DNA from: a virus
Lineage: Duplodnaviria > Caudoviricetes
DNA length: 64,000 bases
IMG/VR virus record: IMGVR_UViG_3300031994_000032
Span: 67,748-131,747 of that record
Direction: 5' to 3' (one strand)
Of this stretch, positions 1 through 64,000 are shown piece after piece; the stretch's first letter is position 1, and the number at the start of each line of letters is the position of its first letter. Position numbers and translations under genes: made by a program. Below the pieces are notes generated by a model that was not told the DNA's origin, did no database searches, and saw only the letters and a program-made list of their open reading frames with translations.

Positions 1-24
1 AAGTGTCATCCTAAAATAAATTTA

Positions 25-1035
25 TTATAATAAACAACGTCCTGACAATGTTTTATACTGCTTATATATAATATCTTGGTATTGTTTTGTTTTTAGAGAT
101 TGTAAATGATTAAGCTTTGAAACTAAATCTTCAGGACCTGTAACTAAATGATTATCATTATTGAATATTTCATTTAAGTATGAAAGTTTTTCAGTATAAA
201 AAACATAACAAAATTGTGAAGCAGCTTCATATAGTTTTGTAGGTATTTCTTTAAGCTGTATGTTTACTTCATTGTCAAATATAATTGTCGCAAAACTTAC
301 ACTTAGTCTTTCTAAATACCTTTGCATGTTTTCTGTTGGTTCCTGTTTTATCTTTGTATATGTGTATATATACTTATTTACAGTATTTCTTGTAACGACA
401 AGATTATTATTGCTAAAATCCAAATATCCTCTTACGGATTTTAAATCTTCTTCATTAAAATTACTGTCATAAAATAAATCATACTTACACGAAGTGAATG
501 ATAAATCAAGTCTTCTGTTCCTATATAATATTGCTGATTCAGCTAAATTTATTTTATGGTATTCATCCATTCCTAATTGCTGTTTTATATAATCTGACAA
601 CTCGAATGGAGTTATAAGCGTATACTTGGTTGAATCTGACGGTTTGATTTCATTAAAATCAAATTCTTCAGTTATATATTCTTTTAGGCTTTTGATATTG
701 TCAAACCAATTCTTTGGAAGATACAAATTATTTAATGACAGAAAAATAACATTCTTTGCTTTTGTCCAAAATTTCCTTGCATCAAATCTCGTCTTACCAA
801 TTTCATTATTGTAGTAAATATCATTACTGCCATAGACATAAACTTTATCATAATCATTTACATCTACTTCGTTATACGATTTATAACTATCAATATCATT
901 AAACCCTCTTTTAGGTCCTACAATATCATCAATCTTAAGTTGTTCTCTAAGTACTATTGGTTCAGTCCCAACTCTACCAAAATTCTCATAATAACCTTGG
1001 TAATCACATAACTCATTAACAATACAAGTTCTCAT
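25..1035 (-). CDS. GT-B glycosyltransferase-like protein (T4 beta-glucosyltransferase-like C-terminus)
   Basis: C-terminal 'TKLYEAASQFCYVF...VTGPEDLVSKLNHLQ...IIYKQ' parallels the T4 BGT C-terminus (R-x-x-E motif and following helices); 336 aa, similar in size. Confidence 0.5.
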   Translation of the reverse strand: MRTCIVNELCDYQGYYENFGRVGTEPIVLREQLKIDDIVGPKRGFNDIDSYKSYNEVDVNDYDKVYVYGSNDIYYNNEIGKTRFDARKFWTKAKNVIFLSLNNLYLPKNWFDNIKSLKEYITEEFDFNEIKPSDSTKYTLITPFELSDYIKQQLGMDEYHKINLAESAILYRNRRLDLSFTSCKYDLFYDSNFNEEDLKSVRGYLDFSNNNLVVTRNTVNKYIYTYTKIKQEPTENMQRYLERLSVSFATIIFDNEVNIQLKEIPTKLYEAASQFCYVFYTEKLSYLNEIFNNDNHLVTGPEDLVSKLNHLQSLKTKQYQDIIYKQYKTLSGRCLL

Positions 1036-1469
1036 AAACCGGCTTTATACTTTAAGGCTTCGTATCTATTTTTTATAACATATGCAAAATTATCAAGCGT
1101 CTTTACACTTTCTTGTAAGAACATCAAGTAATTTTCATAATATGAAACTCTTTCATTTTCTTCTTTGATAAGATTATTTAACTGGAGATTTTTTTCTTGT
1201 GAAGACAATCTTACATCAGAAGAAAGCATAAGTTTTTTGTTTTGCTTCTCCTGTTGTAAGTCTCTGTTTACTTTAAGTTTAAAAACAGCATTTCTGATAT
1301 TGAATGTTTCAGTGATTATCTGTTCACGGTATGAAAGATAATAAACTTCGGCATTATTCAGTACAGACAAATCTTCAGACTTAAGCTTATCGATAACGTT
1401 ATCTTTAATCTTCTTAGTCCAATTATCTATGCTGTCCTTAAACTTTTGACTTAATTCTTCGTTTGTCAT
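1032..1469 (-). CDS. uvsY: UvsY-like recombination mediator
   Basis: 145-aa helical protein directly downstream of uvsX; C-terminal 'FLQESVKTLDNFAYVIKN..E..KYKAG' resembles UvsY. Confidence 0.55.
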   Translation of the reverse strand: MTNEELSQKFKDSIDNWTKKIKDNVIDKLKSEDLSVLNNAEVYYLSYREQIITETFNIRNAVFKLKVNRDLQQEKQNKKLMLSSDVRLSSQEKNLQLNNLIKEENERVSYYENYLMFLQESVKTLDNFAYVIKNRYEALKYKAGL

Positions 1470-1477
1470 AATTTATA

Positions 1478-2695
1478 TTAATATTCAAGTTCTTCATCAA
1501 CCTCGGCAACATCATCAACATCACCAACAAAATCATCTAAATCAGAATCAGAATTTTTATTATACGATAATGCTTTTACAATAACTTCATCAATTCTTTT
1601 CAAACGATCTTCTGTAAATACTTTTGCTGACCATAATTCCTTGACAGGATATGATTCACCTGAATCAGTACAAATATTTCTTGCAGTATCGCTTTGTATA
1701 AAGTATTTTTCAGTTCCTTCACTGTCAATGACTTTATATTTAGCATACTTCTCTTTATCTTTTTCAGGTAATTTATCAAACTCTTTTGGAGTTATAAATT
1801 TACCTCTTTCAATACCACAATTTTCCCAAGATACATAATTTTCCAAACCAATATAAGGATTCATACCTCGTACAAATGATATATTGAACTCAATTTTTGT
1901 AGGTACGCAAAATCTGTTCTTTTGTGGTTCTGCATAAACTCTTACACCTGTTTGATTATTTCCTTCTTCTTTCAATTTGCCTTTATTCATATTAAGAATA
2001 AGACTTGCTCCGTAAACAATACCTTTACCACCTGATTGAATAGTTGTTGGAAACATCGACATACCTTCATAGATATGGTTTGTAAATACAAATGTAGAAT
2101 TTAAGATACCGAGCTTTGTCAATGCTATTCTGAATACTGACCTCATAATTTTTGCTTTGGAAAAGTCAGCTTTTTCAGATCCTGTTTTAGCATCTTCAAT
2201 CTCTTTCTGTGTTGCCAAGTTACCGGCACTATCAAGAATAATAAGTAATTTAGGAACATCAGACCCTTTATCTTTTTCTTCTATAAGATAATCAAGTGTT
2301 GAAGTAAGGTTTGAACGAAATTCTTGAATTGATTGAACAGGTTCATATCTTACCTTACGTATATCAACACCAAAATTTTCAAACTGTTCCTTGTCTACGG
2401 CATTTTCAGAATCATAATAAATTATAAAATATCCTTTCTTTTGTGCCTCACGACAAATATTTAATGCAAGATATGTTTTACCAACACCAGACACACCACT
2501 GAGGCATGTACTTCTATTATTAGGAATTCCCTTAAAAATAGAACCTGTCAAGCAGGCATTTAACATATAATTACCCGTTGAAATATAATCAGTTATCTCT
2601 GATACTGCTCCTTCACTGACAAGTCCTCCATATTTAGAAGACTTATTCATAAATTTGTTTAGATCATCTAAACTAACCATCTTTTTTTCTGCCAT
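1478..2695 (-). CDS. uvsX: RecA/UvsX recombinase
   Basis: ISTGNYMLN, Walker A GVSGVGKT, YYDSENA, IILDSAGNL, SGGKG. Confidence 0.93.
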   Translation of the reverse strand: MAEKKMVSLDDLNKFMNKSSKYGGLVSEGAVSEITDYISTGNYMLNACLTGSIFKGIPNNRSTCLSGVSGVGKTYLALNICREAQKKGYFIIYYDSENAVDKEQFENFGVDIRKVRYEPVQSIQEFRSNLTSTLDYLIEEKDKGSDVPKLLIILDSAGNLATQKEIEDAKTGSEKADFSKAKIMRSVFRIALTKLGILNSTFVFTNHIYEGMSMFPTTIQSGGKGIVYGASLILNMNKGKLKEEGNNQTGVRVYAEPQKNRFCVPTKIEFNISFVRGMNPYIGLENYVSWENCGIERGKFITPKEFDKLPEKDKEKYAKYKVIDSEGTEKYFIQSDTARNICTDSGESYPVKELWSAKVFTEDRLKRIDEVIVKALSYNKNSDSDLDDFVGDVDDVAEVDEELEY

Positions 2696-2732
2696 TATTC
2701 TTAAATTTTTAATTTTAATTAAAAAACAACAT

Positions 2733-2960
2733 TTACCAAATATATAGAGGGCAAGACTCTGATTTAAATCTTGTTTTTAATTTAATAAAACAAGAACATA
2801 CAGAACATCTCTTAAACAAGCCTCTTTCCATATACTTGCATTCCATACAATGTCCTAACCTATGTTTGTACTCAATAGATTTAGTACTGTGCGTCCGAAA
2901 TTTGATTTCATTTTTTAATGCTTTTAAAAAATGACAAATCCTTGTAATATATTTTATCAT
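2733..2960 (-). CDS. small Cys-rich putative metal-binding protein
   Basis: CxxC...CxxCxC...K...CP..W pattern in 75 aa. Confidence 0.6.
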   Translation of the reverse strand: MIKYITRICHFLKALKNEIKFRTHSTKSIEYKHRLGHCMECKYMERGLFKRCSVCSCFIKLKTRFKSESCPLYIW

Positions 2961-4666
2961 GACGTTGAAAACTTCTTGAAATCCTGAATTTCTTCTATTG
3001 TGGCATTCAGCATTGGGAATTGATCATCTTTACCAGTTCCTGAAATACCCCTGCCTTGTTTAGTTTCAATAGGTACATAAATTCTACCATGTCCAGCATT
3101 GAACATAGATTGCACTGAAGCAATATCTCTTGGTAAACCATGTTGAAGTGTTACAACAAATGTTAGTTCAGTCGGAAAGTCATCACGGCCTAAAACATCA
3201 TTAAATGACATTTCAATATCTGAAACACATAAATTACCAATAACAGCTATTGGATTCAATGGATTTCCAATAACAAGATGCCATAATCCAACAGGATCTG
3301 ACTTTAATAAAGCTTTTGGTACTTGTGCATTTGCTGTATTTTGTCCTTCGCCTAATATATTAGCAAGTAATGCTTCAGCTGAACCCTTTATAAATTCAGT
3401 TGCTAGTTCCATAAAACTCTTTTTTCCAGCTCCACCTCCATTTTTCCTATTTAAAGAAGCAGATATATCGTCAAATACACTATGGACATATTCTCCATAT
3501 TTTCCTTGTACTAAAAGCTCGGGATCACCAAATGTCGGAGCTGCAGGACTTCCTGTCCAATGAATAGAACCTCCCCAGAAAGTACCATAGTTACCAGTTA
3601 AAAGCATAAAATTAGACATTAAGTCAAGAAATGCAATTTTAGGATTTACATACTGTAAACTTTTAAGACTGTATCTAAACGTAAGCTTTATTTCATGACT
3701 GAATTTAAGTCCAGGTTTTCTTCGCATTACAGATTCAATACGATTGACGCCATTATAAAGACCGTCTGGATAATTTTGATAAAAGGCGTCTTTAAGTTTA
3801 TTCTTTGCATTAAATGTAAGTTCTGATGCAGAAATTCCTGTTGCTGTCGATGTTAAACCTTTCGCAATAACATCGGCTGTAGAATCACTCATACTTTTAC
3901 CAATAGCAGGAATCTTCTTTATCCATTTATCAAATGTATCAACCATTGAACCTCTTGGATCTTGAAGGGTTTGAACTTCTGAATGAACAGGCTCCCATTC
4001 TTGTCCAAATGTCATTTTCAAAAGTTCTGATATTTTATTATCATCATTTATATATGTACAAGCTGTGGATAACGCACTATGGTTTTTAGCAAACCTGTTC
4101 ATCAGATTCATATCAGTTGGAGACATATCAAAACCAAACATTGTATCAAATGTCGGCATAGTATAACGGCGTAATGTTATAAGCCTGTTATTAGGTATTA
4201 CTCCATAATCTTTACAAAATATAAAATCCTGTAATCTGTATCTGCATAATCCATGAGCGTTCAAAGCATTGGTACTGCCATTATAGTACTTCATAATATT
4301 TTCAACAGTCGGATTATCTCTATCTTTAAGAAATGCTTGAACTTCAGCATCATCTTTCATACAGGTTTTATAATCAGAATATTCTGTAAAACTATATTCA
4401 TTGTCTCTTTCATCTTTCAAATCAGCATAAGTAGATTTTAAAGTCCTATAATTTACAGTTATAGTATCCTTAAAAATACTTTTAGGAAGAGGAACTTTTT
4501 TATCTTTAAATTCAACTTCAGATAGTTGTAATTTATTTTTCTCGTCAGTACTGATTCTGTTTATTGTTACTGCTGGTCCCTTCGTTGAATTTATCGCATT
4601 ACTAAGTGACTTAGGCGATGCATTCATTGGAGAAACGTTCAAACTGTCTTCGTAAAAACTTGGCAT
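2957..4666 (-). CDS. hypothetical, probable virion/baseplate protein
   Basis: 569-aa ORF preceded by a CATAAATA late-promoter-like box; beta-rich C-terminus (WHLVIGNP..P..VIGNLCV). Confidence 0.45.
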   Translation of the reverse strand: MPSFYEDSLNVSPMNASPKSLSNAINSTKGPAVTINRISTDEKNKLQLSEVEFKDKKVPLPKSIFKDTITVNYRTLKSTYADLKDERDNEYSFTEYSDYKTCMKDDAEVQAFLKDRDNPTVENIMKYYNGSTNALNAHGLCRYRLQDFIFCKDYGVIPNNRLITLRRYTMPTFDTMFGFDMSPTDMNLMNRFAKNHSALSTACTYINDDNKISELLKMTFGQEWEPVHSEVQTLQDPRGSMVDTFDKWIKKIPAIGKSMSDSTADVIAKGLTSTATGISASELTFNAKNKLKDAFYQNYPDGLYNGVNRIESVMRRKPGLKFSHEIKLTFRYSLKSLQYVNPKIAFLDLMSNFMLLTGNYGTFWGGSIHWTGSPAAPTFGDPELLVQGKYGEYVHSVFDDISASLNRKNGGGAGKKSFMELATEFIKGSAEALLANILGEGQNTANAQVPKALLKSDPVGLWHLVIGNPLNPIAVIGNLCVSDIEMSFNDVLGRDDFPTELTFVVTLQHGLPRDIASVQSMFNAGHGRIYVPIETKQGRGISGTGKDDQFPMLNATIEEIQDFKKFSTS

Positions 4667-4725
4667 ACCATTAATTTTTATAATATATTTATGAAAATTG
4701 CTTTCTACTAAAATAACTGACTAAA

Positions 4726-4733
4726 TATAAATA
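4726..4733 (+). promoter_or_regulatory. T4-type late promoter TATAAATA (divergent partner CATAAATA at 4686-4693 on minus)
   Basis: Exact TATAAATA about 20 nt upstream of ORF 4754. Confidence 0.55.
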
Positions 4734-4753
4734 ATTTAGATTAAATATATTTA

Positions 4754-7075
4754 GTGATGAAACTATTTTTTGTATCATGTCTTGATTCTTCAAAAGACGT
4801 TGTTAAACAATTTAAAAAATTCTGTGAAGACTTTGATATTGATTTTATAAAAGTTAACCTTGTTGAAGATAAAATTGATATTAAAGATAAATCAATCACT
4901 GTCAATAACGAAGAATATACTTCTGAAGATTCTGTAATACTTGTTAGAAAATGGGTATTAAACAGTAACTGTACTCAAGAAATAAGAAAACAATATGTAA
5001 AACTGCAGAATTTTGCAAAGACTAACAATATTCCTATTTTTAATAAAATGACTTCATCAAATATCTGCAGATCAAAATGGGATACTTATGAAAAATTATG
5101 TGAATATGGAGTAAGCACAATAGATACTAAAAAACTGACTATTGACAATTATATAAAGCTGCTACATAACAGAACATATCCTGTTGTAATAAAACCTGAC
5201 AAATGTTCGAAAGGTCACGATGTATGTTGTTTCTACAATGAAATAGATGCTTTAAAATTCACACAAAATAAATTATCTGAATATGATTTTTTGTTGTTGC
5301 AGGATAAAATAGACATTTCATATGACCTCAGAATGCACGTTGTCTGTACGTCAAAAGAATTATCAAATAATACTGATGACTACAGTGTTATAGCTTGTAT
5401 GAAAAGAACTGCAGCTAAAGATGATTTCAGAACAAACTATTCTGTCGGAGGTTCTATAAGTCTATATACTCCAAATGAATCTGAAAAACTTGTTGCTATA
5501 AAAGCTGCAATTGCAACAGGCTGTCGTTGGTGCGGTGTCGATGTCTTACACGATGCTAAAACTGATATTGACAGAGTTATTGAAGTTAATTCTTCACCGG
5601 GTCTTGAAGGAATCAATTCCCTATATTCTCCAAGTGAGCATAATGTCATATACCGTATCGTAAAAATTATAAGCAAGTATTTTAATCCTGTAAAATATAC
5701 GTTTAAGGAATCAAAAATAGTTTCATTCAATGAACATGTAAAACTTGACAATGTTAAAATGATAGGTTGTTTTGATACAGGTAAAGAAGGAAATACTTGT
5801 TCAATCTGTGTTGACAATCTTGAAATTTCTGACGGATATGCATCATTTGACTTACTTGACAACCACTTCAAAAAGAAAATTGAAGGCTATGTCGTAATAA
5901 AGTTGAGACCAGACGAAAAGAATAAACGTCCTATAGTAAAATTTGATTTGACTGTCGGAAGTAAAACACTAAAAGATATTGATGTCACAATAAGAAATAT
6001 TGATAAATCTGAAAAAAATGATGACCGTGAGAAAATCCTTATAGGCACCGACGTGATTCATAAATTAGATTTTCTAGTTTCACCAGACAGAGAAAAATTA
6101 TTCCGTCTAAATGAAAATAATGAAGATTGGAAAAAGAAAATATGTTTTTTAAGACTTGACTGGCCGAAGGGACATCGAGACATTAAATTACGTAATACCT
6201 TAACAGACTTATATGAATTTCCTAATATCCGTGCAAAGTCTGACGAGAAAGACCTTAATGATATGATTGCTTTGAATTACATCAATACTGATAATTCAGA
6301 AATTGAATTTTTCAAAAACAAATATCAATCATTAAAAAATCTTAAAAATAATTTTGATGTCTTAAAGGTCTGCAGTGACAAATCAAAGTTCTATGATACA
6401 TTCAAAGATTGTGATTTTATCTGTAAAAACCTTTCTAAAGAAGATATTGAAAATACAGATTCAGATATAATCTGCAAGCCTATAAGAGGTACTCATTCTT
6501 CACAAGGTATTTTTATTGATAAAAATAAAAACATTCTGAAAGACTATCAACCGGATAATTATATCTATCAAAAACTGATTGATATTGTTGAAGAATACAG
6601 AATACTTGTTTTCAATAAACAAATTATCTCTTGTTATAGACGTCATCCAATAAATTCTATTCGTACAAAAGGAAAAGATGACAGACTGAATTTCTTATAT
6701 GAACTAGTTCAGCTTGATTCAGATATGCTTGAAAAAATTCAAGATATAGCTAATACTATTTTTGACAAAACAAATGCGAACGGACTTATTGGAATAGATT
6801 TGGCTGTAACGTCAGATAATAAAATTTATTGTATAGAAATAAATTCAAGAAGCGGTTTATCAATGCTTGACCTTGTAATTGTTTACTTGTATCTTCTTAA
6901 AACTCAATTAGGATATGAACTGAATGATGACATACTTGATTATTGTTTCAATACATATGTAAAACCTAATGAGGTAAGCAACCGTTCAAGATTAGATACG
7001 CATGGATTTAATTCTATAAATAATATAAATCTTGCTGATTACGAAGAATTCAAAAAATTTTGTTCAAAACTATGA
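4754..7075 (+). CDS. RimK-like ATP-grasp ligase + RimK-associated aspartic-protease-like domain + second ATP-grasp domain
   Basis: PVVIKP..SKG, DFRTNYSVGG, GVDVL, IEVNSSPG; then FDTG...RPIV...ILIG; then ICKPIRG, YQKLI, EYRILV, GIDLAV, IEINSRSG. Confidence 0.85.
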   Translation: MMKLFFVSCLDSSKDVVKQFKKFCEDFDIDFIKVNLVEDKIDIKDKSITVNNEEYTSEDSVILVRKWVLNSNCTQEIRKQYVKLQNFAKTNNIPIFNKMTSSNICRSKWDTYEKLCEYGVSTIDTKKLTIDNYIKLLHNRTYPVVIKPDKCSKGHDVCCFYNEIDALKFTQNKLSEYDFLLLQDKIDISYDLRMHVVCTSKELSNNTDDYSVIACMKRTAAKDDFRTNYSVGGSISLYTPNESEKLVAIKAAIATGCRWCGVDVLHDAKTDIDRVIEVNSSPGLEGINSLYSPSEHNVIYRIVKIISKYFNPVKYTFKESKIVSFNEHVKLDNVKMIGCFDTGKEGNTCSICVDNLEISDGYASFDLLDNHFKKKIEGYVVIKLRPDEKNKRPIVKFDLTVGSKTLKDIDVTIRNIDKSEKNDDREKILIGTDVIHKLDFLVSPDREKLFRLNENNEDWKKKICFLRLDWPKGHRDIKLRNTLTDLYEFPNIRAKSDEKDLNDMIALNYINTDNSEIEFFKNKYQSLKNLKNNFDVLKVCSDKSKFYDTFKDCDFICKNLSKEDIENTDSDIICKPIRGTHSSQGIFIDKNKNILKDYQPDNYIYQKLIDIVEEYRILVFNKQIISCYRRHPINSIRTKGKDDRLNFLYELVQLDSDMLEKIQDIANTIFDKTNANGLIGIDLAVTSDNKIYCIEINSRSGLSMLDLVIVYLYLLKTQLGYELNDDILDYCFNTYVKPNEVSNRSRLDTHGFNSINNINLADYEEFKKFCSKL

Positions 7076-8139
7076 CGATTAAAGATTTAATAAAAAAGTA
7101 CACTAAGCAGAAATTTGATGAAATTATAAAATCATCAAGAGTAATTCTTAGACAGAATTATACTGAACCTGTTTTACAACTTTCAAAAACTAAAGACACT
7201 ATTAGATTTTATTCAGGATCTTCAATAGAAAATCCTGTTGAATTGACATATATTGAACAAACAACATCTTCTATTTTTAAGAACCAAATAGAATATCTTA
7301 CAGGATTTTATTCAAATGAAGATGTTCCTGATTACTGGAGATTTATATTCATTTGTTCAGATAAATTCCAAAACGGTTTGTCATTAAAGCAAATAATTCT
7401 TGATAAAGAAATTATGCAAGACGAGGAAAGTCTTGTGTTCTGGTCAAAAATATTTAATACTGACCACTGTAAAAATTTATTTGATTCAAATCTGCTGTCA
7501 CCTGAACAGTCTGAAAGGCTTACAGAAGTTTTATATGATTCTGAGATAGTTGACAAAAGATATGCTGTTACTGATATTCTTAAAGTTGATTTTAATGAAA
7601 ATCTTACATACAAACTTATTATAAAATCATCTGAAGACATTGTTATAAATCTTATAAAAGAATCAGTTGATATAACAAAAAAAGATTTTACTGCTAATAC
7701 GACAATAATCAGATTAGTATTCAGAGATTTCATTTCTTTCTGTAAAAAACAAAATATAGAAGAAATATGTAAATCTGTAAAATCAATAAACACACCTAAT
7801 GAAATGAAGATAGGCTTAATATGTACATTATTCAATATATTCTATAAGCAAAATAATAATACTAAGTCTATCGTCATGGAAAAACTTGATTTTTCTGAAT
7901 ATGATATAGATATTGATAAAATTTACAATAAAGAAACTATCGATATTCTAAAATCACATGATGACATAAGACAAATACTTAAATTTATTATCAAAAACTT
8001 GTGCATGAACTATTATAAGCTAAAACCTGATGATATTTTAGATAATCAGTTTATGGCGTCTTATATCGAGTTTAAAGATAGATTTGAGAGATGTATTGAA
8101 GATGAATTTACAAAACGTAAATCTATAAACATCGCATAA
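7060..8139 (+). CDS. hypothetical protein
   Basis: 359-aa ORF coupled to the upstream gene. Confidence 0.7.
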   Translation: MFKTMTIKDLIKKYTKQKFDEIIKSSRVILRQNYTEPVLQLSKTKDTIRFYSGSSIENPVELTYIEQTTSSIFKNQIEYLTGFYSNEDVPDYWRFIFICSDKFQNGLSLKQIILDKEIMQDEESLVFWSKIFNTDHCKNLFDSNLLSPEQSERLTEVLYDSEIVDKRYAVTDILKVDFNENLTYKLIIKSSEDIVINLIKESVDITKKDFTANTTIIRLVFRDFISFCKKQNIEEICKSVKSINTPNEMKIGLICTLFNIFYKQNNNTKSIVMEKLDFSEYDIDIDKIYNKETIDILKSHDDIRQILKFIIKNLCMNYYKLKPDDILDNQFMASYIEFKDRFERCIEDEFTKRKSINIA

Positions 8140-8140
8140 C

Positions 8141-8839
8141 ATGATAACGATTGCAAATAAACCGTCAAATCCTGATTTACATAATGGAGATTCTTATTCA
8201 ATCAAACTATCAATGTTTGATCAATATAAATTTTTTACACTTCATAGTTCAGATAAAAAGCTATTGAATGTATCAAATGTCGGTACATTATTCTTACACT
8301 TTATTGACGAAACTTCTGATATAGCGATACCTGAATGTACTGAAGTCTCTAATTATGATAAATCAAATGGCGAGGTTGTATTCTTTATTAGTTCAGAAAA
8401 TGCAAAGAAAATTCTGAAAATGAATACTGAATCATATCATATTACTTGCAGATATGTAGATAATACAACCTCTGCTGTAGAAACAGAATTATTTTCAGGT
8501 AAATTTAAGTCAGTTGATAGTCCTTCACAAGACTTAATAGAATATATAAATGATTTAAGAGCTAGAAATGAAGAACTTACAAAAGCTAATTCAGACTACC
8601 TGACTACAATCAATGAACAACAAGTCTCAATTGACACATTAAATGCTGAGATTGAATCATTAAAAGCAAGTTTGTCACAAATGTCTCTTGAATTAGCCAA
8701 ATATGGTGATAATACTATTGAAGCCTCATTTGACTTAAAAGACTATATATCAGTCCTTGCTAAGAAAGGTAAGAATTCAAAACTGACAGAATCTATGATG
8801 TCTGATATTGCAAATCAAATGATTTCAAAAAACATTTAA
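8141..8839 (+). CDS. hypothetical protein with C-terminal coiled coil
   Basis: 232 aa; heptad-like 'INDLRARNEEL...LNAEIESLKASL'. Confidence 0.7.
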   Translation: MITIANKPSNPDLHNGDSYSIKLSMFDQYKFFTLHSSDKKLLNVSNVGTLFLHFIDETSDIAIPECTEVSNYDKSNGEVVFFISSENAKKILKMNTESYHITCRYVDNTTSAVETELFSGKFKSVDSPSQDLIEYINDLRARNEELTKANSDYLTTINEQQVSIDTLNAEIESLKASLSQMSLELAKYGDNTIEASFDLKDYISVLAKKGKNSKLTESMMSDIANQMISKNI

Positions 8840-9388
8840 TACTTCAACACTGCTTCTATTAAATGTATCAACTTTATTATTCTTGTATATTCTGTCTTTT
8901 ATATATTTTGCAAAATCAGATAGCTCACAATTTTTAATAAGGTAATTAAGATCTTTACAAAAGTTTTCTGTACTTGCATTTATTTCACTTGATTTAGCGT
9001 CATAAATCCAATTTTCAATAGCTTCATCAATATTAGAAATAAACATAGACGTCGCAAAACAATTTTGGATATTATTGTTTTTACAAAAGTCTAAGGCATA
9101 GCACCACATACAAATTACTCTTCTTGCCTTAATAAGTCCAACATTATTTTCATGTAAAATATATTCATTTTTATAGAAATCCGGAAATAGTAAACCATTT
9201 GTGGTACCATGTCCACAAAATATGATAGTATCTTGTTCAGATTGTATAGCATTATCAACTGTATCTTCATAATCTTTTGAAAATTCAGTAATCTCGATAA
9301 GCTTGACATCTTTAATATCTTTCCAGATAAGCTTTAATAACAAAGTATCTACATCTCCTGCATTTGAATATATTACTGTTGTACTCAT
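8825..9388 (-). CDS. putative caspase/gingipain-fold cysteine peptidase
   Basis: IIFCGHG and VICMWCYA, matching a His-Cys dyad after hydrophobic strands. Confidence 0.5.
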   Translation of the reverse strand: MSTTVIYSNAGDVDTLLLKLIWKDIKDVKLIEITEFSKDYEDTVDNAIQSEQDTIIFCGHGTTNGLLFPDFYKNEYILHENNVGLIKARRVICMWCYALDFCKNNNIQNCFATSMFISNIDEAIENWIYDAKSSEINASTENFCKDLNYLIKNCELSDFAKYIKDRIYKNNKVDTFNRSSVEVLNVF

Positions 9389-9425
9389 AATACCTCTTAA
9401 TTTTAATAGTTAACCTTAATTTGAT

Positions 9426-9483
9426 GAGGTAAATATAATACAGCTTTTTGAAAGTTGGATCAAAAATTTGAAAAATTTTATAA
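9426..9483 (-). promoter_or_regulatory. putative early (host sigma, Bacteroidota-type) promoter, repeated at 63751-63809
   Basis: Minus strand TTTTG...TATATTTACC; near-identical block at the window end. Confidence 0.6.
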
Positions 9484-9487
9484 AAAA

Positions 9488-9523
9488 GAAAGTCCTGAAT
9501 AGACTTATCTACTCAGGACTTTC
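9488..9523 (-). terminator. intrinsic terminator after the major capsid gene
   Basis: GAAAGTCCTGAGTAG/CTATTCAGGACTTTC stem followed by T6 on minus. Confidence 0.85.
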
Positions 9524-9544
9524 GGTATTCTCAAATCAAATTGA

Positions 9545-11224
9545 TTATATCAATTGGATTGAATCACTTACTGCGATGTGGAAACGCAAGTATTGCATTT
9601 CAGGATGTTGACCTGCAGCAACTAATGCGAAACGTGATTTCATCGCACCTGCATAAGCGAATGTTGCAGTTGCAGTCGTAGTTACTTTCTTAGCCATGAT
9701 GTATGGTAAGAAAATCAAACCTGGATCTTTTGGTTTAGTTTTACGACCTACAATTACACCAGTGTAATCGATTGGCAAGTTAGGATCTTGATAAACCATG
9801 ATGTTACTTACCTTACCAATAGGATTTGGTGCATCAGCAACTGATTGAACATTGTTAGGCAAGTTCACTTGAGCTAAACCTGCGATTGATTGAACAGCAG
9901 TTACGAATTGAGTAGAACCAATTGCGAAGAATTCACCACCAGTCAAACGAGAATCGTGAGAAATTATATTAGCAGCATAAAGCATTTTTCTCAATAATCT
10001 AGCTTGAAGAGTCAATGAAGTTTCACCACCATTGTCTACAATTACCTTGCTGTAATCAGCATAAGCTTCAGGAACTTCAGTGTCATTAGCTGACATAAAG
10101 TAAGTGTTAAGTACTTCACCTTTAGCTTCAAGAATATCAGTATGTTTCTTAGCCAATTCCCACATTTTAGAAAGAATCAACTTGTTAACTGATTGTGAAA
10201 GTTCATTCAAAGCGTCAGCTTCGATTTGAGCTATAATATCTTGACCATCAGCTTGAGCATCTTCGATTTGTTCCCATGTTGCAGAGAAACCAACTTGGTA
10301 AGTTTTTACCTTGATGTCCATTGAAGTACGTTTAGCACCTAAGAAGTTAACTGTAGTTGCTTCACCTTCTTCACGTTCGAATGGTTCAATACCGAAATTA
10401 CCATCGTAAGGATTCTTACCAGTTTCTTTCGTTACTGAATTTTCGTAGAAATCACGACCAGAGAATGCAGTAATGTGGTTCTCTTTAGTATTTACTAGAT
10501 CAAGTTGCAAATCATCTTTGAATGTTTCATACAAAGTTGGTGCACCGTTGAATCTACGTGCATTGAATTCACCTGGTTTAGCATCAGTACGTTCTACCAA
10601 GAAGATAGGTTTACCAGAAATAAAACCAAGTTCAATGAAAGTCAATTTAAAGTCACCTCTTGTAATTACATTACCTTCAACTTCAGATTCAGAAGTTTCA
10701 TTAACAACTGCTTCCAAAAGTGCTTTACCATTTTCACTAATTGCTGTAGCTTCAACCAATAGAGGGTCAGCAACTGCATTAGTAAATTTTGGAGTACCGT
10801 CAGCTGTACGTAAGTCACCATTGATACGACCGCCTTCATAAACAGTATCATAGAAACGATATTGTCCTTGTGGACCAGCAATAGGAACTACAGCTAACAA
10901 GTCAAGAGCGATTGTTTGAGCAGCTGTTTGCATTGCAATCGCAACAGAAGAAGCAACTGCGTCTGCAGAACCATTTCTTACACCTGAGAAACCATTATCA
11001 CCATCGCTTGGGAATTGAATTGCACCTGCACCTTGCATTGTCATTGAAGGATTAAGTGATGGACCCCAGAATGCTGATTCTAATACTGGTCTAATTTTGT
11101 CTTCGTTGTCTTGGATAGCACAAAGCTTAGACATCCAAGCAACTTTCTGAGAATCTTTAATACCTGTAGATTCTTCAATAAGTTTACCCCATGTTTGGAG
11201 TGCTTTTACGTCATTTATTTCCAT
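9545..11224 (-). CDS. major capsid protein (T4 gp23-like)
   Basis: LAVVPIAGPQG, 'EQIEDAQA.G.D...ALNELSQSVNK', 'GLIFLPY', 'KSRFAL'; strong codon bias; late promoters and terminator. Confidence 0.92.
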   Translation of the reverse strand: MEINDVKALQTWGKLIEESTGIKDSQKVAWMSKLCAIQDNEDKIRPVLESAFWGPSLNPSMTMQGAGAIQFPSDGDNGFSGVRNGSADAVASSVAIAMQTAAQTIALDLLAVVPIAGPQGQYRFYDTVYEGGRINGDLRTADGTPKFTNAVADPLLVEATAISENGKALLEAVVNETSESEVEGNVITRGDFKLTFIELGFISGKPIFLVERTDAKPGEFNARRFNGAPTLYETFKDDLQLDLVNTKENHITAFSGRDFYENSVTKETGKNPYDGNFGIEPFEREEGEATTVNFLGAKRTSMDIKVKTYQVGFSATWEQIEDAQADGQDIIAQIEADALNELSQSVNKLILSKMWELAKKHTDILEAKGEVLNTYFMSANDTEVPEAYADYSKVIVDNGGETSLTLQARLLRKMLYAANIISHDSRLTGGEFFAIGSTQFVTAVQSIAGLAQVNLPNNVQSVADAPNPIGKVSNIMVYQDPNLPIDYTGVIVGRKTKPKDPGLIFLPYIMAKKVTTTATATFAYAGAMKSRFALVAAGQHPEMQYLRFHIAVSDSIQLI

Positions 11225-11245
11225 TTTTAAAAATTTTAAAATTGA

Positions 11246-11306
11246 TATTTATATTAACTCTGTACTATAAGTTCTTTTCTTTCCTATAATGTACATATTA
11301 TTTATA
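11246..11306 (-). promoter_or_regulatory. two T4-type late promoters TATAAATA upstream of the capsid gene
   Basis: tatttata at 11246-11253 and 11299-11306. Confidence 0.65.
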
Positions 11307-11321
11307 TTTTTTAAATTTTGA

Positions 11322-13106
11322 TTAAAATCCGTATTTCATACGTCTCATAATTTCGTTCTTGATATTATCTTGAACGTCATCAGTACGTATGTTTTTGTTG
11401 CTTGACTTCAAAGATTCTTCAATGAATTTTTTAGTGTCAATCGGTTTTTCTCTAAAATCACGAGTCATCCAGAATCTTTCAGCAGTAGCAACATCTTTAA
11501 TCAAGAATAATCTGCTTTCTTTAAGAATTTCTTTCTTTCTTTCATCTGAAAGTTTTTCCCAAGATTCTTTATATCTGTCAGGCATAAAGTTAACTAGATA
11601 TTGTTCAGATTTAATCTTGTTATTTTCTGTTTCTTCAATTTGACGCTGTTCATTAATTTGTTGCTGTGTTTCAGTAACATTTTTAATATTTTGAATAGCT
11701 TCAAATATTTGTTTCATTTCAGCATCTTTTTCAGTCTTGGAAACACCTTCGTTAATTGAACGAACTTGTGATTCCAATTCTTTTATTCTGCTTTCATAAA
11801 CTTCGCAAGTTCTGTCAAGAGCTTCAGTTTGTTTATTCATTGATTCAATGATTGTTTTACTGTAAGCATCCAACTGATCTTTAGTCACGGTATTTTCTGA
11901 AATCATTTTGCTGTAAGCATCGAGTTGGTCTTTAGTTACTGCATTTTCTGAAATCATTTTGCTGTAAGCATCGAGTTGGTCTTTAGTCACAGCATTTTCT
12001 GAAATCATTTTACTGTATGCATCCAACTGATCTTTAGTTACGGCATTTTCTGAAATCATTTTGCTGTAAGCCTCTAATTGACCTTTAGTCACAGCATTTT
12101 CTGAAATCATTTTACTGTAAGCTTCCATTTGTTCTTTAGTAACAAAACCCTCATTATACTTTTTCAAATAACGAGTATAATCGTCAATTTGTCTACGTAA
12201 CAATTCTACTGATCTTGATTCTTCTTCAATGGAAAGCTCAGTTTCTTCTTTAGGTTCACCTTCACAGTCATTAACAAGACAATATCTTACAAAATCTGAT
12301 AGTTTTTCTTTATCATCTGATGAAATTTTCATGACTGCTATTGTTTCATCATCATTAGTATACTCTACTAATTCAGCTTGACAACCAAATTTATCAGCTA
12401 AATCCAAGGCTTTAGCTTTTGCTGTAATTTCTATAGTATTCATATCGTATGAAGTTTCTTTATTTATATTTTTATTATCTGGAATTTCATTTTCATTTAC
12501 TGAATATACTTTTGTATTTTTACTACTTAATGACTCACAAAATACACCTGGTTTTTGTTTTGATGTCATATAATGCAAAGCATTTTTCAATTTAGGATTA
12601 TCATCTCTTGACTCATTTACAGTATGTAAAATTGCTTGTTCAAAACCAGGTTCAGCAACTAAGTCATATGTTATTAACTCTTCAACAATAACATGATTAC
12701 CTTTCATAGAACCAATAGCTCTTGAGGATATATGTAAAGGAACACCATTTTCAACAAGTGTTCTTGCTATACGTCCACTTGGTGTATTCAAAAGACGAAT
12801 TCGTCCTGTAACAGTATCTGTCTTTTCATCATACTTCAAAGATTCAACCATATGAGAAACATTCTTATAAGATACATATCTTACATTATCAGGATGTTCA
12901 AGCTCACCAAGTAATTCTTTTGATTCTATTTTTGGTTGAAGCTTATTCATCTTTTCTATGAAGTTTTTGCTATCATAGATACGATTGTTTTTATTCGTTA
13001 TACCAAACTTAGTAAAAACACCTTCTAGAAAAATCACATCTTGATTTTTATCTATCTTACAAGCATTTTCGCTTAAACTTTCAACTAAATACTTACTTTT
13101 TTCCAT
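11322..13106 (-). CDS. prohead protease (gp21-like) fused to a scaffold/core-like coiled-coil region
   Basis: LEGVF, NKNNRIY, LGELEHP, VSH, LLNTPSG, ISSRAIGS, YDLVAEPGF; long helical C-terminal extension. Confidence 0.9.
   Translation of the reverse strand: MEKSKYLVESLSENACKIDKNQDVIFLEGVFTKFGITNKNNRIYDSKNFIEKMNKLQPKIESKELLGELEHPDNVRYVSYKNVSHMVESLKYDEKTDTVTGRIRLLNTPSGRIARTLVENGVPLHISSRAIGSMKGNHVIVEELITYDLVAEPGFEQAILHTVNESRDDNPKLKNALHYMTSKQKPGVFCESLSSKNTKVYSVNENEIPDNKNINKETSYDMNTIEITAKAKALDLADKFGCQAELVEYTNDDETIAVMKISSDDKEKLSDFVRYCLVNDCEGEPKEETELSIEEESRSVELLRRQIDDYTRYLKKYNEGFVTKEQMEAYSKMISENAVTKGQLEAYSKMISENAVTKDQLDAYSKMISENAVTKDQLDAYSKMISENAVTKDQLDAYSKMISENTVTKDQLDAYSKTIIESMNKQTEALDRTCEVYESRIKELESQVRSINEGVSKTEKDAEMKQIFEAIQNIKNVTETQQQINEQRQIEETENNKIKSEQYLVNFMPDRYKESWEKLSDERKKEILKESRLFLIKDVATAERFWMTRDFREKPIDTKKFIEESLKSSNKNIRTDDVQDNIKNEIMRRMKYGF
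11841..12143 (-). repeat. 6 x 51-nt (17-aa) tandem coding repeat VTKDQLDAYSKMISENA
   Basis: Visible in DNA and protein, with synonymous variation between copies. Confidence 0.95.
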
Positions 13107-13117
13107 TTTAAATAATT

Positions 13118-13486
13118 TTAAGCATAGTACGTAATTGACGTACTTTCATTTTTATTATTTATATCTATTTGAATTTGCATACATACATCATGTTCCCACG
13201 TTAAAAACTTGGTATTTACTTTATATGTTACATTTTCAGTTGAATACACATATTTATCTATTTCATTCTTGATTTCAGAAGAGATTACCTCTTCAGAGAA
13301 CGTAGTCTTGAAGAGGTAATTTTCTAAATTGCATCCAAAATCACTTTGAAGTAAAACATCTTCTTTATCTGTTAGGAATAACATATTTAGCTGTTGTATA
13401 ACTTCAGCTATTTCTGTATTTACCTCAATCAGATTACTCTCTGTTGAGACATAATTAGAAGGTAATATGTTAAAATCCCTAAGCAT
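13118..13486 (-). CDS. baseplate wedge protein (gp25-like)
   Basis: 'LFLTDKEDVLLQSDFGCNLENYLF' matches the gp25/GPW pattern; 122 aa. Confidence 0.8.
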   Translation of the reverse strand: MLRDFNILPSNYVSTESNLIEVNTEIAEVIQQLNMLFLTDKEDVLLQSDFGCNLENYLFKTTFSEEVISSEIKNEIDKYVYSTENVTYKVNTKFLTWEHDVCMQIQIDINNKNESTSITYYA

Positions 13487-16074
13487 TATTCACCAGATGA
13501 CAAAGAAGAAATTACACCTGTACGATATACTGTCACTCTATTGTTAATCTTTTCAAGACCTTTAACCAATTCAAGACCAACATCAATTACACCAGTATTC
13601 GCATCAATTAACTCATCAGTATTATTTGATTTGTTCATTACAGTTTTATAATCGTAAATACCTCCAGCTTTCTTAACATTTTCAAGGAACGCATCTACAA
13701 GACTTTTTATTTCAGTTCTTGTATTTTCATCGTTATGATATGTTCCGAAAACATATCTCTGTAAAATACCTTCAATTGTATAAACGATATAAATTAAAGT
13801 ATCAGTACAATGGCAAGAGCTTAATGATGATTTAGGAGTTTGTTTTGCAGTAACATTACCGTAAATCATTGCATTATACTTGTCAGTATGAATAATACTG
13901 TTGAATCCGAATGGTTCTAACCAGTCTCTGTTATCTTCCGTAATAGTTGATTCAGTACCAGTTATGCCATCACCAAGAACACCTAAATCTGCACCTGCTA
14001 CAATATACCATGGAAAATCACCTTTAGCATAGTACAAGTTAGATACTGCAGCGGCAGGTGGAACTGTTTTTTCTATACCATTATCCATAATTGTAACATA
14101 TGGATAAAAATATGCTGAAAAACTTGCACCTTGTTCTTCAGTAGGCAATGAATATCTGAAATTAGCAGCCAATTGTGGATTACCGCCCTTACTGATATAT
14201 TCAGATGAAATTGCGCCATTGCTTGTTCTGAATACAGGATTTGGATAATTCATAGATTTGAATTCCTTAATAGAAGGACCATTCAAAATACCGAATGATA
14301 TTCTTTTTTGACAAATCTTAGTAAATATGCTCTTTGATTCTGGTTCAATACCATTACCAAATGTATCAACTAAATATCTGAACTGAATAATATTCTTATC
14401 GGTAAGAGCTTTGTACAAATTAGTAGTTGTTGAATCTGGACTAAGAACTTCTAAGATATTATTCTGTTGTTCATTCAAGCTTTTATTACCATCAATACCC
14501 TTACCTGGAATATGAGAAGCATTCAAAGAGAAACCATGCAAACATTTCCATTGTAATGTGTCACATAATTCATCAATTGTCTTAACTTTCAAAATACAAC
14601 TATAAGATTCTTCTTTATCTTCAGCTATCAATAATTGATCATAACAAATTATTTTCTTATATGATATTGTGCCTTCAGAACTTTCATGTTCAGGATTAGC
14701 AGTTATAATATTAACTGAATAAACTCTCGTCAATCTGTTAACACCATCTTTACTACCAACTTTTGACACAAAATAATCACCAACTTTTACATCAGTATCT
14801 TTATCAACAAGAATTTCATTTGGATTCAAAGAAATATTGCTAAAGCTGAATGCCTCAATAGGTTCGAACATTTTACTTTCATTCAAACCATTAACATCAT
14901 ATGACAAGAAGCTGAAAGAATCCATTTGTTCAGATTCTTCTTCATTGTCAACATACTTAGCAAGATTATGTCCAATCAAGTCGATATTTTCAATTATAGT
15001 ACCGTCTTCAGTAACATTAACATCTTCTATCAATTCTGTATTTTCATAACAAATGACACCTGTATAATTTGTATCATCATTAATCAATTTTTGAATCCAG
15101 ATATTAACACCTAATTTATTGATAAAGTTAGGAATCAAAGAACCTGTATAAGATGCGAGAACACTTACTGAATTAAGGTTCAAGAATTTTGTCAAGTTTG
15201 TATCTGTAGTATCACCCGGATTTACTTTACGTTTGAAACCATCTTCTGTAAAGTAATTTTGATATGTTATATCAGATGTAAATCTGTAATAAGGATTTTC
15301 TTTATCCTCATTTACAACTGTATAATATTTTTCACCATTATCACCTGTAATTGTACTAATTTGTTTACTTTGATTGTATGCTTTACCAAAGTCACCTGCT
15401 ACGATGTAAACATCTACAAGATAATCTGAAATAATTGATGTAGGATTCAAGAATGATGGAATTTCATCTGAACCATACCAATCTTTAACAGTCATATTAT
15501 AGCCTTGTCTGTTATATTCAGATGCTCTCTTTACTAAAATACTTACAGGTTTTTTATTAATGTTAACCATATTCAATATTTGTTTATCAATATGGTTTTC
15601 ATGCATTATTCCATTATCAGGTAAAAATCTTGATAACGAATAACCATATGTTTCAGAATCAGGAATCCAGAATATAGATGTATCATATGTACCAACTAAT
15701 GGAATTGTACAAATAGTACTGTTGTTAACTTCTGGAGAAACACTGAGTCCAGTTGTTTGTACTTGATCCTCAACTTCATTCACTTTCAAAAGGTTCATAA
15801 CCAAAATAGAACTTTTATTAAGAGCCATTTTAGCCATTCTATGAAAGTAACTTCCTGATTTTTCAAGGCTTCTATCAATATCACCAAATAACTTTACAAA
15901 GTCTGTATAATTATTGACTAATACTGGACGATTAACTGGTCCTTGCTTAGAAAAACCAATCAATAGTCTTTGTCTTGTAGGTTCAACAGTATTATCAACA
16001 GCTGACTGACTCTTATCTATGATAAGTGTATAAACACCAGCTGAATTATGTTTTAAAGATGAATCTATAGCCAT
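13486..16074 (-). CDS. contractile tail sheath (gp18-like)
   Basis: SAGVY, GFSKQGP, F..LFG, YFYPY, VPPAAAVS, PWYIVAG, KTVMNKSNNT. Confidence 0.92.
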   Translation of the reverse strand: MAIDSSLKHNSAGVYTLIIDKSQSAVDNTVEPTRQRLLIGFSKQGPVNRPVLVNNYTDFVKLFGDIDRSLEKSGSYFHRMAKMALNKSSILVMNLLKVNEVEDQVQTTGLSVSPEVNNSTICTIPLVGTYDTSIFWIPDSETYGYSLSRFLPDNGIMHENHIDKQILNMVNINKKPVSILVKRASEYNRQGYNMTVKDWYGSDEIPSFLNPTSIISDYLVDVYIVAGDFGKAYNQSKQISTITGDNGEKYYTVVNEDKENPYYRFTSDITYQNYFTEDGFKRKVNPGDTTDTNLTKFLNLNSVSVLASYTGSLIPNFINKLGVNIWIQKLINDDTNYTGVICYENTELIEDVNVTEDGTIIENIDLIGHNLAKYVDNEEESEQMDSFSFLSYDVNGLNESKMFEPIEAFSFSNISLNPNEILVDKDTDVKVGDYFVSKVGSKDGVNRLTRVYSVNIITANPEHESSEGTISYKKIICYDQLLIAEDKEESYSCILKVKTIDELCDTLQWKCLHGFSLNASHIPGKGIDGNKSLNEQQNNILEVLSPDSTTTNLYKALTDKNIIQFRYLVDTFGNGIEPESKSIFTKICQKRISFGILNGPSIKEFKSMNYPNPVFRTSNGAISSEYISKGGNPQLAANFRYSLPTEEQGASFSAYFYPYVTIMDNGIEKTVPPAAAVSNLYYAKGDFPWYIVAGADLGVLGDGITGTESTITEDNRDWLEPFGFNSIIHTDKYNAMIYGNVTAKQTPKSSLSSCHCTDTLIYIVYTIEGILQRYVFGTYHNDENTRTEIKSLVDAFLENVKKAGGIYDYKTVMNKSNNTDELIDANTGVIDVGLELVKGLEKINNRVTVYRTGVISSLSSGE

Positions 16075-16116
16075 TTTATAAAAATTTTAATATTCGTTAA
16101 ATTATTTTACATTTTA

Positions 16117-16683
16117 TTAAAAGTCAATACCCTTCGTTTCAATTGTATTCAAATCACATTGTAACTTGAATTGCAAATCAGCAGCAGAGTTATTAGGCTT
16201 AGTATCAAAATCACCCATACCAGTAGGTTGGCCTGTTGGGAAACAAATCTCGCAAAAGATATTTCTCCAAATTGAACCATCTCTATCATATTGTTGTACT
16301 ATCAACGACCCACAATAATCAATTTTTAAAGACGTTTGTGCTGTTCTTTCATCATATATCATACGATACCATTCAAGGATTGTATTATATATGTAGTTTT
16401 CATGTTGACGGTTCAAGTTTTGAGTCATATCAATAGTAAGTTCTACAGATGTTTCTGTTGGAAGACCAGCATAAGAACGAGTTGATTGATAAAACTGTTG
16501 TTTAATAACAGGTGACGTAGGATATAAATTATCTAGACCTGAAATCTTTGAAATATGCTCAATAAACAAATTATTTTGACCTAATTGAGAAGGCAAAATT
16601 ATTGTTGCATCAGAATATGACGTTACGACTGGTTCGTATTTTTCCCTTGACGCCGTAGAATTTCTAAAATGATGAAGTCCCAT
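16117..16683 (-). CDS. tail tube protein (gp19-like)
   Basis: 188 aa next to the sheath; 'EWYRMIYD..T...KIDY.G...QQYDRDG...FPT'. Confidence 0.8.
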   Translation of the reverse strand: MGLHHFRNSTASREKYEPVVTSYSDATIILPSQLGQNNLFIEHISKISGLDNLYPTSPVIKQQFYQSTRSYAGLPTETSVELTIDMTQNLNRQHENYIYNTILEWYRMIYDERTAQTSLKIDYCGSLIVQQYDRDGSIWRNIFCEICFPTGQPTGMGDFDTKPNNSAADLQFKLQCDLNTIETKGIDF

Positions 16684-16706
16684 AACTTTTAAACTTTATT
16701 TTTTAT

Positions 16707-16714
16707 TATTTATA
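16707..16714 (-). promoter_or_regulatory. late promoter TATAAATA
   Basis: Exact box upstream of the tail tube gene. Confidence 0.6.
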
Positions 16715-16724
16715 TTTTTATAAT

Positions 16725-17588
16725 TTATAAAGCTATCCAATATGTATTTGAATGGTCAGCTTTTATTTCTTGTTCTATTGCCTGTATTTCTGATTGTCCT
16801 TCATTTGCTATCGCATCTACATTTATTGTTGTATCACCAATAAGTTTTCCACCAAACATAGAAATAACTCGTCTTAATTGTTTCTTGCATTCAGCTACAA
16901 TATATCTTTTGAAATACGGATCACTAAATAATGCACAGTCTTCAACAGCAGTACAGACATCAAGTACAATATCAGTTCTTGGCAATTCACCTGTAAAGGT
17001 AAGTCTGTTTGTAAGCCTGTTATAATTATAACCTATTGGATGTTGAAAAAGTCTTTGCATTTGATCAAAGAAACTTGATTCTATTACCCAATATTCAAGA
17101 CCTGTTGCAGCAAGAGCAGTTCGGCCATAACTGTAAAAATCACCATTAAAAGCCCACCAGTCATTTTGGTTTCTATACCACCTGCTTCCACCGCTTTCAC
17201 CATTATAATTTCCAAGTTCATAAATTCCACAAACCGAAATTACATTTGTAGGCAATATCAATCGACCTCTTGTAGCTGTACTATCCGTATTTTCATCAAC
17301 TGATTTTTTAAATAGCTGGTTATGCAAGACATTTGCTCGAATTGCGAAATACTGTCTTTCAACAGCATCTTCATATATTCTATAAAATAATTCTTTTGTA
17401 TCTTTAATAACGTGTACTATAGCTCTTTCAGGTATGGTAAACGGTATCATACAAGCTACAGACATTTCTTCTTGAATATCTTTTATAAAGGCATTAAGAC
17501 AAGCTATATTGTCATCTGTGGCATTACAGTTGACAGTACTCATTTTATCTGTGCTCTTATCTTCAAAAAAATCAGTATAGCTTGCCAT
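16725..17588 (-). CDS. neck protein (gp13-like)
   Basis: YNYNRLTNRL, 'YFKRYIVAECKKQL...KLIGDTTIN...EGQSEI'. Confidence 0.8.
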   Translation of the reverse strand: MASYTDFFEDKSTDKMSTVNCNATDDNIACLNAFIKDIQEEMSVACMIPFTIPERAIVHVIKDTKELFYRIYEDAVERQYFAIRANVLHNQLFKKSVDENTDSTATRGRLILPTNVISVCGIYELGNYNGESGGSRWYRNQNDWWAFNGDFYSYGRTALAATGLEYWVIESSFFDQMQRLFQHPIGYNYNRLTNRLTFTGELPRTDIVLDVCTAVEDCALFSDPYFKRYIVAECKKQLRRVISMFGGKLIGDTTINVDAIANEGQSEIQAIEQEIKADHSNTYWIAL

Positions 17589-17600
17589 GTTAACATAATT

Positions 17601-18038
17601 TTAATCATTTTCTTCCGGTAACTGAATTCCCATTAACAAATTCTTATACCCTCTTTCATCTAAAAATACCTCTAAATAATCTTCAGAAGTTTCCAACTGA
17701 ATTATTATTGCATAGTCATTATTATCAAACTGTACATGCAATGTTGGTTTCAGTTTAAATGTATAGTTAGTTGTATCACCAGATTTATTGATAACCATAA
17801 TAACATTATTACTGCTATCAATTTCTGTTTTTATAGTATCCTTTTTATCAAAGTCAAATTCTTTCAAAATTTTCCATTCTCTATTGAACTGTAAAATTTT
17901 ATGAATAATGTATATATTATTATTGTCTTTGACAAAGCAATCCTTAACATCTAAAAGACTAACTTCGGTGTAGTCTTTTATATCTGACATAGCCGCTTCT
18001 ACTATATATTCCTTAAATGTCAAAAACTTATTTTTCAT
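17601..18038 (-). CDS. hypothetical protein with N-terminal CTS-like tag
   Basis: Likely start ATG 18038: MKNKFLTFKEYIVEA. Confidence 0.65.
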   Translation of the reverse strand: MKNKFLTFKEYIVEAAMSDIKDYTEVSLLDVKDCFVKDNNNIYIIHKILQFNREWKILKEFDFDKKDTIKTEIDSSNNVIMVINKSGDTTNYTFKLKPTLHVQFDNNDYAIIIQLETSEDYLEVFLDERGYKNLLMGIQLPEEND

Positions 18039-18045
18039 AATAAAA

Positions 18046-18648
18046 TTATTTTTTAATCTCAACAATCTTTGAATCTGTTAAGCTTATGTATGGATTCTTT
18101 TCATTAATATTTATTTGTGTCAAAATATGCTTCTTTTGAAATAAGCATAAAGGCCAAATCTTTTTAGGCTTTATAGTTTCTTTATGATTGTAATATGTGA
18201 TATATAAATCACTTTTTACATTTATGTCAGATGTTAAAAGAGAATCTTCAAAATCAAGACAAATTTCATACCAAGCATAATCTCCATAACAAGTATCAGT
18301 TAAAGTATTCATATATACCGTATCAGTTTTATTAAACTGATTTTCTATATACTCAACTTTTGTTATTTCTTTTATTTTTATTTTTTCTGTCTTTGAAATA
18401 GATTTTATAGAATCATAAAGTTCTTTCTCATATTTCTTTAATTCAGAAATTGTATAACTGAGACTGATTAAATTATTCTTGTCTGAATCAACTTGTGAAT
18501 ACAAAGCCTTCTGATTACTTATAAGTTCATTAATTTGACGATTCTGATTTATGATTTTACCTATAAAGACAAATAATACACAAATCAGAATTACTACGGC
18601 TATTGATAATATTGCATTAAATTTTTCTCTCATTTTACTGTAATCCAA
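18046..18648 (-). CDS. N-terminal TM + coiled-coil protein, spanin-like lysis accessory
   Basis: Hydrophobic AILSIAVVILICVLFVFIG then coiled coil; overlaps the putative endolysin gene. Confidence 0.55.
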   Translation of the reverse strand: MDYSKMREKFNAILSIAVVILICVLFVFIGKIINQNRQINELISNQKALYSQVDSDKNNLISLSYTISELKKYEKELYDSIKSISKTEKIKIKEITKVEYIENQFNKTDTVYMNTLTDTCYGDYAWYEICLDFEDSLLTSDINVKSDLYITYYNHKETIKPKKIWPLCLFQKKHILTQININEKNPYISLTDSKIVEIKK

Positions 18649-19055
18649 ATTCTTTCATCCTCTTTTACTTTCTTCAATTCAGCTATAAGTTTCTTTTCCC
18701 AATAAGCACTATTGATTAAACCGCCTACAACTTTATTCTCACCCACAAGCGGACATCCATTTGTATCTTTTACTGTATTTCCTCTGTGCATTCTGACACC
18801 AGAAAATGAATTAACATTTATAATCTCAGGTAGTATTCGTTTGAACTTAGATGAATATGACAAAATAACAAGATACCTTCCATTAGGTATAGCAGTCTCG
18901 CCATAAATTTTCTTTTCACCATTATCGAATTTACCATTCTTATTCAAGTCTCTGTCAGGATCTTCAAGAGTTGAACAAAAATAAGAACCATTAATATACA
19001 AATTTCCAATAGTATATTTTTCCTTTCTATATTTTCTGTCAAGTAAAAGTTCCAT
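18630..19055 (-). CDS. DUF5675-family putative endolysin (L,D-transpeptidase-like)
   Basis: YTIG.LYING, TLED, KIYGETAIP.GRY, FSGVRMHRGN...GCPLVG. Confidence 0.8.
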   Translation of the reverse strand: MELLLDRKYRKEKYTIGNLYINGSYFCSTLEDPDRDLNKNGKFDNGEKKIYGETAIPNGRYLVILSYSSKFKRILPEIINVNSFSGVRMHRGNTVKDTNGCPLVGENKVVGGLINSAYWEKKLIAELKKVKEDERIWITVK

Positions 19056-19056
19056 T

Positions 19057-21489
19057 CTATACTAATATTTTAATTACATTTTCTGTTAAAAGATAACCTC
19101 TTGGACTTGTAAAATCTTTAATTTTATAATCTGACTGTACTGTCACAAGAGCTATTGTACAATCAACAAAATTAGTATTTGATACTGCTTTATACTCTTC
19201 AAGATCTTTATCAACTTTACTAGTACGCATCATGTCCGCCCATTCACCATCACCAACTAAAATGTTAATCATTACAATAGGTGAATTCGCAGAGCTTGAA
19301 TTTACTTTTTTATCTTTCAATTCAAGTATGTCATTTGTAGATTGTCTTACACATGGTCCTAATAATTCAGTATTCAAAATCATTGATGCTATACCTGCTT
19401 TCTCAAGAGATGCATTAGTTTTAAACTCTGGAATATCTTCAAGTTTTAATGGATATACTTTATTTGTACCGCCAAATGCATAACTTCTGTACGTCTTAAT
19501 ATTTAATACTTGTAATATAGGCATTAATGCTCCAATTATTGCCATATACTGATCTTGATTACCAAAAATAGATCCTGAAAAGTCAACATAAATATTCGCT
19601 GTACAAGTTGCAAGTGTATTCTGTGAAGAATACTTCCTTGACGGTAAAATATACTTATCAGCATTATAAATTAAAGACTTTCTTGGAAAAATAACTTTTG
19701 TCTTATACAATGACTGCCGTCTGTTAACAGTTTGGTAAGTTATTATTTTCTTTAATCTATTCTGTATTCTTTCAGTTGATACTTTACTCTTTAGTGATAC
19801 TGAATTTGCAAAGTTTGTATCTTGAGGTTCTTCTCTATTATCAAGCTCATTCAAATCATCAATATCGACATTAAGAACTTCAGATTTAGACAATAATTCT
19901 TTTAAACTGTCAGGTATATCTTTTCCGACAGCCTTTAAAATATCATCCTCAGATTCGATTGTTACTTTATTGAATATTGAATCAGTCATTTCAGGATCTT
20001 CATCTTCACCTGCTTCACCAATGCCTCCACTACCACCTGAACCATCTAATTCGCCATCATTAGATTCTTCATCTTTATCGCCTTCACCATTCTCAGAAGA
20101 TTCTCCACTTCCAGTTTCAGATGATTCTTCACCTTCATTACCTTCACCTGAACCTGAACCTGTTGAATTTCCTTCAGATGATTCTTCACCTTCTTCAGAA
20201 TCTTTCCCACTTGACCCACCTGAACTACCACCTTCACCATCCTCAGAAGATTCTTCTCCTTCAGAACTTTCTGTATCTCCTTCTCCTGATTCTACATCAC
20301 CTGATTCACCATCTTTTTCACTCTCACCAGATTCTCCATCTTTACTCTTATCAGATTCTCCATCTTTACCGTCTTTACCAGATTTCCCATCTTTACTATC
20401 TTCTTCACCTCCACTAAAATCCTTGTCATCTAGTTCTGTACTAGGATCTGTTCCTGGCATGCCATCTCCATCTTCATCTCCCTCGGAACCAGAGCTTTCT
20501 TTACCATCTTTTGATTTAGATTTAGATTTTTTACCGCCTTCTTCTCCTTCTTCTTCTCCTTCTTCTTCTCCTCCTTCTTCACCTTCTTCTCCTTTATCTT
20601 TATCTTCAGGTTCGGCTGAATCATCATCTGAATCGCCTGAATCACCGCCATCATCACCATCGTCAGATTCTTCATCGTCATTCCAATCATCAATAGATTT
20701 TAATACATCTTTTATGGCACTTACTTCTTTATCAGCTTTAACATCATCTTCTTCAGATTCATTTATAAACTGATAAAATGTCAATAAAGATTCTTCAACA
20801 GCTCCTGCTCCGTATATTCTTTTAATTTCATCTGTTAAAAGTTTTTTAGCTTTTTTCTTACGTTCTTCAAGTGTTATGGATTTATCCTTTTTAATAGCTT
20901 CTATCATCTTCTGATACCTTTTGACAATCTTCTCATACTCCATTCTCATAATACGGTCTTGAAATTCAGATTTTGCAATTGCTTCAAAGGGTTTAGAAGA
21001 ATATTTTTCTAAGTCTACATAACCATGCAGGTTATCTCGAAGATTTTTCTCAGATGTATATTTTGAATTAACTATTGCATTATTAACTTCATAATCAGCT
21101 GCAATATTAAATATTCTATGCGTTTTTTGATTCTTGTTTATATTAAGGACTTTATACATTGGATCTTCACGTTTTATGTGAGCAAATAAAACATGAAGCA
21201 TTTCATGAAATAACACTATTGCAACATTTGAATCTTTTTTTAATTCTCTTATTGTAAATGCAGGATTCATATATACAGCTTTACGCTCTCCTACACACAT
21301 TGTAGGTATCTCATAAGTAAATATGAACTTAAATCCTGAAATAAGTCGAGTGAATTTATCAAGCTTATACTGTAATATATTTAAAGCAGCTTCAACAAGT
21401 GAAGCTGCCTTTTCAATTTCTTCTTTTCTACTAGGTATTCTTTCTACAAGAAACTCTACATTAGAATTATCCTTTGTAAGTGTTATCAT
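19057..21489 (-). CDS. DUF2201-like metallopeptidase + acidic linker + vWA domain
   Basis: HEMLH, NIAADYEVN, long D/E/G/S tract, MIDAS-like YVDFSGS and VGDGE. Confidence 0.85.
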   Translation of the reverse strand: MITLTKDNSNVEFLVERIPSRKEEIEKAASLVEAALNILQYKLDKFTRLISGFKFIFTYEIPTMCVGERKAVYMNPAFTIRELKKDSNVAIVLFHEMLHVLFAHIKREDPMYKVLNINKNQKTHRIFNIAADYEVNNAIVNSKYTSEKNLRDNLHGYVDLEKYSSKPFEAIAKSEFQDRIMRMEYEKIVKRYQKMIEAIKKDKSITLEERKKKAKKLLTDEIKRIYGAGAVEESLLTFYQFINESEEDDVKADKEVSAIKDVLKSIDDWNDDEESDDGDDGGDSGDSDDDSAEPEDKDKGEEGEEGGEEEGEEEGEEGGKKSKSKSKDGKESSGSEGDEDGDGMPGTDPSTELDDKDFSGGEEDSKDGKSGKDGKDGESDKSKDGESGESEKDGESGDVESGEGDTESSEGEESSEDGEGGSSGGSSGKDSEEGEESSEGNSTGSGSGEGNEGEESSETGSGESSENGEGDKDEESNDGELDGSGGSGGIGEAGEDEDPEMTDSIFNKVTIESEDDILKAVGKDIPDSLKELLSKSEVLNVDIDDLNELDNREEPQDTNFANSVSLKSKVSTERIQNRLKKIITYQTVNRRQSLYKTKVIFPRKSLIYNADKYILPSRKYSSQNTLATCTANIYVDFSGSIFGNQDQYMAIIGALMPILQVLNIKTYRSYAFGGTNKVYPLKLEDIPEFKTNASLEKAGIASMILNTELLGPCVRQSTNDILELKDKKVNSSSANSPIVMINILVGDGEWADMMRTSKVDKDLEEYKAVSNTNFVDCTIALVTVQSDYKIKDFTSPRGYLLTENVIKILV

Positions 21490-21509
21490 GGTTGTAACTA
21501 TCTATAATA

Positions 21510-24083
21510 TTATTCAATATCTTCAAAACGTTTAAACAAAACATTTTTCATTGCAGGAACGTAAGGACATTTTGATATTGACTCTTTACTATTAACATCA
21601 TAACCAAAATAATTCAATATACTGAATACTCCTGAAACTACTGAACCACCAGGTTCATTTTCTGGTAAATTAGAAACCAAGAATCTACACATATTTTCAA
21701 ATTCCTTAGCAGGCATTTGTTTTTCTTTAGTATATCTTGATTTAATATTATTTTGAAGAATTTCAAGTATTTGAGGAGTTGAAGGTAATTTAAGACCATC
21801 AATTTTCTCATTTAATTCACCTGAAAATACATTCACTGCATTAAATATTTGCTTAGAATTTGAAACACCTGCATTTGCTTTATAGTAATCTATAAAATCT
21901 TGTGCCATTTCTGAACCTACTGCACCGGCAAGCTTTCTTAATAATGTTGCTTCAGGAATTTCAACATAACTTGAATAACCTTTTTGTTTACAGTAATCAT
22001 TCAAGTGAATAATTGCATTAGACCAAGAACGAGGTGATGGGAATGCAGCCTCAGCTCTTTTATCCAAAAATGCAGTTCTTGCTTCTTTATCAAAGTTGAA
22101 CCAGTTCGTATACTCGCCATCAGCATTTGTTTCTGCTGACAAGAAATTTAATGTTGTTTCATCAAATCCATGTTTTCTAGCCCAAGTTGTCCATTCAGCA
22201 AATGAAGGAATAAACTGTATTTGACAACGGAAGCGGTTCATCAAAGCACCTGGAGCATTTGACCATTTTTCTTCAACAGCTGCATCGTCCAAAGGTCTAT
22301 TAGTACAAGCCATCAAAGACCATTTACTACCTAATACTGAAGAACCAAATCTTCTTTCACTTAACAATGTCAAAAGTTTATTGAAAATATCAGGATCAGC
22401 TCTAAACAACTCATCAAGCATTATCAAACCACCATCACCTGTATGTTCAAAGTGATTCAAAGTACCGTCTTCGTTGTAAATAGGCATTGTTGAACCATTT
22501 GCGATGTCGTCAAGGATTTTATCAACTTTTGGATCACCTGTTGGTTCATATACTGGAAGAGCTCCGTTTTTAAGTGCATCTGCACATTTACGGATTTTAA
22601 TATCAAGATATTTTCTATCAATATCTTTTGTATCAATACCTGCAGTATTCATATACTCTTCAACAGTTCTTGTATCAGGAAGAGGTATTGATAATGAATC
22701 AGAAGCCAATTGAGAGCAGTCAACAATCATCAATGCCTTCATTTTCTTCGTATCACCCTTTGCTGTTTTATTATATTCTTCAACAACTGATCTAGGTATT
22801 GAAGATTTACCAATACCAGGTGCACCCCAGACAAGAATAGGCTTAGCTGATTCTTTACCAGGATTTCTGAGTTGCCAATCAACTTCGTCAATTAATACAT
22901 CAGTTCCACCTTCTTGATATTTTTCACGAAAACCACCTGATGCAGCAGAATAACCTCCAACTCCTCTTGCTTCTGTTAATGCAAGCATTGCAGCAAGGTT
23001 TGTCTTTTCATTATCTGAAGCATAAGTTTCAAATACACCTGACTTATTAACTTTAATTCCAGAAGAACCTGCGATAGGATCATTTGTATCTGCTTGTACG
23101 GCTCCACCTTTACCAAAATTTTTAGCTATTGTAACAGGAGATACGGCACCGTAAGAATTACCTTCACTATCAAATATTGCAAATACGTTATTAGTTATAA
23201 ACATTGCAGTCTTTTTGAAAAACTCCAATATTTTTTTACCAATATTTTTTAATGTATCAACAACACCTTCATTTATAGGTTCATGATGACGTGATCTGTT
23301 TCTGTAATATTCTCTATTTGATTCCATTCTTGAACTTTTATTTTGGCTTTCTTTCAAGAACTGCGAAAATGGCTTCAATTGAAGACTGTCATCAAAATTA
23401 ATATCCATATCTTTTAATGATTGCTCAATATCTTGTTTATAAACATCTTGCATATCAATTTTAGGCATTAATGTTTTATTTGCATATATTGCCTTATTGT
23501 ATACCCATTCTTTAATTATCTGCTCTTGTTTGAATGAAGAATACTTAAACATATTCTTAAATGACTTACAAGCGCTTACATCCCAGTTTTTAATAGAATC
23601 ATTATTAAAATCTGCTTTATAAAAACAACCATTCATACTAGTTGCTTTTGACGTATTAATACCGCTCAAATCAGCATTAGGAATTGTTAAATATGCAAAC
23701 ATTGCATCAAAAATAGTGACATCAGAAAAATCAAGCAGTTCCGTGAATACTTTAAATTTAGATGTTCTATTTTTAAATTTCTTCACAGCTTGATCATAGA
23801 GTACATCAACGTAAATGATAGCCTTATCATTTGTCATTTTTATCTTCTGATGAGATTTTATGGCAGACACGATTTCAGTAGAAACTTCATTTTTCTCCTG
23901 TTTAGCTTTTTCTTGTTTCACATCATCGTCTATACCGTCATCGTCATCATCGTCTAAATCAGAAAATGCAGATTCATTCATTCCATATCTTGAAATGAAT
24001 TCATCATGTAAAGCTTTTCTATACGCTTCACCACTATATCTTTCTATTTTTTCGTCAAATAAAATCGAGAAATCCATAATCAT
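21510..24083 (-). CDS. MoxR-like AAA+ ATPase with N-terminal DUF285/BspA-like repeats
   Basis: WGAPGIGKS, MLDELFR, ACTNR, ALMNRF, PSPRSW; N-terminal 'NWDVS...KNMF'. Confidence 0.88.
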   Translation of the reverse strand: MIMDFSILFDEKIERYSGEAYRKALHDEFISRYGMNESAFSDLDDDDDDGIDDDVKQEKAKQEKNEVSTEIVSAIKSHQKIKMTNDKAIIYVDVLYDQAVKKFKNRTSKFKVFTELLDFSDVTIFDAMFAYLTIPNADLSGINTSKATSMNGCFYKADFNNDSIKNWDVSACKSFKNMFKYSSFKQEQIIKEWVYNKAIYANKTLMPKIDMQDVYKQDIEQSLKDMDINFDDSLQLKPFSQFLKESQNKSSRMESNREYYRNRSRHHEPINEGVVDTLKNIGKKILEFFKKTAMFITNNVFAIFDSEGNSYGAVSPVTIAKNFGKGGAVQADTNDPIAGSSGIKVNKSGVFETYASDNEKTNLAAMLALTEARGVGGYSAASGGFREKYQEGGTDVLIDEVDWQLRNPGKESAKPILVWGAPGIGKSSIPRSVVEEYNKTAKGDTKKMKALMIVDCSQLASDSLSIPLPDTRTVEEYMNTAGIDTKDIDRKYLDIKIRKCADALKNGALPVYEPTGDPKVDKILDDIANGSTMPIYNEDGTLNHFEHTGDGGLIMLDELFRADPDIFNKLLTLLSERRFGSSVLGSKWSLMACTNRPLDDAAVEEKWSNAPGALMNRFRCQIQFIPSFAEWTTWARKHGFDETTLNFLSAETNADGEYTNWFNFDKEARTAFLDKRAEAAFPSPRSWSNAIIHLNDYCKQKGYSSYVEIPEATLLRKLAGAVGSEMAQDFIDYYKANAGVSNSKQIFNAVNVFSGELNEKIDGLKLPSTPQILEILQNNIKSRYTKEKQMPAKEFENMCRFLVSNLPENEPGGSVVSGVFSILNYFGYDVNSKESISKCPYVPAMKNVLFKRFEDIE

Positions 24084-26056
24084 TATACATTAAATTTGAA
24101 ATAATCAATCATTTGTTCTTCAGCTAAATCTTCTGCACTCTTTACAGTATGTGCAAACATCTGAGCGTTCAATGTGTTTTTCCACATGAAATCCTTGTCA
24201 GGATATTTTCTCATACTTGTACCAACGGCGTCAAGCATACTATAATTAACTTTACAAGTATATACAGTATCACCTGACTTGTCTCTTGTCATCTTATTTT
24301 CATTAAGAGCTTTTTCAACATAAGTACAGACTTCTTTCCATCTCCCTCTTGGAACTACTGTTTGTTCATCAGGAACAGATGTATCATCCATTTGAGCTTG
24401 ATAAGTATCTTTTATCTTTTTCCATAAAACTTTTGGAGCTGGATATAGATTTATAAAGTTAGCTCTTCTTCGAATAGAGTCCCATTGCTTATCACCGGAT
24501 GCTGCTTTAACTTCATCTTCCAAGTTATTTTGAGAACTATTGGTAATGATAATTACAAGACCGTGGAATGCCAATTTATCCGGTAATCTTTCAACAATAT
24601 TATCGGCAATCTTCTCTCTTTGGACATTCATTTGTTTTTTCAAATCATCAATACCCTTTGCCATATTTTCAGCATCAAGCAATCTACCAGCATCTTGGTA
24701 TTCTTTTAGTTTCTTTTCGTAATCAGACATTTTCTTTTTCAATGCCTGCCATCTGGAATTAACTTTCAATTCATCATCTATATTACCAACTTCTCGATAA
24801 TAATTTAGACGTCTGTTACTTGATGTATGATATGATCTTACACCTGTTGGAGCATCAACTGTAGAATCAGAAGTATCCATCATGTGCTGCCAGAATGCAA
24901 CTTTATTTGCTGAGTTGAATATGTTAGACATATCATCCATTATAATCAACTTATCAGGATATTGTGCAACCATCTTATACAAGTTTGCAACAGTAAGACC
25001 TTTTGTACCAAGCTTTACATAGTCGGTACCTTCACGCATACCTTTCTCAACAAGAATTTTCTGCATGGTCCAAGTTTTACCGATACCAGCATCACCGGAA
25101 ATAATCATCAATCTCTTGAATTGCTTTCTTGTTACATCGTCCATAGTACCTTTTACGTACTCACACATTTGTTCAGTAATCAATGCAATTGTTTCAAGAG
25201 ATTCATCATATTTTTTAATCTGATTTTCATAAGCTTCTTTAAACTTATCTTCCATTTTAATTGGTGCTATATCAACAGATACATCTTCAGTAACTGTCAA
25301 GCCTTCAGTAGTTGAAAGAGCCATTGCTGCAGGAGCTGTAGTTCCAGGCACTGGATTAGAAGCACCACCTGACGGAACTAATGCCGTATTCTGCATCATT
25401 TTTGACAAATCATACCACATTGCATCAGCAGGTTTTTTATTAGTGCTGTACAATTTTGCAAGGTTCGGATCTGTTCTGATAATCTGTGTACAAAATGCCT
25501 GAAGATTAGGTTCTTTCTTAGCTCTATCCAATATATCAGGAGCAATTTGTAATAATGTTGTCATTCTTGGAGACATCTTAGCTTCAGATATTGTTCTTGA
25601 TTCATTAACCATTACATTTTCTATAGCATCAAAAAATGCCGTCAAACCAAGCTTGTTAGTTTCAAATTTATAGTCAGCGACATTCTTACCAAATGATGTT
25701 ATACTTTTCTTAAATATATAAGCCCTAAAGTTTTGATTATTGTAGTCAAAGAATATAATTTTATCTTTTGACTCTATAACGGCATACTTTATTCCGTCAA
25801 CCAAAATAAATCTAGGAAATACAACAATACCTTTAATTTTATTAAATATTATTGATACTGCCTTAGATACAATTTTATTTGATGAAACAAGATCTTTCGT
25901 TATAAGATTACTATTGATCATAGCTTTAAATTCTTTAACGTCACTTGGATCACCTGATTGAACTTCAGTACTTATATCATCTAATACCTCTGTGCCTGCT
26001 TCATTAGACTCATTAACTAATTTAGCTTCATTTAAAAATTGCTTAAAAATACTCAT
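24083..26056 (-). CDS. P-loop/AAA-type ATPase
   Basis: ISGDAGIGKT, IIMDD, IIITN, SIRRR. Confidence 0.8.
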   Translation of the reverse strand: MSIFKQFLNEAKLVNESNEAGTEVLDDISTEVQSGDPSDVKEFKAMINSNLITKDLVSSNKIVSKAVSIIFNKIKGIVVFPRFILVDGIKYAVIESKDKIIFFDYNNQNFRAYIFKKSITSFGKNVADYKFETNKLGLTAFFDAIENVMVNESRTISEAKMSPRMTTLLQIAPDILDRAKKEPNLQAFCTQIIRTDPNLAKLYSTNKKPADAMWYDLSKMMQNTALVPSGGASNPVPGTTAPAAMALSTTEGLTVTEDVSVDIAPIKMEDKFKEAYENQIKKYDESLETIALITEQMCEYVKGTMDDVTRKQFKRLMIISGDAGIGKTWTMQKILVEKGMREGTDYVKLGTKGLTVANLYKMVAQYPDKLIIMDDMSNIFNSANKVAFWQHMMDTSDSTVDAPTGVRSYHTSSNRRLNYYREVGNIDDELKVNSRWQALKKKMSDYEKKLKEYQDAGRLLDAENMAKGIDDLKKQMNVQREKIADNIVERLPDKLAFHGLVIIITNSSQNNLEDEVKAASGDKQWDSIRRRANFINLYPAPKVLWKKIKDTYQAQMDDTSVPDEQTVVPRGRWKEVCTYVEKALNENKMTRDKSGDTVYTCKVNYSMLDAVGTSMRKYPDKDFMWKNTLNAQMFAHTVKSAEDLAEEQMIDYFKFNV

Positions 26057-26085
26057 GACTTTCGTTTTATATAAATTATTTATGA

Positions 26086-26586
26086 TTAAATAAATTTAGG
26101 CTTAAAATTACTATTCATTTCACAACCTAAATCAAACATATCGTAAGATTTAACATTTCTTACATTCCATTTTGAAATATCTTGATTGAAAGAATTAGCA
26201 TTTTCAAACATACTTTCCATACTAACAACCTTACTGACATCCCAATTAGATATGTCACAATTGAATTTCCGACATCCATAAAACATATTATTCATATTAG
26301 TGACATTACCGGTATTCCACTTAGAAATGTCACCATTGAACTTATATGGATTTTTTAATGGATTTTTAAACAAAACATTAAATACATTAGACATATCATC
26401 AATTTCAGATGTATCAATGTCATTAAAATCTCCTTCATTTCCTCTTTCATCAATAAGTTTATCAAGAAGATATGATAATTCGATATTATTTTTTGGATGA
26501 TACATTCCATCAGAACCAAGCTGTAAATACTCAGGTTCCTTTCTTGCCTCATTTATGACTTGTCTGAATGTCCTTAAATTTTCCAT
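26086..26586 (-). CDS. DUF285/BspA-like repeat protein with CTS-like tag
   Basis: FNGDISKWNTGNVTNMNNMF-type repeats x3; N-terminal MENLRTFRQVINE. Confidence 0.9.
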   Translation of the reverse strand: MENLRTFRQVINEARKEPEYLQLGSDGMYHPKNNIELSYLLDKLIDERGNEGDFNDIDTSEIDDMSNVFNVLFKNPLKNPYKFNGDISKWNTGNVTNMNNMFYGCRKFNCDISNWDVSKVVSMESMFENANSFNQDISKWNVRNVKSYDMFDLGCEMNSNFKPKFI

Positions 26587-26587
26587 A

Positions 26588-27703
26588 TTATTTCTTACCT
26601 CCTATATATGCGCCAAGAGCTGTCAGGAATGCACGTGACGTAAGCATATCTTTAAACACACCTTTTTGTACACCAAGAGCATTTGCAATACATTCTCCAA
26701 GTTTTGGACCGATTGTAAAACCAAGTACACCACCTGCAACTGCTCCAAGAACACCTTCTTGAATAAGTATTGATTCATTCACATATACAGTATCTTTAAA
26801 CTCAATCTGCATTTTCATCACAGATCCGTCAAAGTTAATTTCTATTTGTGAAATGTCATATCTTTCAGAAAGTTTCTGTCTTACTGCATCTTCAACTGAT
26901 TGAGGATCAAACTGACTATTAAATCTATATTCGAGATTTAAAGTATAATCATAATCTGACAAAAATCCTGGTTCACCAGCAACATCTGCTACACCTAAAG
27001 TTTGAATAGCGTCTACAATATCTTTATGAATCAATTTAGGAATCACTGACTTATGTTCTGTCATGATTAAAGAACTGTCATAATACACAGTAACTTCAAC
27101 TTGGCTAAATGTATCATCATACAAGAAAATTACTTTAGAAATTCTTGAATCTTTACTTGTTAAATCCTCTAATTCTTGTTTAAGCGTTTTAATATCGTCT
27201 ATATTAGTAAGTACTGCAGATATATATTCGCTATAGTCAATGTCAATATCTTCAAACTCTACATCGCTTACTTTTTCACAATGTTTTTGGAATATTTGAA
27301 GGACTCTTGCTCTTGTCTCATTAGAAAGCGTATTTAGGTTTTCAGCTATTGTACGTTTCTTTCTTTTTCTTCTATTGTTAAATAATGCATCAGCTGATCC
27401 ATTTCTTTTTCCAGAAAAACCATTATCACCTCCTTCAGGAAATTGTATAGGACCTGCACAACCTCCACCGTTACAATTGGTTTCAGCACCTTCACTTTGA
27501 ACTTCTGATTTTACATCACCGTTTGAATCAAAGTATTTATCATATAGTGTGCTATAATTTTTAATTATTTCAAGATATTCATCTTTTGTAATTGGTACTT
27601 CTTGAAAATATACTTTTGTAACATTATCAAAGTCAAGCATATTAAATGCACCGTCTCTTTGAGCTGTAACATACGTTAAAAATTTCTGTCTTTCGTTTTC
27701 CAT
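26588..27703 (-). CDS. multi-domain putative virion protein (capsid-like peptide, C-terminal glycine zipper)
   Basis: 24-aa match to the capsid protein; C-terminal GVLGAVAGGVLG...; CATAAATA upstream. Confidence 0.7.
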   Translation of the reverse strand: MENERQKFLTYVTAQRDGAFNMLDFDNVTKVYFQEVPITKDEYLEIIKNYSTLYDKYFDSNGDVKSEVQSEGAETNCNGGGCAGPIQFPEGGDNGFSGKRNGSADALFNNRRKRKKRTIAENLNTLSNETRARVLQIFQKHCEKVSDVEFEDIDIDYSEYISAVLTNIDDIKTLKQELEDLTSKDSRISKVIFLYDDTFSQVEVTVYYDSSLIMTEHKSVIPKLIHKDIVDAIQTLGVADVAGEPGFLSDYDYTLNLEYRFNSQFDPQSVEDAVRQKLSERYDISQIEINFDGSVMKMQIEFKDTVYVNESILIQEGVLGAVAGGVLGFTIGPKLGECIANALGVQKGVFKDMLTSRAFLTALGAYIGGKK

Positions 27704-27758
27704 GTCAAACTAAAATTAAATAAGTTAGTAAACTAAGTATATTTATGTTTCTGTAAAA

Positions 27759-28967
27759 CTATTTTGAAATATACATTTTACCCGATGTCGTTTTTACAAC
27801 ACGTAAATTAGTGAGTTCTACATTTTGTTTACTCTTCTCTTGTTCTTTATGCATCTTATCCATTTCTATTGCTGAAAGGCTTAATGCCTCTTGTACAGAC
27901 TTATTATAATAATTTACATGATACTTAAATGTATACTGTTCTAATACAGGATGTTTTTGATAAATATCAGCACCGATAACAACAATTTCATTTATTTGGT
28001 ATTCATACTGATATTTTGCATAAAGCCTTTGTTTTTCATCTATCAAAGTGTAATCTTTACCAAGGCTTTCCATCACATCTTTCTTACAGCCTTCAAAACT
28101 TTCATTACACTTATTAAATCCATTCCGTAATTCATTAAGCTTGTCAGTTAAAGGCATTTTAAAATCTCCAAAACTTATAACTTCAGATAGATTAAGTGCC
28201 TTAATACGTTTTGGAATATCTTTAAATTCATTTATTCGTAAAGACTCTACTTTTCTTTGCAACTCTTTTAATAACTTGTCTATTTCAAGAATTTTTGAAC
28301 CTATCCGTATTAAGGCAATTGCTATCATTGCAAGTTTATTCAAAACATTGTCAACAGCAGAACCTATTACAACAGGAGTAGAACTTTGTGTAGTTGTATT
28401 TATAATTTCAACAATTAAGTCTTTAATTTCTTTATCAAGTCTTTCTATTAAGTCATCTATCTCATCACAAAGAACGTTTATGTAATTTGACCGAGACCCT
28501 GATGGACCTTTTATAACGTCAAACTTATAATCTGCTTTGACATTTTCGATAAACATATTAAAAACACCCTTATCGATATTAAATCGTTCTTTTATTTCAT
28601 TTATCTGTGAATTGAAATCGTCTTTGACAACTACAAGCTTATTTTGTATTCTTTCAATAGTACGTCCAGCAGCAACCATTTCAGCTCCAATATTTGAAAG
28701 ACTAAGACGATCTTTACAAGACATGTCTTTATTAATTTCTTTACGATTTTTATACTTCTCTTTCTCAGTTTCCATGAGGGACTGCAATTCCTGAAGTCTT
28801 CTTGTCCTTACATCAACCTCTTCTTTCATTTTTTCAGTAAGTTCGGCAATGGCTACTGCTGGACTTTCAGGTAATACAATATGGGTATTCTCAACAGCAT
28901 CTAATATATCAAGACACTGATTACCAATACATATAATATTCCTTACTGTTTTATTAAGAATTGCCAT
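27759..28967 (-). CDS. hypothetical coiled-coil protein
   Basis: 402 aa, helical, directly downstream of the portal. Confidence 0.7.
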   Translation of the reverse strand: MAILNKTVRNIICIGNQCLDILDAVENTHIVLPESPAVAIAELTEKMKEEVDVRTRRLQELQSLMETEKEKYKNRKEINKDMSCKDRLSLSNIGAEMVAAGRTIERIQNKLVVVKDDFNSQINEIKERFNIDKGVFNMFIENVKADYKFDVIKGPSGSRSNYINVLCDEIDDLIERLDKEIKDLIVEIINTTTQSSTPVVIGSAVDNVLNKLAMIAIALIRIGSKILEIDKLLKELQRKVESLRINEFKDIPKRIKALNLSEVISFGDFKMPLTDKLNELRNGFNKCNESFEGCKKDVMESLGKDYTLIDEKQRLYAKYQYEYQINEIVVIGADIYQKHPVLEQYTFKYHVNYYNKSVQEALSLSAIEMDKMHKEQEKSKQNVELTNLRVVKTTSGKMYISK

Positions 28968-28989
28968 TTTAATTTAGTTTACTAAATTA

Positions 28990-30627
28990 TTATGCTTCTG
29001 GTTGAGGTTCTTCTTGTGGAGGTTCTTCTTGTGGAGGTTCTGGCATTGCCGGTTCTCCTCCACTTTCACCACCTTCCATACCTTGTTCACCACCACCTTG
29101 TTCTTGTTGAGCAGCAGCTTCAGCTTCTTTTGCGGCTGCAGCAGCTTTTTCTTTGGCTTTCTTTTTCATTTCTTCATTAAGTTTAAGGTCATTGTCAGAC
29201 AATGTACTAAACTTACGAATCATAAATTCCATATCAAGATAACTTGTTTGATTACCTTCAGCATCAGTAACCTGTAAAGACTGCATTACAGATGATATGG
29301 CTTCTGCGTTTTTACGCAATAAATCTATCATCTTTTCTTGAAGGTATGTTGAATCTGATTGATATATAAGACTTAATGATGAAAAGAATTTTAAGTCATC
29401 TTTTATATCATCATCAAGACACATTTGAATATATATCGGTTTTATAAACAACATTTGGAATATATTTCTCAAACGTGCTATAAACTTGCTGAATCTGATT
29501 TCATCCCTAAAAACACCTTCAGTATTATACGACTGCTGTGGCTGAGACAGTCTATTAAATCTTGCTAAAGGTATTTTTGTTATTTGTTGAAATTTTTCGG
29601 CAAAATACTTAATGGCATCCATATTTGACAAATCAGGCCCTCCAGAATTATTAAGTACTTGAATCTCTGGTTTTTGACCATCTTGCTGAGCAAAGAATAT
29701 TTGTTTATAAAATGGAAGCATTGGTTTTCCATTCGTTTTAATTTGTCCATTAGCCCAGTTAAAATCAACTTGTTCTGCATGGTCTGCTGCAACTTGTGCC
29801 AATCTTTGTCTACCTTTCTGATATGATGTTGAACCAACAGGAACTGTATACATCATCTTAAATGATGCATTTGTAACAGCAAATGTTATACGAGTTGATT
29901 CCATAATTCTTAAAATATTGAAAGAACGAATCAATCTCGAAACATAGCTCACATTGTCATCTTCATCAGAATATGTTATAAAGATTATTTCTTGCTCACA
30001 CAGATCTTGATGAATAGGACGAAGCGTATTTATATCATATGTCTCAACAGAATATCTTTTTTCATGTGTTTCTCTGTCAAATGTAACTTGTACCTTGGCT
30101 GCATCAAGTTCTATAAATCCTTCAATAGTTTTTCCGTTTTTAGAATAAACTATCTGATACGCAATTTTACCATCTATGATGAATTTTCTAAAAAGCTTCC
30201 AAACTGCATCAGTGTTCATAAGTCCAAAATACAGTCTGAACTTTTCAAAATATTCCGTAAGTTTTTCTGATCTTTCTGATGTCAAATCAGTAATTGATGA
30301 TTTTATATATGCAAATGATTCATCCTGTACAGTAGAACAAATTGATTCATCACAGATAATATCAAGAATTTCATCAATATCATCTTCTTTAGCATAGCTT
30401 CGACAGGTATCACGTAATGTATTAAAATCAGCTGGTTGCTGGTTATCAAAATTAAAACCTGTTTTTGTCATAGAAGATATTGATAGAAGCTTATCAACAT
30501 CCTGCATATTGACAATATTAGTAGTCAAGTCATTTGAAAACTTAACTTTAGATAATTTCTTTCTTAAATAATCACTTGTCCTGCTACTTGATGACAAGTT
30601 AAATTCTTTATTTACAAAACCAGCCAC
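28990..30627 (-). CDS. portal protein (gp20-like)
   Basis: IDEILDIICDE, FIIDGK, LRIMESTR, IKYF...KIP..RF, RDEIRFSKFIARLR; GTG start; TATAAATA at 30672-30679. Confidence 0.93.
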   Translation of the reverse strand: MAGFVNKEFNLSSSSRTSDYLRKKLSKVKFSNDLTTNIVNMQDVDKLLSISSMTKTGFNFDNQQPADFNTLRDTCRSYAKEDDIDEILDIICDESICSTVQDESFAYIKSSITDLTSERSEKLTEYFEKFRLYFGLMNTDAVWKLFRKFIIDGKIAYQIVYSKNGKTIEGFIELDAAKVQVTFDRETHEKRYSVETYDINTLRPIHQDLCEQEIIFITYSDEDDNVSYVSRLIRSFNILRIMESTRITFAVTNASFKMMYTVPVGSTSYQKGRQRLAQVAADHAEQVDFNWANGQIKTNGKPMLPFYKQIFFAQQDGQKPEIQVLNNSGGPDLSNMDAIKYFAEKFQQITKIPLARFNRLSQPQQSYNTEGVFRDEIRFSKFIARLRNIFQMLFIKPIYIQMCLDDDIKDDLKFFSSLSLIYQSDSTYLQEKMIDLLRKNAEAISSVMQSLQVTDAEGNQTSYLDMEFMIRKFSTLSDNDLKLNEEMKKKAKEKAAAAAKEAEAAAQQEQGGGEQGMEGGESGGEPAMPEPPQEEPPQEEPQPEA

Positions 30628-30674
30628 TTTAATTCATTTTTAATAAACAATAGGAATCAAATTCCTACAATTAT

Positions 30675-31157
30675 TTATAGAAATAAAAGAAGTGCCAAAA
30701 TTCCTGATATACACAATAGTATGATAAGTATTGCCGATATAATCTTAAACACCTTGAATACTTTATATGAATCAAAATCTGGTTCATACTCTATATTAGG
30801 CGTAAATATCATATCATAATGTACAGCTATTGAGTTTTCATCATAATCCTGATCATCTTCATCTTTAAGATAAATCATAAAGTTATCACTTGAAATATCA
30901 ACAAGTTCATCAAGATGATATGCCTTCATTACAGCAGCGAATTTATTAATATTCTGAATATAATCATTATTCGCTGCAGTTTTAAGGAATTTCGCACAAT
31001 GTTCTACCTTTGATATATTAAATATCAAATCACAAGACCTTGAAAGACGTCCGTCATCAAGCTTGACAATATCATACCTTAATAAGTCCTCTTTGTTATT
31101 GTTATAAATTTTACTTACTAAACGATATGCCTTTACAACTTTAAAAATATTTCTCAT
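30675..31157 (-). CDS. hypothetical membrane protein
   Basis: C-terminal hydrophobic helix. Confidence 0.7.
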   Translation of the reverse strand: MRNIFKVVKAYRLVSKIYNNNKEDLLRYDIVKLDDGRLSRSCDLIFNISKVEHCAKFLKTAANNDYIQNINKFAAVMKAYHLDELVDISSDNFMIYLKDEDDQDYDENSIAVHYDMIFTPNIEYEPDFDSYKVFKVFKIISAILIILLCISGILALLLFL

Positions 31158-31159
31158 TA

Positions 31160-31612
31160 TTATAAAATTTTTACAGCAACAGTCATTGTAGATTTTTTAG
31201 GTATTGAAGTTATTTGCTTTGATTCTGTCAAATCCATAAATGGATGTTCCTCTGATGCCGCTTTCAACTCTGTTTCAACAGCTTTTCTTTTACTTGACCA
31301 AATCTCTTCTTCTTTCTTGACAGTGTTCCAATCAGCAGAAACTGAATAATCATATTTAACACCAACCTCTTTTACACATAATTCACAATTATATGCATTC
31401 TTCACATCACTGCAACAGTCAATTGCATCATTAACAATTTTTGCCTTAATAGAATCTAATAGAACTGCAGCCTTTGAAATATTTGTCCAAGCCTCTACAA
31501 CACCTTCAGCATCTCCAGATCTGATTATATCAGATATTTTCTCAGCTTTTGCCTCTAATGTTTCCTTTGTATCTTCTTCAAGATTTAATAAATTTAAAAC
31601 TTCTGAATTCAT
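31160..31612 (-). CDS. hypothetical protein
   Basis: 150-aa ORF in an operon. Confidence 0.7.
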   Translation of the reverse strand: MNSEVLNLLNLEEDTKETLEAKAEKISDIIRSGDAEGVVEAWTNISKAAVLLDSIKAKIVNDAIDCCSDVKNAYNCELCVKEVGVKYDYSVSADWNTVKKEEEIWSSKRKAVETELKAASEEHPFMDLTESKQITSIPKKSTMTVAVKIL

Positions 31613-31634
31613 AATGATTAAATTTAAATTTAAA

Positions 31635-31871
31635 TTATAAAAATGTTATTTCTGGTTTCTGTTTCAAGTCCTTTATCTTTAATCTGTAAAGAACGTTTAA
31701 GTCCTTATACATTACATAGCTTACATCAGACTTATTATTAACTTTTGTTTCGTGTCGATACCATTCATTCTCTTTTTCATAAACGAGCTTATGAACTGTA
31801 TGACCCACTTTAAACATAAAGGATTTTCCTTCCTTTACTTTATCAAGTATGTTTTCAGACATTGTATGCAT
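31635..31871 (-). CDS. hypothetical protein
   Basis: Short ORF coupled to the sigma gene. Confidence 0.55.
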   Translation of the reverse strand: MHTMSENILDKVKEGKSFMFKVGHTVHKLVYEKENEWYRHETKVNNKSDVSYVMYKDLNVLYRLKIKDLKQKPEITFL

Positions 31872-32226
31872 CTTTTATAGTTCCGGAATCATCAATATAA
31901 GAAGTTGAAATAATTGTTACGTCTTTAGGGTGTAGTTTGTTATATGCGGCCATAATTGAAAATGAGATTTGTCCTGTAAAGAATGAAAATGCGTTTCCCC
32001 GTGATATGTCATATTTTTTCCACATTTTCAGAAGCTGTTCAATGCTGTATTGTTCAAAATCCATTGCCTCATCATAATTCTTCTGATAATTTCTGGCATT
32101 TATTTTCTTGATCAGCAGATAAAAATATGACACGAGTTTATTGGACACCTTATCCTCTTGCTTACATTTCATAAGCTCTGCCGTGAATTCATCATTATTG
32201 ATATACTGTTTCCTTTCCTGTTTCAT
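31855..32226 (-). CDS. late-transcription sigma factor (gp55-like)
   Basis: YINNDEF..EL, 'WKKYD....NAFSFFT'. Confidence 0.8.
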   Translation of the reverse strand: MKQERKQYINNDEFTAELMKCKQEDKVSNKLVSYFYLLIKKINARNYQKNYDEAMDFEQYSIEQLLKMWKKYDISRGNAFSFFTGQISFSIMAAYNKLHPKDVTIISTSYIDDSGTIKDAYNV

Positions 32227-32253
32227 CTTAAAAGCTCATTAACAATTATATGT

Positions 32254-32261
32254 GCAAATAT
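32254..32261 (-). promoter_or_regulatory. Bacteroidota-type -7 box TATATTTG upstream of the gp55-like gene
   Basis: Plus-strand caaatata = TAnnTTTG on minus. Confidence 0.5.
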
Positions 32262-32306
32262 AGTATCATTTTAATAAAATGTAAAGTATTGATGGACATT
32301 ATTTTA

Positions 32307-33197
32307 TCAAAATAACTCATGAGAGATACTTTCATGTTTTAAATCAAAGTTAAAAATAAGTGCTTCAACGACTGAATGCCTTCTCTCGGCAGTACTTCCG
32401 TTATAATAAAAATGATCATGCAGTGAGATATTAAATTTATCCCAATACTTGTCTATCATTTCATTTTTCCTAAAGTCATCATGGTGCCAAGTTGACATTA
32501 TAAAATTCGCCTTTGTATTTGATAATGCGTCAAACAATTCTTTCTCGTCATCTTCTGTCCAATTATTGAAATAATTTGTATATCTTCCAAAGTATGGAGG
32601 ATCACAATAAATAAAATCTCCTTCTTTGGCTTCTGCGATTGTTTTTAAAAAATGCTGGTTGTAAAATTTCCAATCATATTTTCTAACTGTATATATTGTC
32701 TTTTCAAGCAGGTTACAGATTTTAGTTATGTATGCCTGTGAAAACCTTTCAGGATTTTTACAAAAGGGAACATTCCATTCACCTTTACCGTTAAACCTCA
32801 TCATTCCATTGAACCCGCTTCTTGAAAGAAATACGAAATCATACGAACTGTGGGTTTCATTAAATCTTTTACGGACTTCCCTAAAATAATCATATCCGTC
32901 ATTACCGGCACTTGCAAGTTTCTTGCCTTCAGCCTCAAGAAATTCCCTCATCCTTTCTTTCGTGACTTCACCTGTATATATGTCATTATATAGCTTGATT
33001 ATGTATGGATTTGTATCTCCAATAATTCGTGTACCTTTTATTTCCGTATTAAGTCCGACAACGCCTGTACCAAAAAACGGCTCTATCCAATTCACATTTT
33101 TATCTTTGCCCGATAAAGTAATGATGTCATTTATCCATTGTACAAGCTTGGTCTTTATTCCTTGTGATTTTATTACTGGTATTACAACACTCTGCAT
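32307..33197 (-). CDS. dam: Dam-family DNA adenine methyltransferase
   Basis: EPFFGTG, FNGMMRFN.KG.WNVPF, IYCDPPY. Confidence 0.92.
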   Translation of the reverse strand: MQSVVIPVIKSQGIKTKLVQWINDIITLSGKDKNVNWIEPFFGTGVVGLNTEIKGTRIIGDTNPYIIKLYNDIYTGEVTKERMREFLEAEGKKLASAGNDGYDYFREVRKRFNETHSSYDFVFLSRSGFNGMMRFNGKGEWNVPFCKNPERFSQAYITKICNLLEKTIYTVRKYDWKFYNQHFLKTIAEAKEGDFIYCDPPYFGRYTNYFNNWTEDDEKELFDALSNTKANFIMSTWHHDDFRKNEMIDKYWDKFNISLHDHFYYNGSTAERRHSVVEALIFNFDLKHESISHELF

Positions 33198-33492
33198 TTT
33201 ATATAGAAATTATATTATAATAAACAACATTTACAACAAAAAATACATTTTAAAACATCTACTTAAAAATGCTGTATAACTAATTCATTTTAAGTAACTT
33301 ACGTAGCTGGCGTCAACATATTGCTATATAACATATCACCTTTCTTATCTTTTTTGGAGATTTAAGGAATAAAAGAAATTTAATTATTTGAAAATAAATT
33401 CCTTAAGTATTTTTAAAAAAATTTCTTTTATAAAAATTTTATTTTTCATTATTTCATACATATCTTTGTCGTGTTCCAAAGAAGATTTTTGC

Positions 33493-33534
33493 AGACAGAC
33501 TGAGGTAAAGTGCACAAAGATATCTCAGTCTGTC
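33493..33534. other. 11-bp perfect inverted repeat upstream of the PolA-like gene
   Basis: GACAGACTGAG...CTCAGTCTGTC; TATCTTTG -7 box just upstream on plus. Confidence 0.75.
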
Positions 33535-33551
33535 AAAAATTCTAAGGAACG

Positions 33552-34961
33552 TTGTTTAATTATAGCAAAAATATTTCTTTGAATAGTTCAAGCTTACATA
33601 TTGTAAAGTCTCTGATAGATGCTGAAAAAACGCTCAAGCGTTCAAAACAGCCTGTTGGACAGAAATCAATTATAAGAGCCTATTCCTGTTCAATTTTTGA
33701 AAAAACCTTTAAGACTGAAAAAGATTTATATTCTAAAATCTTGGATCAGTCAAAGACTGTTCAAAAAGCAAAAATGCGCTTACAGACACTGCTTAATTTC
33801 GTAAGTTATGAGCAATACTGTAACTGGTCGATAAACAAAGGACTGACAAGGGCATTTCATTTATGCAGTAAAAGCAATCTTGTAAAATATCTGGTTGGTG
33901 AGAATGTCACAAGGTTTATAAAGCAATGCGAGGAAATAGGCTTGCTGAAATGTATAGACAACAGTTATTCAACCGGAAATTATTCAAAGCAATATGTCTA
34001 TAACAAGCAGGTTGAAAAACTTATAAAGAATTTATGCAAGTCGCTTGGAATTGAACAAACAAAATCACCTAATTCGTACTATAAGGAAACTCATGAAAGA
34101 GTTGAAAGAATAAGAAAGAAAAATCCGGACCTCAAATTTGATTTTACAGACAAGACACTGATAGACAAGCGTTATACTGATGAAGAAATAATAGCAGGTG
34201 TCTATAACACCAATCCGGAACTGAAAGAATTTGATAAAATAGTTGAATATCTGAACGACAACTATTGCACAGGCAACAGAAAGATTAAATTTAACATCCA
34301 CATAACAAGAAGCTCTTCAGGTAATGTAATTAAGATAGGAATCCGTTCAACAAGTTTCTTCTGCAACCTTAAAAAATTAGGATGCAAGGAAAGAATAATT
34401 GGAAACAGGTATAGGGAGGACGAACTTGAAAAGATATTTCCGCATGGCTATTTTGAATACGATTTTTGCTCGTCAATATACAGAATAGCATATTTTATGA
34501 AAAATAAGGTATGGCTTTCACCTGATGTGGATATATATGAAAAAATATTTGGCGATATGACTGATGAGGAACGACAGGCCTGCAAGACATTTACAATGCA
34601 GGTATTCTTTAACAGGTCGTCAAAACAACATTTCGCACGTACGTCGAGATTATTTAAGGAACATAATGCAAAACTTGAAAATAAAAATGACATCAAGCTG
34701 ATTATGGAGCAAACAAGGTCAATGCTTGAATCAATCATAGGTGAGTTTTGCGGATCAAAGATTTTCTATTATGAATCATGCATTTATATGCTGCTGTTGT
34801 TTGAACTTTGTGAGGCAGGCTATAATATAGTTCAGATATATGATGGATTCTATTGCAATGACAGGTCGTTTATAGAATTTATAAATTCAAATATCGAACA
34901 TGTTGCAAATAAGTTCTTGTCAATGAGAGAAAAATATGAGTACTGTTCTATTGCGGCCTAA
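33552..34961 (+). CDS. wHTH + family-A-polymerase-like protein
   Basis: 'GLLKCIDNSYSTGNYSKQY' (wHTH-like); motif A EYDFCSS, motif B R...K...F, YYES, motif C QIYDGF. Confidence 0.6.
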   Translation: MFNYSKNISLNSSSLHIVKSLIDAEKTLKRSKQPVGQKSIIRAYSCSIFEKTFKTEKDLYSKILDQSKTVQKAKMRLQTLLNFVSYEQYCNWSINKGLTRAFHLCSKSNLVKYLVGENVTRFIKQCEEIGLLKCIDNSYSTGNYSKQYVYNKQVEKLIKNLCKSLGIEQTKSPNSYYKETHERVERIRKKNPDLKFDFTDKTLIDKRYTDEEIIAGVYNTNPELKEFDKIVEYLNDNYCTGNRKIKFNIHITRSSSGNVIKIGIRSTSFFCNLKKLGCKERIIGNRYREDELEKIFPHGYFEYDFCSSIYRIAYFMKNKVWLSPDVDIYEKIFGDMTDEERQACKTFTMQVFFNRSSKQHFARTSRLFKEHNAKLENKNDIKLIMEQTRSMLESIIGEFCGSKIFYYESCIYMLLLFELCEAGYNIVQIYDGFYCNDRSFIEFINSNIEHVANKFLSMREKYEYCSIAA

Positions 34962-35167
34962 TTTTCAGGTTTATTAAACGGGCTGTTTGTTGTTACCGTT
35001 CCGTCTGCTAATTCATAATATATTTTACCATCAACTGAATAAACAAGCGGAATGCCTTTTGAGTGGTTTTCATCCTGTACACGCTTTATTGCGTTGTTCC
35101 CTATTTCAATAATCTCCATAGACTTAAGATAGATCAAGAAATCCTCAAACTGTTTAACTTCTTTCAT
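34958..35167 (-). CDS. small hypothetical protein
   Basis: 69 aa with TATAAATA at 35210-35217. Confidence 0.65.
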   Translation of the reverse strand: MKEVKQFEDFLIYLKSMEIIEIGNNAIKRVQDENHSKGIPLVYSVDGKIYYELADGTVTTNSPFNKPEN

Positions 35168-35246
35168 ACTAGTAAAATTAGGGGATTAAATGAGTATATC
35201 AATATAAGTTATTTATATTGAAACAGTTTTGAATATAAAAATCAGC

Positions 35247-37592
35247 TTACATTCTAAAACTTGTAAGTCCTGCAAATCCGTCATTTTCAGATTTGTTGTC
35301 AAGGTTTTTTTCGTATTGATCAAACTTGTTTTCAGAATCAAGCAAGTCTTCTATACAGCTCCTGAATAGCTGAGTTTGTTCAAAAGCGCTTGCCTCAACT
35401 AAAGGCATTATAGTGTCGTCGTGGCTTGTAGCAGAACCATTAGCTTTATAGGTGTCTCCAACCCTGCAGAAACACTCAGCCTCTTCAACAGTCGCTTTAT
35501 GATAAATGTTGAAGATATTATTTGAACACAATCTTCTGAACAGGACGCAATAGATTTGCTTATTCTGTGAATTAAGCCGTATTCCATACGTCATTGTATG
35601 CGTCAACTTGTTTGACTCAAACTGACATATACAAGATTTTTCAAACTCATTGTCGTCACCGTCTATTTGTAAAAGCATATTTGTGAAATATGAGCCATAG
35701 GTGTTCATTTCTATTATCAATACGCAGTTATCAATACCTATTGTCTGTACGACTATTCTATATAACAAATCAGCAGCTATGTCCAAGCTCGTGGTATTTG
35801 ACCTGAATATGCCTACTTGGTCATACTCGTACATTTCTTCAAAATTAACAATACCGACAATATTTTCTTTCAGCTTCAGTTCAAGAATTTGGAATACTGT
35901 ATAATCAGCTTTTCCTCCGCCACCTTCTGCAAGGTCTACAGCGATTAAGAATTTCTTTTTAGGATTTGCCAATTCGTCAATATCGAAATCCTCTCTCCAT
36001 ACCAAGTTACTGAAACCATCAACAAAATGGTCCTCAACAGCCTTTATGTCGCGATAGACGAATTTTTTTATAGATTTATTAAATTTCTCAAGGGTTGCTG
36101 AAGAAAGCAGCATATCGCCGCTGTTTGAAAAAACATTTCCATATTGCCTGATAAATTCATCTTCACCCAGAAGCTTGATTTGTTCATCCCTCCATTTATC
36201 ATCATGTACATCCCACCAGTCAATCCTGCTTAAATGATATGCATTGGTTCCATTCTTCGCACCCTCACATATTTCATAGAATTTATTAAATCCGTTCTGA
36301 GTAGATGTTACAATGACTTTTGAATCAAGCATTGATGAAACGGTAGGTACGATGTTTTCATAGAATGCGTTCAACATGTGAGGTTCGACGTGTGCGAACT
36401 CATCCAAATAAAGTGTATGAATCGTATAACCGATAAATGATCTCGGTGTAGTAGCCTGACAAATTATACGGCATCCATTTTCAAATGTTATCGAATCACC
36501 TGATATGTATTTCACGCCCGGCATTAAGAATGGTGGAATTCTAAACAGAATTTCTTTTATCTTACTAAGAATTTCTGTTGCTGTCAATGCCTTATTTGCA
36601 GCAATACCTATATTCCTGTCAGTGTTGAAAAATGCCTCATGCAGTAAAAAGATACAAGATGTAGTTGTATTATGACTTAATATATTATTTGAATAAAACG
36701 AATGGTCTTTAGAATCTACAGTAACATCATACATAGAAATTTTATGGTTTGTTTTCAATATTGAACATACTTTTGACAAACCATTTTTAGTTATGACGTA
36801 ATCATCAGTTGTAAGATCTTTTACAAATTTTTGAACAAAGCCTTTACAAAAAATTATGTGATTGTCAGCACATTCAAGCTTTTCACCTGATTCAAGGTTT
36901 AATATGTAAATTGTATATGGCTGTGTTTTATGTATATGCGTTATTGTATGATATCCATCATGTGACAATACTTTCAGTCCTTCACTACTAATGTCAACTG
37001 TATCTATAATCTTTTTTGAAATATCAGTTTCATCAAGTTGAAGATTTCGATACTCATAGCTTTCTATAAGTTCTATTAAGAATAGTATTATATTTTTTAA
37101 GGTTGATTTTCTATAAATCTTTAATAGTAAATTTTTAATAAATGATAAAAATGATTTATTTTTAGATTTATAGTATAAATCTTCAATTATAAAATCTTTA
37201 TTTTTATCTAATTTATTTACAGTAATTTTGCCATTAAAAAGACATTTTCCTGCCTGACGGCATGCAATCACGGCATTGAAGCGGTATTTTTTATAATCTT
37301 TTAAGAGACGCTTTTGATAATCTCTAAGGACAGTAGGTTTGTAGCCTTCTGTTCCATGCATTATCTCACAATACTTTGCAAAGTATGTCACGTCTTGAGC
37401 GCACTTTGTAAATTCTTCAAGTTCCTGTTTTGTATATTGATAGACAATTTTAGGCTTTCTAATACCGATAATGTTATTAAGCCATGGTGACTCAGGAGTT
37501 ATTTCACCATTGCTGTATTTCTCGTACCACTGTTTTATCTTTTCAGTAGACCAGACTAAATCATCATTTGTTTTCGGTTTCTTTTCAGCCAT
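35247..37592 (-). CDS. terL: terminase large subunit (gp17-like), intein-containing
   Basis: LRDYQ, RQAGK/TT Walker A split by an intein, YLDEFAH, TSTQNG, AVDLAEG, HDDTIM. Confidence 0.95.
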   Translation of the reverse strand: MAEKKPKTNDDLVWSTEKIKQWYEKYSNGEITPESPWLNNIIGIRKPKIVYQYTKQELEEFTKCAQDVTYFAKYCEIMHGTEGYKPTVLRDYQKRLLKDYKKYRFNAVIACRQAGKCLFNGKITVNKLDKNKDFIIEDLYYKSKNKSFLSFIKNLLLKIYRKSTLKNIILFLIELIESYEYRNLQLDETDISKKIIDTVDISSEGLKVLSHDGYHTITHIHKTQPYTIYILNLESGEKLECADNHIIFCKGFVQKFVKDLTTDDYVITKNGLSKVCSILKTNHKISMYDVTVDSKDHSFYSNNILSHNTTTSCIFLLHEAFFNTDRNIGIAANKALTATEILSKIKEILFRIPPFLMPGVKYISGDSITFENGCRIICQATTPRSFIGYTIHTLYLDEFAHVEPHMLNAFYENIVPTVSSMLDSKVIVTSTQNGFNKFYEICEGAKNGTNAYHLSRIDWWDVHDDKWRDEQIKLLGEDEFIRQYGNVFSNSGDMLLSSATLEKFNKSIKKFVYRDIKAVEDHFVDGFSNLVWREDFDIDELANPKKKFLIAVDLAEGGGGKADYTVFQILELKLKENIVGIVNFEEMYEYDQVGIFRSNTTSLDIAADLLYRIVVQTIGIDNCVLIIEMNTYGSYFTNMLLQIDGDDNEFEKSCICQFESNKLTHTMTYGIRLNSQNKQIYCVLFRRLCSNNIFNIYHKATVEEAECFCRVGDTYKANGSATSHDDTIMPLVEASAFEQTQLFRSCIEDLLDSENKFDQYEKNLDNKSENDGFAGLTSFRM
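36669..37244 (-). mobile_element. mini-intein (192 aa) in terminase Walker A
   Basis: Starts C after RQAGK, block B 'CADNH', ends 'SNNILSHN' followed by Thr; no LAGLIDADG motifs seen. Confidence 0.92.
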
Positions 37593-37637
37593 AATTTAAT
37601 TTAATCTTAAAAATAATTTTGTTGTTTTATATATAAT

Positions 37638-38339
37638 TTACACCAAGCTTGCCAGCTGTATGCAATTTGCAGTTATAAAACTACCTTCATTATCTTCGAC
37701 AAGTGCGTCAATATATAATTTCTCACCTTTTAATTTTTCTAAATGTTCTTTGTCAAAACATACTTGAAATGCCCCGACATACTGTGATTCGCTTCTTTGA
37801 ACGATTACAATATTTTCAGATTCCTCAGACTCTATATAAAGCGTGAAATCTTTTGAAGAAGATGTGAATGTTTCAATTTCATTATCTCCAAGAGGTTCAA
37901 TCTGTGTTGCATTCACGGCAATTAAAGATGCACCTCCTGTAATTTCCAAGTCGTAGCTTTTTGCAAGATTTGAATCTTTATAAAACAGTAATTTTTTGTA
38001 AGGATCTATATTCAGTATTGCTTCAGGTGAAAGACGCTGGTCAGACTCACTTGATTCTGTCTGTAAAGGAACAAGTTCAATAGTATCCATATCAGATTCT
38101 TCAACATAGCCATTCCTGTCATATATTGCAAAGAACTTATACTCGCAATATTCATTTTTAAATTTAATAATAACTTTCTGAATATTTTCAATATCAATAG
38201 GTTTACCGTTCTTATCGACTAAATAAATTATGAAACAATATGAAGTTAATAACTTATAAGGCAATACCTCTATGTTAGGTACATAGAGGTTAACTACCTT
38301 TGAATCAGAATCTGAACTATTACATGTAACGTGTGCCAT
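37638..38339 (-). CDS. hypothetical (probable structural) protein
   Basis: 233 aa, coupled to the large structural gene. Confidence 0.65.
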   Translation of the reverse strand: MAHVTCNSSDSDSKVVNLYVPNIEVLPYKLLTSYCFIIYLVDKNGKPIDIENIQKVIIKFKNEYCEYKFFAIYDRNGYVEESDMDTIELVPLQTESSESDQRLSPEAILNIDPYKKLLFYKDSNLAKSYDLEITGGASLIAVNATQIEPLGDNEIETFTSSSKDFTLYIESEESENIVIVQRSESQYVGAFQVCFDKEHLEKLKGEKLYIDALVEDNEGSFITANCIQLASLV

Positions 38340-41300
38340 TATATTTCTAATGATTTAGAACTGTTAGACGAAATCAAGTCTGATAAAGCTGATGATATAT
38401 TTGTATTTGTTACAGAAACATCAGTATCAGAACGAATGTATTTAGACCATACGACAATATCATATCTTCTTACTACTGAATTACTCATCCAAATATCTAT
38501 ACCGATAATATTCGCATAAATCGTATTCAATACGACTTTTGAGTACTCAGTATATGAAGAGCATCCAAGAATATGTCCTCTGATATAATCATTGCCTTGT
38601 GAGTCAGGAGCAGGCTTGTCAGAACTTGGATCTTTCGAAAAATTTACATTTGGATAACTTGTCATTCTTGACTGGTATATCAAAGGTATGTAAATTTTTG
38701 ACTCTGTCGACAATATTTCTTTGTATGAAGATATTGAATCACCGTCAACTTGAATATCAGTATGTGTTATTGGAGACAAGAATAAGTATGAACCGCAAGT
38801 ATTGTAATTTGTTTCAGATGATTGATTATCATTAGACATAAACTGATCTTCTGAAGAATATCCGATTTTATGTGTTGTCAGATATTGTTGGAATAAGTTT
38901 TCAGAAGATTCTGATTCTGAAGATTCATAAAGATTGAACAAGTCACCGAATCCATAAGTTGTTTGGATTCTAGGTATAATCAATGATTCTTCAGATACTT
39001 TACGTTTTGCAATTCGATTAAGATATTGCTGACGGTCTGCCATACCTTTTGTAGCTCTTGATACCCTTGTAGTTATAAGACTATTCTGAGACATTGCAGA
39101 CATATTTGACGCCTTATATGTGTAAGTTCTTGGTAATCTGTATATTGCATGAAAATATGGTTCAATACTAGGATCATTGTCAAGATGACTTGTTGCATCA
39201 TTATCTTGTTTATTATGTGTCAGATAATACATATTAGGTAAATGAGACCAGTCTATGTCATAACCTGTAACATCGCTGTACCTTGTCCAAGAAGGATTGT
39301 CATTTGAAACAGATGCAGCAAGATGTTCATCGTATCCAAAAGAATATATTGTATCGTTTTTTATATTATTACCTGCTGCACCTTTAAGGGTATATGTACC
39401 AGAGTTAGGTTTTCTTATAAGTAATGCCCATCTGTCAGCACCAAACAATTCACTTCGTTGCATTGTGCTTTCAGCATCAAGAATTCCATTACCATCATTC
39501 AACATCCATCTATTTGTTGTTTCATCAAATATGTCATTAGATGAACCATTTGCATACATATTAAATGAATTTGAAACATCTCTGAATCTTGCATATATGA
39601 ATTGCCCTCTTTGTTGTGAAGACTGGAATAAATTCGGAGATGCTGTTTGGAAGTCAAGATAGTTTGATGACTTCAGGTTTATAGGAACAAGGTCATATCT
39701 ACCCTTTGTATTATAGTAATTGTCATCAATAACATCTTCTCTTGCAATATTGTCATACAAGTCATATCTGAATGAATATGGTTTTGAAAGATATTCCATT
39801 GATGAAGCAAGTTCCTGAGCCTTACCAAAACTGTTAGGAGCCATTGAAAGACGGTTACCGTTAAGTTTTGATAGCAAACGCAATCTCAAATTAGACTTGA
39901 TGCCTATACGAATATTATATTCTTTCTGCATTATGGCTCCAGCCTTAGGAAATATCGTTACCTCACAAAGGTCTTTTTTAGGATCACCGTTTTCATCATA
40001 TTCAGTTACTGAAATTACTGCTGTATCATCTTCAATATTCTTATCAACCCATTCTTTATAGTAACCTGCAAAAATATATGTCTTTGAGTTTTCCTTTAAA
40101 GAATATACTGTACCATCTGAATCAAGCAGGTCAATTACAATTTCCTGTTGATTGTCAGTAATTCTCGCTATTATGGCATCAAGGTCATTTTGAATAGATG
40201 TAAGCTTTTCAAACAATGTAATAGGTGTTTGTTCAGCAGTTACAAAACCTGAAGCGATTGAATCAGCTGAGTGTGCAAAATACTTTGAATTATCTGCAAA
40301 TGATGAATCCAAGTGTTTTGTAACATTTTCAGATTTCAATATAGAATTAACCTGAGATGTTATAAGGTCGAATTTATTCTGTTCAATATAATCTGCATTT
40401 ATAGATGACGCTACAACAGAAGGATATTCAATAATTACCGATTCAGACCAAGCAGATATAAGAGGATTTGCAGGATAACCGGCTTCTGATACTGACGCAA
40501 CTTGAATCTCAACTTTTTCACCTGAAGTTATAGCAATGTCTATTTGGTTTATGTCTATGCTTTCAGCATTAAGGTTGTCAATATCTTCCCAATAATACAT
40601 ACCTGTAGCTGTGTCCAAACTTCTTTTACGAAGATTTGTTTCACCTTCAACCCAAGATGAATATATAGCTTTTTTCTTATTACCTTGATCATCAACATAT
40701 TCATATTCATCATTAGGGTTTGATTTGTCATCAAGTGACAAATATCTATATCTGTATTTAAAGCGGATAATCTTCTGCGTTCCTGAAGGAGTTACTTGCT
40801 CTTCAGGAACTTGCCAGAACCCTCTTACATGATATTTGGCTTCATCAAGATAAGTTGAACTGTTTGCAAGAGCAGCAATTTCATTTATCACTGAGTTAAA
40901 TGATTCCTGATAACTGTCTCTTTTATCAATAGCATCATTCAATTCTTGCTCAACAGCAGCTCTTGAGTTGGCTGAGTCAAATATTGATGTTTGAATAGTT
41001 TTATTAAGGTTATTAATTTTAGAATTCAATGTTTCAAGTTCTGAAGAAATTTGAACCTTATTGGCTATAAGGCTTTGCATTTTTTCAGTTGATGATGATG
41101 AATTCTTTTGTTTGTTTATTTGTACAACCCTGAAATTTTCTTGCTGCAGGATTGGTACATTAGGAATTACACCGTCAGCTATTGTTGGATAAAAATCCTT
41201 AGACATGGATATAAGCATTTTACCCACATCTATGACATATTTTCCATAAAATGACTGTAAAGTCTCAGTCTGACCTGATTGGTTTATATACGTCAAGTCT

Positions 41301-42373
41301 GATGTGTAAAAACCGGTGCCTGGTGAAAATTCTGAAGCAGCGATATGAGAATCAGGATCAATAGGCTTGATGAACACTACGCAACATTCATCATATCCTA
41401 TTGGAATTTCAGCTTTTACTTCATCTGATTTTTCAGACGACATTCTAATAACATTTTCACCTACAACAAGTTCTTCATATCCTTGAATAAGCTTTACCCT
41501 TATTGCAAGACGTGAATTGTCAATGGCAGTTATCTGATATTTTGTAGAAATCGCTGTATCGTTTATAACCTCAATTTCATCACCGACAGATAACGTCATT
41601 GAATTTTGATAGTCTGAATTATTGTCAGTATATTCAAACGTGTCAAGTATGTATTCTTTATCGTTTACAGTATATTCAGTATTGTTTATAGTTCGTTTTA
41701 CCTGAATGTCATGTATTTCAGTAATTGAAAAATTACCTGTAAAACGTTTCTTACGCATAGGTAGTTTTCTTTCTTCTGAATCAAGGATATAAGTCATCTT
41801 ATTTTGAATAAGCGTATATAAAAACGACTTATAGTCTATATCAGACTTACCTTTGAACATAGTGTCAAAAACAGTTTGCTGTGCGCTGTTCTGTATTTTT
41901 AGAATATATCTTTCAACATATACTTCTTCTATATTCGCTGGAACTTGGCCTGTTATGTCGATTGTCGCAAATAACAAAGGATTTACCAAGTCTTCAAAGA
42001 ACCAGTTATTCTTAAATTTGAATTCAGTTATTGAGTTTACATTCTTAATAGTCGGTGCTTCGCTTGGAACTTTTGCAAGCATCAATTTTCTATAAGAGCC
42101 ATCTGACAAACGTACGGTACTGCCACTGCCAGCATCGACATTCTGAAGAGTTTTTAATGTATTGTCAATTCTTTCAATAGCTGAAAGAAGATAACCGAAT
42201 GATGGAACTTTTATAATTACAGAGCTCTCAGGATTTTCTGGATCTTCAACTTCAACAGATACTTCCTGAGACTGTGAAGACACGGCGTCAGAAATGCCTT
42301 TATATATTGAGGCTGAATTGTTTGACTGAGCAAGTATCTTTTCAAAAAGTTTCGATATAGAATTTGTATACAT
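38339..42373 (-). CDS. large putative baseplate/tail structural protein
   Basis: 1344 aa, beta-rich with an internal coiled coil; tandem TATAAATA at 42403-42418. Confidence 0.6.
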   Translation of the reverse strand: MYTNSISKLFEKILAQSNNSASIYKGISDAVSSQSQEVSVEVEDPENPESSVIIKVPSFGYLLSAIERIDNTLKTLQNVDAGSGSTVRLSDGSYRKLMLAKVPSEAPTIKNVNSITEFKFKNNWFFEDLVNPLLFATIDITGQVPANIEEVYVERYILKIQNSAQQTVFDTMFKGKSDIDYKSFLYTLIQNKMTYILDSEERKLPMRKKRFTGNFSITEIHDIQVKRTINNTEYTVNDKEYILDTFEYTDNNSDYQNSMTLSVGDEIEVINDTAISTKYQITAIDNSRLAIRVKLIQGYEELVVGENVIRMSSEKSDEVKAEIPIGYDECCVVFIKPIDPDSHIAASEFSPGTGFYTSDLTYINQSGQTETLQSFYGKYVIDVGKMLISMSKDFYPTIADGVIPNVPILQQENFRVVQINKQKNSSSSTEKMQSLIANKVQISSELETLNSKINNLNKTIQTSIFDSANSRAAVEQELNDAIDKRDSYQESFNSVINEIAALANSSTYLDEAKYHVRGFWQVPEEQVTPSGTQKIIRFKYRYRYLSLDDKSNPNDEYEYVDDQGNKKKAIYSSWVEGETNLRKRSLDTATGMYYWEDIDNLNAESIDINQIDIAITSGEKVEIQVASVSEAGYPANPLISAWSESVIIEYPSVVASSINADYIEQNKFDLITSQVNSILKSENVTKHLDSSFADNSKYFAHSADSIASGFVTAEQTPITLFEKLTSIQNDLDAIIARITDNQQEIVIDLLDSDGTVYSLKENSKTYIFAGYYKEWVDKNIEDDTAVISVTEYDENGDPKKDLCEVTIFPKAGAIMQKEYNIRIGIKSNLRLRLLSKLNGNRLSMAPNSFGKAQELASSMEYLSKPYSFRYDLYDNIAREDVIDDNYYNTKGRYDLVPINLKSSNYLDFQTASPNLFQSSQQRGQFIYARFRDVSNSFNMYANGSSNDIFDETTNRWMLNDGNGILDAESTMQRSELFGADRWALLIRKPNSGTYTLKGAAGNNIKNDTIYSFGYDEHLAASVSNDNPSWTRYSDVTGYDIDWSHLPNMYYLTHNKQDNDATSHLDNDPSIEPYFHAIYRLPRTYTYKASNMSAMSQNSLITTRVSRATKGMADRQQYLNRIAKRKVSEESLIIPRIQTTYGFGDLFNLYESSESESSENLFQQYLTTHKIGYSSEDQFMSNDNQSSETNYNTCGSYLFLSPITHTDIQVDGDSISSYKEILSTESKIYIPLIYQSRMTSYPNVNFSKDPSSDKPAPDSQGNDYIRGHILGCSSYTEYSKVVLNTIYANIIGIDIWMSNSVVRRYDIVVWSKYIRSDTDVSVTNTNISSALSDLISSNSSKSLEI

Positions 42374-42418
42374 TGTATTGACCTATTTATGCTAATTTAA
42401 TTTATTTATATATTTATA

Positions 42419-44743
42419 TCAGAACTTGAAAACATTATTACCTATTATTTCAAACTTCTTTAAGAATACGTTATTTAGAACGCTTTCCTGTCCTGCTCTC
42501 TTGCGGACTTTAATGCATTTTGAAATTTTTGTATATTCATTTCCGTTAATATCAGTGACAGTAAGCGATACAGAATACTCATCTTCATCTTTGAACATAT
42601 GTACAAAGAATTGATTATCAGTACTGTAATCTACATTACTACCTTTATAAACTGTCCATCTGTAAGATTTAACACCTGCAATCCTTGAAAGGTTTGAAGA
42701 AAGTACTATCCAAGTATAAGGACGGACAGTAACTCCGTTATAGATATACCTTAACCTGTTGAAATGAGGTATTACGTCTTCAATATTGTCGCAATGTTCA
42801 GATACGAGATAATCTATATTTGCTGTCGTTGTGAACTTTAATGTTTTTAAGTTACTGAAAAAATATGATGAATAAATTTTTTTCCAATCAGGATTTTCAG
42901 AATCTTCGAGATTGTTGTAGATATAGTTTTTAATATCGTTTACCATATACACCAAATCCTTCTTTTGCTCATAAGTATAAAGCGACGCATTAGGATTTTG
43001 TCGTGCATCATAGTAAAATCCTTGTAATTCAATTTGAAGAGGTCTTACATTTATATCAAGTGTATTTGTAGTTGAGATATTATTGTATATGTCGGTAAAA
43101 ATACAATTTGCATGATATATCCCTGTATGACGTAACCTTAATAATACTTTGTTTACATCTTCATAAGATCCCTCTATGATTATTTCATCATCGTTATAAT
43201 CTTCATGTGTTATGACCCATTTAAGAGATTGATATTTCTGCACATAATCACTATTGCCAAGAGTTATTGAATCATCAAAATCCTCTATTGTGATATTTGA
43301 GTCTCCAATAGTAATTATATCTTTATCCGGTATTACAAACTCCAATACACATTTTGCGGAAATTTTTGTATCTTCACTTTCAGAACTTTCAGAATCTTCA
43401 AAACTCTCATTGTCTATACTGTCATGATTTGAATCATATTCAATGAACTTATCAGACTCTTCTACAGGCGTATAAGATTCTTGTCCTAAATATTTGTCAA
43501 ACTTATTATCAGACGTAATAAACACATCTGTTGAAAGGCACTTTATTTCAGCATTCGCCTCACCTGCAGTAATTTCTTCAAACCTGTTTTGTTGAATAAT
43601 GTTCCACATATTCGACTTACTGAAACTTATAGCCTCTCCAATTATGTCTATAATTCTTGAGCTTACAGGCATAAATGCATTGTTAAGTTTCTTTTTCAAT
43701 AATGACAATTTGAAATTTGCCGTCTCTATTGAATAGTCAAACACCTCCCTTACTAATGGAAGTCCGTCATTATCCAATTCATTTGTTGCCTTTGATATGT
43801 CATATGCAAGCGATATGTAATCTGATTTAAGATAGTCTTGGCTTGGCAGCTCGATATTCTTTAGATATTCAGTCTGTATGAATTTTCCGTTATTGACATT
43901 ATACCAATGTTCAAGAATCCTCATATCATATCCATAGAACTTTATAATGTCTATAAGGGACGAATAGCTTCCGATATGTGAGAATATCTCAGGTCCTTCA
44001 AGCAGTAGTTCTTTTCTTTTAAGATTTACAAGTTGTCTGTCATATGTCGGCTCGTTTATATCAGAGTCCTTCAACATAAGTACGTCATACTTTGTAAAAT
44101 CATATCCAAGGTTTGAACAAAGGACTTCAAGCCGCTCATCTTCAAATACTGCTTCTCCGAATAAACGTATTTCAGCAAGTTTTGTACGTCTGTTATCAAG
44201 ATTTATTACATCAATATAAAGCGTCCTTTGAAAAGTTCTGCTTAAATATCTTTCATCAGCCGAAAACATTATATGAATGTCAAGCGTGTCTGTATTGACA
44301 TAAATTGTTTCAGATTCACTTTCTTCAAATTCTGATTCACTTGACTCAGGTCCACCGTCAAGCCGTAAAAACCATTCTTGATCATTTGTTGAAAGAATGT
44401 CTGATATGTCAGGACCATCTTGATATGTAAATTTAAGGGCAGACGTGTCTGTTATAAATTGCTGCTCTTCATCAAATTTGAATAATGCAAATTCATCGAC
44501 GAATGTATTGTTTGAATCCCAATACAGTGTAAGGAATTCATGAATGTCGTCAGACGACTTAGGATATATAAGTGTTTCTTCGTCGTCAATAACAGTTTTT
44601 TCTACAATTCGTATCGTTTCAACAGAATAATGCTCGACAGAAGTAGGTTTGAAACAGATTATGCCTTCCCAATACTTTCCATTATATGAAAGATTTAACG
44701 GTGTTCCATCTTTTGTGAAAAATAAAAGGTTTTCTATATTCAT
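42419..44743 (-). CDS. putative baseplate protein with C-terminal PKD/Ig-like domain
   Basis: 'YRW...F...YSVSLTVTDING'; 'IGSYSSLIDIIKFYGY' resembles baseplate wedge proteins. Confidence 0.6.
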   Translation of the reverse strand: MNIENLLFFTKDGTPLNLSYNGKYWEGIICFKPTSVEHYSVETIRIVEKTVIDDEETLIYPKSSDDIHEFLTLYWDSNNTFVDEFALFKFDEEQQFITDTSALKFTYQDGPDISDILSTNDQEWFLRLDGGPESSESEFEESESETIYVNTDTLDIHIMFSADERYLSRTFQRTLYIDVINLDNRRTKLAEIRLFGEAVFEDERLEVLCSNLGYDFTKYDVLMLKDSDINEPTYDRQLVNLKRKELLLEGPEIFSHIGSYSSLIDIIKFYGYDMRILEHWYNVNNGKFIQTEYLKNIELPSQDYLKSDYISLAYDISKATNELDNDGLPLVREVFDYSIETANFKLSLLKKKLNNAFMPVSSRIIDIIGEAISFSKSNMWNIIQQNRFEEITAGEANAEIKCLSTDVFITSDNKFDKYLGQESYTPVEESDKFIEYDSNHDSIDNESFEDSESSESEDTKISAKCVLEFVIPDKDIITIGDSNITIEDFDDSITLGNSDYVQKYQSLKWVITHEDYNDDEIIIEGSYEDVNKVLLRLRHTGIYHANCIFTDIYNNISTTNTLDINVRPLQIELQGFYYDARQNPNASLYTYEQKKDLVYMVNDIKNYIYNNLEDSENPDWKKIYSSYFFSNLKTLKFTTTANIDYLVSEHCDNIEDVIPHFNRLRYIYNGVTVRPYTWIVLSSNLSRIAGVKSYRWTVYKGSNVDYSTDNQFFVHMFKDEDEYSVSLTVTDINGNEYTKISKCIKVRKRAGQESVLNNVFLKKFEIIGNNVFKF

Positions 44744-44749
44744 AATCTG

Positions 44750-45307
44750 TTATTGTTTATTCAAGTCGACACTTACATTATTGTTATTCTTAATTTCGGC
44801 CATTTCAATTGTATCACGTTTTACAAGTGATGTCGCATCAGTATTAGAACCTTGTACAAATTTATCCTGTAATGCCTGTAGTCTCTTTTGTCTGTTGGTA
44901 TCAGTTGTTGACTTCAGCTTATTGTTTGCAAGTTTTGTCTTTTCAATAAATTCTTTTTGTTCTGACTTGTCATCATAATTATAGTCAGTAATAGAAGGAT
45001 TTGATTTTTCCTTAAATACGACATCAGTATTTTTAGAATAATGGTCTTCGTCAGAATCAACAGGCAACAGCATTACTTGGTTTTGTGATATTGAAAACGG
45101 GTTTATTATGGAATTTGCGTACATCAAAGAATCAATCATATTATAATGCCCGTATTGACGGTATGAAATCTTGTCAATTCTTGCGCGTTCATTTTCTTTA
45201 AGCGTAATTATGCCTGTTGTTTCAAACTCGTCTGTTTGTAACACTTTATCAGACAAATCAATTGATCCGTCTTCCAATGTCCGTTTTATGTCGAATAACT
45301 TCTGCAT
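44750..45307 (-). CDS. baseplate wedge protein (gp53/LysM-like)
   Basis: 'ARIDKISYRQYG...LMYANSIINPF.I...LLP'. Confidence 0.75.
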   Translation of the reverse strand: MQKLFDIKRTLEDGSIDLSDKVLQTDEFETTGIITLKENERARIDKISYRQYGHYNMIDSLMYANSIINPFSISQNQVMLLPVDSDEDHYSKNTDVVFKEKSNPSITDYNYDDKSEQKEFIEKTKLANNKLKSTTDTNRQKRLQALQDKFVQGSNTDATSLVKRDTIEMAEIKNNNNVSVDLNKQ

Positions 45308-45328
45308 AAATTATTTATTGCAAATATA

Positions 45329-46216
45329 TTAAGTAATTTTTAAATGTTTTTCATGACGGTTTTCAAACCATATAAGAGCCTTCTTAAATATTTTCAATAA
45401 GGTATTTTCATCAACTCCAGATATGTTAAGTGTTCCAGTTTTATCATATCCATACTCATACCCTTCAAGAACGACATTCTCAGGGACAGTCTCTACAAGT
45501 TTACCTCTAAACTCTACATTAGCAAAATCGAAATATCCGTTGAACGGAAATGAACTGTTACTGTTCTGTACATCTACTATTCCATTAGAAAAATGATGTA
45601 TTCTGTTAGAAAGACCATTTAAAACAAAATCTCCATAAAAATAAGCATTTCCATCTACTTGCAATGCGTAATTTTCTATCTGAGTGTCTCTTATTGAATT
45701 TCCTATATGCAAGCTTCCATTTATTGTCCATCCTGGACCAAACCCTCCTGTGTAATGAAGTATTGGTGAGCCTTCATTACAATAGACATTACCGTATATT
45801 GTGACATATAGAAAGTTTGACTGTTGTTCAAATGAGTATTTATATACATCTCCATATACATTTACTGTAGATGTATTGCTTAAAGATACAGCACAAGCAG
45901 CCGTTGAATCGCCAATAGTATTACCATATACGATTACCGTTTTTCCATTAATGTTTGAGTAAACTAAATGAGTGACTCTTGCTGTCAAATTTGCGTTTAT
46001 TACCAAACTGACCGGTGTGATTGAATTTATTCTACCTCCAGCGATAGCAGTACCGTCTGTGTCATTAGTTATATTTTTTGCAGATATTTCACCAATGTCA
46101 GCAGTTATGTTATGCCCGTTCATATATACGTCATCGTCAGCAGTTGGCACAGTTCCAGTACTCCAAGTTGAACCGTCGTTCCAGTTTCCGTTTTGTACAG
46201 CATAAACACTAGCCAT
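45329..46216 (-). CDS. putative beta-helix adhesin/fibre protein
   Basis: GNWNDGSTWSTGTVPTADDDV start; repeated V.VYG/ING beta strands; own late promoter at 46274-46281. Confidence 0.55.
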   Translation of the reverse strand: MASVYAVQNGNWNDGSTWSTGTVPTADDDVYMNGHNITADIGEISAKNITNDTDGTAIAGGRINSITPVSLVINANLTARVTHLVYSNINGKTVIVYGNTIGDSTAACAVSLSNTSTVNVYGDVYKYSFEQQSNFLYVTIYGNVYCNEGSPILHYTGGFGPGWTINGSLHIGNSIRDTQIENYALQVDGNAYFYGDFVLNGLSNRIHHFSNGIVDVQNSNSSFPFNGYFDFANVEFRGKLVETVPENVVLEGYEYGYDKTGTLNISGVDENTLLKIFKKALIWFENRHEKHLKIT

Positions 46217-46281
46217 AATTACTTATTCTTAAATGTTTGTAGATTTTTATAGCATAATTTTTTACCTTACATATATTTATA

Positions 46282-46318
46282 AAAACCGTCATTAGAAAGT
46301 CCTCCTAATGACGGTTTT
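46282..46318. terminator. intrinsic terminator (probably bidirectional)
   Basis: AAAACCGTCATTAG...CTAATGACGGTTTT. Confidence 0.85.
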
Positions 46319-46366
46319 GATTTTTAGATTTTTATTGTATAAATGATTCAGCCTACTTAAGAACTG

Positions 46367-46876
46367 TTATGCCACTTCTTTTAGCAAGAACTGTGCTTTC
46401 TGAAGGCATTCGTCATAATCCGTATTTTTGTCATAAACGCTTGACCAGTAATCCTGAAGTGCCTTTGCAAGTTCGTCAACATCTTTTGATGTAACAATTT
46501 CTATGATGTCGGCCGCAAGATCAACTGCATCAGCCTTGTTTCTTACATATCTGTTGTTATAAAGGAAATTTTCTATCTTTTCATCAAATTTAAAACCTTC
46601 ATTCACTTTATTTTTAGATTCATAAGTAAAAGCTGAAGATTTTTTAATAAAATCAACCTCTACAACTTTATCAGGACCCTTTGAATAAGTACCATTCCGA
46701 CCAAAAAGAATTTTTTCAGCCTCTTCCTGATTTTTTGCAGTACAGCTATCAGTAAAGTCGCTTTCAATATTTCCATATTTATTGAGTACATAGAAATGAC
46801 CTGTATAGGTTTCTTTACCTTGGTCATCTTCAATATCCTCATTAACAAAGGCTTTAAATGTCTTTAGGTTTTCCAT
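46367..46876 (-). CDS. putative internal head protein (CTS-like tag)
   Basis: MENLKTFKAFVNE; internal VNE site. Confidence 0.65.
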   Translation of the reverse strand: MENLKTFKAFVNEDIEDDQGKETYTGHFYVLNKYGNIESDFTDSCTAKNQEEAEKILFGRNGTYSKGPDKVVEVDFIKKSSAFTYESKNKVNEGFKFDEKIENFLYNNRYVRNKADAVDLAADIIEIVTSKDVDELAKALQDYWSSVYDKNTDYDECLQKAQFLLKEVA

Positions 46877-46925
46877 AGTATTATTTTTTAAATTTTATTT
46901 ATTCTATTTTATTATTTATTAGATA

Positions 46926-47801
46926 TTAGTCTCCAATATATGGAGGCTTTACAGAATGCTTAAACTCATCTCTTACTTCTGGATGTTCCTTATTCAAATT
47001 GAAATTAACATCAATTTTTGTAAGAGCATTCAATCTTGCTTTGACAATTCCGTCCTTATCTCTGTAAAATTCTACAATGCCGTTATTATTTTCAGGATTT
47101 TTAATATATGTAAGGGCTTCGTCAATTTCATTCAATAATATTCCGTCAGCAAAACATGGCAGGAAAGAAGAAACTTTTACATCGAAAGTTGTCTTGAATT
47201 CTTTTTTCTGATTTGACTGAAATTCCACATTGTATGTATTCTGATATGACTCAACAGGAGAAATAGCTGCATCCATATTGAAAATACCTGCATCAACAGT
47301 GAAAGCATTTATATTGTGGTAGATTCTTGATACAAGGCATTCTGTAAGTTTGAACATTTCATTAACGTTTGAAGATACAAGTTCTGCAGAAAATGAAAGA
47401 TCGACTGGTACGAACTCAGTTTTAATCCTACATTCCCTTAAAGTACCATAGACTTCTTTCACAAATCTTGTCTGTGTATACCTGTTTGTGTTTTCTTGAG
47501 TTTTTATCGCAAGTCCGCTGAACTTTAATACACATCTTGGAACAGATTCATAATTTAGCTGCGCCTTGTCTTCACCCTCAAGTTCATAAATGAATTTGTC
47601 CCGTAAGAATTGTTCAGATCCAGACACTGAAAGCATTACAGGCACGTCAATTCGTTTTAGAGTATTGGCATCAGTTCTCTGATAAAAACATATCAGAGAA
47701 TTCATTTCCTTCAAAGCCGCAGCTATAATCCGTCTTATGATTATATCATCGAAATTGAATTTCTCATTAAATGACTGTACCTTGCTGCTGTCAGAACTCA
47801 T
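46926..47801 (-). CDS. tail completion/sheath stabiliser (gp15-like)
   Basis: 'IRRIIAA...DVPVML..GSEQFL...VPR...VPVDLSF'. Confidence 0.65.
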   Translation of the reverse strand: MSSDSSKVQSFNEKFNFDDIIIRRIIAAALKEMNSLICFYQRTDANTLKRIDVPVMLSVSGSEQFLRDKFIYELEGEDKAQLNYESVPRCVLKFSGLAIKTQENTNRYTQTRFVKEVYGTLRECRIKTEFVPVDLSFSAELVSSNVNEMFKLTECLVSRIYHNINAFTVDAGIFNMDAAISPVESYQNTYNVEFQSNQKKEFKTTFDVKVSSFLPCFADGILLNEIDEALTYIKNPENNNGIVEFYRDKDGIVKARLNALTKIDVNFNLNKEHPEVRDEFKHSVKPPYIGD

Positions 47802-47877
47802 ATCAAATGTTTTTACAAAAAATTTATCATTTTCTATATTATATATAGATTCAATTCAACCTTCAGTTTCTTTTTGG

Positions 47878-48921
47878 CTATCGGATGTGTCTCAAAAATT
47901 GCGAGAAGGTCTGTAGCTGACATACTGAGCTCTTTGTAACATCGCTCTTATTTGACTTTGTTTCAATTGATTCTGACACAGGTTCTTTATCCAAAGCATC
48001 AATTATCTTTTGAAAGAACTTTGTTACTAGTTCTCCAGCAGACACTTGTTCAACGCTCCAAATTGACATGTCGTTGACTTTGTTTCCGTCAACCTTTGCT
48101 GAATACCCGTAAGAACCTCCTCCTTCATTTGTGTGGTTTACGACATGAACAACAACTTGCTTATCAGAGTTATAGTTATCTTCTTTATGCAACGTTATCT
48201 CAGCTCCTACCGAATAGACACGACCATTACTGTATTCATTACTGTACAGTCTGTACGGCTTTTCAGATTTTGTTTTATATATTATATGGTTCTTTCTAAA
48301 AAGGTCATTGACAGACTTAGGAAGAATCGAATTTTGCATATTATATCCAGAATCATTAAATTTATTGAATTCATAAACAATCGTGTTTATGTCTATAAAA
48401 TTATATTTTGGATCATTCATTTCCTTGACAAACTCATCATAAATTATGTCCATGTCTTTACGGCTTTTACCGTAATCATTAAGTTTCTCATAGGCACATT
48501 GTTCAGCGTCAGCCCATTTTACATAACGAGCTATCAAGTATCTGTCAATGCATTTCTTTTCAGACGCCGAAGCAAAGTTTATTCTTGAACGGTTTTTGAA
48601 ATAACCATACATCTTCTGCCATTCCTTAATATCAGGAACATACTTATAAGGCTTTGCACCTTCCATTATTGAATTGTTCTCTATCATATCTTCATCCTCA
48701 TTATTACGTAATTCGTTAAAATAATTAAAATACTTGTCAAAGTCTTCAGGTGTGACTTTTATTCCCTTTTCCAATGCAAGTTCCTTAAATCCTTCAAAGT
48801 CGTCAGAATTCATAGGATGACCGATTGTAAAATCAGATTCAGCAAGTTCTTTAAGAAACATGTCCTTCTTTGAATTATTGCCGTCATTGAAAAATGAGCT
48901 GAATGTTACAAGTGTTTCCAT
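47878..48921 (-). CDS. hypothetical protein with CTS-like tags at both ends
   Basis: N-terminal METLVTFSSFFND; C-terminal LQTFSQFL. Confidence 0.65.
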   Translation of the reverse strand: METLVTFSSFFNDGNNSKKDMFLKELAESDFTIGHPMNSDDFEGFKELALEKGIKVTPEDFDKYFNYFNELRNNEDEDMIENNSIMEGAKPYKYVPDIKEWQKMYGYFKNRSRINFASASEKKCIDRYLIARYVKWADAEQCAYEKLNDYGKSRKDMDIIYDEFVKEMNDPKYNFIDINTIVYEFNKFNDSGYNMQNSILPKSVNDLFRKNHIIYKTKSEKPYRLYSNEYSNGRVYSVGAEITLHKEDNYNSDKQVVVHVVNHTNEGGGSYGYSAKVDGNKVNDMSIWSVEQVSAGELVTKFFQKIIDALDKEPVSESIETKSNKSDVTKSSVCQLQTFSQFLRHIR

Positions 48922-48948
48922 TATTGAACGATTATCGCTTGTTAAAAA

Positions 48949-49551
48949 TTAAAATACATATTGATCTTTATAGACGTCAGGTACGGCATATTCTTTACCA
49001 TTAAGGATTACGCTCATATTATTCACTTTGAATGAAAGTTCAGCCTTCTTCAAATCAACAGTCTTGCTTGAGAAATCTAAATCAATTCCCTGTACATTGG
49101 TAAACAGAACTTCCTTCAGTTTTATGTCATATACTTTTGTATTGTGGTTGTCTAAGACAGAAATCATGAATGCTTCAGGAAGAAGCTTCTCTTTGAATGT
49201 TGCAAAATAATAAAAATAGAGGTCAAGCATTATAAAGTACATAAGGTAGCTTTGATCAAGTCTTACAGTTACCTTAAAATCTTTTTGGAACATATCCTCT
49301 ATAGATATTGAACTTCTATAGTGTCTTGAATCTCTGTCATTCATATCAGTCTGCTCTATTGTTTCCTGTTGCACTGACAGAGGCAGTGAAATTCCTTGTA
49401 CTGCCAGGTTTATGAAATCAAGCACATTGTCAACAGGATAGTCAGGAAGCTTGTTGATAACATCATTATATTTTTCAGCAATCCAATCAGGCACGAAGCT
49501 GATTGGAAAGCTGAATTCAAATCTGTTATTTGACCCTGAAAGAAAAGCCAT
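48949..49551 (-). CDS. tail-tube-fold protein (gp3/gp54-like)
   Basis: 'VQGISLP', 'F.VTVRLD..Y..Y', 'VLFTNV.GIDLD...F'. Confidence 0.55.
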   Translation of the reverse strand: MAFLSGSNNRFEFSFPISFVPDWIAEKYNDVINKLPDYPVDNVLDFINLAVQGISLPLSVQQETIEQTDMNDRDSRHYRSSISIEDMFQKDFKVTVRLDQSYLMYFIMLDLYFYYFATFKEKLLPEAFMISVLDNHNTKVYDIKLKEVLFTNVQGIDLDFSSKTVDLKKAELSFKVNNMSVILNGKEYAVPDVYKDQYVF

Positions 49552-49576
49552 AATGTAGATTTAATAATTTATTGTG

Positions 49577-49942
49577 TTATATCAAGTCAAGAGCTCCGTT
49601 ATTGCAGGTAACTTCAATTGTTATATTATGTCCATCACCTGGAACAAATTCAGTCATTTCGAAATCGTCACCAAATGCATTATATAATGCATCTTCAACC
49701 TTACTCTTAATATCCTCTAATGCATAAGTGTCATTTTCGATTTTTGTTTCATCAAGACTATATTTAAAAATTAAAGTCTGTCCTGATTCTGATTGAATTC
49801 CATTAGAACTGCTGTCTTCAATATAGTCTGAAAGACAATCATTAAGAACTGCTTCTACATGATCAGAACCTTCACTTTCATTAATTCCTTTTCCTTCCAA
49901 GAATGATTTGAAAGAAGGAAGTTGTATTTTACGTGTTTTCAT
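49577..49942 (-). CDS. small acidic protein with CTS-like tag
   Basis: LPSFKSFLEGKGINE. Confidence 0.65.
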   Translation of the reverse strand: MKTRKIQLPSFKSFLEGKGINESEGSDHVEAVLNDCLSDYIEDSSSNGIQSESGQTLIFKYSLDETKIENDTYALEDIKSKVEDALYNAFGDDFEMTEFVPGDGHNITIEVTCNNGALDLI

Positions 49943-49988
49943 AATTTTATCACAATTAGATTAATATATATTTAACTAAATAATTCAA

Positions 49989-51515
49989 TTACAGTCTTTC
50001 AGACTGGTCTTGCAATTTTTTCTTATAGTTTTCTATAAGTTTCTTAGCGTTCTCAATTGCAGCCTTTTGTTCTTCAGACTGGTACTTGATAGAGCTTACA
50101 GACTCGTTAAGGCTTTCAAGCATTGAAATATCCTTATCAAGAAGCATTTTCTTCATTTCATTGGTTGAAGAAACACTGTTGTATCTTATAAGGTCGTCAC
50201 GGAACACTTTCTTCATATCGACACCGTTCCATTTCGTCATGTCGTTCACAGCCTCATTAAGGTCTTTGTAGTCTTTGAACACAGATGTCTTGTCATTGAA
50301 ATACAATGCACAGAATTTATTATGGTTGTATTTGTGTTCGAAGAATATCACCTTGTTGTCAGTAAGCGAGTTACCATAGATACGGCATTTGAAGTATTTT
50401 GAAATATCAGCAATCTTGCTTCTGTTTTCAATGAACTGCATTATTTCACGCATCTTGTCAGTACGGTTATGGAATGTTGTAAACTGACGAGCTTCTTCTA
50501 TAAGGTCATATGTCGATATTGTCTTGTATTCACGGTCTTGAATCTGCAATATGTTTCGGCCTGGAAAGTATGTGATACCTTCCATGAACGAGAAGCTTTT
50601 ACTTGACATGTCATATTTGAATATTCCTGAAGCTTCAACCAAATTCTTGTAAGACATGAAATCAATATCGTTAATATCCTTACAGTCTGCAAAACGGCAT
50701 GGTCTGAAATATGTATAACCTTGTGTGTCACGAGGACTGTAGCAGTAAAGCTGGTTGTTCAGATGAAGATAAGTGTCTTCATTGAATTCCATAATAGGCA
50801 TATACATCTCGTTATATTCAATTAGGCTTGCTACAGGAGCTTTTTCCTTGGTCTGGGCGTCGAAATACTTCTTAATGAACGGAAGCTGTCTATATTGAGC
50901 GAAAACCTCGTCTATCGGCGTTCTTTCAGCATCAACAACTGAAATATTTTCACAAACCTCATTTATGAAGTTGATTGCGGAATCACGGAACAACACATTT
51001 GACTTGTAGGTTTCAGCAACCTTTATGAAACGCATAGCCTCTATCGCATAACGGTCTGAAAGAACCGTCTTGCTCACAGCCTCTATATAATCCTTTACAG
51101 GCTCAAGATAATTCGTGTATCTTGAAAGGGCGTTGCAGTAAGCGACAGCAGCCTCGTACACAGAAGTTGCCTTTAATCTGAAGTTTCTCTTAGTGTAGAT
51201 TTTTTCAAAATCCTCCATTATGGAAAGGACTTTGACACTGTTGACGTCATCCTTGTTTTCAGAAAGGACTTCTTTCAATTTTTCACAGTAGCTGCCGAAC
51301 TTTTTGATTCTTTCATTGTAATGTTTACGGAAGGCATCATCCTTACCGTATACCTTCTTTATGACATCCTCTATAAGCTTGCTGTCATACTGCATGTTAT
51401 GTAGCTCCAGTTCAGCTACATTCTTTTCGATACCTGACGCATACATCTGCATAGTCAAATCAACTATGTTGCCTTGCAATACGTTTTCAGGAAGTTTAAA
51501 TTTATCGTTTTCCAT
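49989..51515 (-). CDS. hypothetical late protein
   Basis: 508 aa; TATAAATA at 51552-51559. Confidence 0.7.
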   Translation of the reverse strand: MENDKFKLPENVLQGNIVDLTMQMYASGIEKNVAELELHNMQYDSKLIEDVIKKVYGKDDAFRKHYNERIKKFGSYCEKLKEVLSENKDDVNSVKVLSIMEDFEKIYTKRNFRLKATSVYEAAVAYCNALSRYTNYLEPVKDYIEAVSKTVLSDRYAIEAMRFIKVAETYKSNVLFRDSAINFINEVCENISVVDAERTPIDEVFAQYRQLPFIKKYFDAQTKEKAPVASLIEYNEMYMPIMEFNEDTYLHLNNQLYCYSPRDTQGYTYFRPCRFADCKDINDIDFMSYKNLVEASGIFKYDMSSKSFSFMEGITYFPGRNILQIQDREYKTISTYDLIEEARQFTTFHNRTDKMREIMQFIENRSKIADISKYFKCRIYGNSLTDNKVIFFEHKYNHNKFCALYFNDKTSVFKDYKDLNEAVNDMTKWNGVDMKKVFRDDLIRYNSVSSTNEMKKMLLDKDISMLESLNESVSSIKYQSEEQKAAIENAKKLIENYKKKLQDQSERL

Positions 51516-51567
51516 AGTCTTTAAAAAATTTAATTAAATGTTAGACATATATATTTATATAAAACAA

Positions 51568-51598
51568 GAAAACCCTCTGTAGGGCACAGAGGGTTTTC
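51568..51598. terminator. intrinsic terminator
   Basis: GAAAACCCTCTGT...ACAGAGGGTTTTC. Confidence 0.85.
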
Positions 51599-51665
51599 AA
51601 CCAACAAATTAACAAATAACAACAAGAACAGAAAGCAATAGCAATATAATATATTTTTCAAGAAA

Positions 51666-53033
51666 TTATATCAAACTTTCCAAAAACATTTTGAATGTCG
51701 GCAAATTTTTCATTTCATTCTGTTTGTTCCAAGTTCCTTCCCATTGAGAAGTCGCGTCAAAGTCACCACGCATCTTGTCACGAAGGTCGTCAATAGCAAC
51801 ATTGAAAGAAGCTTCCAAAGCCGCATCCTTCAAACCAATTTTCTCATTGACGAAATTCATTCTGTGGTTCTTACCGTCACCAATCTGGTATACGAAGCTC
51901 ATCATAAGGATTCTATCAGACACATAGCTTCTCCAGTCCTTCTCAGCCATTTTTGTCGCAATCATCTTATCAAGCTCGTTCATAGTCTTCGCAGGCTTCG
52001 GCTCGTTCGTAAAATATCTCTTGATTTTACGATAGATTTTGTCGTCTATAGGAATGACGTTTTTGTCGTCATTGTATGAAATGAAGTGAATTGCCTCACC
52101 GTACCAAACATTTCTCGCGCCCGTGTCATCCTTCGTATATGTAAGTTCGATATTACGAAGATTGTTTATATATGGGAGCTTTATGATTTCAAGGAATTCC
52201 TTTTCAGTAGGAGATTCTATAAGTCTTTCCTTCTCAATGTCTGTAAGCGAGTTAATATCTGCATAAGTACCAACACGTCCAGACCATTTAACATCATACT
52301 CTTTAATATAGTCTTCACGGTCCTTCGCATTTTTAGAGATTCTTACAAGTTCATCCCAAGGCTCAAGCTTCTTAGGCTCGCTAGCAACAACTGTAATGAA
52401 CTCTTCAGGAGTAGGTTCTGTTTTTATACGGTCCATAGCCGCGCCTGTGACATGATAACGTTTGCAATATACGTCAAGCTTCTTCATCCACATTGAAGAA
52501 GAATCTGAAATATATGCTTTTATCTTGTCAGGGTCTTTCGCAAAATCGACAATCATGCCTTTGACCTCATCCTTACCACCTTTGTAGTGTTTCTTGAAGT
52601 CAATCTGTTTAAACATAAAGTTTTGGATTGTGATAAGTTTGAAATCCCTTGCAGCGACAGGAGTAGTTGTCTTTTTAGACTTTACATAAATTCCCTTTAT
52701 ACCTTGATCATAGATATGCCTCAAGTTAGGGTCCAAGTCAGGGTCTGAAATGTCGATTTCCTCAACTTCAGTTCCCCTTGTGGCAATAACTTTGTCTCCG
52801 TCAGCTGAAAAACTGAAAGTGGACTTTGCAAGCATGTCACCTTTGTCTTCTATATTGATATACGAAATCTTGGCACCGCCGACACCAAGTCCGAATTTGA
52901 AATCTTTGTCGTTTACAAGTTTTAGCAAATCGTCAGGTGTTGTCACCTCGAATTTGTCAGTTCCTTTCATATAATAAGGCTTGATGTAATCCAAATCAGT
53001 AAGTTTCTTTTTTACAATTGTTTTTGTTTCCAT
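51666..53033 (-). CDS. hypothetical protein with C-terminal CTS-like tag
   Basis: 455 aa; ends MKNLPTFKMFLESLI. Confidence 0.7.
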   Translation of the reverse strand: METKTIVKKKLTDLDYIKPYYMKGTDKFEVTTPDDLLKLVNDKDFKFGLGVGGAKISYINIEDKGDMLAKSTFSFSADGDKVIATRGTEVEEIDISDPDLDPNLRHIYDQGIKGIYVKSKKTTTPVAARDFKLITIQNFMFKQIDFKKHYKGGKDEVKGMIVDFAKDPDKIKAYISDSSSMWMKKLDVYCKRYHVTGAAMDRIKTEPTPEEFITVVASEPKKLEPWDELVRISKNAKDREDYIKEYDVKWSGRVGTYADINSLTDIEKERLIESPTEKEFLEIIKLPYINNLRNIELTYTKDDTGARNVWYGEAIHFISYNDDKNVIPIDDKIYRKIKRYFTNEPKPAKTMNELDKMIATKMAEKDWRSYVSDRILMMSFVYQIGDGKNHRMNFVNEKIGLKDAALEASFNVAIDDLRDKMRGDFDATSQWEGTWNKQNEMKNLPTFKMFLESLI

Positions 53034-53119
53034 ATTCTTATCTGTTTTAATATATTTATTGTTTTGTTAATTTGTTTAATTTGTTAGGTAAATATAATAA
53101 ACAACATTTTAAATAAAAA

Positions 53120-53155
53120 GAATTCCTGACAAAAATTTTATTCTGTCAGGAATTC
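53120..53155 (-). terminator. intrinsic terminator after the thymidylate-synthase-like gene
   Basis: GAATTCCTGACA...TGTCAGGAATTC then T5 on minus. Confidence 0.8.
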
Positions 53156-53207
53156 AACCCAAAAGTAAATCATAGGTAACGAGGAACGTAACCTATTTTA
53201 TTTATGT

Positions 53208-53846
53208 TTAGACATTCAAGTCAAACTTGATGTTCTCACCACCAGCTAAAAGCTCTTTCGTCTTTTCCAAATTATTGTCGTAGATGTGGGCATTGCCGAT
53301 GTAGAACGTGATGTTCTTCAAAGGAATGTCAATCATTTTGGTGACAAGGTACATTTGGTAGATATCTGATGGAAGCCCCAAGTTTGAGTCACAGCTTCTT
53401 TGGTATACGGTCATCACTAATTCGCCGTTATCAATTTGAAACTGAAGTAATGACAGACATGGAAGCTGGTTGGTTTCAACACCTGTCTCTCCGATAAACA
53501 AGACATAGTTCTTTGAGTTTCTTTTCTCCCTATTGATTTTCTCAATCAGTTTCGGAAGCTTTTCGAAATATTTCGGATAGCTGTTCTTGAACTCTGGTTT
53601 GCAGTAGTCCCACCATGTTATTCCTACCTCATTGTATTTCTCAATGCTTACCTCGCCTGCCATGTATAAATCCAATTCCGCCTTCAGTTTCTTTTTGGCT
53701 ATTGGATGCGTCTCAAAAATTGCGAGTAGGTCTGCTGGTGACATACTAAGTTCTTCATTAATCAAGTAGGTGATACCGCCTTTCTTGTTTTCTTGATGTT
53801 TTCCGTTGTCTATAATTTTTTGCAACAGTTGATAATATTTGTTCAT
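53208..53846 (-). CDS. short thymidylate synthase-family protein (Asp at the substrate-specificity site)
   Basis: LPC, QFQI, YQRSCD..LGLPSD, GNAHIY. Confidence 0.88.
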   Translation of the reverse strand: MNKYYQLLQKIIDNGKHQENKKGGITYLINEELSMSPADLLAIFETHPIAKKKLKAELDLYMAGEVSIEKYNEVGITWWDYCKPEFKNSYPKYFEKLPKLIEKINREKRNSKNYVLFIGETGVETNQLPCLSLLQFQIDNGELVMTVYQRSCDSNLGLPSDIYQMYLVTKMIDIPLKNITFYIGNAHIYDNNLEKTKELLAGGENIKFDLNV

Positions 53847-53876
53847 AAATTTATTTTAAAGGTTAATACTAAAAAT

Positions 53877-54188
53877 TTATTCTGGATCGTTTTGGATACA
53901 GTCCCTGATAATTCTTTCCTTCTGAAGGATGTCGTAGTCAGCGAAGTGTTCCCATTCAACAAGCTTCATGTCAGGATCCGTATATTCCCCGTAGTAGTCG
54001 AAAATACCCAAACCTTCGATGCTCAATACAAAATGGCCTCTGATGACATCATAACAGATTTTGCCTCCGAAACGTGCTTGAAGGATTACTGCATAATAAT
54101 AGCAGTTGCCTGATGCCCAGTCGACATCTTTGAACCTTGAATTGAACTTTTTCAGAGATTCAAGGAATTTTTCTTTTGATTCGTTCAT
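53877..54188 (-). CDS. hypothetical protein
   Basis: 103 aa; GNCYYYA...GH...D; TATAAATA at 54245-54252. Confidence 0.65.
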   Translation of the reverse strand: MNESKEKFLESLKKFNSRFKDVDWASGNCYYYAVILQARFGGKICYDVIRGHFVLSIEGLGIFDYYGEYTDPDMKLVEWEHFADYDILQKERIIRDCIQNDPE

Positions 54189-54258
54189 AATTCTAATTAT
54201 TTAACAGTTAAACAATAATTTTTAATAAACAATGATTTCTAAAATATTTATAAAGATA

Positions 54259-54291
54259 ACGGCCATCAAGGTTTTAGTCCCTGACGGTCGT
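54259..54291 (-). terminator. probable terminator hairpin after the methyltransferase gene
   Basis: ACGACCGTCAGGG/CCTTGATGGCCGT, with G-U pairs on the minus strand. Confidence 0.55.
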
Positions 54292-54346
54292 CTGTATATA
54301 ATGAATTATATGGATAAGAACATATATAATAAACAACGTTTCATAA

Positions 54347-55090
54347 CTATATGAATAATGAATTACTTTCATCTTCAGGTTTTGCATATATTCCGTCGAT
54401 TCTCGATTTCGCGGTAATGAAGTATTCAGGATTTATTTCAATTCCTGTAAAGCTTCTGTCTCTGACATTTTTTACAGCCACACCTGTGGTTCCGGAACCC
54501 ATGAAAGGATCAAGCACCATATCTCCGGGACGGCTTGAAACCCTCACGAACCTTTCAATTATGTCGACAGGCTTTATCGTAGGGTGGTTGTAAAGTTTCT
54601 TGTCCTTCTGGTTTATCGGAGCCATGTAGAATGTCTTTGCGTCCTCATAGCTTTCAGGGTTGCAGAGCTTGTGTCCTCCTTCAAAGAAATACAGGCAGTA
54701 TTCAGTGTCTGTCAGGTATTTGCCGTTGTATGTAGGCAGGGCGTTCGTCTTATGCCAGCATATGATTTCAAATTTGCATTTGAGGTCGTTCACATAATAG
54801 TCGAAGTATTCAGGAATCTGTTTCTTGTTGCACCAGAAATATACATTGATGTGTTTCATCACCCTCATCACCTCATCCCTGAATGAACAGATGTCATAAC
54901 TATTGTCAATCCCTGCATTCACAATGTCGCTGTTGCTTTTGTCGAATCCTTTGTTATGATACAGCTTCCCGCCGTCGTGGTTGACCGACAGGTCATAAGG
55001 CGGATCCGTAATTATAAGGTCAACCGAATGGTCGGAAAGTGTTTTCATCGCGTCAAAGCAGTTTCCAAGTATAAGGGTCGTGTCATCCAT
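54347..55090 (-). CDS. beta-class N6-A/N4-C DNA methyltransferase
   Basis: DLIITDPPY ... HPTIKP ... DPFMGSGTT. Confidence 0.93.
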   Translation of the reverse strand: MDDTTLILGNCFDAMKTLSDHSVDLIITDPPYDLSVNHDGGKLYHNKGFDKSNSDIVNAGIDNSYDICSFRDEVMRVMKHINVYFWCNKKQIPEYFDYYVNDLKCKFEIICWHKTNALPTYNGKYLTDTEYCLYFFEGGHKLCNPESYEDAKTFYMAPINQKDKKLYNHPTIKPVDIIERFVRVSSRPGDMVLDPFMGSGTTGVAVKNVRDRSFTGIEINPEYFITAKSRIDGIYAKPEDESNSLFI

Positions 55091-55109
55091 ATTTCATTAA
55101 ACTTAAAAA

Positions 55110-55174
55110 GGACGGTCCGGCAGAGATTTAGAACTGAAAGTACTCTTAGAGATGGAAGAAACACCGAACCGTCC
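55110..55174 (-). other. GC-rich stem with a 41-nt loop in the MTase leader (candidate cis-regulatory RNA)
   Basis: GGACGGTTCGGT...GCCGGACCGTCC then TTTTT, about 20 nt before ATG. Confidence 0.6.
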
Positions 55175-55286
55175 AAAAAGAAAAAAAATTTATGAATTTA
55201 AAAAGTTATATATAATAAACAATGTTTATAGACTAAATTATAAAAATCACTCAAATTGTTTCATGAATTTCACTTTCATATACTTA

Positions 55287-55823
55287 TTATTCGATTTCGT
55301 CAAGTGTTTTGTATTCTGCAACAGGTTCTGGAAATTCTGGAAAGCCATAAAGAATGCTATCTCCAAGGTTTGAAATTACGACTGCTTTTGTCGTATCAAA
55401 TTTCAATATCGGACGTCCTGACGACTTGTCATAGTAGTCTGATTTGACAGCATCCAAATTCGCAAGCCATAAGAAATATTTTACATTTACTCCTGTCGTC
55501 TTTTGAACAGTTTTAAGAATATAGTCTGTGACTTTTTTAACAGACCATCTCTTAGGTTCCTCTTCGTCGCCTGTAGCAATCCAGTCATCGTCATATTCCC
55601 CCATGTCTATGGCGTTTTCAAGATCATCAAGGTTTTCATCACTTGAATCACAGTATAGCTCGTTGACAGTACTGAAAATGTCTGTATTGCCTGTTTCGAA
55701 TATCTCGTTTTGTATGACGTCATAAGGATTGATTCTTCTATCATAGTCAACACCATTGAATGCGTCGCATCTGTAGATGACTTCCTTATCAAGCATTTCT
55801 TTAAAAGTCTTTAAATTTTCCAT
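55287..55823 (-). CDS. hypothetical protein with CTS-like tag
   Basis: Likely start MENLKTFKEMLD. Confidence 0.65.
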   Translation of the reverse strand: MENLKTFKEMLDKEVIYRCDAFNGVDYDRRINPYDVIQNEIFETGNTDIFSTVNELYCDSSDENLDDLENAIDMGEYDDDWIATGDEEEPKRWSVKKVTDYILKTVQKTTGVNVKYFLWLANLDAVKSDYYDKSSGRPILKFDTTKAVVISNLGDSILYGFPEFPEPVAEYKTLDEIE

Positions 55824-55883
55824 AATTACCAAATTATTTTATAAGTTATAAAATCTTTTGTCAAATACTTATTTTTATTTATG

Positions 55884-56543
55884 TTAATCAAGTACATCGA
55901 TTTTATCAGACGTACATTCATCTTGTTCATCATATGTGTCATCTTCTTGGCCTTTATTGAACATGCTTAAAATGGATTTTAAATATCCGTCACACTCATC
56001 ATCAATTATTGAATACCGTACTTTCTTGTATATTTCAATATACTCCGTCACTATTGAATTCGCCTCATCTTTTGAAAGCTCTTTTATCTCGAAATGACGA
56101 GTTATGTCCTTACCCCAAAGTGTTGTTGTCTGAGTTTCATAAAAGCCTTTTTCAAAATTGGCTATTTCAAAATTCACATAGAATGGAGTATTGTGCTTTT
56201 CAAAATATGCTCCATTATTATTGTTGTTGAATACGATACATTTACTAAATTGGATTTTTTCATATGAAACATCTTGAATGATGCCAATTACTGTCTCACG
56301 CCAGTTCTCGCTTCTTGTCTCAGTATGCATGTAAATCTTTCCAATATTCGTACGGACACGTTTAATTGTGTCAGTTGACAGTGCTAAAAGTTTTTCTTCA
56401 AGCTTTCTTTTCTTTTCCCGAATACCTAACATGTATTCATTACTTTCTTTATCCAATCTGTTAATTTCTTCCTGAATGTCTTTTGTAGTTAGCGAAGGGT
56501 GTTCAGTCGTGAACATTTTTACTGTTTCTTGCATAATAGTCAA
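55884..56543 (-). CDS. hypothetical protein
   Basis: 219-aa ORF. Confidence 0.7.
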   Translation of the reverse strand: MTIMQETVKMFTTEHPSLTTKDIQEEINRLDKESNEYMLGIREKKRKLEEKLLALSTDTIKRVRTNIGKIYMHTETRSENWRETVIGIIQDVSYEKIQFSKCIVFNNNNNGAYFEKHNTPFYVNFEIANFEKGFYETQTTTLWGKDITRHFEIKELSKDEANSIVTEYIEIYKKVRYSIIDDECDGYLKSILSMFNKGQEDDTYDEQDECTSDKIDVLD

Positions 56544-56546
56544 TAG

Positions 56547-56939
56547 TTATATTTTAACAATTTTACTTATGAATTCGTCAGATGTTAGCTCGCAGTTCCA
56601 TAATTGCATAAGTGGCTCATAATTCATGTTGATGAATATGTTAGTCTTGATAAACTGTTCTGTGTTCAATGGATTGCTTTCAAGGGCTTCAAGGTTTGTA
56701 ACTCGTTCAATCCACACTGCACGTATTATGTCGTCAGTATCGATCATTCTTAAAAATGGTCTGTTACTTAACCATGTATGTCCCGGTATTTTAGTATATA
56801 CGAATATCGGAAGTCCTAAGCCTGTCGCATTTTTTGATAATGATGTCATACCGAAGCTCATAGAGGATTCAAGTCCTCTAAGTATTATATCAGGATTTTC
56901 TGTTCTATTGTTATTCATAAATTTTAATTTAAGGTACAT
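56547..56939 (-). CDS. hypothetical protein
   Basis: ORF; the true start is probably the second Met (MNNNR). Confidence 0.65.
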   Translation of the reverse strand: MYLKLKFMNNNRTENPDIILRGLESSMSFGMTSLSKNATGLGLPIFVYTKIPGHTWLSNRPFLRMIDTDDIIRAVWIERVTNLEALESNPLNTEQFIKTNIFINMNYEPLMQLWNCELTSDEFISKIVKI

Positions 56940-57072
56940 ATAATAAACAACGTTATTGTGTTGAATTGTCGGATTGTAGATAAAGTAATAAACTAGATAA
57001 ATTCTATAAATTTTATAATTTACAAAATGATAAAATTATAAATATAAATAAATTAAAGATTATATAATCTAT

Positions 57073-58335
57073 ATGATAAAGGCTTGGAATTACATAGTAT
57101 CAAATGACAGCAGATTAGACAAAATGATGTCTGATTCACTGGCAATCTATGACCAGGCATTGTATTATCAACGCCAGAAGTTCTTTGAGACGAAAGAACA
57201 AAAGAAAATTAAAACTTATTCATATAATGAACTTTGGAATATTGTAAAGAATGACTCCGCATATAAAGATTCAGGTTTGGATATAGGTCCAAAGACATAT
57301 GCAATAAGACAAGTGACGAATATGTGGTCTGCCTACATAAAAGCAAGAATTGAATATAAGAAGAATCCAAAGAAATTCAATGGTGAACCAAAAATACCAA
57401 ACTATCTATATAAAAAGAAATCTTTTAATTTAGTTCAGATAGATAAGTCCAGATTTAGAAAGAAAAATGATAAAGAAAATTCAATTCAAGTACCATGTTC
57501 TGATTACAAAATATCAATTCCAAAACAAATAAAACTTAAAGACGTTAGACAAGTAACAATACAGAAATTTTATGGAAAAACAAAAATTAATATAGTTTAT
57601 GAAGAAAGAGAGGTAAAGAAAAACAATTATGACCTAAATTCAAGCATAGGTATAGATCTTGGTATCAACAACTTATGTGCTATAACTGCAAATGACAAAT
57701 CCTTTTCATATGTCGTTAACGGTAGACCGTTGAAGTCGATGAACCAGTTCTATAACAAGAAACTTGCTGAAATGAAGTCAAAATTAGATGTATGCAATAA
57801 AGGACAATATACATCAAAAGCAATTCAAAGATTGAATGCAAAACGTCATAATAAGATAATGAACTATTTGCATAACACAAGTAGAGCTATCATTAATTTA
57901 TGTATTGAAAATAAAGTTGGGAACATTATTATTGGACACAATAATCAATGGAAGACTGAATGTAATATGTCTAAAGCCAACAACCAAAATTTTGTTCAGA
58001 TTCCGTTCAATACTTTGATAAACCAATTGCAATATAAAAGTCAAGAGTATACTGATTTATATGTTACAACAGTTGAAGAAAGCTATACTTCAAAATGCGA
58101 CCATTTAGTATTAGAAGAAATGAAACACCATGAAAATTATTCAGGCAAGCGAGTTAAACGTGGTTTATTCAAATCTTCTACTGGTAAATTATTAAATGCA
58201 GATATAAATGGTGCAATTGGTATGTTAAGAAAAGTAAATGCAATCACAGATGAACAATTATTGTTCTTACGTGACAGAGGTGACGTTGTATCGCCGGTAG
58301 TGTTAAATCCTTTAACCTACAAACAAAGTTTATAA
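57073..58335 (+). CDS. tnpB: TnpB RNA-guided nuclease (IS200/IS605 family, solo, no TnpA)
   Basis: RuvC I GIDLG, II VEESYTS, III NADINGA; KRGLF; C-terminal DRG.V..P. Confidence 0.93.
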   Translation: MIKAWNYIVSNDSRLDKMMSDSLAIYDQALYYQRQKFFETKEQKKIKTYSYNELWNIVKNDSAYKDSGLDIGPKTYAIRQVTNMWSAYIKARIEYKKNPKKFNGEPKIPNYLYKKKSFNLVQIDKSRFRKKNDKENSIQVPCSDYKISIPKQIKLKDVRQVTIQKFYGKTKINIVYEEREVKKNNYDLNSSIGIDLGINNLCAITANDKSFSYVVNGRPLKSMNQFYNKKLAEMKSKLDVCNKGQYTSKAIQRLNAKRHNKIMNYLHNTSRAIINLCIENKVGNIIIGHNNQWKTECNMSKANNQNFVQIPFNTLINQLQYKSQEYTDLYVTTVEESYTSKCDHLVLEEMKHHENYSGKRVKRGLFKSSTGKLLNADINGAIGMLRKVNAITDEQLLFLRDRGDVVSPVVLNPLTYKQSL

Positions 58336-58528
58336 ATTTTATTTAATTTATACATTTTGATACATTAATCCAGTATCTTTCAGACCCACTGTCGTCAATG
58401 AAATATTCAGGCGTGATTGTATCATTTCCGTCATCAAAAATATCGAGGAAACTGTCAGTGTCATCAATCCATTCTTCTTCACTGAATTTGTCAATCAGAT
58501 CTGAAAATGTTTTAGAAATTTCAACACC

Positions 58529-58924
58529 TTAATTTATGTTATTGATTCTGTGCATGTTCTGCATAAGGAAATCAATATTTGAGAAATTGAAAACATATTT
58601 CAAAATCCTTACAAGCTCTTCAATGGATGTAGCTATTATCCAATCTTTTCTTACACTGTCATAAGATGATGTTTTAAACCAATCTGATTTAAAAATATAG
58701 TATCCCTTGTCTGCAGGAATCAATCCCTCATCATCGTCAAAGATATACGGGTTTCCGGTCAAAGTCAATTCAGTTATACCGTCATACTTACACCCCAGTT
58801 TGTTAGGGAATTCTTTGTTGTACATGTAGATTTTGTCTCCATTGACAAGTTCTGAGAATGTCTTTGATGAATCTGCATAGCTGACATTTTCCAAAACCTG
58901 CTTGAATGTTTTCAAATTTTTCAT
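58529..58924 (-). CDS. hypothetical protein with CTS-like tag
   Basis: MKNLKTFKQVLE; TATAAATA at 58955-58962. Confidence 0.7.
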   Translation of the reverse strand: MKNLKTFKQVLENVSYADSSKTFSELVNGDKIYMYNKEFPNKLGCKYDGITELTLTGNPYIFDDDEGLIPADKGYYIFKSDWFKTSSYDSVRKDWIIATSIEELVRILKYVFNFSNIDFLMQNMHRINNIN

Positions 58925-58967
58925 AATTAGAAATAAATTTATATTTTACTAAACTATTTATAACTAA

Positions 58968-59543
58968 TTATTTTCTAACAATATTCCTCCAGCGTCCTAT
59001 GGTCCTGATATAAAGCCAATCAAGAACACTAATTAAAAACCATATGGTATTTTTCCAAATCCTTACAAATGATTCCTTTATGTTGTTCTTAGTACTTTTC
59101 CATTCATAGTCAAGTTTAGTACTTTTCTTCGCATATTTCCAAGCATCCTCTCTTACAGCAAACGACGTATTTTCATACATCAGCATTCCATCTGTCGTAC
59201 AATTTGGCCATCCGAATTCCTCACAGTATTTTTTATAGATTCTTCCTCTTTCGTAGATATAGACAGGTTTTAAATCTTTGAAGATGTCAGACTCGTTTAT
59301 AAGTTTTGCGACCAAGTCAGGACCGTCAGCTTCCAATCTGTCAAGGATTTTCACAATCGCCTCATCATGACGGTTCCTTTTGACAATACTGTTGACTTTT
59401 ATTATCTTTCCGTCCATACTGAGCTCTATCAGGTCATGTACATATGCAGAACCTATACATACAGTCTTAGGTTTGTCAATGTTGTCATATACCTGTACGA
59501 TATATTTTATGTTGTAATGTTCTTTTAGATTCTTTACTCCCAT
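58968..59543 (-). CDS. hypothetical protein
   Basis: 191-aa ORF. Confidence 0.7.
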   Translation of the reverse strand: MGVKNLKEHYNIKYIVQVYDNIDKPKTVCIGSAYVHDLIELSMDGKIIKVNSIVKRNRHDEAIVKILDRLEADGPDLVAKLINESDIFKDLKPVYIYERGRIYKKYCEEFGWPNCTTDGMLMYENTSFAVREDAWKYAKKSTKLDYEWKSTKNNIKESFVRIWKNTIWFLISVLDWLYIRTIGRWRNIVRK

Positions 59544-59557
59544 ATCTTGATAGTTTA

Positions 59558-59917
59558 TCAGTTTTTCTCTACTACAGTAGGTGTTTCTTGTGTAAATGTT
59601 CTATGGAAAAAACATTTAATTGAATATATGTACGTTTTTCTCAATTCACTCCGTCTTACAGGTTCAGCAGGAATCTTTCTCCAGTGTGTTACAACACAAT
59701 CGTTGTTTAGAAAATATTGATGTGTTTTGTCATCATCACAAGTATGCCAACCTGATAATCCCAATTCGGCAACTTCAGGAATTGCACGAATGCCTTTACC
59801 ATTGCAGTCTACGAAGGATATCAACACCCAATCCCAATCTGGACTTGTAGGTAGATAATACTTTGTAGGAATCCAAAATCCCAACTTTGCAAGCAAGTTC
59901 CAAAATAATTTTTTCAT
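59558..59917 (-). CDS. hypothetical protein (DUF551-like)
   Basis: 'LP..D..VL' and VTHWRKIP motif. Confidence 0.55.
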   Translation of the reverse strand: MKKLFWNLLAKLGFWIPTKYYLPTSPDWDWVLISFVDCNGKGIRAIPEVAELGLSGWHTCDDDKTHQYFLNNDCVVTHWRKIPAEPVRRSELRKTYIYSIKCFFHRTFTQETPTVVEKN

Positions 59918-59952
59918 ACCTTATGATTTTATCAAGATTTTTAAGTTGTCGG

Positions 59953-60240
59953 TTACTCAATATCAGTACCTTGTTCTTCAAGCATCTTGAGGTTATATGA
60001 GAAGTCTACGGGACATTCAGGATCTTGTTCCCGTAAAATTTCTTTAGGTGTCGCAGGTATGAAAACAACTTCAATCGATTTATACTGTCCGTCATCTTGA
60101 AGCTCGACATTAAAACCTTTCACATTACAAAGGTTAATTCCAAAATTGTTTGGAAATACGCTTAAGAACGCTGATGGAATAAGACAGTCCATTTTGTCTG
60201 CATTATCAACAGCTGTCTGAATTGAAATGAATTTTTTCAT
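59953..60240 (-). CDS. hypothetical protein
   Basis: 95-aa ORF in a minus-strand array. Confidence 0.65.
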   Translation of the reverse strand: MKKFISIQTAVDNADKMDCLIPSAFLSVFPNNFGINLCNVKGFNVELQDDGQYKSIEVVFIPATPKEILREQDPECPVDFSYNLKMLEEQGTDIE

Positions 60241-60279
60241 ATTAATTGAAATTTATAGTTAATAAATTATAAAACGTCA

Positions 60280-60906
60280 TTACTTTATGTTTCTAAAACT
60301 TGTTTTTCTGTCAAACCCGTTACAAAGGATTTTCTCGTCATTAGTCCTTGTGTCAGAAATTTGTTTTTCATTGTTATGACTGATGTATGAATAAACATCA
60401 AGCCACATCTTTTCTGAATTTACAATTCCTGCATATTTCGTCCCTTCAAGAATCGGATTTTCTATCGACTTCTTGACTTTCAAAGATGGAATATGACGAA
60501 TTTCCCATACTATCGGAGCATTACTTTCCCTTTTAATCCTGTCAGGTCTTATATATTTATGCTTCTGTTTATCATATTCCTCCCAGACAGTTGTAATATT
60601 TCCTTTATCGTCATAATTGGCTGTAACAATGTTCATGTAAAAGGTGTCGCCTGTCCAAAGTATGACAGCCTGCTGCTTTATAGGTCTTCTATTTTTCAAC
60701 ATATGCTTTTGGAACTCTGTCCATGCCGTTAAACTGTCCAAACTGAAGAAATAATCCTTTATGTATTCTTCAACACCTATTGAGGCCTTATAAAAGTTGT
60801 CTTCAGCAAGCATACATCCATTACGTTCATAAACAACTTTCTCATCACGTCCCCATTTAGAGACCTGATAATCATAGAAGTCCTTTATTTTGTCAATAAT
60901 AACCAT
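60280..60906 (-). CDS. hypothetical phage protein
   Basis: 208 aa; KDFYDY start, GFDRKTSFR end. Confidence 0.7.
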   Translation of the reverse strand: MVIIDKIKDFYDYQVSKWGRDEKVVYERNGCMLAEDNFYKASIGVEEYIKDYFFSLDSLTAWTEFQKHMLKNRRPIKQQAVILWTGDTFYMNIVTANYDDKGNITTVWEEYDKQKHKYIRPDRIKRESNAPIVWEIRHIPSLKVKKSIENPILEGTKYAGIVNSEKMWLDVYSYISHNNEKQISDTRTNDEKILCNGFDRKTSFRNIK

Positions 60907-60918
60907 AGCTGTTCAATT

Positions 60919-61170
60919 TTAGAAAACGCCTGTAATATCAACAATCTGACATGAACGTTCTTCTTCAATCCCTCTAATAATATTGGATTTAATCTTGGCA
61001 AGTTCTACCTCGCTAGTACCTGCAGGTATTTTTTTCTTTATTGTGTCAATATATTTCATTTTGGCAACTTCGCCTATTTTGAAAATGACAGGTCTAAGGA
61101 CCTTGCATGTAAGCGTTCCAGATTCGGTAATGAACCTTACCATAAAACGTTCTTTTTTATTTGCTTCCAT
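60919..61170 (-). CDS. hypothetical protein
   Basis: 83-aa ORF. Confidence 0.6.
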   Translation of the reverse strand: MEANKKERFMVRFITESGTLTCKVLRPVIFKIGEVAKMKYIDTIKKKIPAGTSEVELAKIKSNIIRGIEEERSCQIVDITGVF

Positions 61171-61501
61171 ACTGCTGATCCCTTCTGAATACGCAATTAA
61201 TGAATGGAAGAGGCTCGCTACCTATGAGCTCTATGTTGCATAAATTATGAAACTGCGCTCTTACTGTGTCACCGTATTTCCAATAATCACGGATATTACT
61301 TGAATTTACAGTTCCTTCAAAGGAATCGTTAAGACTGAAAGGAAATTCCAATTTATCGAAATGATCCTCGATATATTGTCTTACATCACCTTTGTACTTT
61401 ACGATGTTCTCAACGCCTTGTATGAATTCTTCTTTTGTCATTGCTGTATAATTTAGTTCTTTTATTTTAATTATAATGTTAATTATCTTGTTTTGATTCA
61501 T
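61157..61501 (-). CDS. hypothetical protein
   Basis: ORF; start probably MTKEEF. Confidence 0.55.
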   Translation of the reverse strand: MNQNKIINIIIKIKELNYTAMTKEEFIQGVENIVKYKGDVRQYIEDHFDKLEFPFSLNDSFEGTVNSSNIRDYWKYGDTVRAQFHNLCNIELIGSEPLPFINCVFRRDQQYGSK

Positions 61502-62003
61502 TTTCGTCTACTGTCGGACGCATGAAGTCCAAAGATGTCTGTTTTACTTGTTCATCTTTAGAAAACTCCATACGTGTGAAATATTCGCTTAAATACATGT
61601 ATTCGCCGTCACGGTACACATAGTCTGTTCCTATATTTGTCATGTCCCAATTAATAGAAAGTCCAAGATCAACGCTTGACGGACTCTTTTTTAGGTTGAC
61701 AAGTCTTACAGTACTTCGTCCATTCATAACTCCGTCGACAATGACAGGCCTTCCACCTTCACGACATATAATATAGGATTCGTAGAATTCATTCTCGCTG
61801 TTCACAAGCAGCTGAAGTGATTTGTAACGGTCCTCAATCTTTCCATCAGTGTCCTTGTATCCTGATGCAGGTATGAAGATGAAGGCATTCCTTACTCTTG
61901 AACACACCTTCCATCCCTTGACTTCAGCGTCGAGGTCCGTCCAAATCCAATCACATTTGTCAATCAGCTCTTGAGCTTCTTTCTTTGTAGGCAGTCGTTT
62001 CAT
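61479..62003 (-). CDS. Bacteroidota 'VDLGL/RLPT' domain protein (Fib_succ_major/DUF1566-like), permuted
   Basis: RLPTKKE..EL...C.W.W, IFIPASG, VRLV, VDLGLSINW..NIG. Confidence 0.65.
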   Translation of the reverse strand: MKRLPTKKEAQELIDKCDWIWTDLDAEVKGWKVCSRVRNAFIFIPASGYKDTDGKIEDRYKSLQLLVNSENEFYESYIICREGGRPVIVDGVMNGRSTVRLVNLKKSPSSVDLGLSINWDMTNIGTDYVYRDGEYMYLSEYFTRMEFSKDEQVKQTSLDFMRPTVDENESKQDN

Positions 62004-62014
62004 ATTAAATCCTT

Positions 62015-62545
62015 TTATTCATTAAAACAGCTTCTGTCCTCCATATACCCGCAGTAGTCGCATCCGTATTTGGAATATTCAGCCTTATAAAAACTCAGCA
62101 TTCCACAGTGTGGACAGATTCTGACCTTTCTATACTTTACATATTCGTTATATTCGTTACATGTCGCCATATCCTTTATTTTCTTCCATGATTTGCTTGA
62201 CTCACGGAATCTCAGCCAGTATTTGGCAATGGTAAATCCTGTAACGAATTTCTTATTAAAAAACAACCGTTTAAGGAAATTCATCTTTTTGTACTCCTCA
62301 GTGACTTGAGGAACCACATCCCTGTTAATCCTGAAAAGATAGTTGTACTCGCTGAGGTTGTTGGTCCTGTATGCAGATATTCTGTTTCTGATGTTCGTGA
62401 TTTCGACATCATTGGATTCTGAATGCTCAAACAAATTACCTGTGTTCAGAATGTCAATCATTGTTTGAAGCTCCTTGATTCTGTCATTCTTCATCCTGAT
62501 ATTTGTCAAAGCTTTTATTGACTCGTTCTGTAAATCTGTAACCAT
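62015..62545 (-). CDS. hypothetical protein with C-terminal zinc ribbon
   Basis: CPHCG...CDYCG. Confidence 0.65.
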   Translation of the reverse strand: MVTDLQNESIKALTNIRMKNDRIKELQTMIDILNTGNLFEHSESNDVEITNIRNRISAYRTNNLSEYNYLFRINRDVVPQVTEEYKKMNFLKRLFFNKKFVTGFTIAKYWLRFRESSKSWKKIKDMATCNEYNEYVKYRKVRICPHCGMLSFYKAEYSKYGCDYCGYMEDRSCFNE

Positions 62546-62579
62546 GGTTTTTATATAATTTTAATGTTAAATGTTAATA

Positions 62580-62882
62580 TTATTTTTTAATCCGTTTGAA
62601 CTTCAGCTTCTCCAACCAGTCAATAATTTCTCCACATGACAGACCTGAAAATATCGCTGACCTGCTACCATAGTTTTTAAAGCCCTTCAGAAGCAACCGT
62701 TTGATTCTCTCATCTTCAGATTCCTTCAGTTCAGATTTCTTCAGTTCTGGAAATAGTTCTGTTAGAAATTTGTCATCTGTTATTGAGATCTGCTTCTTTT
62801 TGGCTATTTCAAGGGCACGATCATATGCCATTGCTTTCTCCTCTACAGTTTTTGCATTAGTTCCCATGTCAGCCTTCATCAA
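62580..62882 (-). CDS. hypothetical protein with FPEL.ESEDERI motif
   Basis: KAMAYDRAL...FPELK..ESEDERI, a motif I recall from Bacteroidales phages. Confidence 0.65.
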   Translation of the reverse strand: MMKADMGTNAKTVEEKAMAYDRALEIAKKKQISITDDKFLTELFPELKKSELKESEDERIKRLLLKGFKNYGSRSAIFSGLSCGEIIDWLEKLKFKRIKK

Positions 62883-63096
62883 TGATTCTCCATCTTTTTA
62901 TTTTGTCAGTGTCGACAATGTTATATTCGCAAGTCTCAAGCTCTTCGAGATACGCACTGATTTCCCCTTCTCCATTTTCATCGGTGAATCCCCAAGCTTT
63001 GACAATACATCCATCTTTCATTTCAAGCTCGAAGTAAGATGTTTTCCAGCTTAGTTCTGACATTATGTCTTTGTCTTTCTGCAGTATCCAATCCAT
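62869..63096 (-). CDS. hypothetical protein
   Basis: 75-aa coupled ORF. Confidence 0.6.
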   Translation of the reverse strand: MDWILQKDKDIMSELSWKTSYFELEMKDGCIVKAWGFTDENGEGEISAYLEELETCEYNIVDTDKIKRWRIIDEG

Positions 63097-63100
63097 AGCT

Positions 63101-63475
63101 TTACTTATTTAAGAATTTATTATTCGATTCCTGAATTACGCAGACAGTCTTCATACGTTTCATGTATTCGTCAAATGCATCACGATAGTCTTCTTCAGAT
63201 TTCTTTGTGTATTCAATTATACGGTCATTTATCAGGTTTCTTACCTTATCAGATTCAAGTTCAAAAACAAGGACTTCATCATAATATACCCAGAATCCGG
63301 TATCTTCTTTATATGTAAAAGAACGTTCTGACGTTACAACCGCACTGTTGCCATTGTAGCCAATTTTCAATGCATTGATTTGTTTAGCATAGGCTCCTGT
63401 AATTTTAGATTCTAAAATCGCACCCTTTCCATTGATTATCCATGCTTTGCCGAATAGTTCTTTAGGGAATTCCAT
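63101..63475 (-). CDS. hypothetical protein
   Basis: 124-aa ORF. Confidence 0.65.
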   Translation of the reverse strand: MEFPKELFGKAWIINGKGAILESKITGAYAKQINALKIGYNGNSAVVTSERSFTYKEDTGFWVYYDEVLVFELESDKVRNLINDRIIEYTKKSEEDYRDAFDEYMKRMKTVCVIQESNNKFLNK

Positions 63476-63508
63476 AATATAAGTATTTAAAAGTTTATAT
63501 TTAATGAT

Positions 63509-63718
63509 TCATTTTACTTTGATTTCATCGATTTCTTGTTGATGTTCATTAATTTCATCAACAAATTTCCGGTCAAGGTTTTTTATAGTGTTCATGAAGG
63601 TTTTGTCCTCTATAAACGGTGTACCACCCCAAGCACCATACTTTAGAATTTTTAAAGCACCTCTAGCACGCTTGAGATTTCTGATTTCCTTGTTAAGCTC
63701 TTTAATTTTCTGTTTCAT
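63509..63718 (-). CDS. hypothetical protein
   Basis: 69 aa, first gene after the early-promoter repeat. Confidence 0.65.
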   Translation of the reverse strand: MKQKIKELNKEIRNLKRARGALKILKYGAWGGTPFIEDKTFMNTIKNLDRKFVDEINEHQQEIDEIKVK

Positions 63719-63750
63719 AATCCTTAATGTTAATGTTAATATTATTTTCT

Positions 63751-63809
63751 GAGGTAAATATAATACAACATTTTTAAATGTGGATCAAAATTTTGAAAAA
63801 ATTTTATAA
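63751..63809 (-). promoter_or_regulatory. putative early promoter (copy of 9426-9483)
   Basis: gaggtaaatataataca...tggatcaaaa.tttgaaaaa.ttttataa is shared. Confidence 0.6.
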
Positions 63810-63812
63810 TTT

Positions 63813-64000
63813 TTAATTATATATCCCTTCAGGAGCTTCAAAGGCAAGGCCTTTTTTAATAAGTCCACGATAGTCGAAGTGATGTGCATTAAGCCAATCA
63901 ATTCCTCGCCAATTTTCCAATGGTGAAGTTTTTGTCCTTTGAAAAATTACGGGATAATGTTCTGGATCACGCACTAATGAACAGTAAATATTTATGAAGC
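63813..64000 (-). CDS. partial hypothetical protein (5' end outside the window)
   Basis: Reads ...IDWLNAHHFDYRGLIKKGLAFEAPEGIYN*, a C-terminus I recall from Bacteroidales phage proteins. Confidence 0.7.
   Translation of the reverse strand, partial: FINIYCSLVRDPEHYPVIFQRTKTSPLENWRGIDWLNAHHFDYRGLIKKGLAFEAPEGIYN

Follow-up and report, generated by a model that had tools for sequence, protein, structure and literature searches.

A segment of the major capsid protein's arm copied into an otherwise unrelated protein of a huge phage

In the 64,000-nucleotide window analysed here (positions 67,748 to 131,747 of IMG/VR record IMGVR_UViG_3300031994_000032), a 371-aa protein that we call ORF-X (26588–27703, minus strand) carries an internal copy of a 24-aa segment from the arm of the phage's own major capsid protein (MCP). 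The peptide persists in diverged homologues of ORF-X, and comparable copies recur in other huge phages and in T4, most of them resembling their own capsid protein best. We put at about even the chance that the peptide is a portable tag engaging the partner of the MCP arm (scaffold core or capsid lattice) and loading ORF-X into the prohead.

The arm copy and its source in the capsid protein

The minus-strand translation of 27386–27457 (ORF-X residues 83–106) is AGPIQFPEGGDNGFSGKRNGSADA, and its MCP counterpart (residues 66–89; 10958–11029, minus strand) translates to AGAIQFPSDGDNGFSGVRNGSADA, with 20 of the 24 amino acids identical. Different codons are used at 10 of these 20 residues, nucleotide identity is 53/72 with a longest identical stretch of 14 nt, and a Nei-Gojobori comparison over the 24 codons gives pS 0.67 and pN 0.13. 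Because of these substitution values and the lack of a long identical DNA run, the copy reads as old and under selection at the amino-acid level. BLASTP of whole ORF-X against whole MCP returned a single matching segment (20/25 identities, E 2e-9), the similarity breaking off abruptly at both edges. Judged by sequence, ORF-X thus falls into an operational class (not a curated family) of capsid-arm copy carriers, proteins with a significant segment of the cognate arm that are otherwise unrelated to the MCP. The initial annotation had described this pair of segments, the ten synonymous codon differences, an old and selected copy rather than a recent duplication, a host protein unrelated to the capsid protein and a RRKRKKR run after the peptide; each of these points was borne out, and both genes lie on the minus strand. 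Its call for a search of further copies had a split outcome: searched in all six frames, the 131,747-bp contig contains exactly two arm copies, those in ORF-X (matched by our arm profile A3 at E 2.2e-10 in its own genome) and in the MCP, and extra copies were found in other phages. Since the contig is rated 43% complete, more may lie elsewhere in this genome.

The protein from which the segment derives (9545–11224, minus strand; 559 aa) is a T4 gp23-type major capsid protein by its family matches (PF07068 over residues 95–537, E 6.8e-15, with 55.8 bits where the cut-off is 24.4; phrog_138, major head protein, E 6.7e-15). The segment lies inside the N-terminal arm, is conserved in the close relatives P0008, P0009 and P0010, and is variable further out. 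It sits 16 residues past a [ILMV]-x-E cleavage-type motif, V-L-E (residues 47–49; 11078–11086, minus strand), which is likely the maturation cleavage site: it aligns with [ILMV]-x-E in 13/13 clade MCPs examined and has the same form as L63-T64-E65 of T4 gp23, which we take to be cut after E65. T4 papers, in the text accessible to us, number gp23* from residue 66, which fits cleavage at that point. The peptide had been placed shortly after this site and in the N-arm from the outset; its position and the motif alignment agree, and the cut itself is a prediction. With the cleavage-type site before it and the conserved AAQTI..DL helix region after it, the copied segment would correspond by position to the "N-fist" of T4 gp23 (residues 66–91). 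Comparing the T4 gp23 N-terminus with the aligned MCPs in hhalign gave no significant match (probability 1.15%), so the equivalence stays positional: the two occupy the same relative place but do not align significantly, and the present clade is known here from sequence alone.

The peptide is retained in ORF-X orthologues while the remainder diverges and the modules reshuffle. Homologue P0005, 94% identical to ORF-X overall, keeps it, as do P0006/G001 and P0007 at about 26% overall identity; the G001 homologue (25.7% identical) occupies the same gene slot, and its peptide is AGPIQMPSGGDNGFSGVRNGSGDA. The initial annotation had named orthologues lacking the peptide as grounds for giving up the idea, and the idea passes that test. 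A word-based search with ORF-X residues 72–115 had P0005 as its sole return (4 candidates) and is uninformative on other carriers. These observations bear on the view that the copy has no function and was left behind when the MCP gene underwent recombination or gene conversion with other genes; homing endonucleases near MCP genes (in Tenacibaculum phage PTm1, and segD in T4) could have spread such fragments. We consider this extremely improbable: synonymous positions are almost saturated although the amino acids persist, the peptide survives in a 26%-identical orthologue, and the carriers have intact frames and share one grammar, in which an x-E site precedes the copy and a basic run follows it.

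Modules and gene neighbourhood of ORF-X

The modules of ORF-X follow the order N-terminal 'A' domain, arm copy, polybasic run, middle domain and Gly-rich hydrophobic C-terminal tail. The 'A' domain (residues 5–59; 27527–27691, minus strand) is present in two copies in homologues P0006 and P0007 and is 51% identical to the second copy of the G001 homologue; it has no Pfam family, and kinship with DUF5049 was set aside because the match (E 0.14, 12.6 bits) stays below the cut-off of 28.7. The polybasic run RRKRKKR (residues 111–117; 27353–27373, minus strand) is separated from the copy by 4 residues; scored as 7 K/R in 8 residues, it begins 5 residues past the copy. I-A-E (residues 119–121; 27341–27349, minus strand) is a candidate prohead-protease site, having the form of the last three residues of the T4 IPII/IPIII leader and also resembling the F-I-N-E|A leaders of the same genome. 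Directly before the copy there is no [LIVM]-x-E, only G-A-E 9 residues upstream. ORF-X also has no canonical T4-type leader (CTS), and its N-terminus, MENERQKFLTYVTAQRDG, is absent from the 13 proteins caught by the genome's leader pattern.

The C-terminal tail (residues 315–371; 26591–26761, minus strand) is a Gly-zipper-like hydrophobic module with the pattern ..EG.LG...GG..G..IGP.IG....A.A.G...G..YD.LTSR......G..IG..; it covers about 57 residues and does not vary among the four ORF-X homologues. An ORF-X profile search found 262 proteins at E<=0.001, and among the 150 matches listed nearly all are of 80–244 aa and match the tail alone, with or without the A domain. The glycine-zipper Pfam family gave weak sub-threshold matches in 2 of 10 members scanned, and on these profile matches ORF-X is assigned to an uncurated Gly-zipper tail family. 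Against Pfam, ORF-X itself had no family at cut-off (one sub-threshold BET match, E 0.0012, 19.4 bits against 24.5), and against PHROG it matched 0 families; the sole useful tblastn match among GenBank phages was the tail module in LR756500 (E 8e-4). An AlphaFold2 model made without an alignment had a mean pLDDT of 43.9, too poor for a fold search, and comparison with a protein atlas gave no feature match >=0.9 and structural TM-scores <0.5.

The gene context of ORF-X points to the head. The portal protein (28990–30627, minus strand; phrog_213, E 2.2e-52) is encoded two genes upstream, and between the two lies the gene of a 402-aa protein with no assigned function (27759–28967, minus strand; no family found, Pfam included) that is 32.6% identical to the protein encoded immediately before the ORF-X homologue in G001, its position being kept. 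Directly upstream of the MCP gene is that of a prohead maturation protease (11322–13106, minus strand; 594 aa; phrog_207, E 1.1e-36), probably scaffold-fused; the annotation of its PTm1 homologue reads 'prohead core scaffolding protein and protease'. In PTm1 the gene of the arm-copy carrier, ORF-299, has the portal gene on one side and the scaffold/protease gene on the other, and the equivalent T4 slot holds the prohead-core genes 67 and 68. A ParB-like domain guessed in ORF-299 from its sequence was unsupported by Pfam. Of the 13 proteins matched by the leader pattern in the genome of ORF-X, 11 begin with MENLKTF..FINE|A or a sequence close to it, which resembles the T4 IPII/IPIII targeting leader MKTYQEFIAE. 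In the tail family, 36 of 148 members open with a leader of this type, where shuffles gave 5.2 +/- 2.1. The gene of a RimK-like ATP-grasp protein lies 2.5 kb away from that of the MCP.

Arm copies in other huge phages and in T4

With a single arm profile (A3, E<=0.01), extra non-MCP arm copies were found in 9 of 20 other huge-phage genomes, namely 6/10 GenBank phage genomes (PTm1, LR756502, LR745206, LR756501, pT24 and Lak-B5) and 3/10 large IMG/VR contigs (G003, G009 and G011); because the genomes are phylogenetically related and A3 was built with three of the copies included, these counts are not independent trials. The profile found no extra copy in the other 11 (PAU, MA9V-1, LR756504, MaF61, G002, G004, G005, G006, G007, G008 and G010), and a copy in LR756500 was found with that phage's own arm as query (E 1.6e-7). 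Within +/-10 kb of the MCP gene, none of 80 IMG/VR loci had a second copy at E<=1e-3, and at E<=50 cognate matches in the same loci were no better than non-cognate ones.

The carriers are unrelated proteins. A Pfam scan of eight gave no family for any, and none of the nine scanned besides T4 gp61.1 matched phrog_1823 or phrog_2086. What they share is a layout. Most small carriers in other phages open with a CTS-like leader, an x-E cleavage-like site lies upstream of the copy in most carriers, and a polybasic run (>=5 K/R among 8 residues, no more than 45 residues past the copy) follows in 14/18. In most small carriers the similarity to the MCP extends through the [LIF]-x-E site itself, whereas in ORF-X it starts 16 residues past the MCP site and excludes it.

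The copies also match their own capsid proteins. When 15 copies were scored against 16 MCPs, the cognate MCP came first for 11, and for another 2 only the MCP of a sister phage scored higher; for the copies of pT24 and G009 it ranked 5 and 8 of 16. Residues common to copy and cognate MCP include the lineage-specific ATIGTNWSS and G[IV]GDPVPAG. The ORF-X copy scored 104 with its cognate MCP, 108 with the 80%-identical sister MCP of G001 and a median of 25 with the others, so that for ORF-X these alignments reveal matching at the lineage level only. The initial annotation had suggested looking for co-variation of the two copies; the best match to the cognate MCP in 11/15 cases agrees with that expectation, but tracking of a single residue (SADA against SGDA) fails, the G001 MCP having SADA and its ORF-X homologue SGDA.

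The same grammar occurs in T4. Gp61.1, a hypothetical protein of 54 aa, carries an arm copy identical at 17/37 positions to gp23 residues 57–93 (E 8e-10) and, alone among the carriers scanned, matches phrog_1823 (E 3.1e-33). Like ORF-X, it combines a cleavage-type site with a post-cleavage arm copied from the cognate capsid protein and a basic (lysine-rich) stretch, here its tail. Unlike ORF-X, a protein of 371 aa with extra modules and no CTS, it is a free-standing mini-protein with a CTS; the two have no sequence homology, each copying its own capsid protein. The T4 gene 61.1 is located among replication genes, not head genes, which would suit a motif that a third party recognises in both proteins, such as a modifying enzyme, a chaperone or a host immune sensor for which the copy acts as a decoy; a shared modification or recognition site was the second option of the initial annotation. 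The motif is Gly/Ser/Asp-rich and modelled as coil (in a low-confidence model), and the RimK-like gene near the MCP gene could supply a modifying enzyme. No result ties an enzyme or sensor to the motif, however, and the head-gene context and targeting-type leaders of the carriers favour the head; the copied portion is also the variable part of the arm, unusual for the target of a conserved enzyme. We therefore hold this explanation to be improbable.

We found no description of a capsid-arm copy in another protein in the accessible text of the literature on these phages (e.g. PMC9958956, PMC10052503 and PMC9546572, and likewise PMC7136217, PMC9026906 and PMC3468402); subscription papers and supplements lay outside this search and may note the phenomenon. 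Within the open literature searched, as far as its text was accessible, gp61.1 appears in gene tables only. What is new here is an arm copy within a larger, module-shuffled protein, and the spread of such copies across huge phages.

Proposed docking of the copy during head assembly

We propose that ORF-X takes part in head assembly or resides inside the head of a huge phage whose capsid is of the T4 type, and that its 24-residue peptide would serve as a short docking motif for the partner of the capsid protein's arm. That partner would most likely be the scaffolding/protease core inside the prohead, or else the arm's socket in the shell. Docking on the core appears at least as likely as docking on the lattice because in T4, according to the accessible structural descriptions, gp23 residues 66–105 lie disordered inside the unexpanded prohead, probably touching the scaffolding core, and are externalised on expansion. 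Docking would bring ORF-X into the assembling head. RRKRKKR together with I-A-E suggests a next step in which the prohead protease cuts ORF-X in two: the N-terminal fragment, with arm copy and basic run, could bind DNA or an acidic core, and the C-terminal fragment, with its hydrophobic Gly-zipper tail, may be a membrane-active ejection protein. Counting against this reading are the lack of a canonical leader in ORF-X and of [LIVM]-x-E directly before the copy, the surveyed genomes and MCP loci that gave no extra copy, and the two copies that do not prefer their cognate MCP. A complex prediction with two copies of MCP residues 91–559 and ORF-X residues 72–121, run without controls, scored 0.00 and gives no answer either way.

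Alternatively, and as the initial annotation had first suggested, the copy could dock in the lattice of the mature head, filling an N-fist-type socket after expansion, with ORF-X as a cement or decoration protein or with the basic run tethering DNA. We know of no vacant N-fist sockets, which counts against this. Published T4 work, in the portions available, has the N-fist contacting four subunits and stabilising the expanded shell, with a geometry that varies around special vertices; the matching of copies to cognate MCPs fits a socket in the same protein co-evolving with the arm, and the frequent polybasic run after the copy fits a tether. The T4 N-fist ends on the outer surface in the same sources, whereas the leader-bearing polybasic carriers look internal, and we judge lattice docking of this kind unlikely.

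A role in regulation rather than as cargo would have the copy, often together with the cleavage site, compete for the prohead protease or scaffold and so time cleavage or tune head size. That the similarity spans the [LIF]-x-E site in most small carriers speaks for such a decoy substrate, as do the T4 head-length mutations A66D, A94V and G97S, which map to this region of gp23 in the accessible T4 literature. A T4 review, as far as its text was available, also states that the 10-residue leader by itself is enough for targeting, so the arm copy in leader-bearing small proteins probably has a further role. In ORF-X, on the other hand, the similarity leaves the cleavage site out, and the large extra modules would be needless in a simple competitor; we think a regulator or decoy quite unlikely here.

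If the peptide instead loads ORF-X into the prohead, its closest known parallels would be other short addressing peptides. In encapsulins, short linear cargo-loading peptides bind the interior of an HK97-fold shell and decide encapsulation; they mostly sit at the C-terminus and are not known to copy the shell protein. The proposed tag would resemble such loading, and scaffold-mediated loading, of HK97-fold shells, binding by ORF-X being the proposed element of this analogy. The T4 CTS of IPII/IPIII is a leader of about 10 N-terminal residues that is removed at I/L-x-E (Mullaney and Black, 1996, as relayed in the accessible text of reviews). CTS and arm copy are alike as short portable peptides on unrelated proteins, tied to the prohead protease system. 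Unlike the CTS, the ORF-X peptide is internal, would remain on the retained part after a cut anywhere upstream of it, and copies the capsid protein.

More tentatively, and with a probability that we place clearly below even, capsid-arm copies may form a general, undescribed class of head-assembly elements, ranging from T4 (gene 61.1) to megaphages of 0.5–0.7 Mb, co-evolving with the MCP and replacing its arm on the core or in the lattice to load cargo, to tether DNA via the basic run, or to set the timing or size of assembly. Such a class would be the phage counterpart of encapsulin cargo-loading peptides, and ORF-X would be the first example with the element built into a large, module-shuffled ejection-type protein. 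Since gene 61.1 of T4 has the same grammar, the idea is directly testable in the best phage model. How non-scaffold proteins are selected for packaging into large heads is still called "mysterious" in the accessible text of a T4 review. A capsid-arm tag, if real, would stand next to the T4 leader as a second principle of addressing, might serve to bring cargo into capsids of the T4 type, and would make internal and ejected proteins predictable from sequence in uncultivated huge phages.

The copied peptide and its place in the capsid protein

ORF-X, a 371-aa protein (26588-27703, minus strand), carries at residues 83-106 (27386-27457, minus) a peptide, AGPIQFPEGGDNGFSGKRNGSADA, that matches residues 66-89 (10958-11029, minus; AGAIQFPSDGDNGFSGVRNGSADA) of the 559-aa major capsid protein (MCP; 9545-11224), also encoded on the minus strand. 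As the initial annotation had counted, the peptides are identical at 20 of 24 residues and use different codons at 10 of these 20, and the segment was confirmed on the minus strand. At the nucleotide level 53/72 positions agree, the likeness ends abruptly on either side, and this segment is the sole BLASTP match between whole ORF-X and whole MCP (E 2e-9). Over the 24 codons, pS is 0.67 and pN 0.13 (Nei-Gojobori), and no stretch of identical DNA exceeds 14 bases, which rejects a recent conversion as the origin. Judged from its codons, the peptide is an old copy maintained by amino-acid selection, as first proposed; the same codon data contradict a non-functional remnant, which we regard as very improbable. 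A search for further copies across the contig (131,747 bp, 31% G+C, rated 43% complete) returned exactly these two.

A large protein collection contains three ORF-X homologues: P0005 (94% identical), P0006 (26%) and P0007. Loss of the peptide from orthologues, which the initial annotation named as an observation that would count against it, is not seen, all three retaining AGPIQ[FM]P.GGDNGFSG[VK]RNGS[AG]D. A hydrophobic, Gly-rich tail at the C-terminus is likewise shared and nearly invariant, as is an "A" domain, which occurs twice in P0006 and in P0007; module order varies. P0006 lies on IMG/VR contig G001, whose MCP is 80% identical to that of the window but whose ORF-X homologue is just 25.7% identical and occupies the same slot, directly after the homologue of a 402-aa gene; the peptide therefore outlasts change in nearly all else of the protein. 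ORF-X has no Pfam match at cut-off (one sub-threshold BET match, E 0.0012) and none in PHROG.

The MCP belongs to the T4 gp23 family (PF07068, E 6.8e-15; phrog_138 also matched). Its closest GenBank relatives, all below 33% identity, are from uncultured huge phages of 460-735 kb, Tenacibaculum phages PTm1 and pT24, Sphingomonas phage PAU, Chryseobacterium phages and Lak megaphages. In 13 clade members the N-terminus has a constant order: the propeptide closes with [ILMV]-x-E, the next residue is N, S or D, and ..N.NGMG.v..P, a variable stretch, GSGD and a conserved LPLAMQVAAQTIGLDL region come after it in turn. The window's motif is V47-L48-E49, and the copied peptide begins 16 residues past it and spans the variable stretch to GSAD-A, in agreement with the earlier placement shortly after a likely maturation site. 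The counterpart in T4 gp23 is L63-T64-E65, with cleavage after E65. The T4 literature names gp23 residues 66-91 the "N-fist". It describes residues 66-105 as internal, disordered and probably touching the scaffolding core in the unexpanded prohead; upon expansion they move outward, bind four subunits and contribute to the Soc site. The head-length mutations A66D, A94V and G97S fall in this region. The copied peptide is probably the positional equivalent of the N-fist; an hhalign comparison of the T4 gp23 N-terminus with the MCP alignment was not significant. A 773-aa RimK-like protein (4754-7075, plus; phrog_2599, E 5.5e-10) is encoded 2.5 kb from the MCP gene on the opposite strand; any tie to head-protein modification is pure speculation.

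Arm copies in other phages and in T4

Phage LR756500, whose MCP is 32.6% identical to that of the window, encodes its own arm twice, the extra copy lying within a 127-aa ORF (E 1.6e-7). An arm-region profile (A3; 16 rows, three of them the copies themselves) found extra copies in 6 of 10 GenBank phage genomes at E<=0.01: one in PTm1 (E 2.5e-8), two each in LR756502, LR745206 and LR756501, one in Lak-B5 (E 0.007) and a weak one in pT24 (E 9e-4), with none in PAU, MA9V-1, LR756504 or MaF61. Ten large IMG/VR contigs yielded a copy in three (G003, G009 and G011; that of G003 identical to the LR756500 copy) and none in the other seven, and 80 further IMG/VR loci gave none within 10 kb either side of the MCP gene. 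The pattern reaches huge phages with gp23-type capsids, 0.2-0.7 Mb.

When 15 copies were scored against 16 MCP arm segments, 11 ranked their own MCP first, although these trials are not independent because the phages are related, and three arm copies are rows of the A3 search profile. The own MCP came second, behind a sister phage's, for ORF-X and for a 166-aa LR745206 protein, and fifth and eighth of 16 for the pT24 and G009 copies; an earlier scoring gave 9/12 (13 MCPs). The matches take in lineage-specific parts of the otherwise variable arm stretch.

Among the same related phages, 14 of 18 proteins with an arm copy (carriers) have a polybasic run (at least 5 K/R per 8 residues, no more than 45 residues past the copy), the exceptions being P0006, P0007, PTm1 ORF-299 and a 74-aa LR756501 frame. 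A strict pattern of hydrophobic residue or Ala, x, E and a small or polar residue precedes the copy in 13/18; in ORF-X and P0005 its sole match is F-P-E within the copy itself. Small carriers have an N-terminus resembling a T4-type targeting leader, for example MKHLKNYKSFNE before D, MRYLKPYKKFIE before N, or ..FEEFANE before D. For these proteins it is attractive to suppose a decoy, or a regulator of the contacts made with protease or scaffold, because in T4 the leader by itself is described as enough for targeting; overall we hold this role to be unlikely. The 272-aa G009 protein (locus L137, 1468-2283, plus) starts with the arm copy and KKKKKR, after which the leader-like site MKHLKTLESFISE comes in the same frame and, further on, a stretch like the "A" domain (..RDSGKTNMF..); an associated DUF5049 match is sub-threshold (E 0.14).

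In a search of T4, the query gp23 56-105 matched gene 61.1 (NC_000866 18966-19130, minus; locus L043 1467-1631), which encodes a hypothetical protein of 54 aa. It starts MKTFKEFIKE, compared with MKTYQEFIAE in the leader of internal proteins IPII/IPIII, then aligns to gp23 57-93 (17/37 identical, E 8e-10) and ends in a lysine-rich tail. The gene is flanked by gene 61.2 and the primase gene, and a place amid replication genes is odd for a head protein.

Gene order, leaders and the tail family

The minus-strand order starts with the large terminase; further downstream the portal gene (28990-30627) precedes the gene of a 402-aa protein of unknown function, and ORF-X is next. After it come a DUF285 protein, three large proteins, the adaptor, the tube and sheath of the tail, a 122-aa protein, and finally a 594-aa prohead protease (11322-13106) and the MCP. 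ORF-X is two genes past the portal gene. The PTm1 carrier ORF-299 (277 aa) sits between the portal gene and a "prohead core scaffolding protein and protease" gene, a slot held in T4 by prohead-core genes 67 and 68. In the G001 locus (L001) tail tube directly follows the ORF-X homologue, and the roughly 10 kb that separate ORF-X from the tube gene in the window (16683-26586, encoding the DUF285 protein, a 657-aa protein, an AAA ATPase, an 810-aa protein, the adaptor and three small ORFs) gave no match within that locus, reflecting either insertion in the window or loss in G001. The DUF285 protein, directly downstream of ORF-X (26086-26586, minus; PF03382, E 1.3e-29), has a targeting-type leader, MENLRTFRQVINE, and the repeat family recurs in an 857-aa ATPase gene (21510-24083).

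In the window's genome 11 proteins (of 13 pattern rows, the other two not leader-like) start with MENLKTF..FINE followed by A, or a close variant, strongly like the IPII/IPIII leader. Leader-type proteins are encoded at 17601-18038, 26086-26586, 46367-46876 and 47878-48921 and by eight genes upstream of the window on the same contig, and their sequences hint at a sizeable repertoire of head cargo addressed by leaders. The C-terminal, Gly-zipper-like tail module of ORF-X (26591-26761, minus) defines a large uncurated family of 262 proteins at E<=0.001, mostly 80-244 aa among the 150 listed, with only weak sub-threshold matches to the Pfam glycine-zipper. Members P0019-P0166 mostly have an acidic middle and frequently a T4-type N-terminal leader (strict pattern, 36/148 vs 5.2 +/- 2.1 in shuffles), and such proteins may be membrane-active ejected peptides. 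Through the shared module ORF-X is thus a member of a family resembling leader-addressed head cargo; it has no leader, and the arm copy is present instead. An LR756500.1 protein of about 125 aa (locus L002, 2761-3144, plus) consists of a leader-like ..FKTFNSFVNE before N, an acidic linker and an ORF-X-type tail, and nothing else; a 284-aa protein with a likewise basic, hydrophobic C-terminus follows.

A possible docking address

We give about even credence to the arm copy being a portable linear docking motif that loads ORF-X into the head. It would bind the capsid arm's own partner, namely the prohead's scaffold/protease core or, failing that, the shell socket that receives the arm, and docking would carry ORF-X inside. 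I-A-E, at ORF-X residues 119-121 past the basic run, is a candidate prohead protease site; a cut there would leave the A domain, arm copy and RRKRKKR together in an N-terminal product and the middle domain and hydrophobic tail in a C-terminal one. The docking, partner, cutting, packaging and any DNA-binding or membrane roles of ORF-X we infer from sequence. Docking in the lattice of the mature head is possible though doubtful, and a site shared for a third party (modifying enzyme, chaperone or host sensor) is improbable.

As a docking motif, the peptide would be analogous to the T4 capsid targeting sequence (CTS) and to encapsulin cargo peptides, each a portable address on unrelated proteins. 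Unlike a CTS protein, ORF-X has no N-terminal leader and its peptide is internal, which places it outside that class; nor does it belong to the gp61.1 families phrog_1823 and phrog_2086. What appears distinctive is an address that copies the shell protein's own arm and tracks that protein's sequence, and we found no description of a capsid-arm copy in another protein in the open literature searched. ORF-X represents a new carrier type, in which the arm copy lies within a 371-aa module-shuffled protein with a membrane-type tail.
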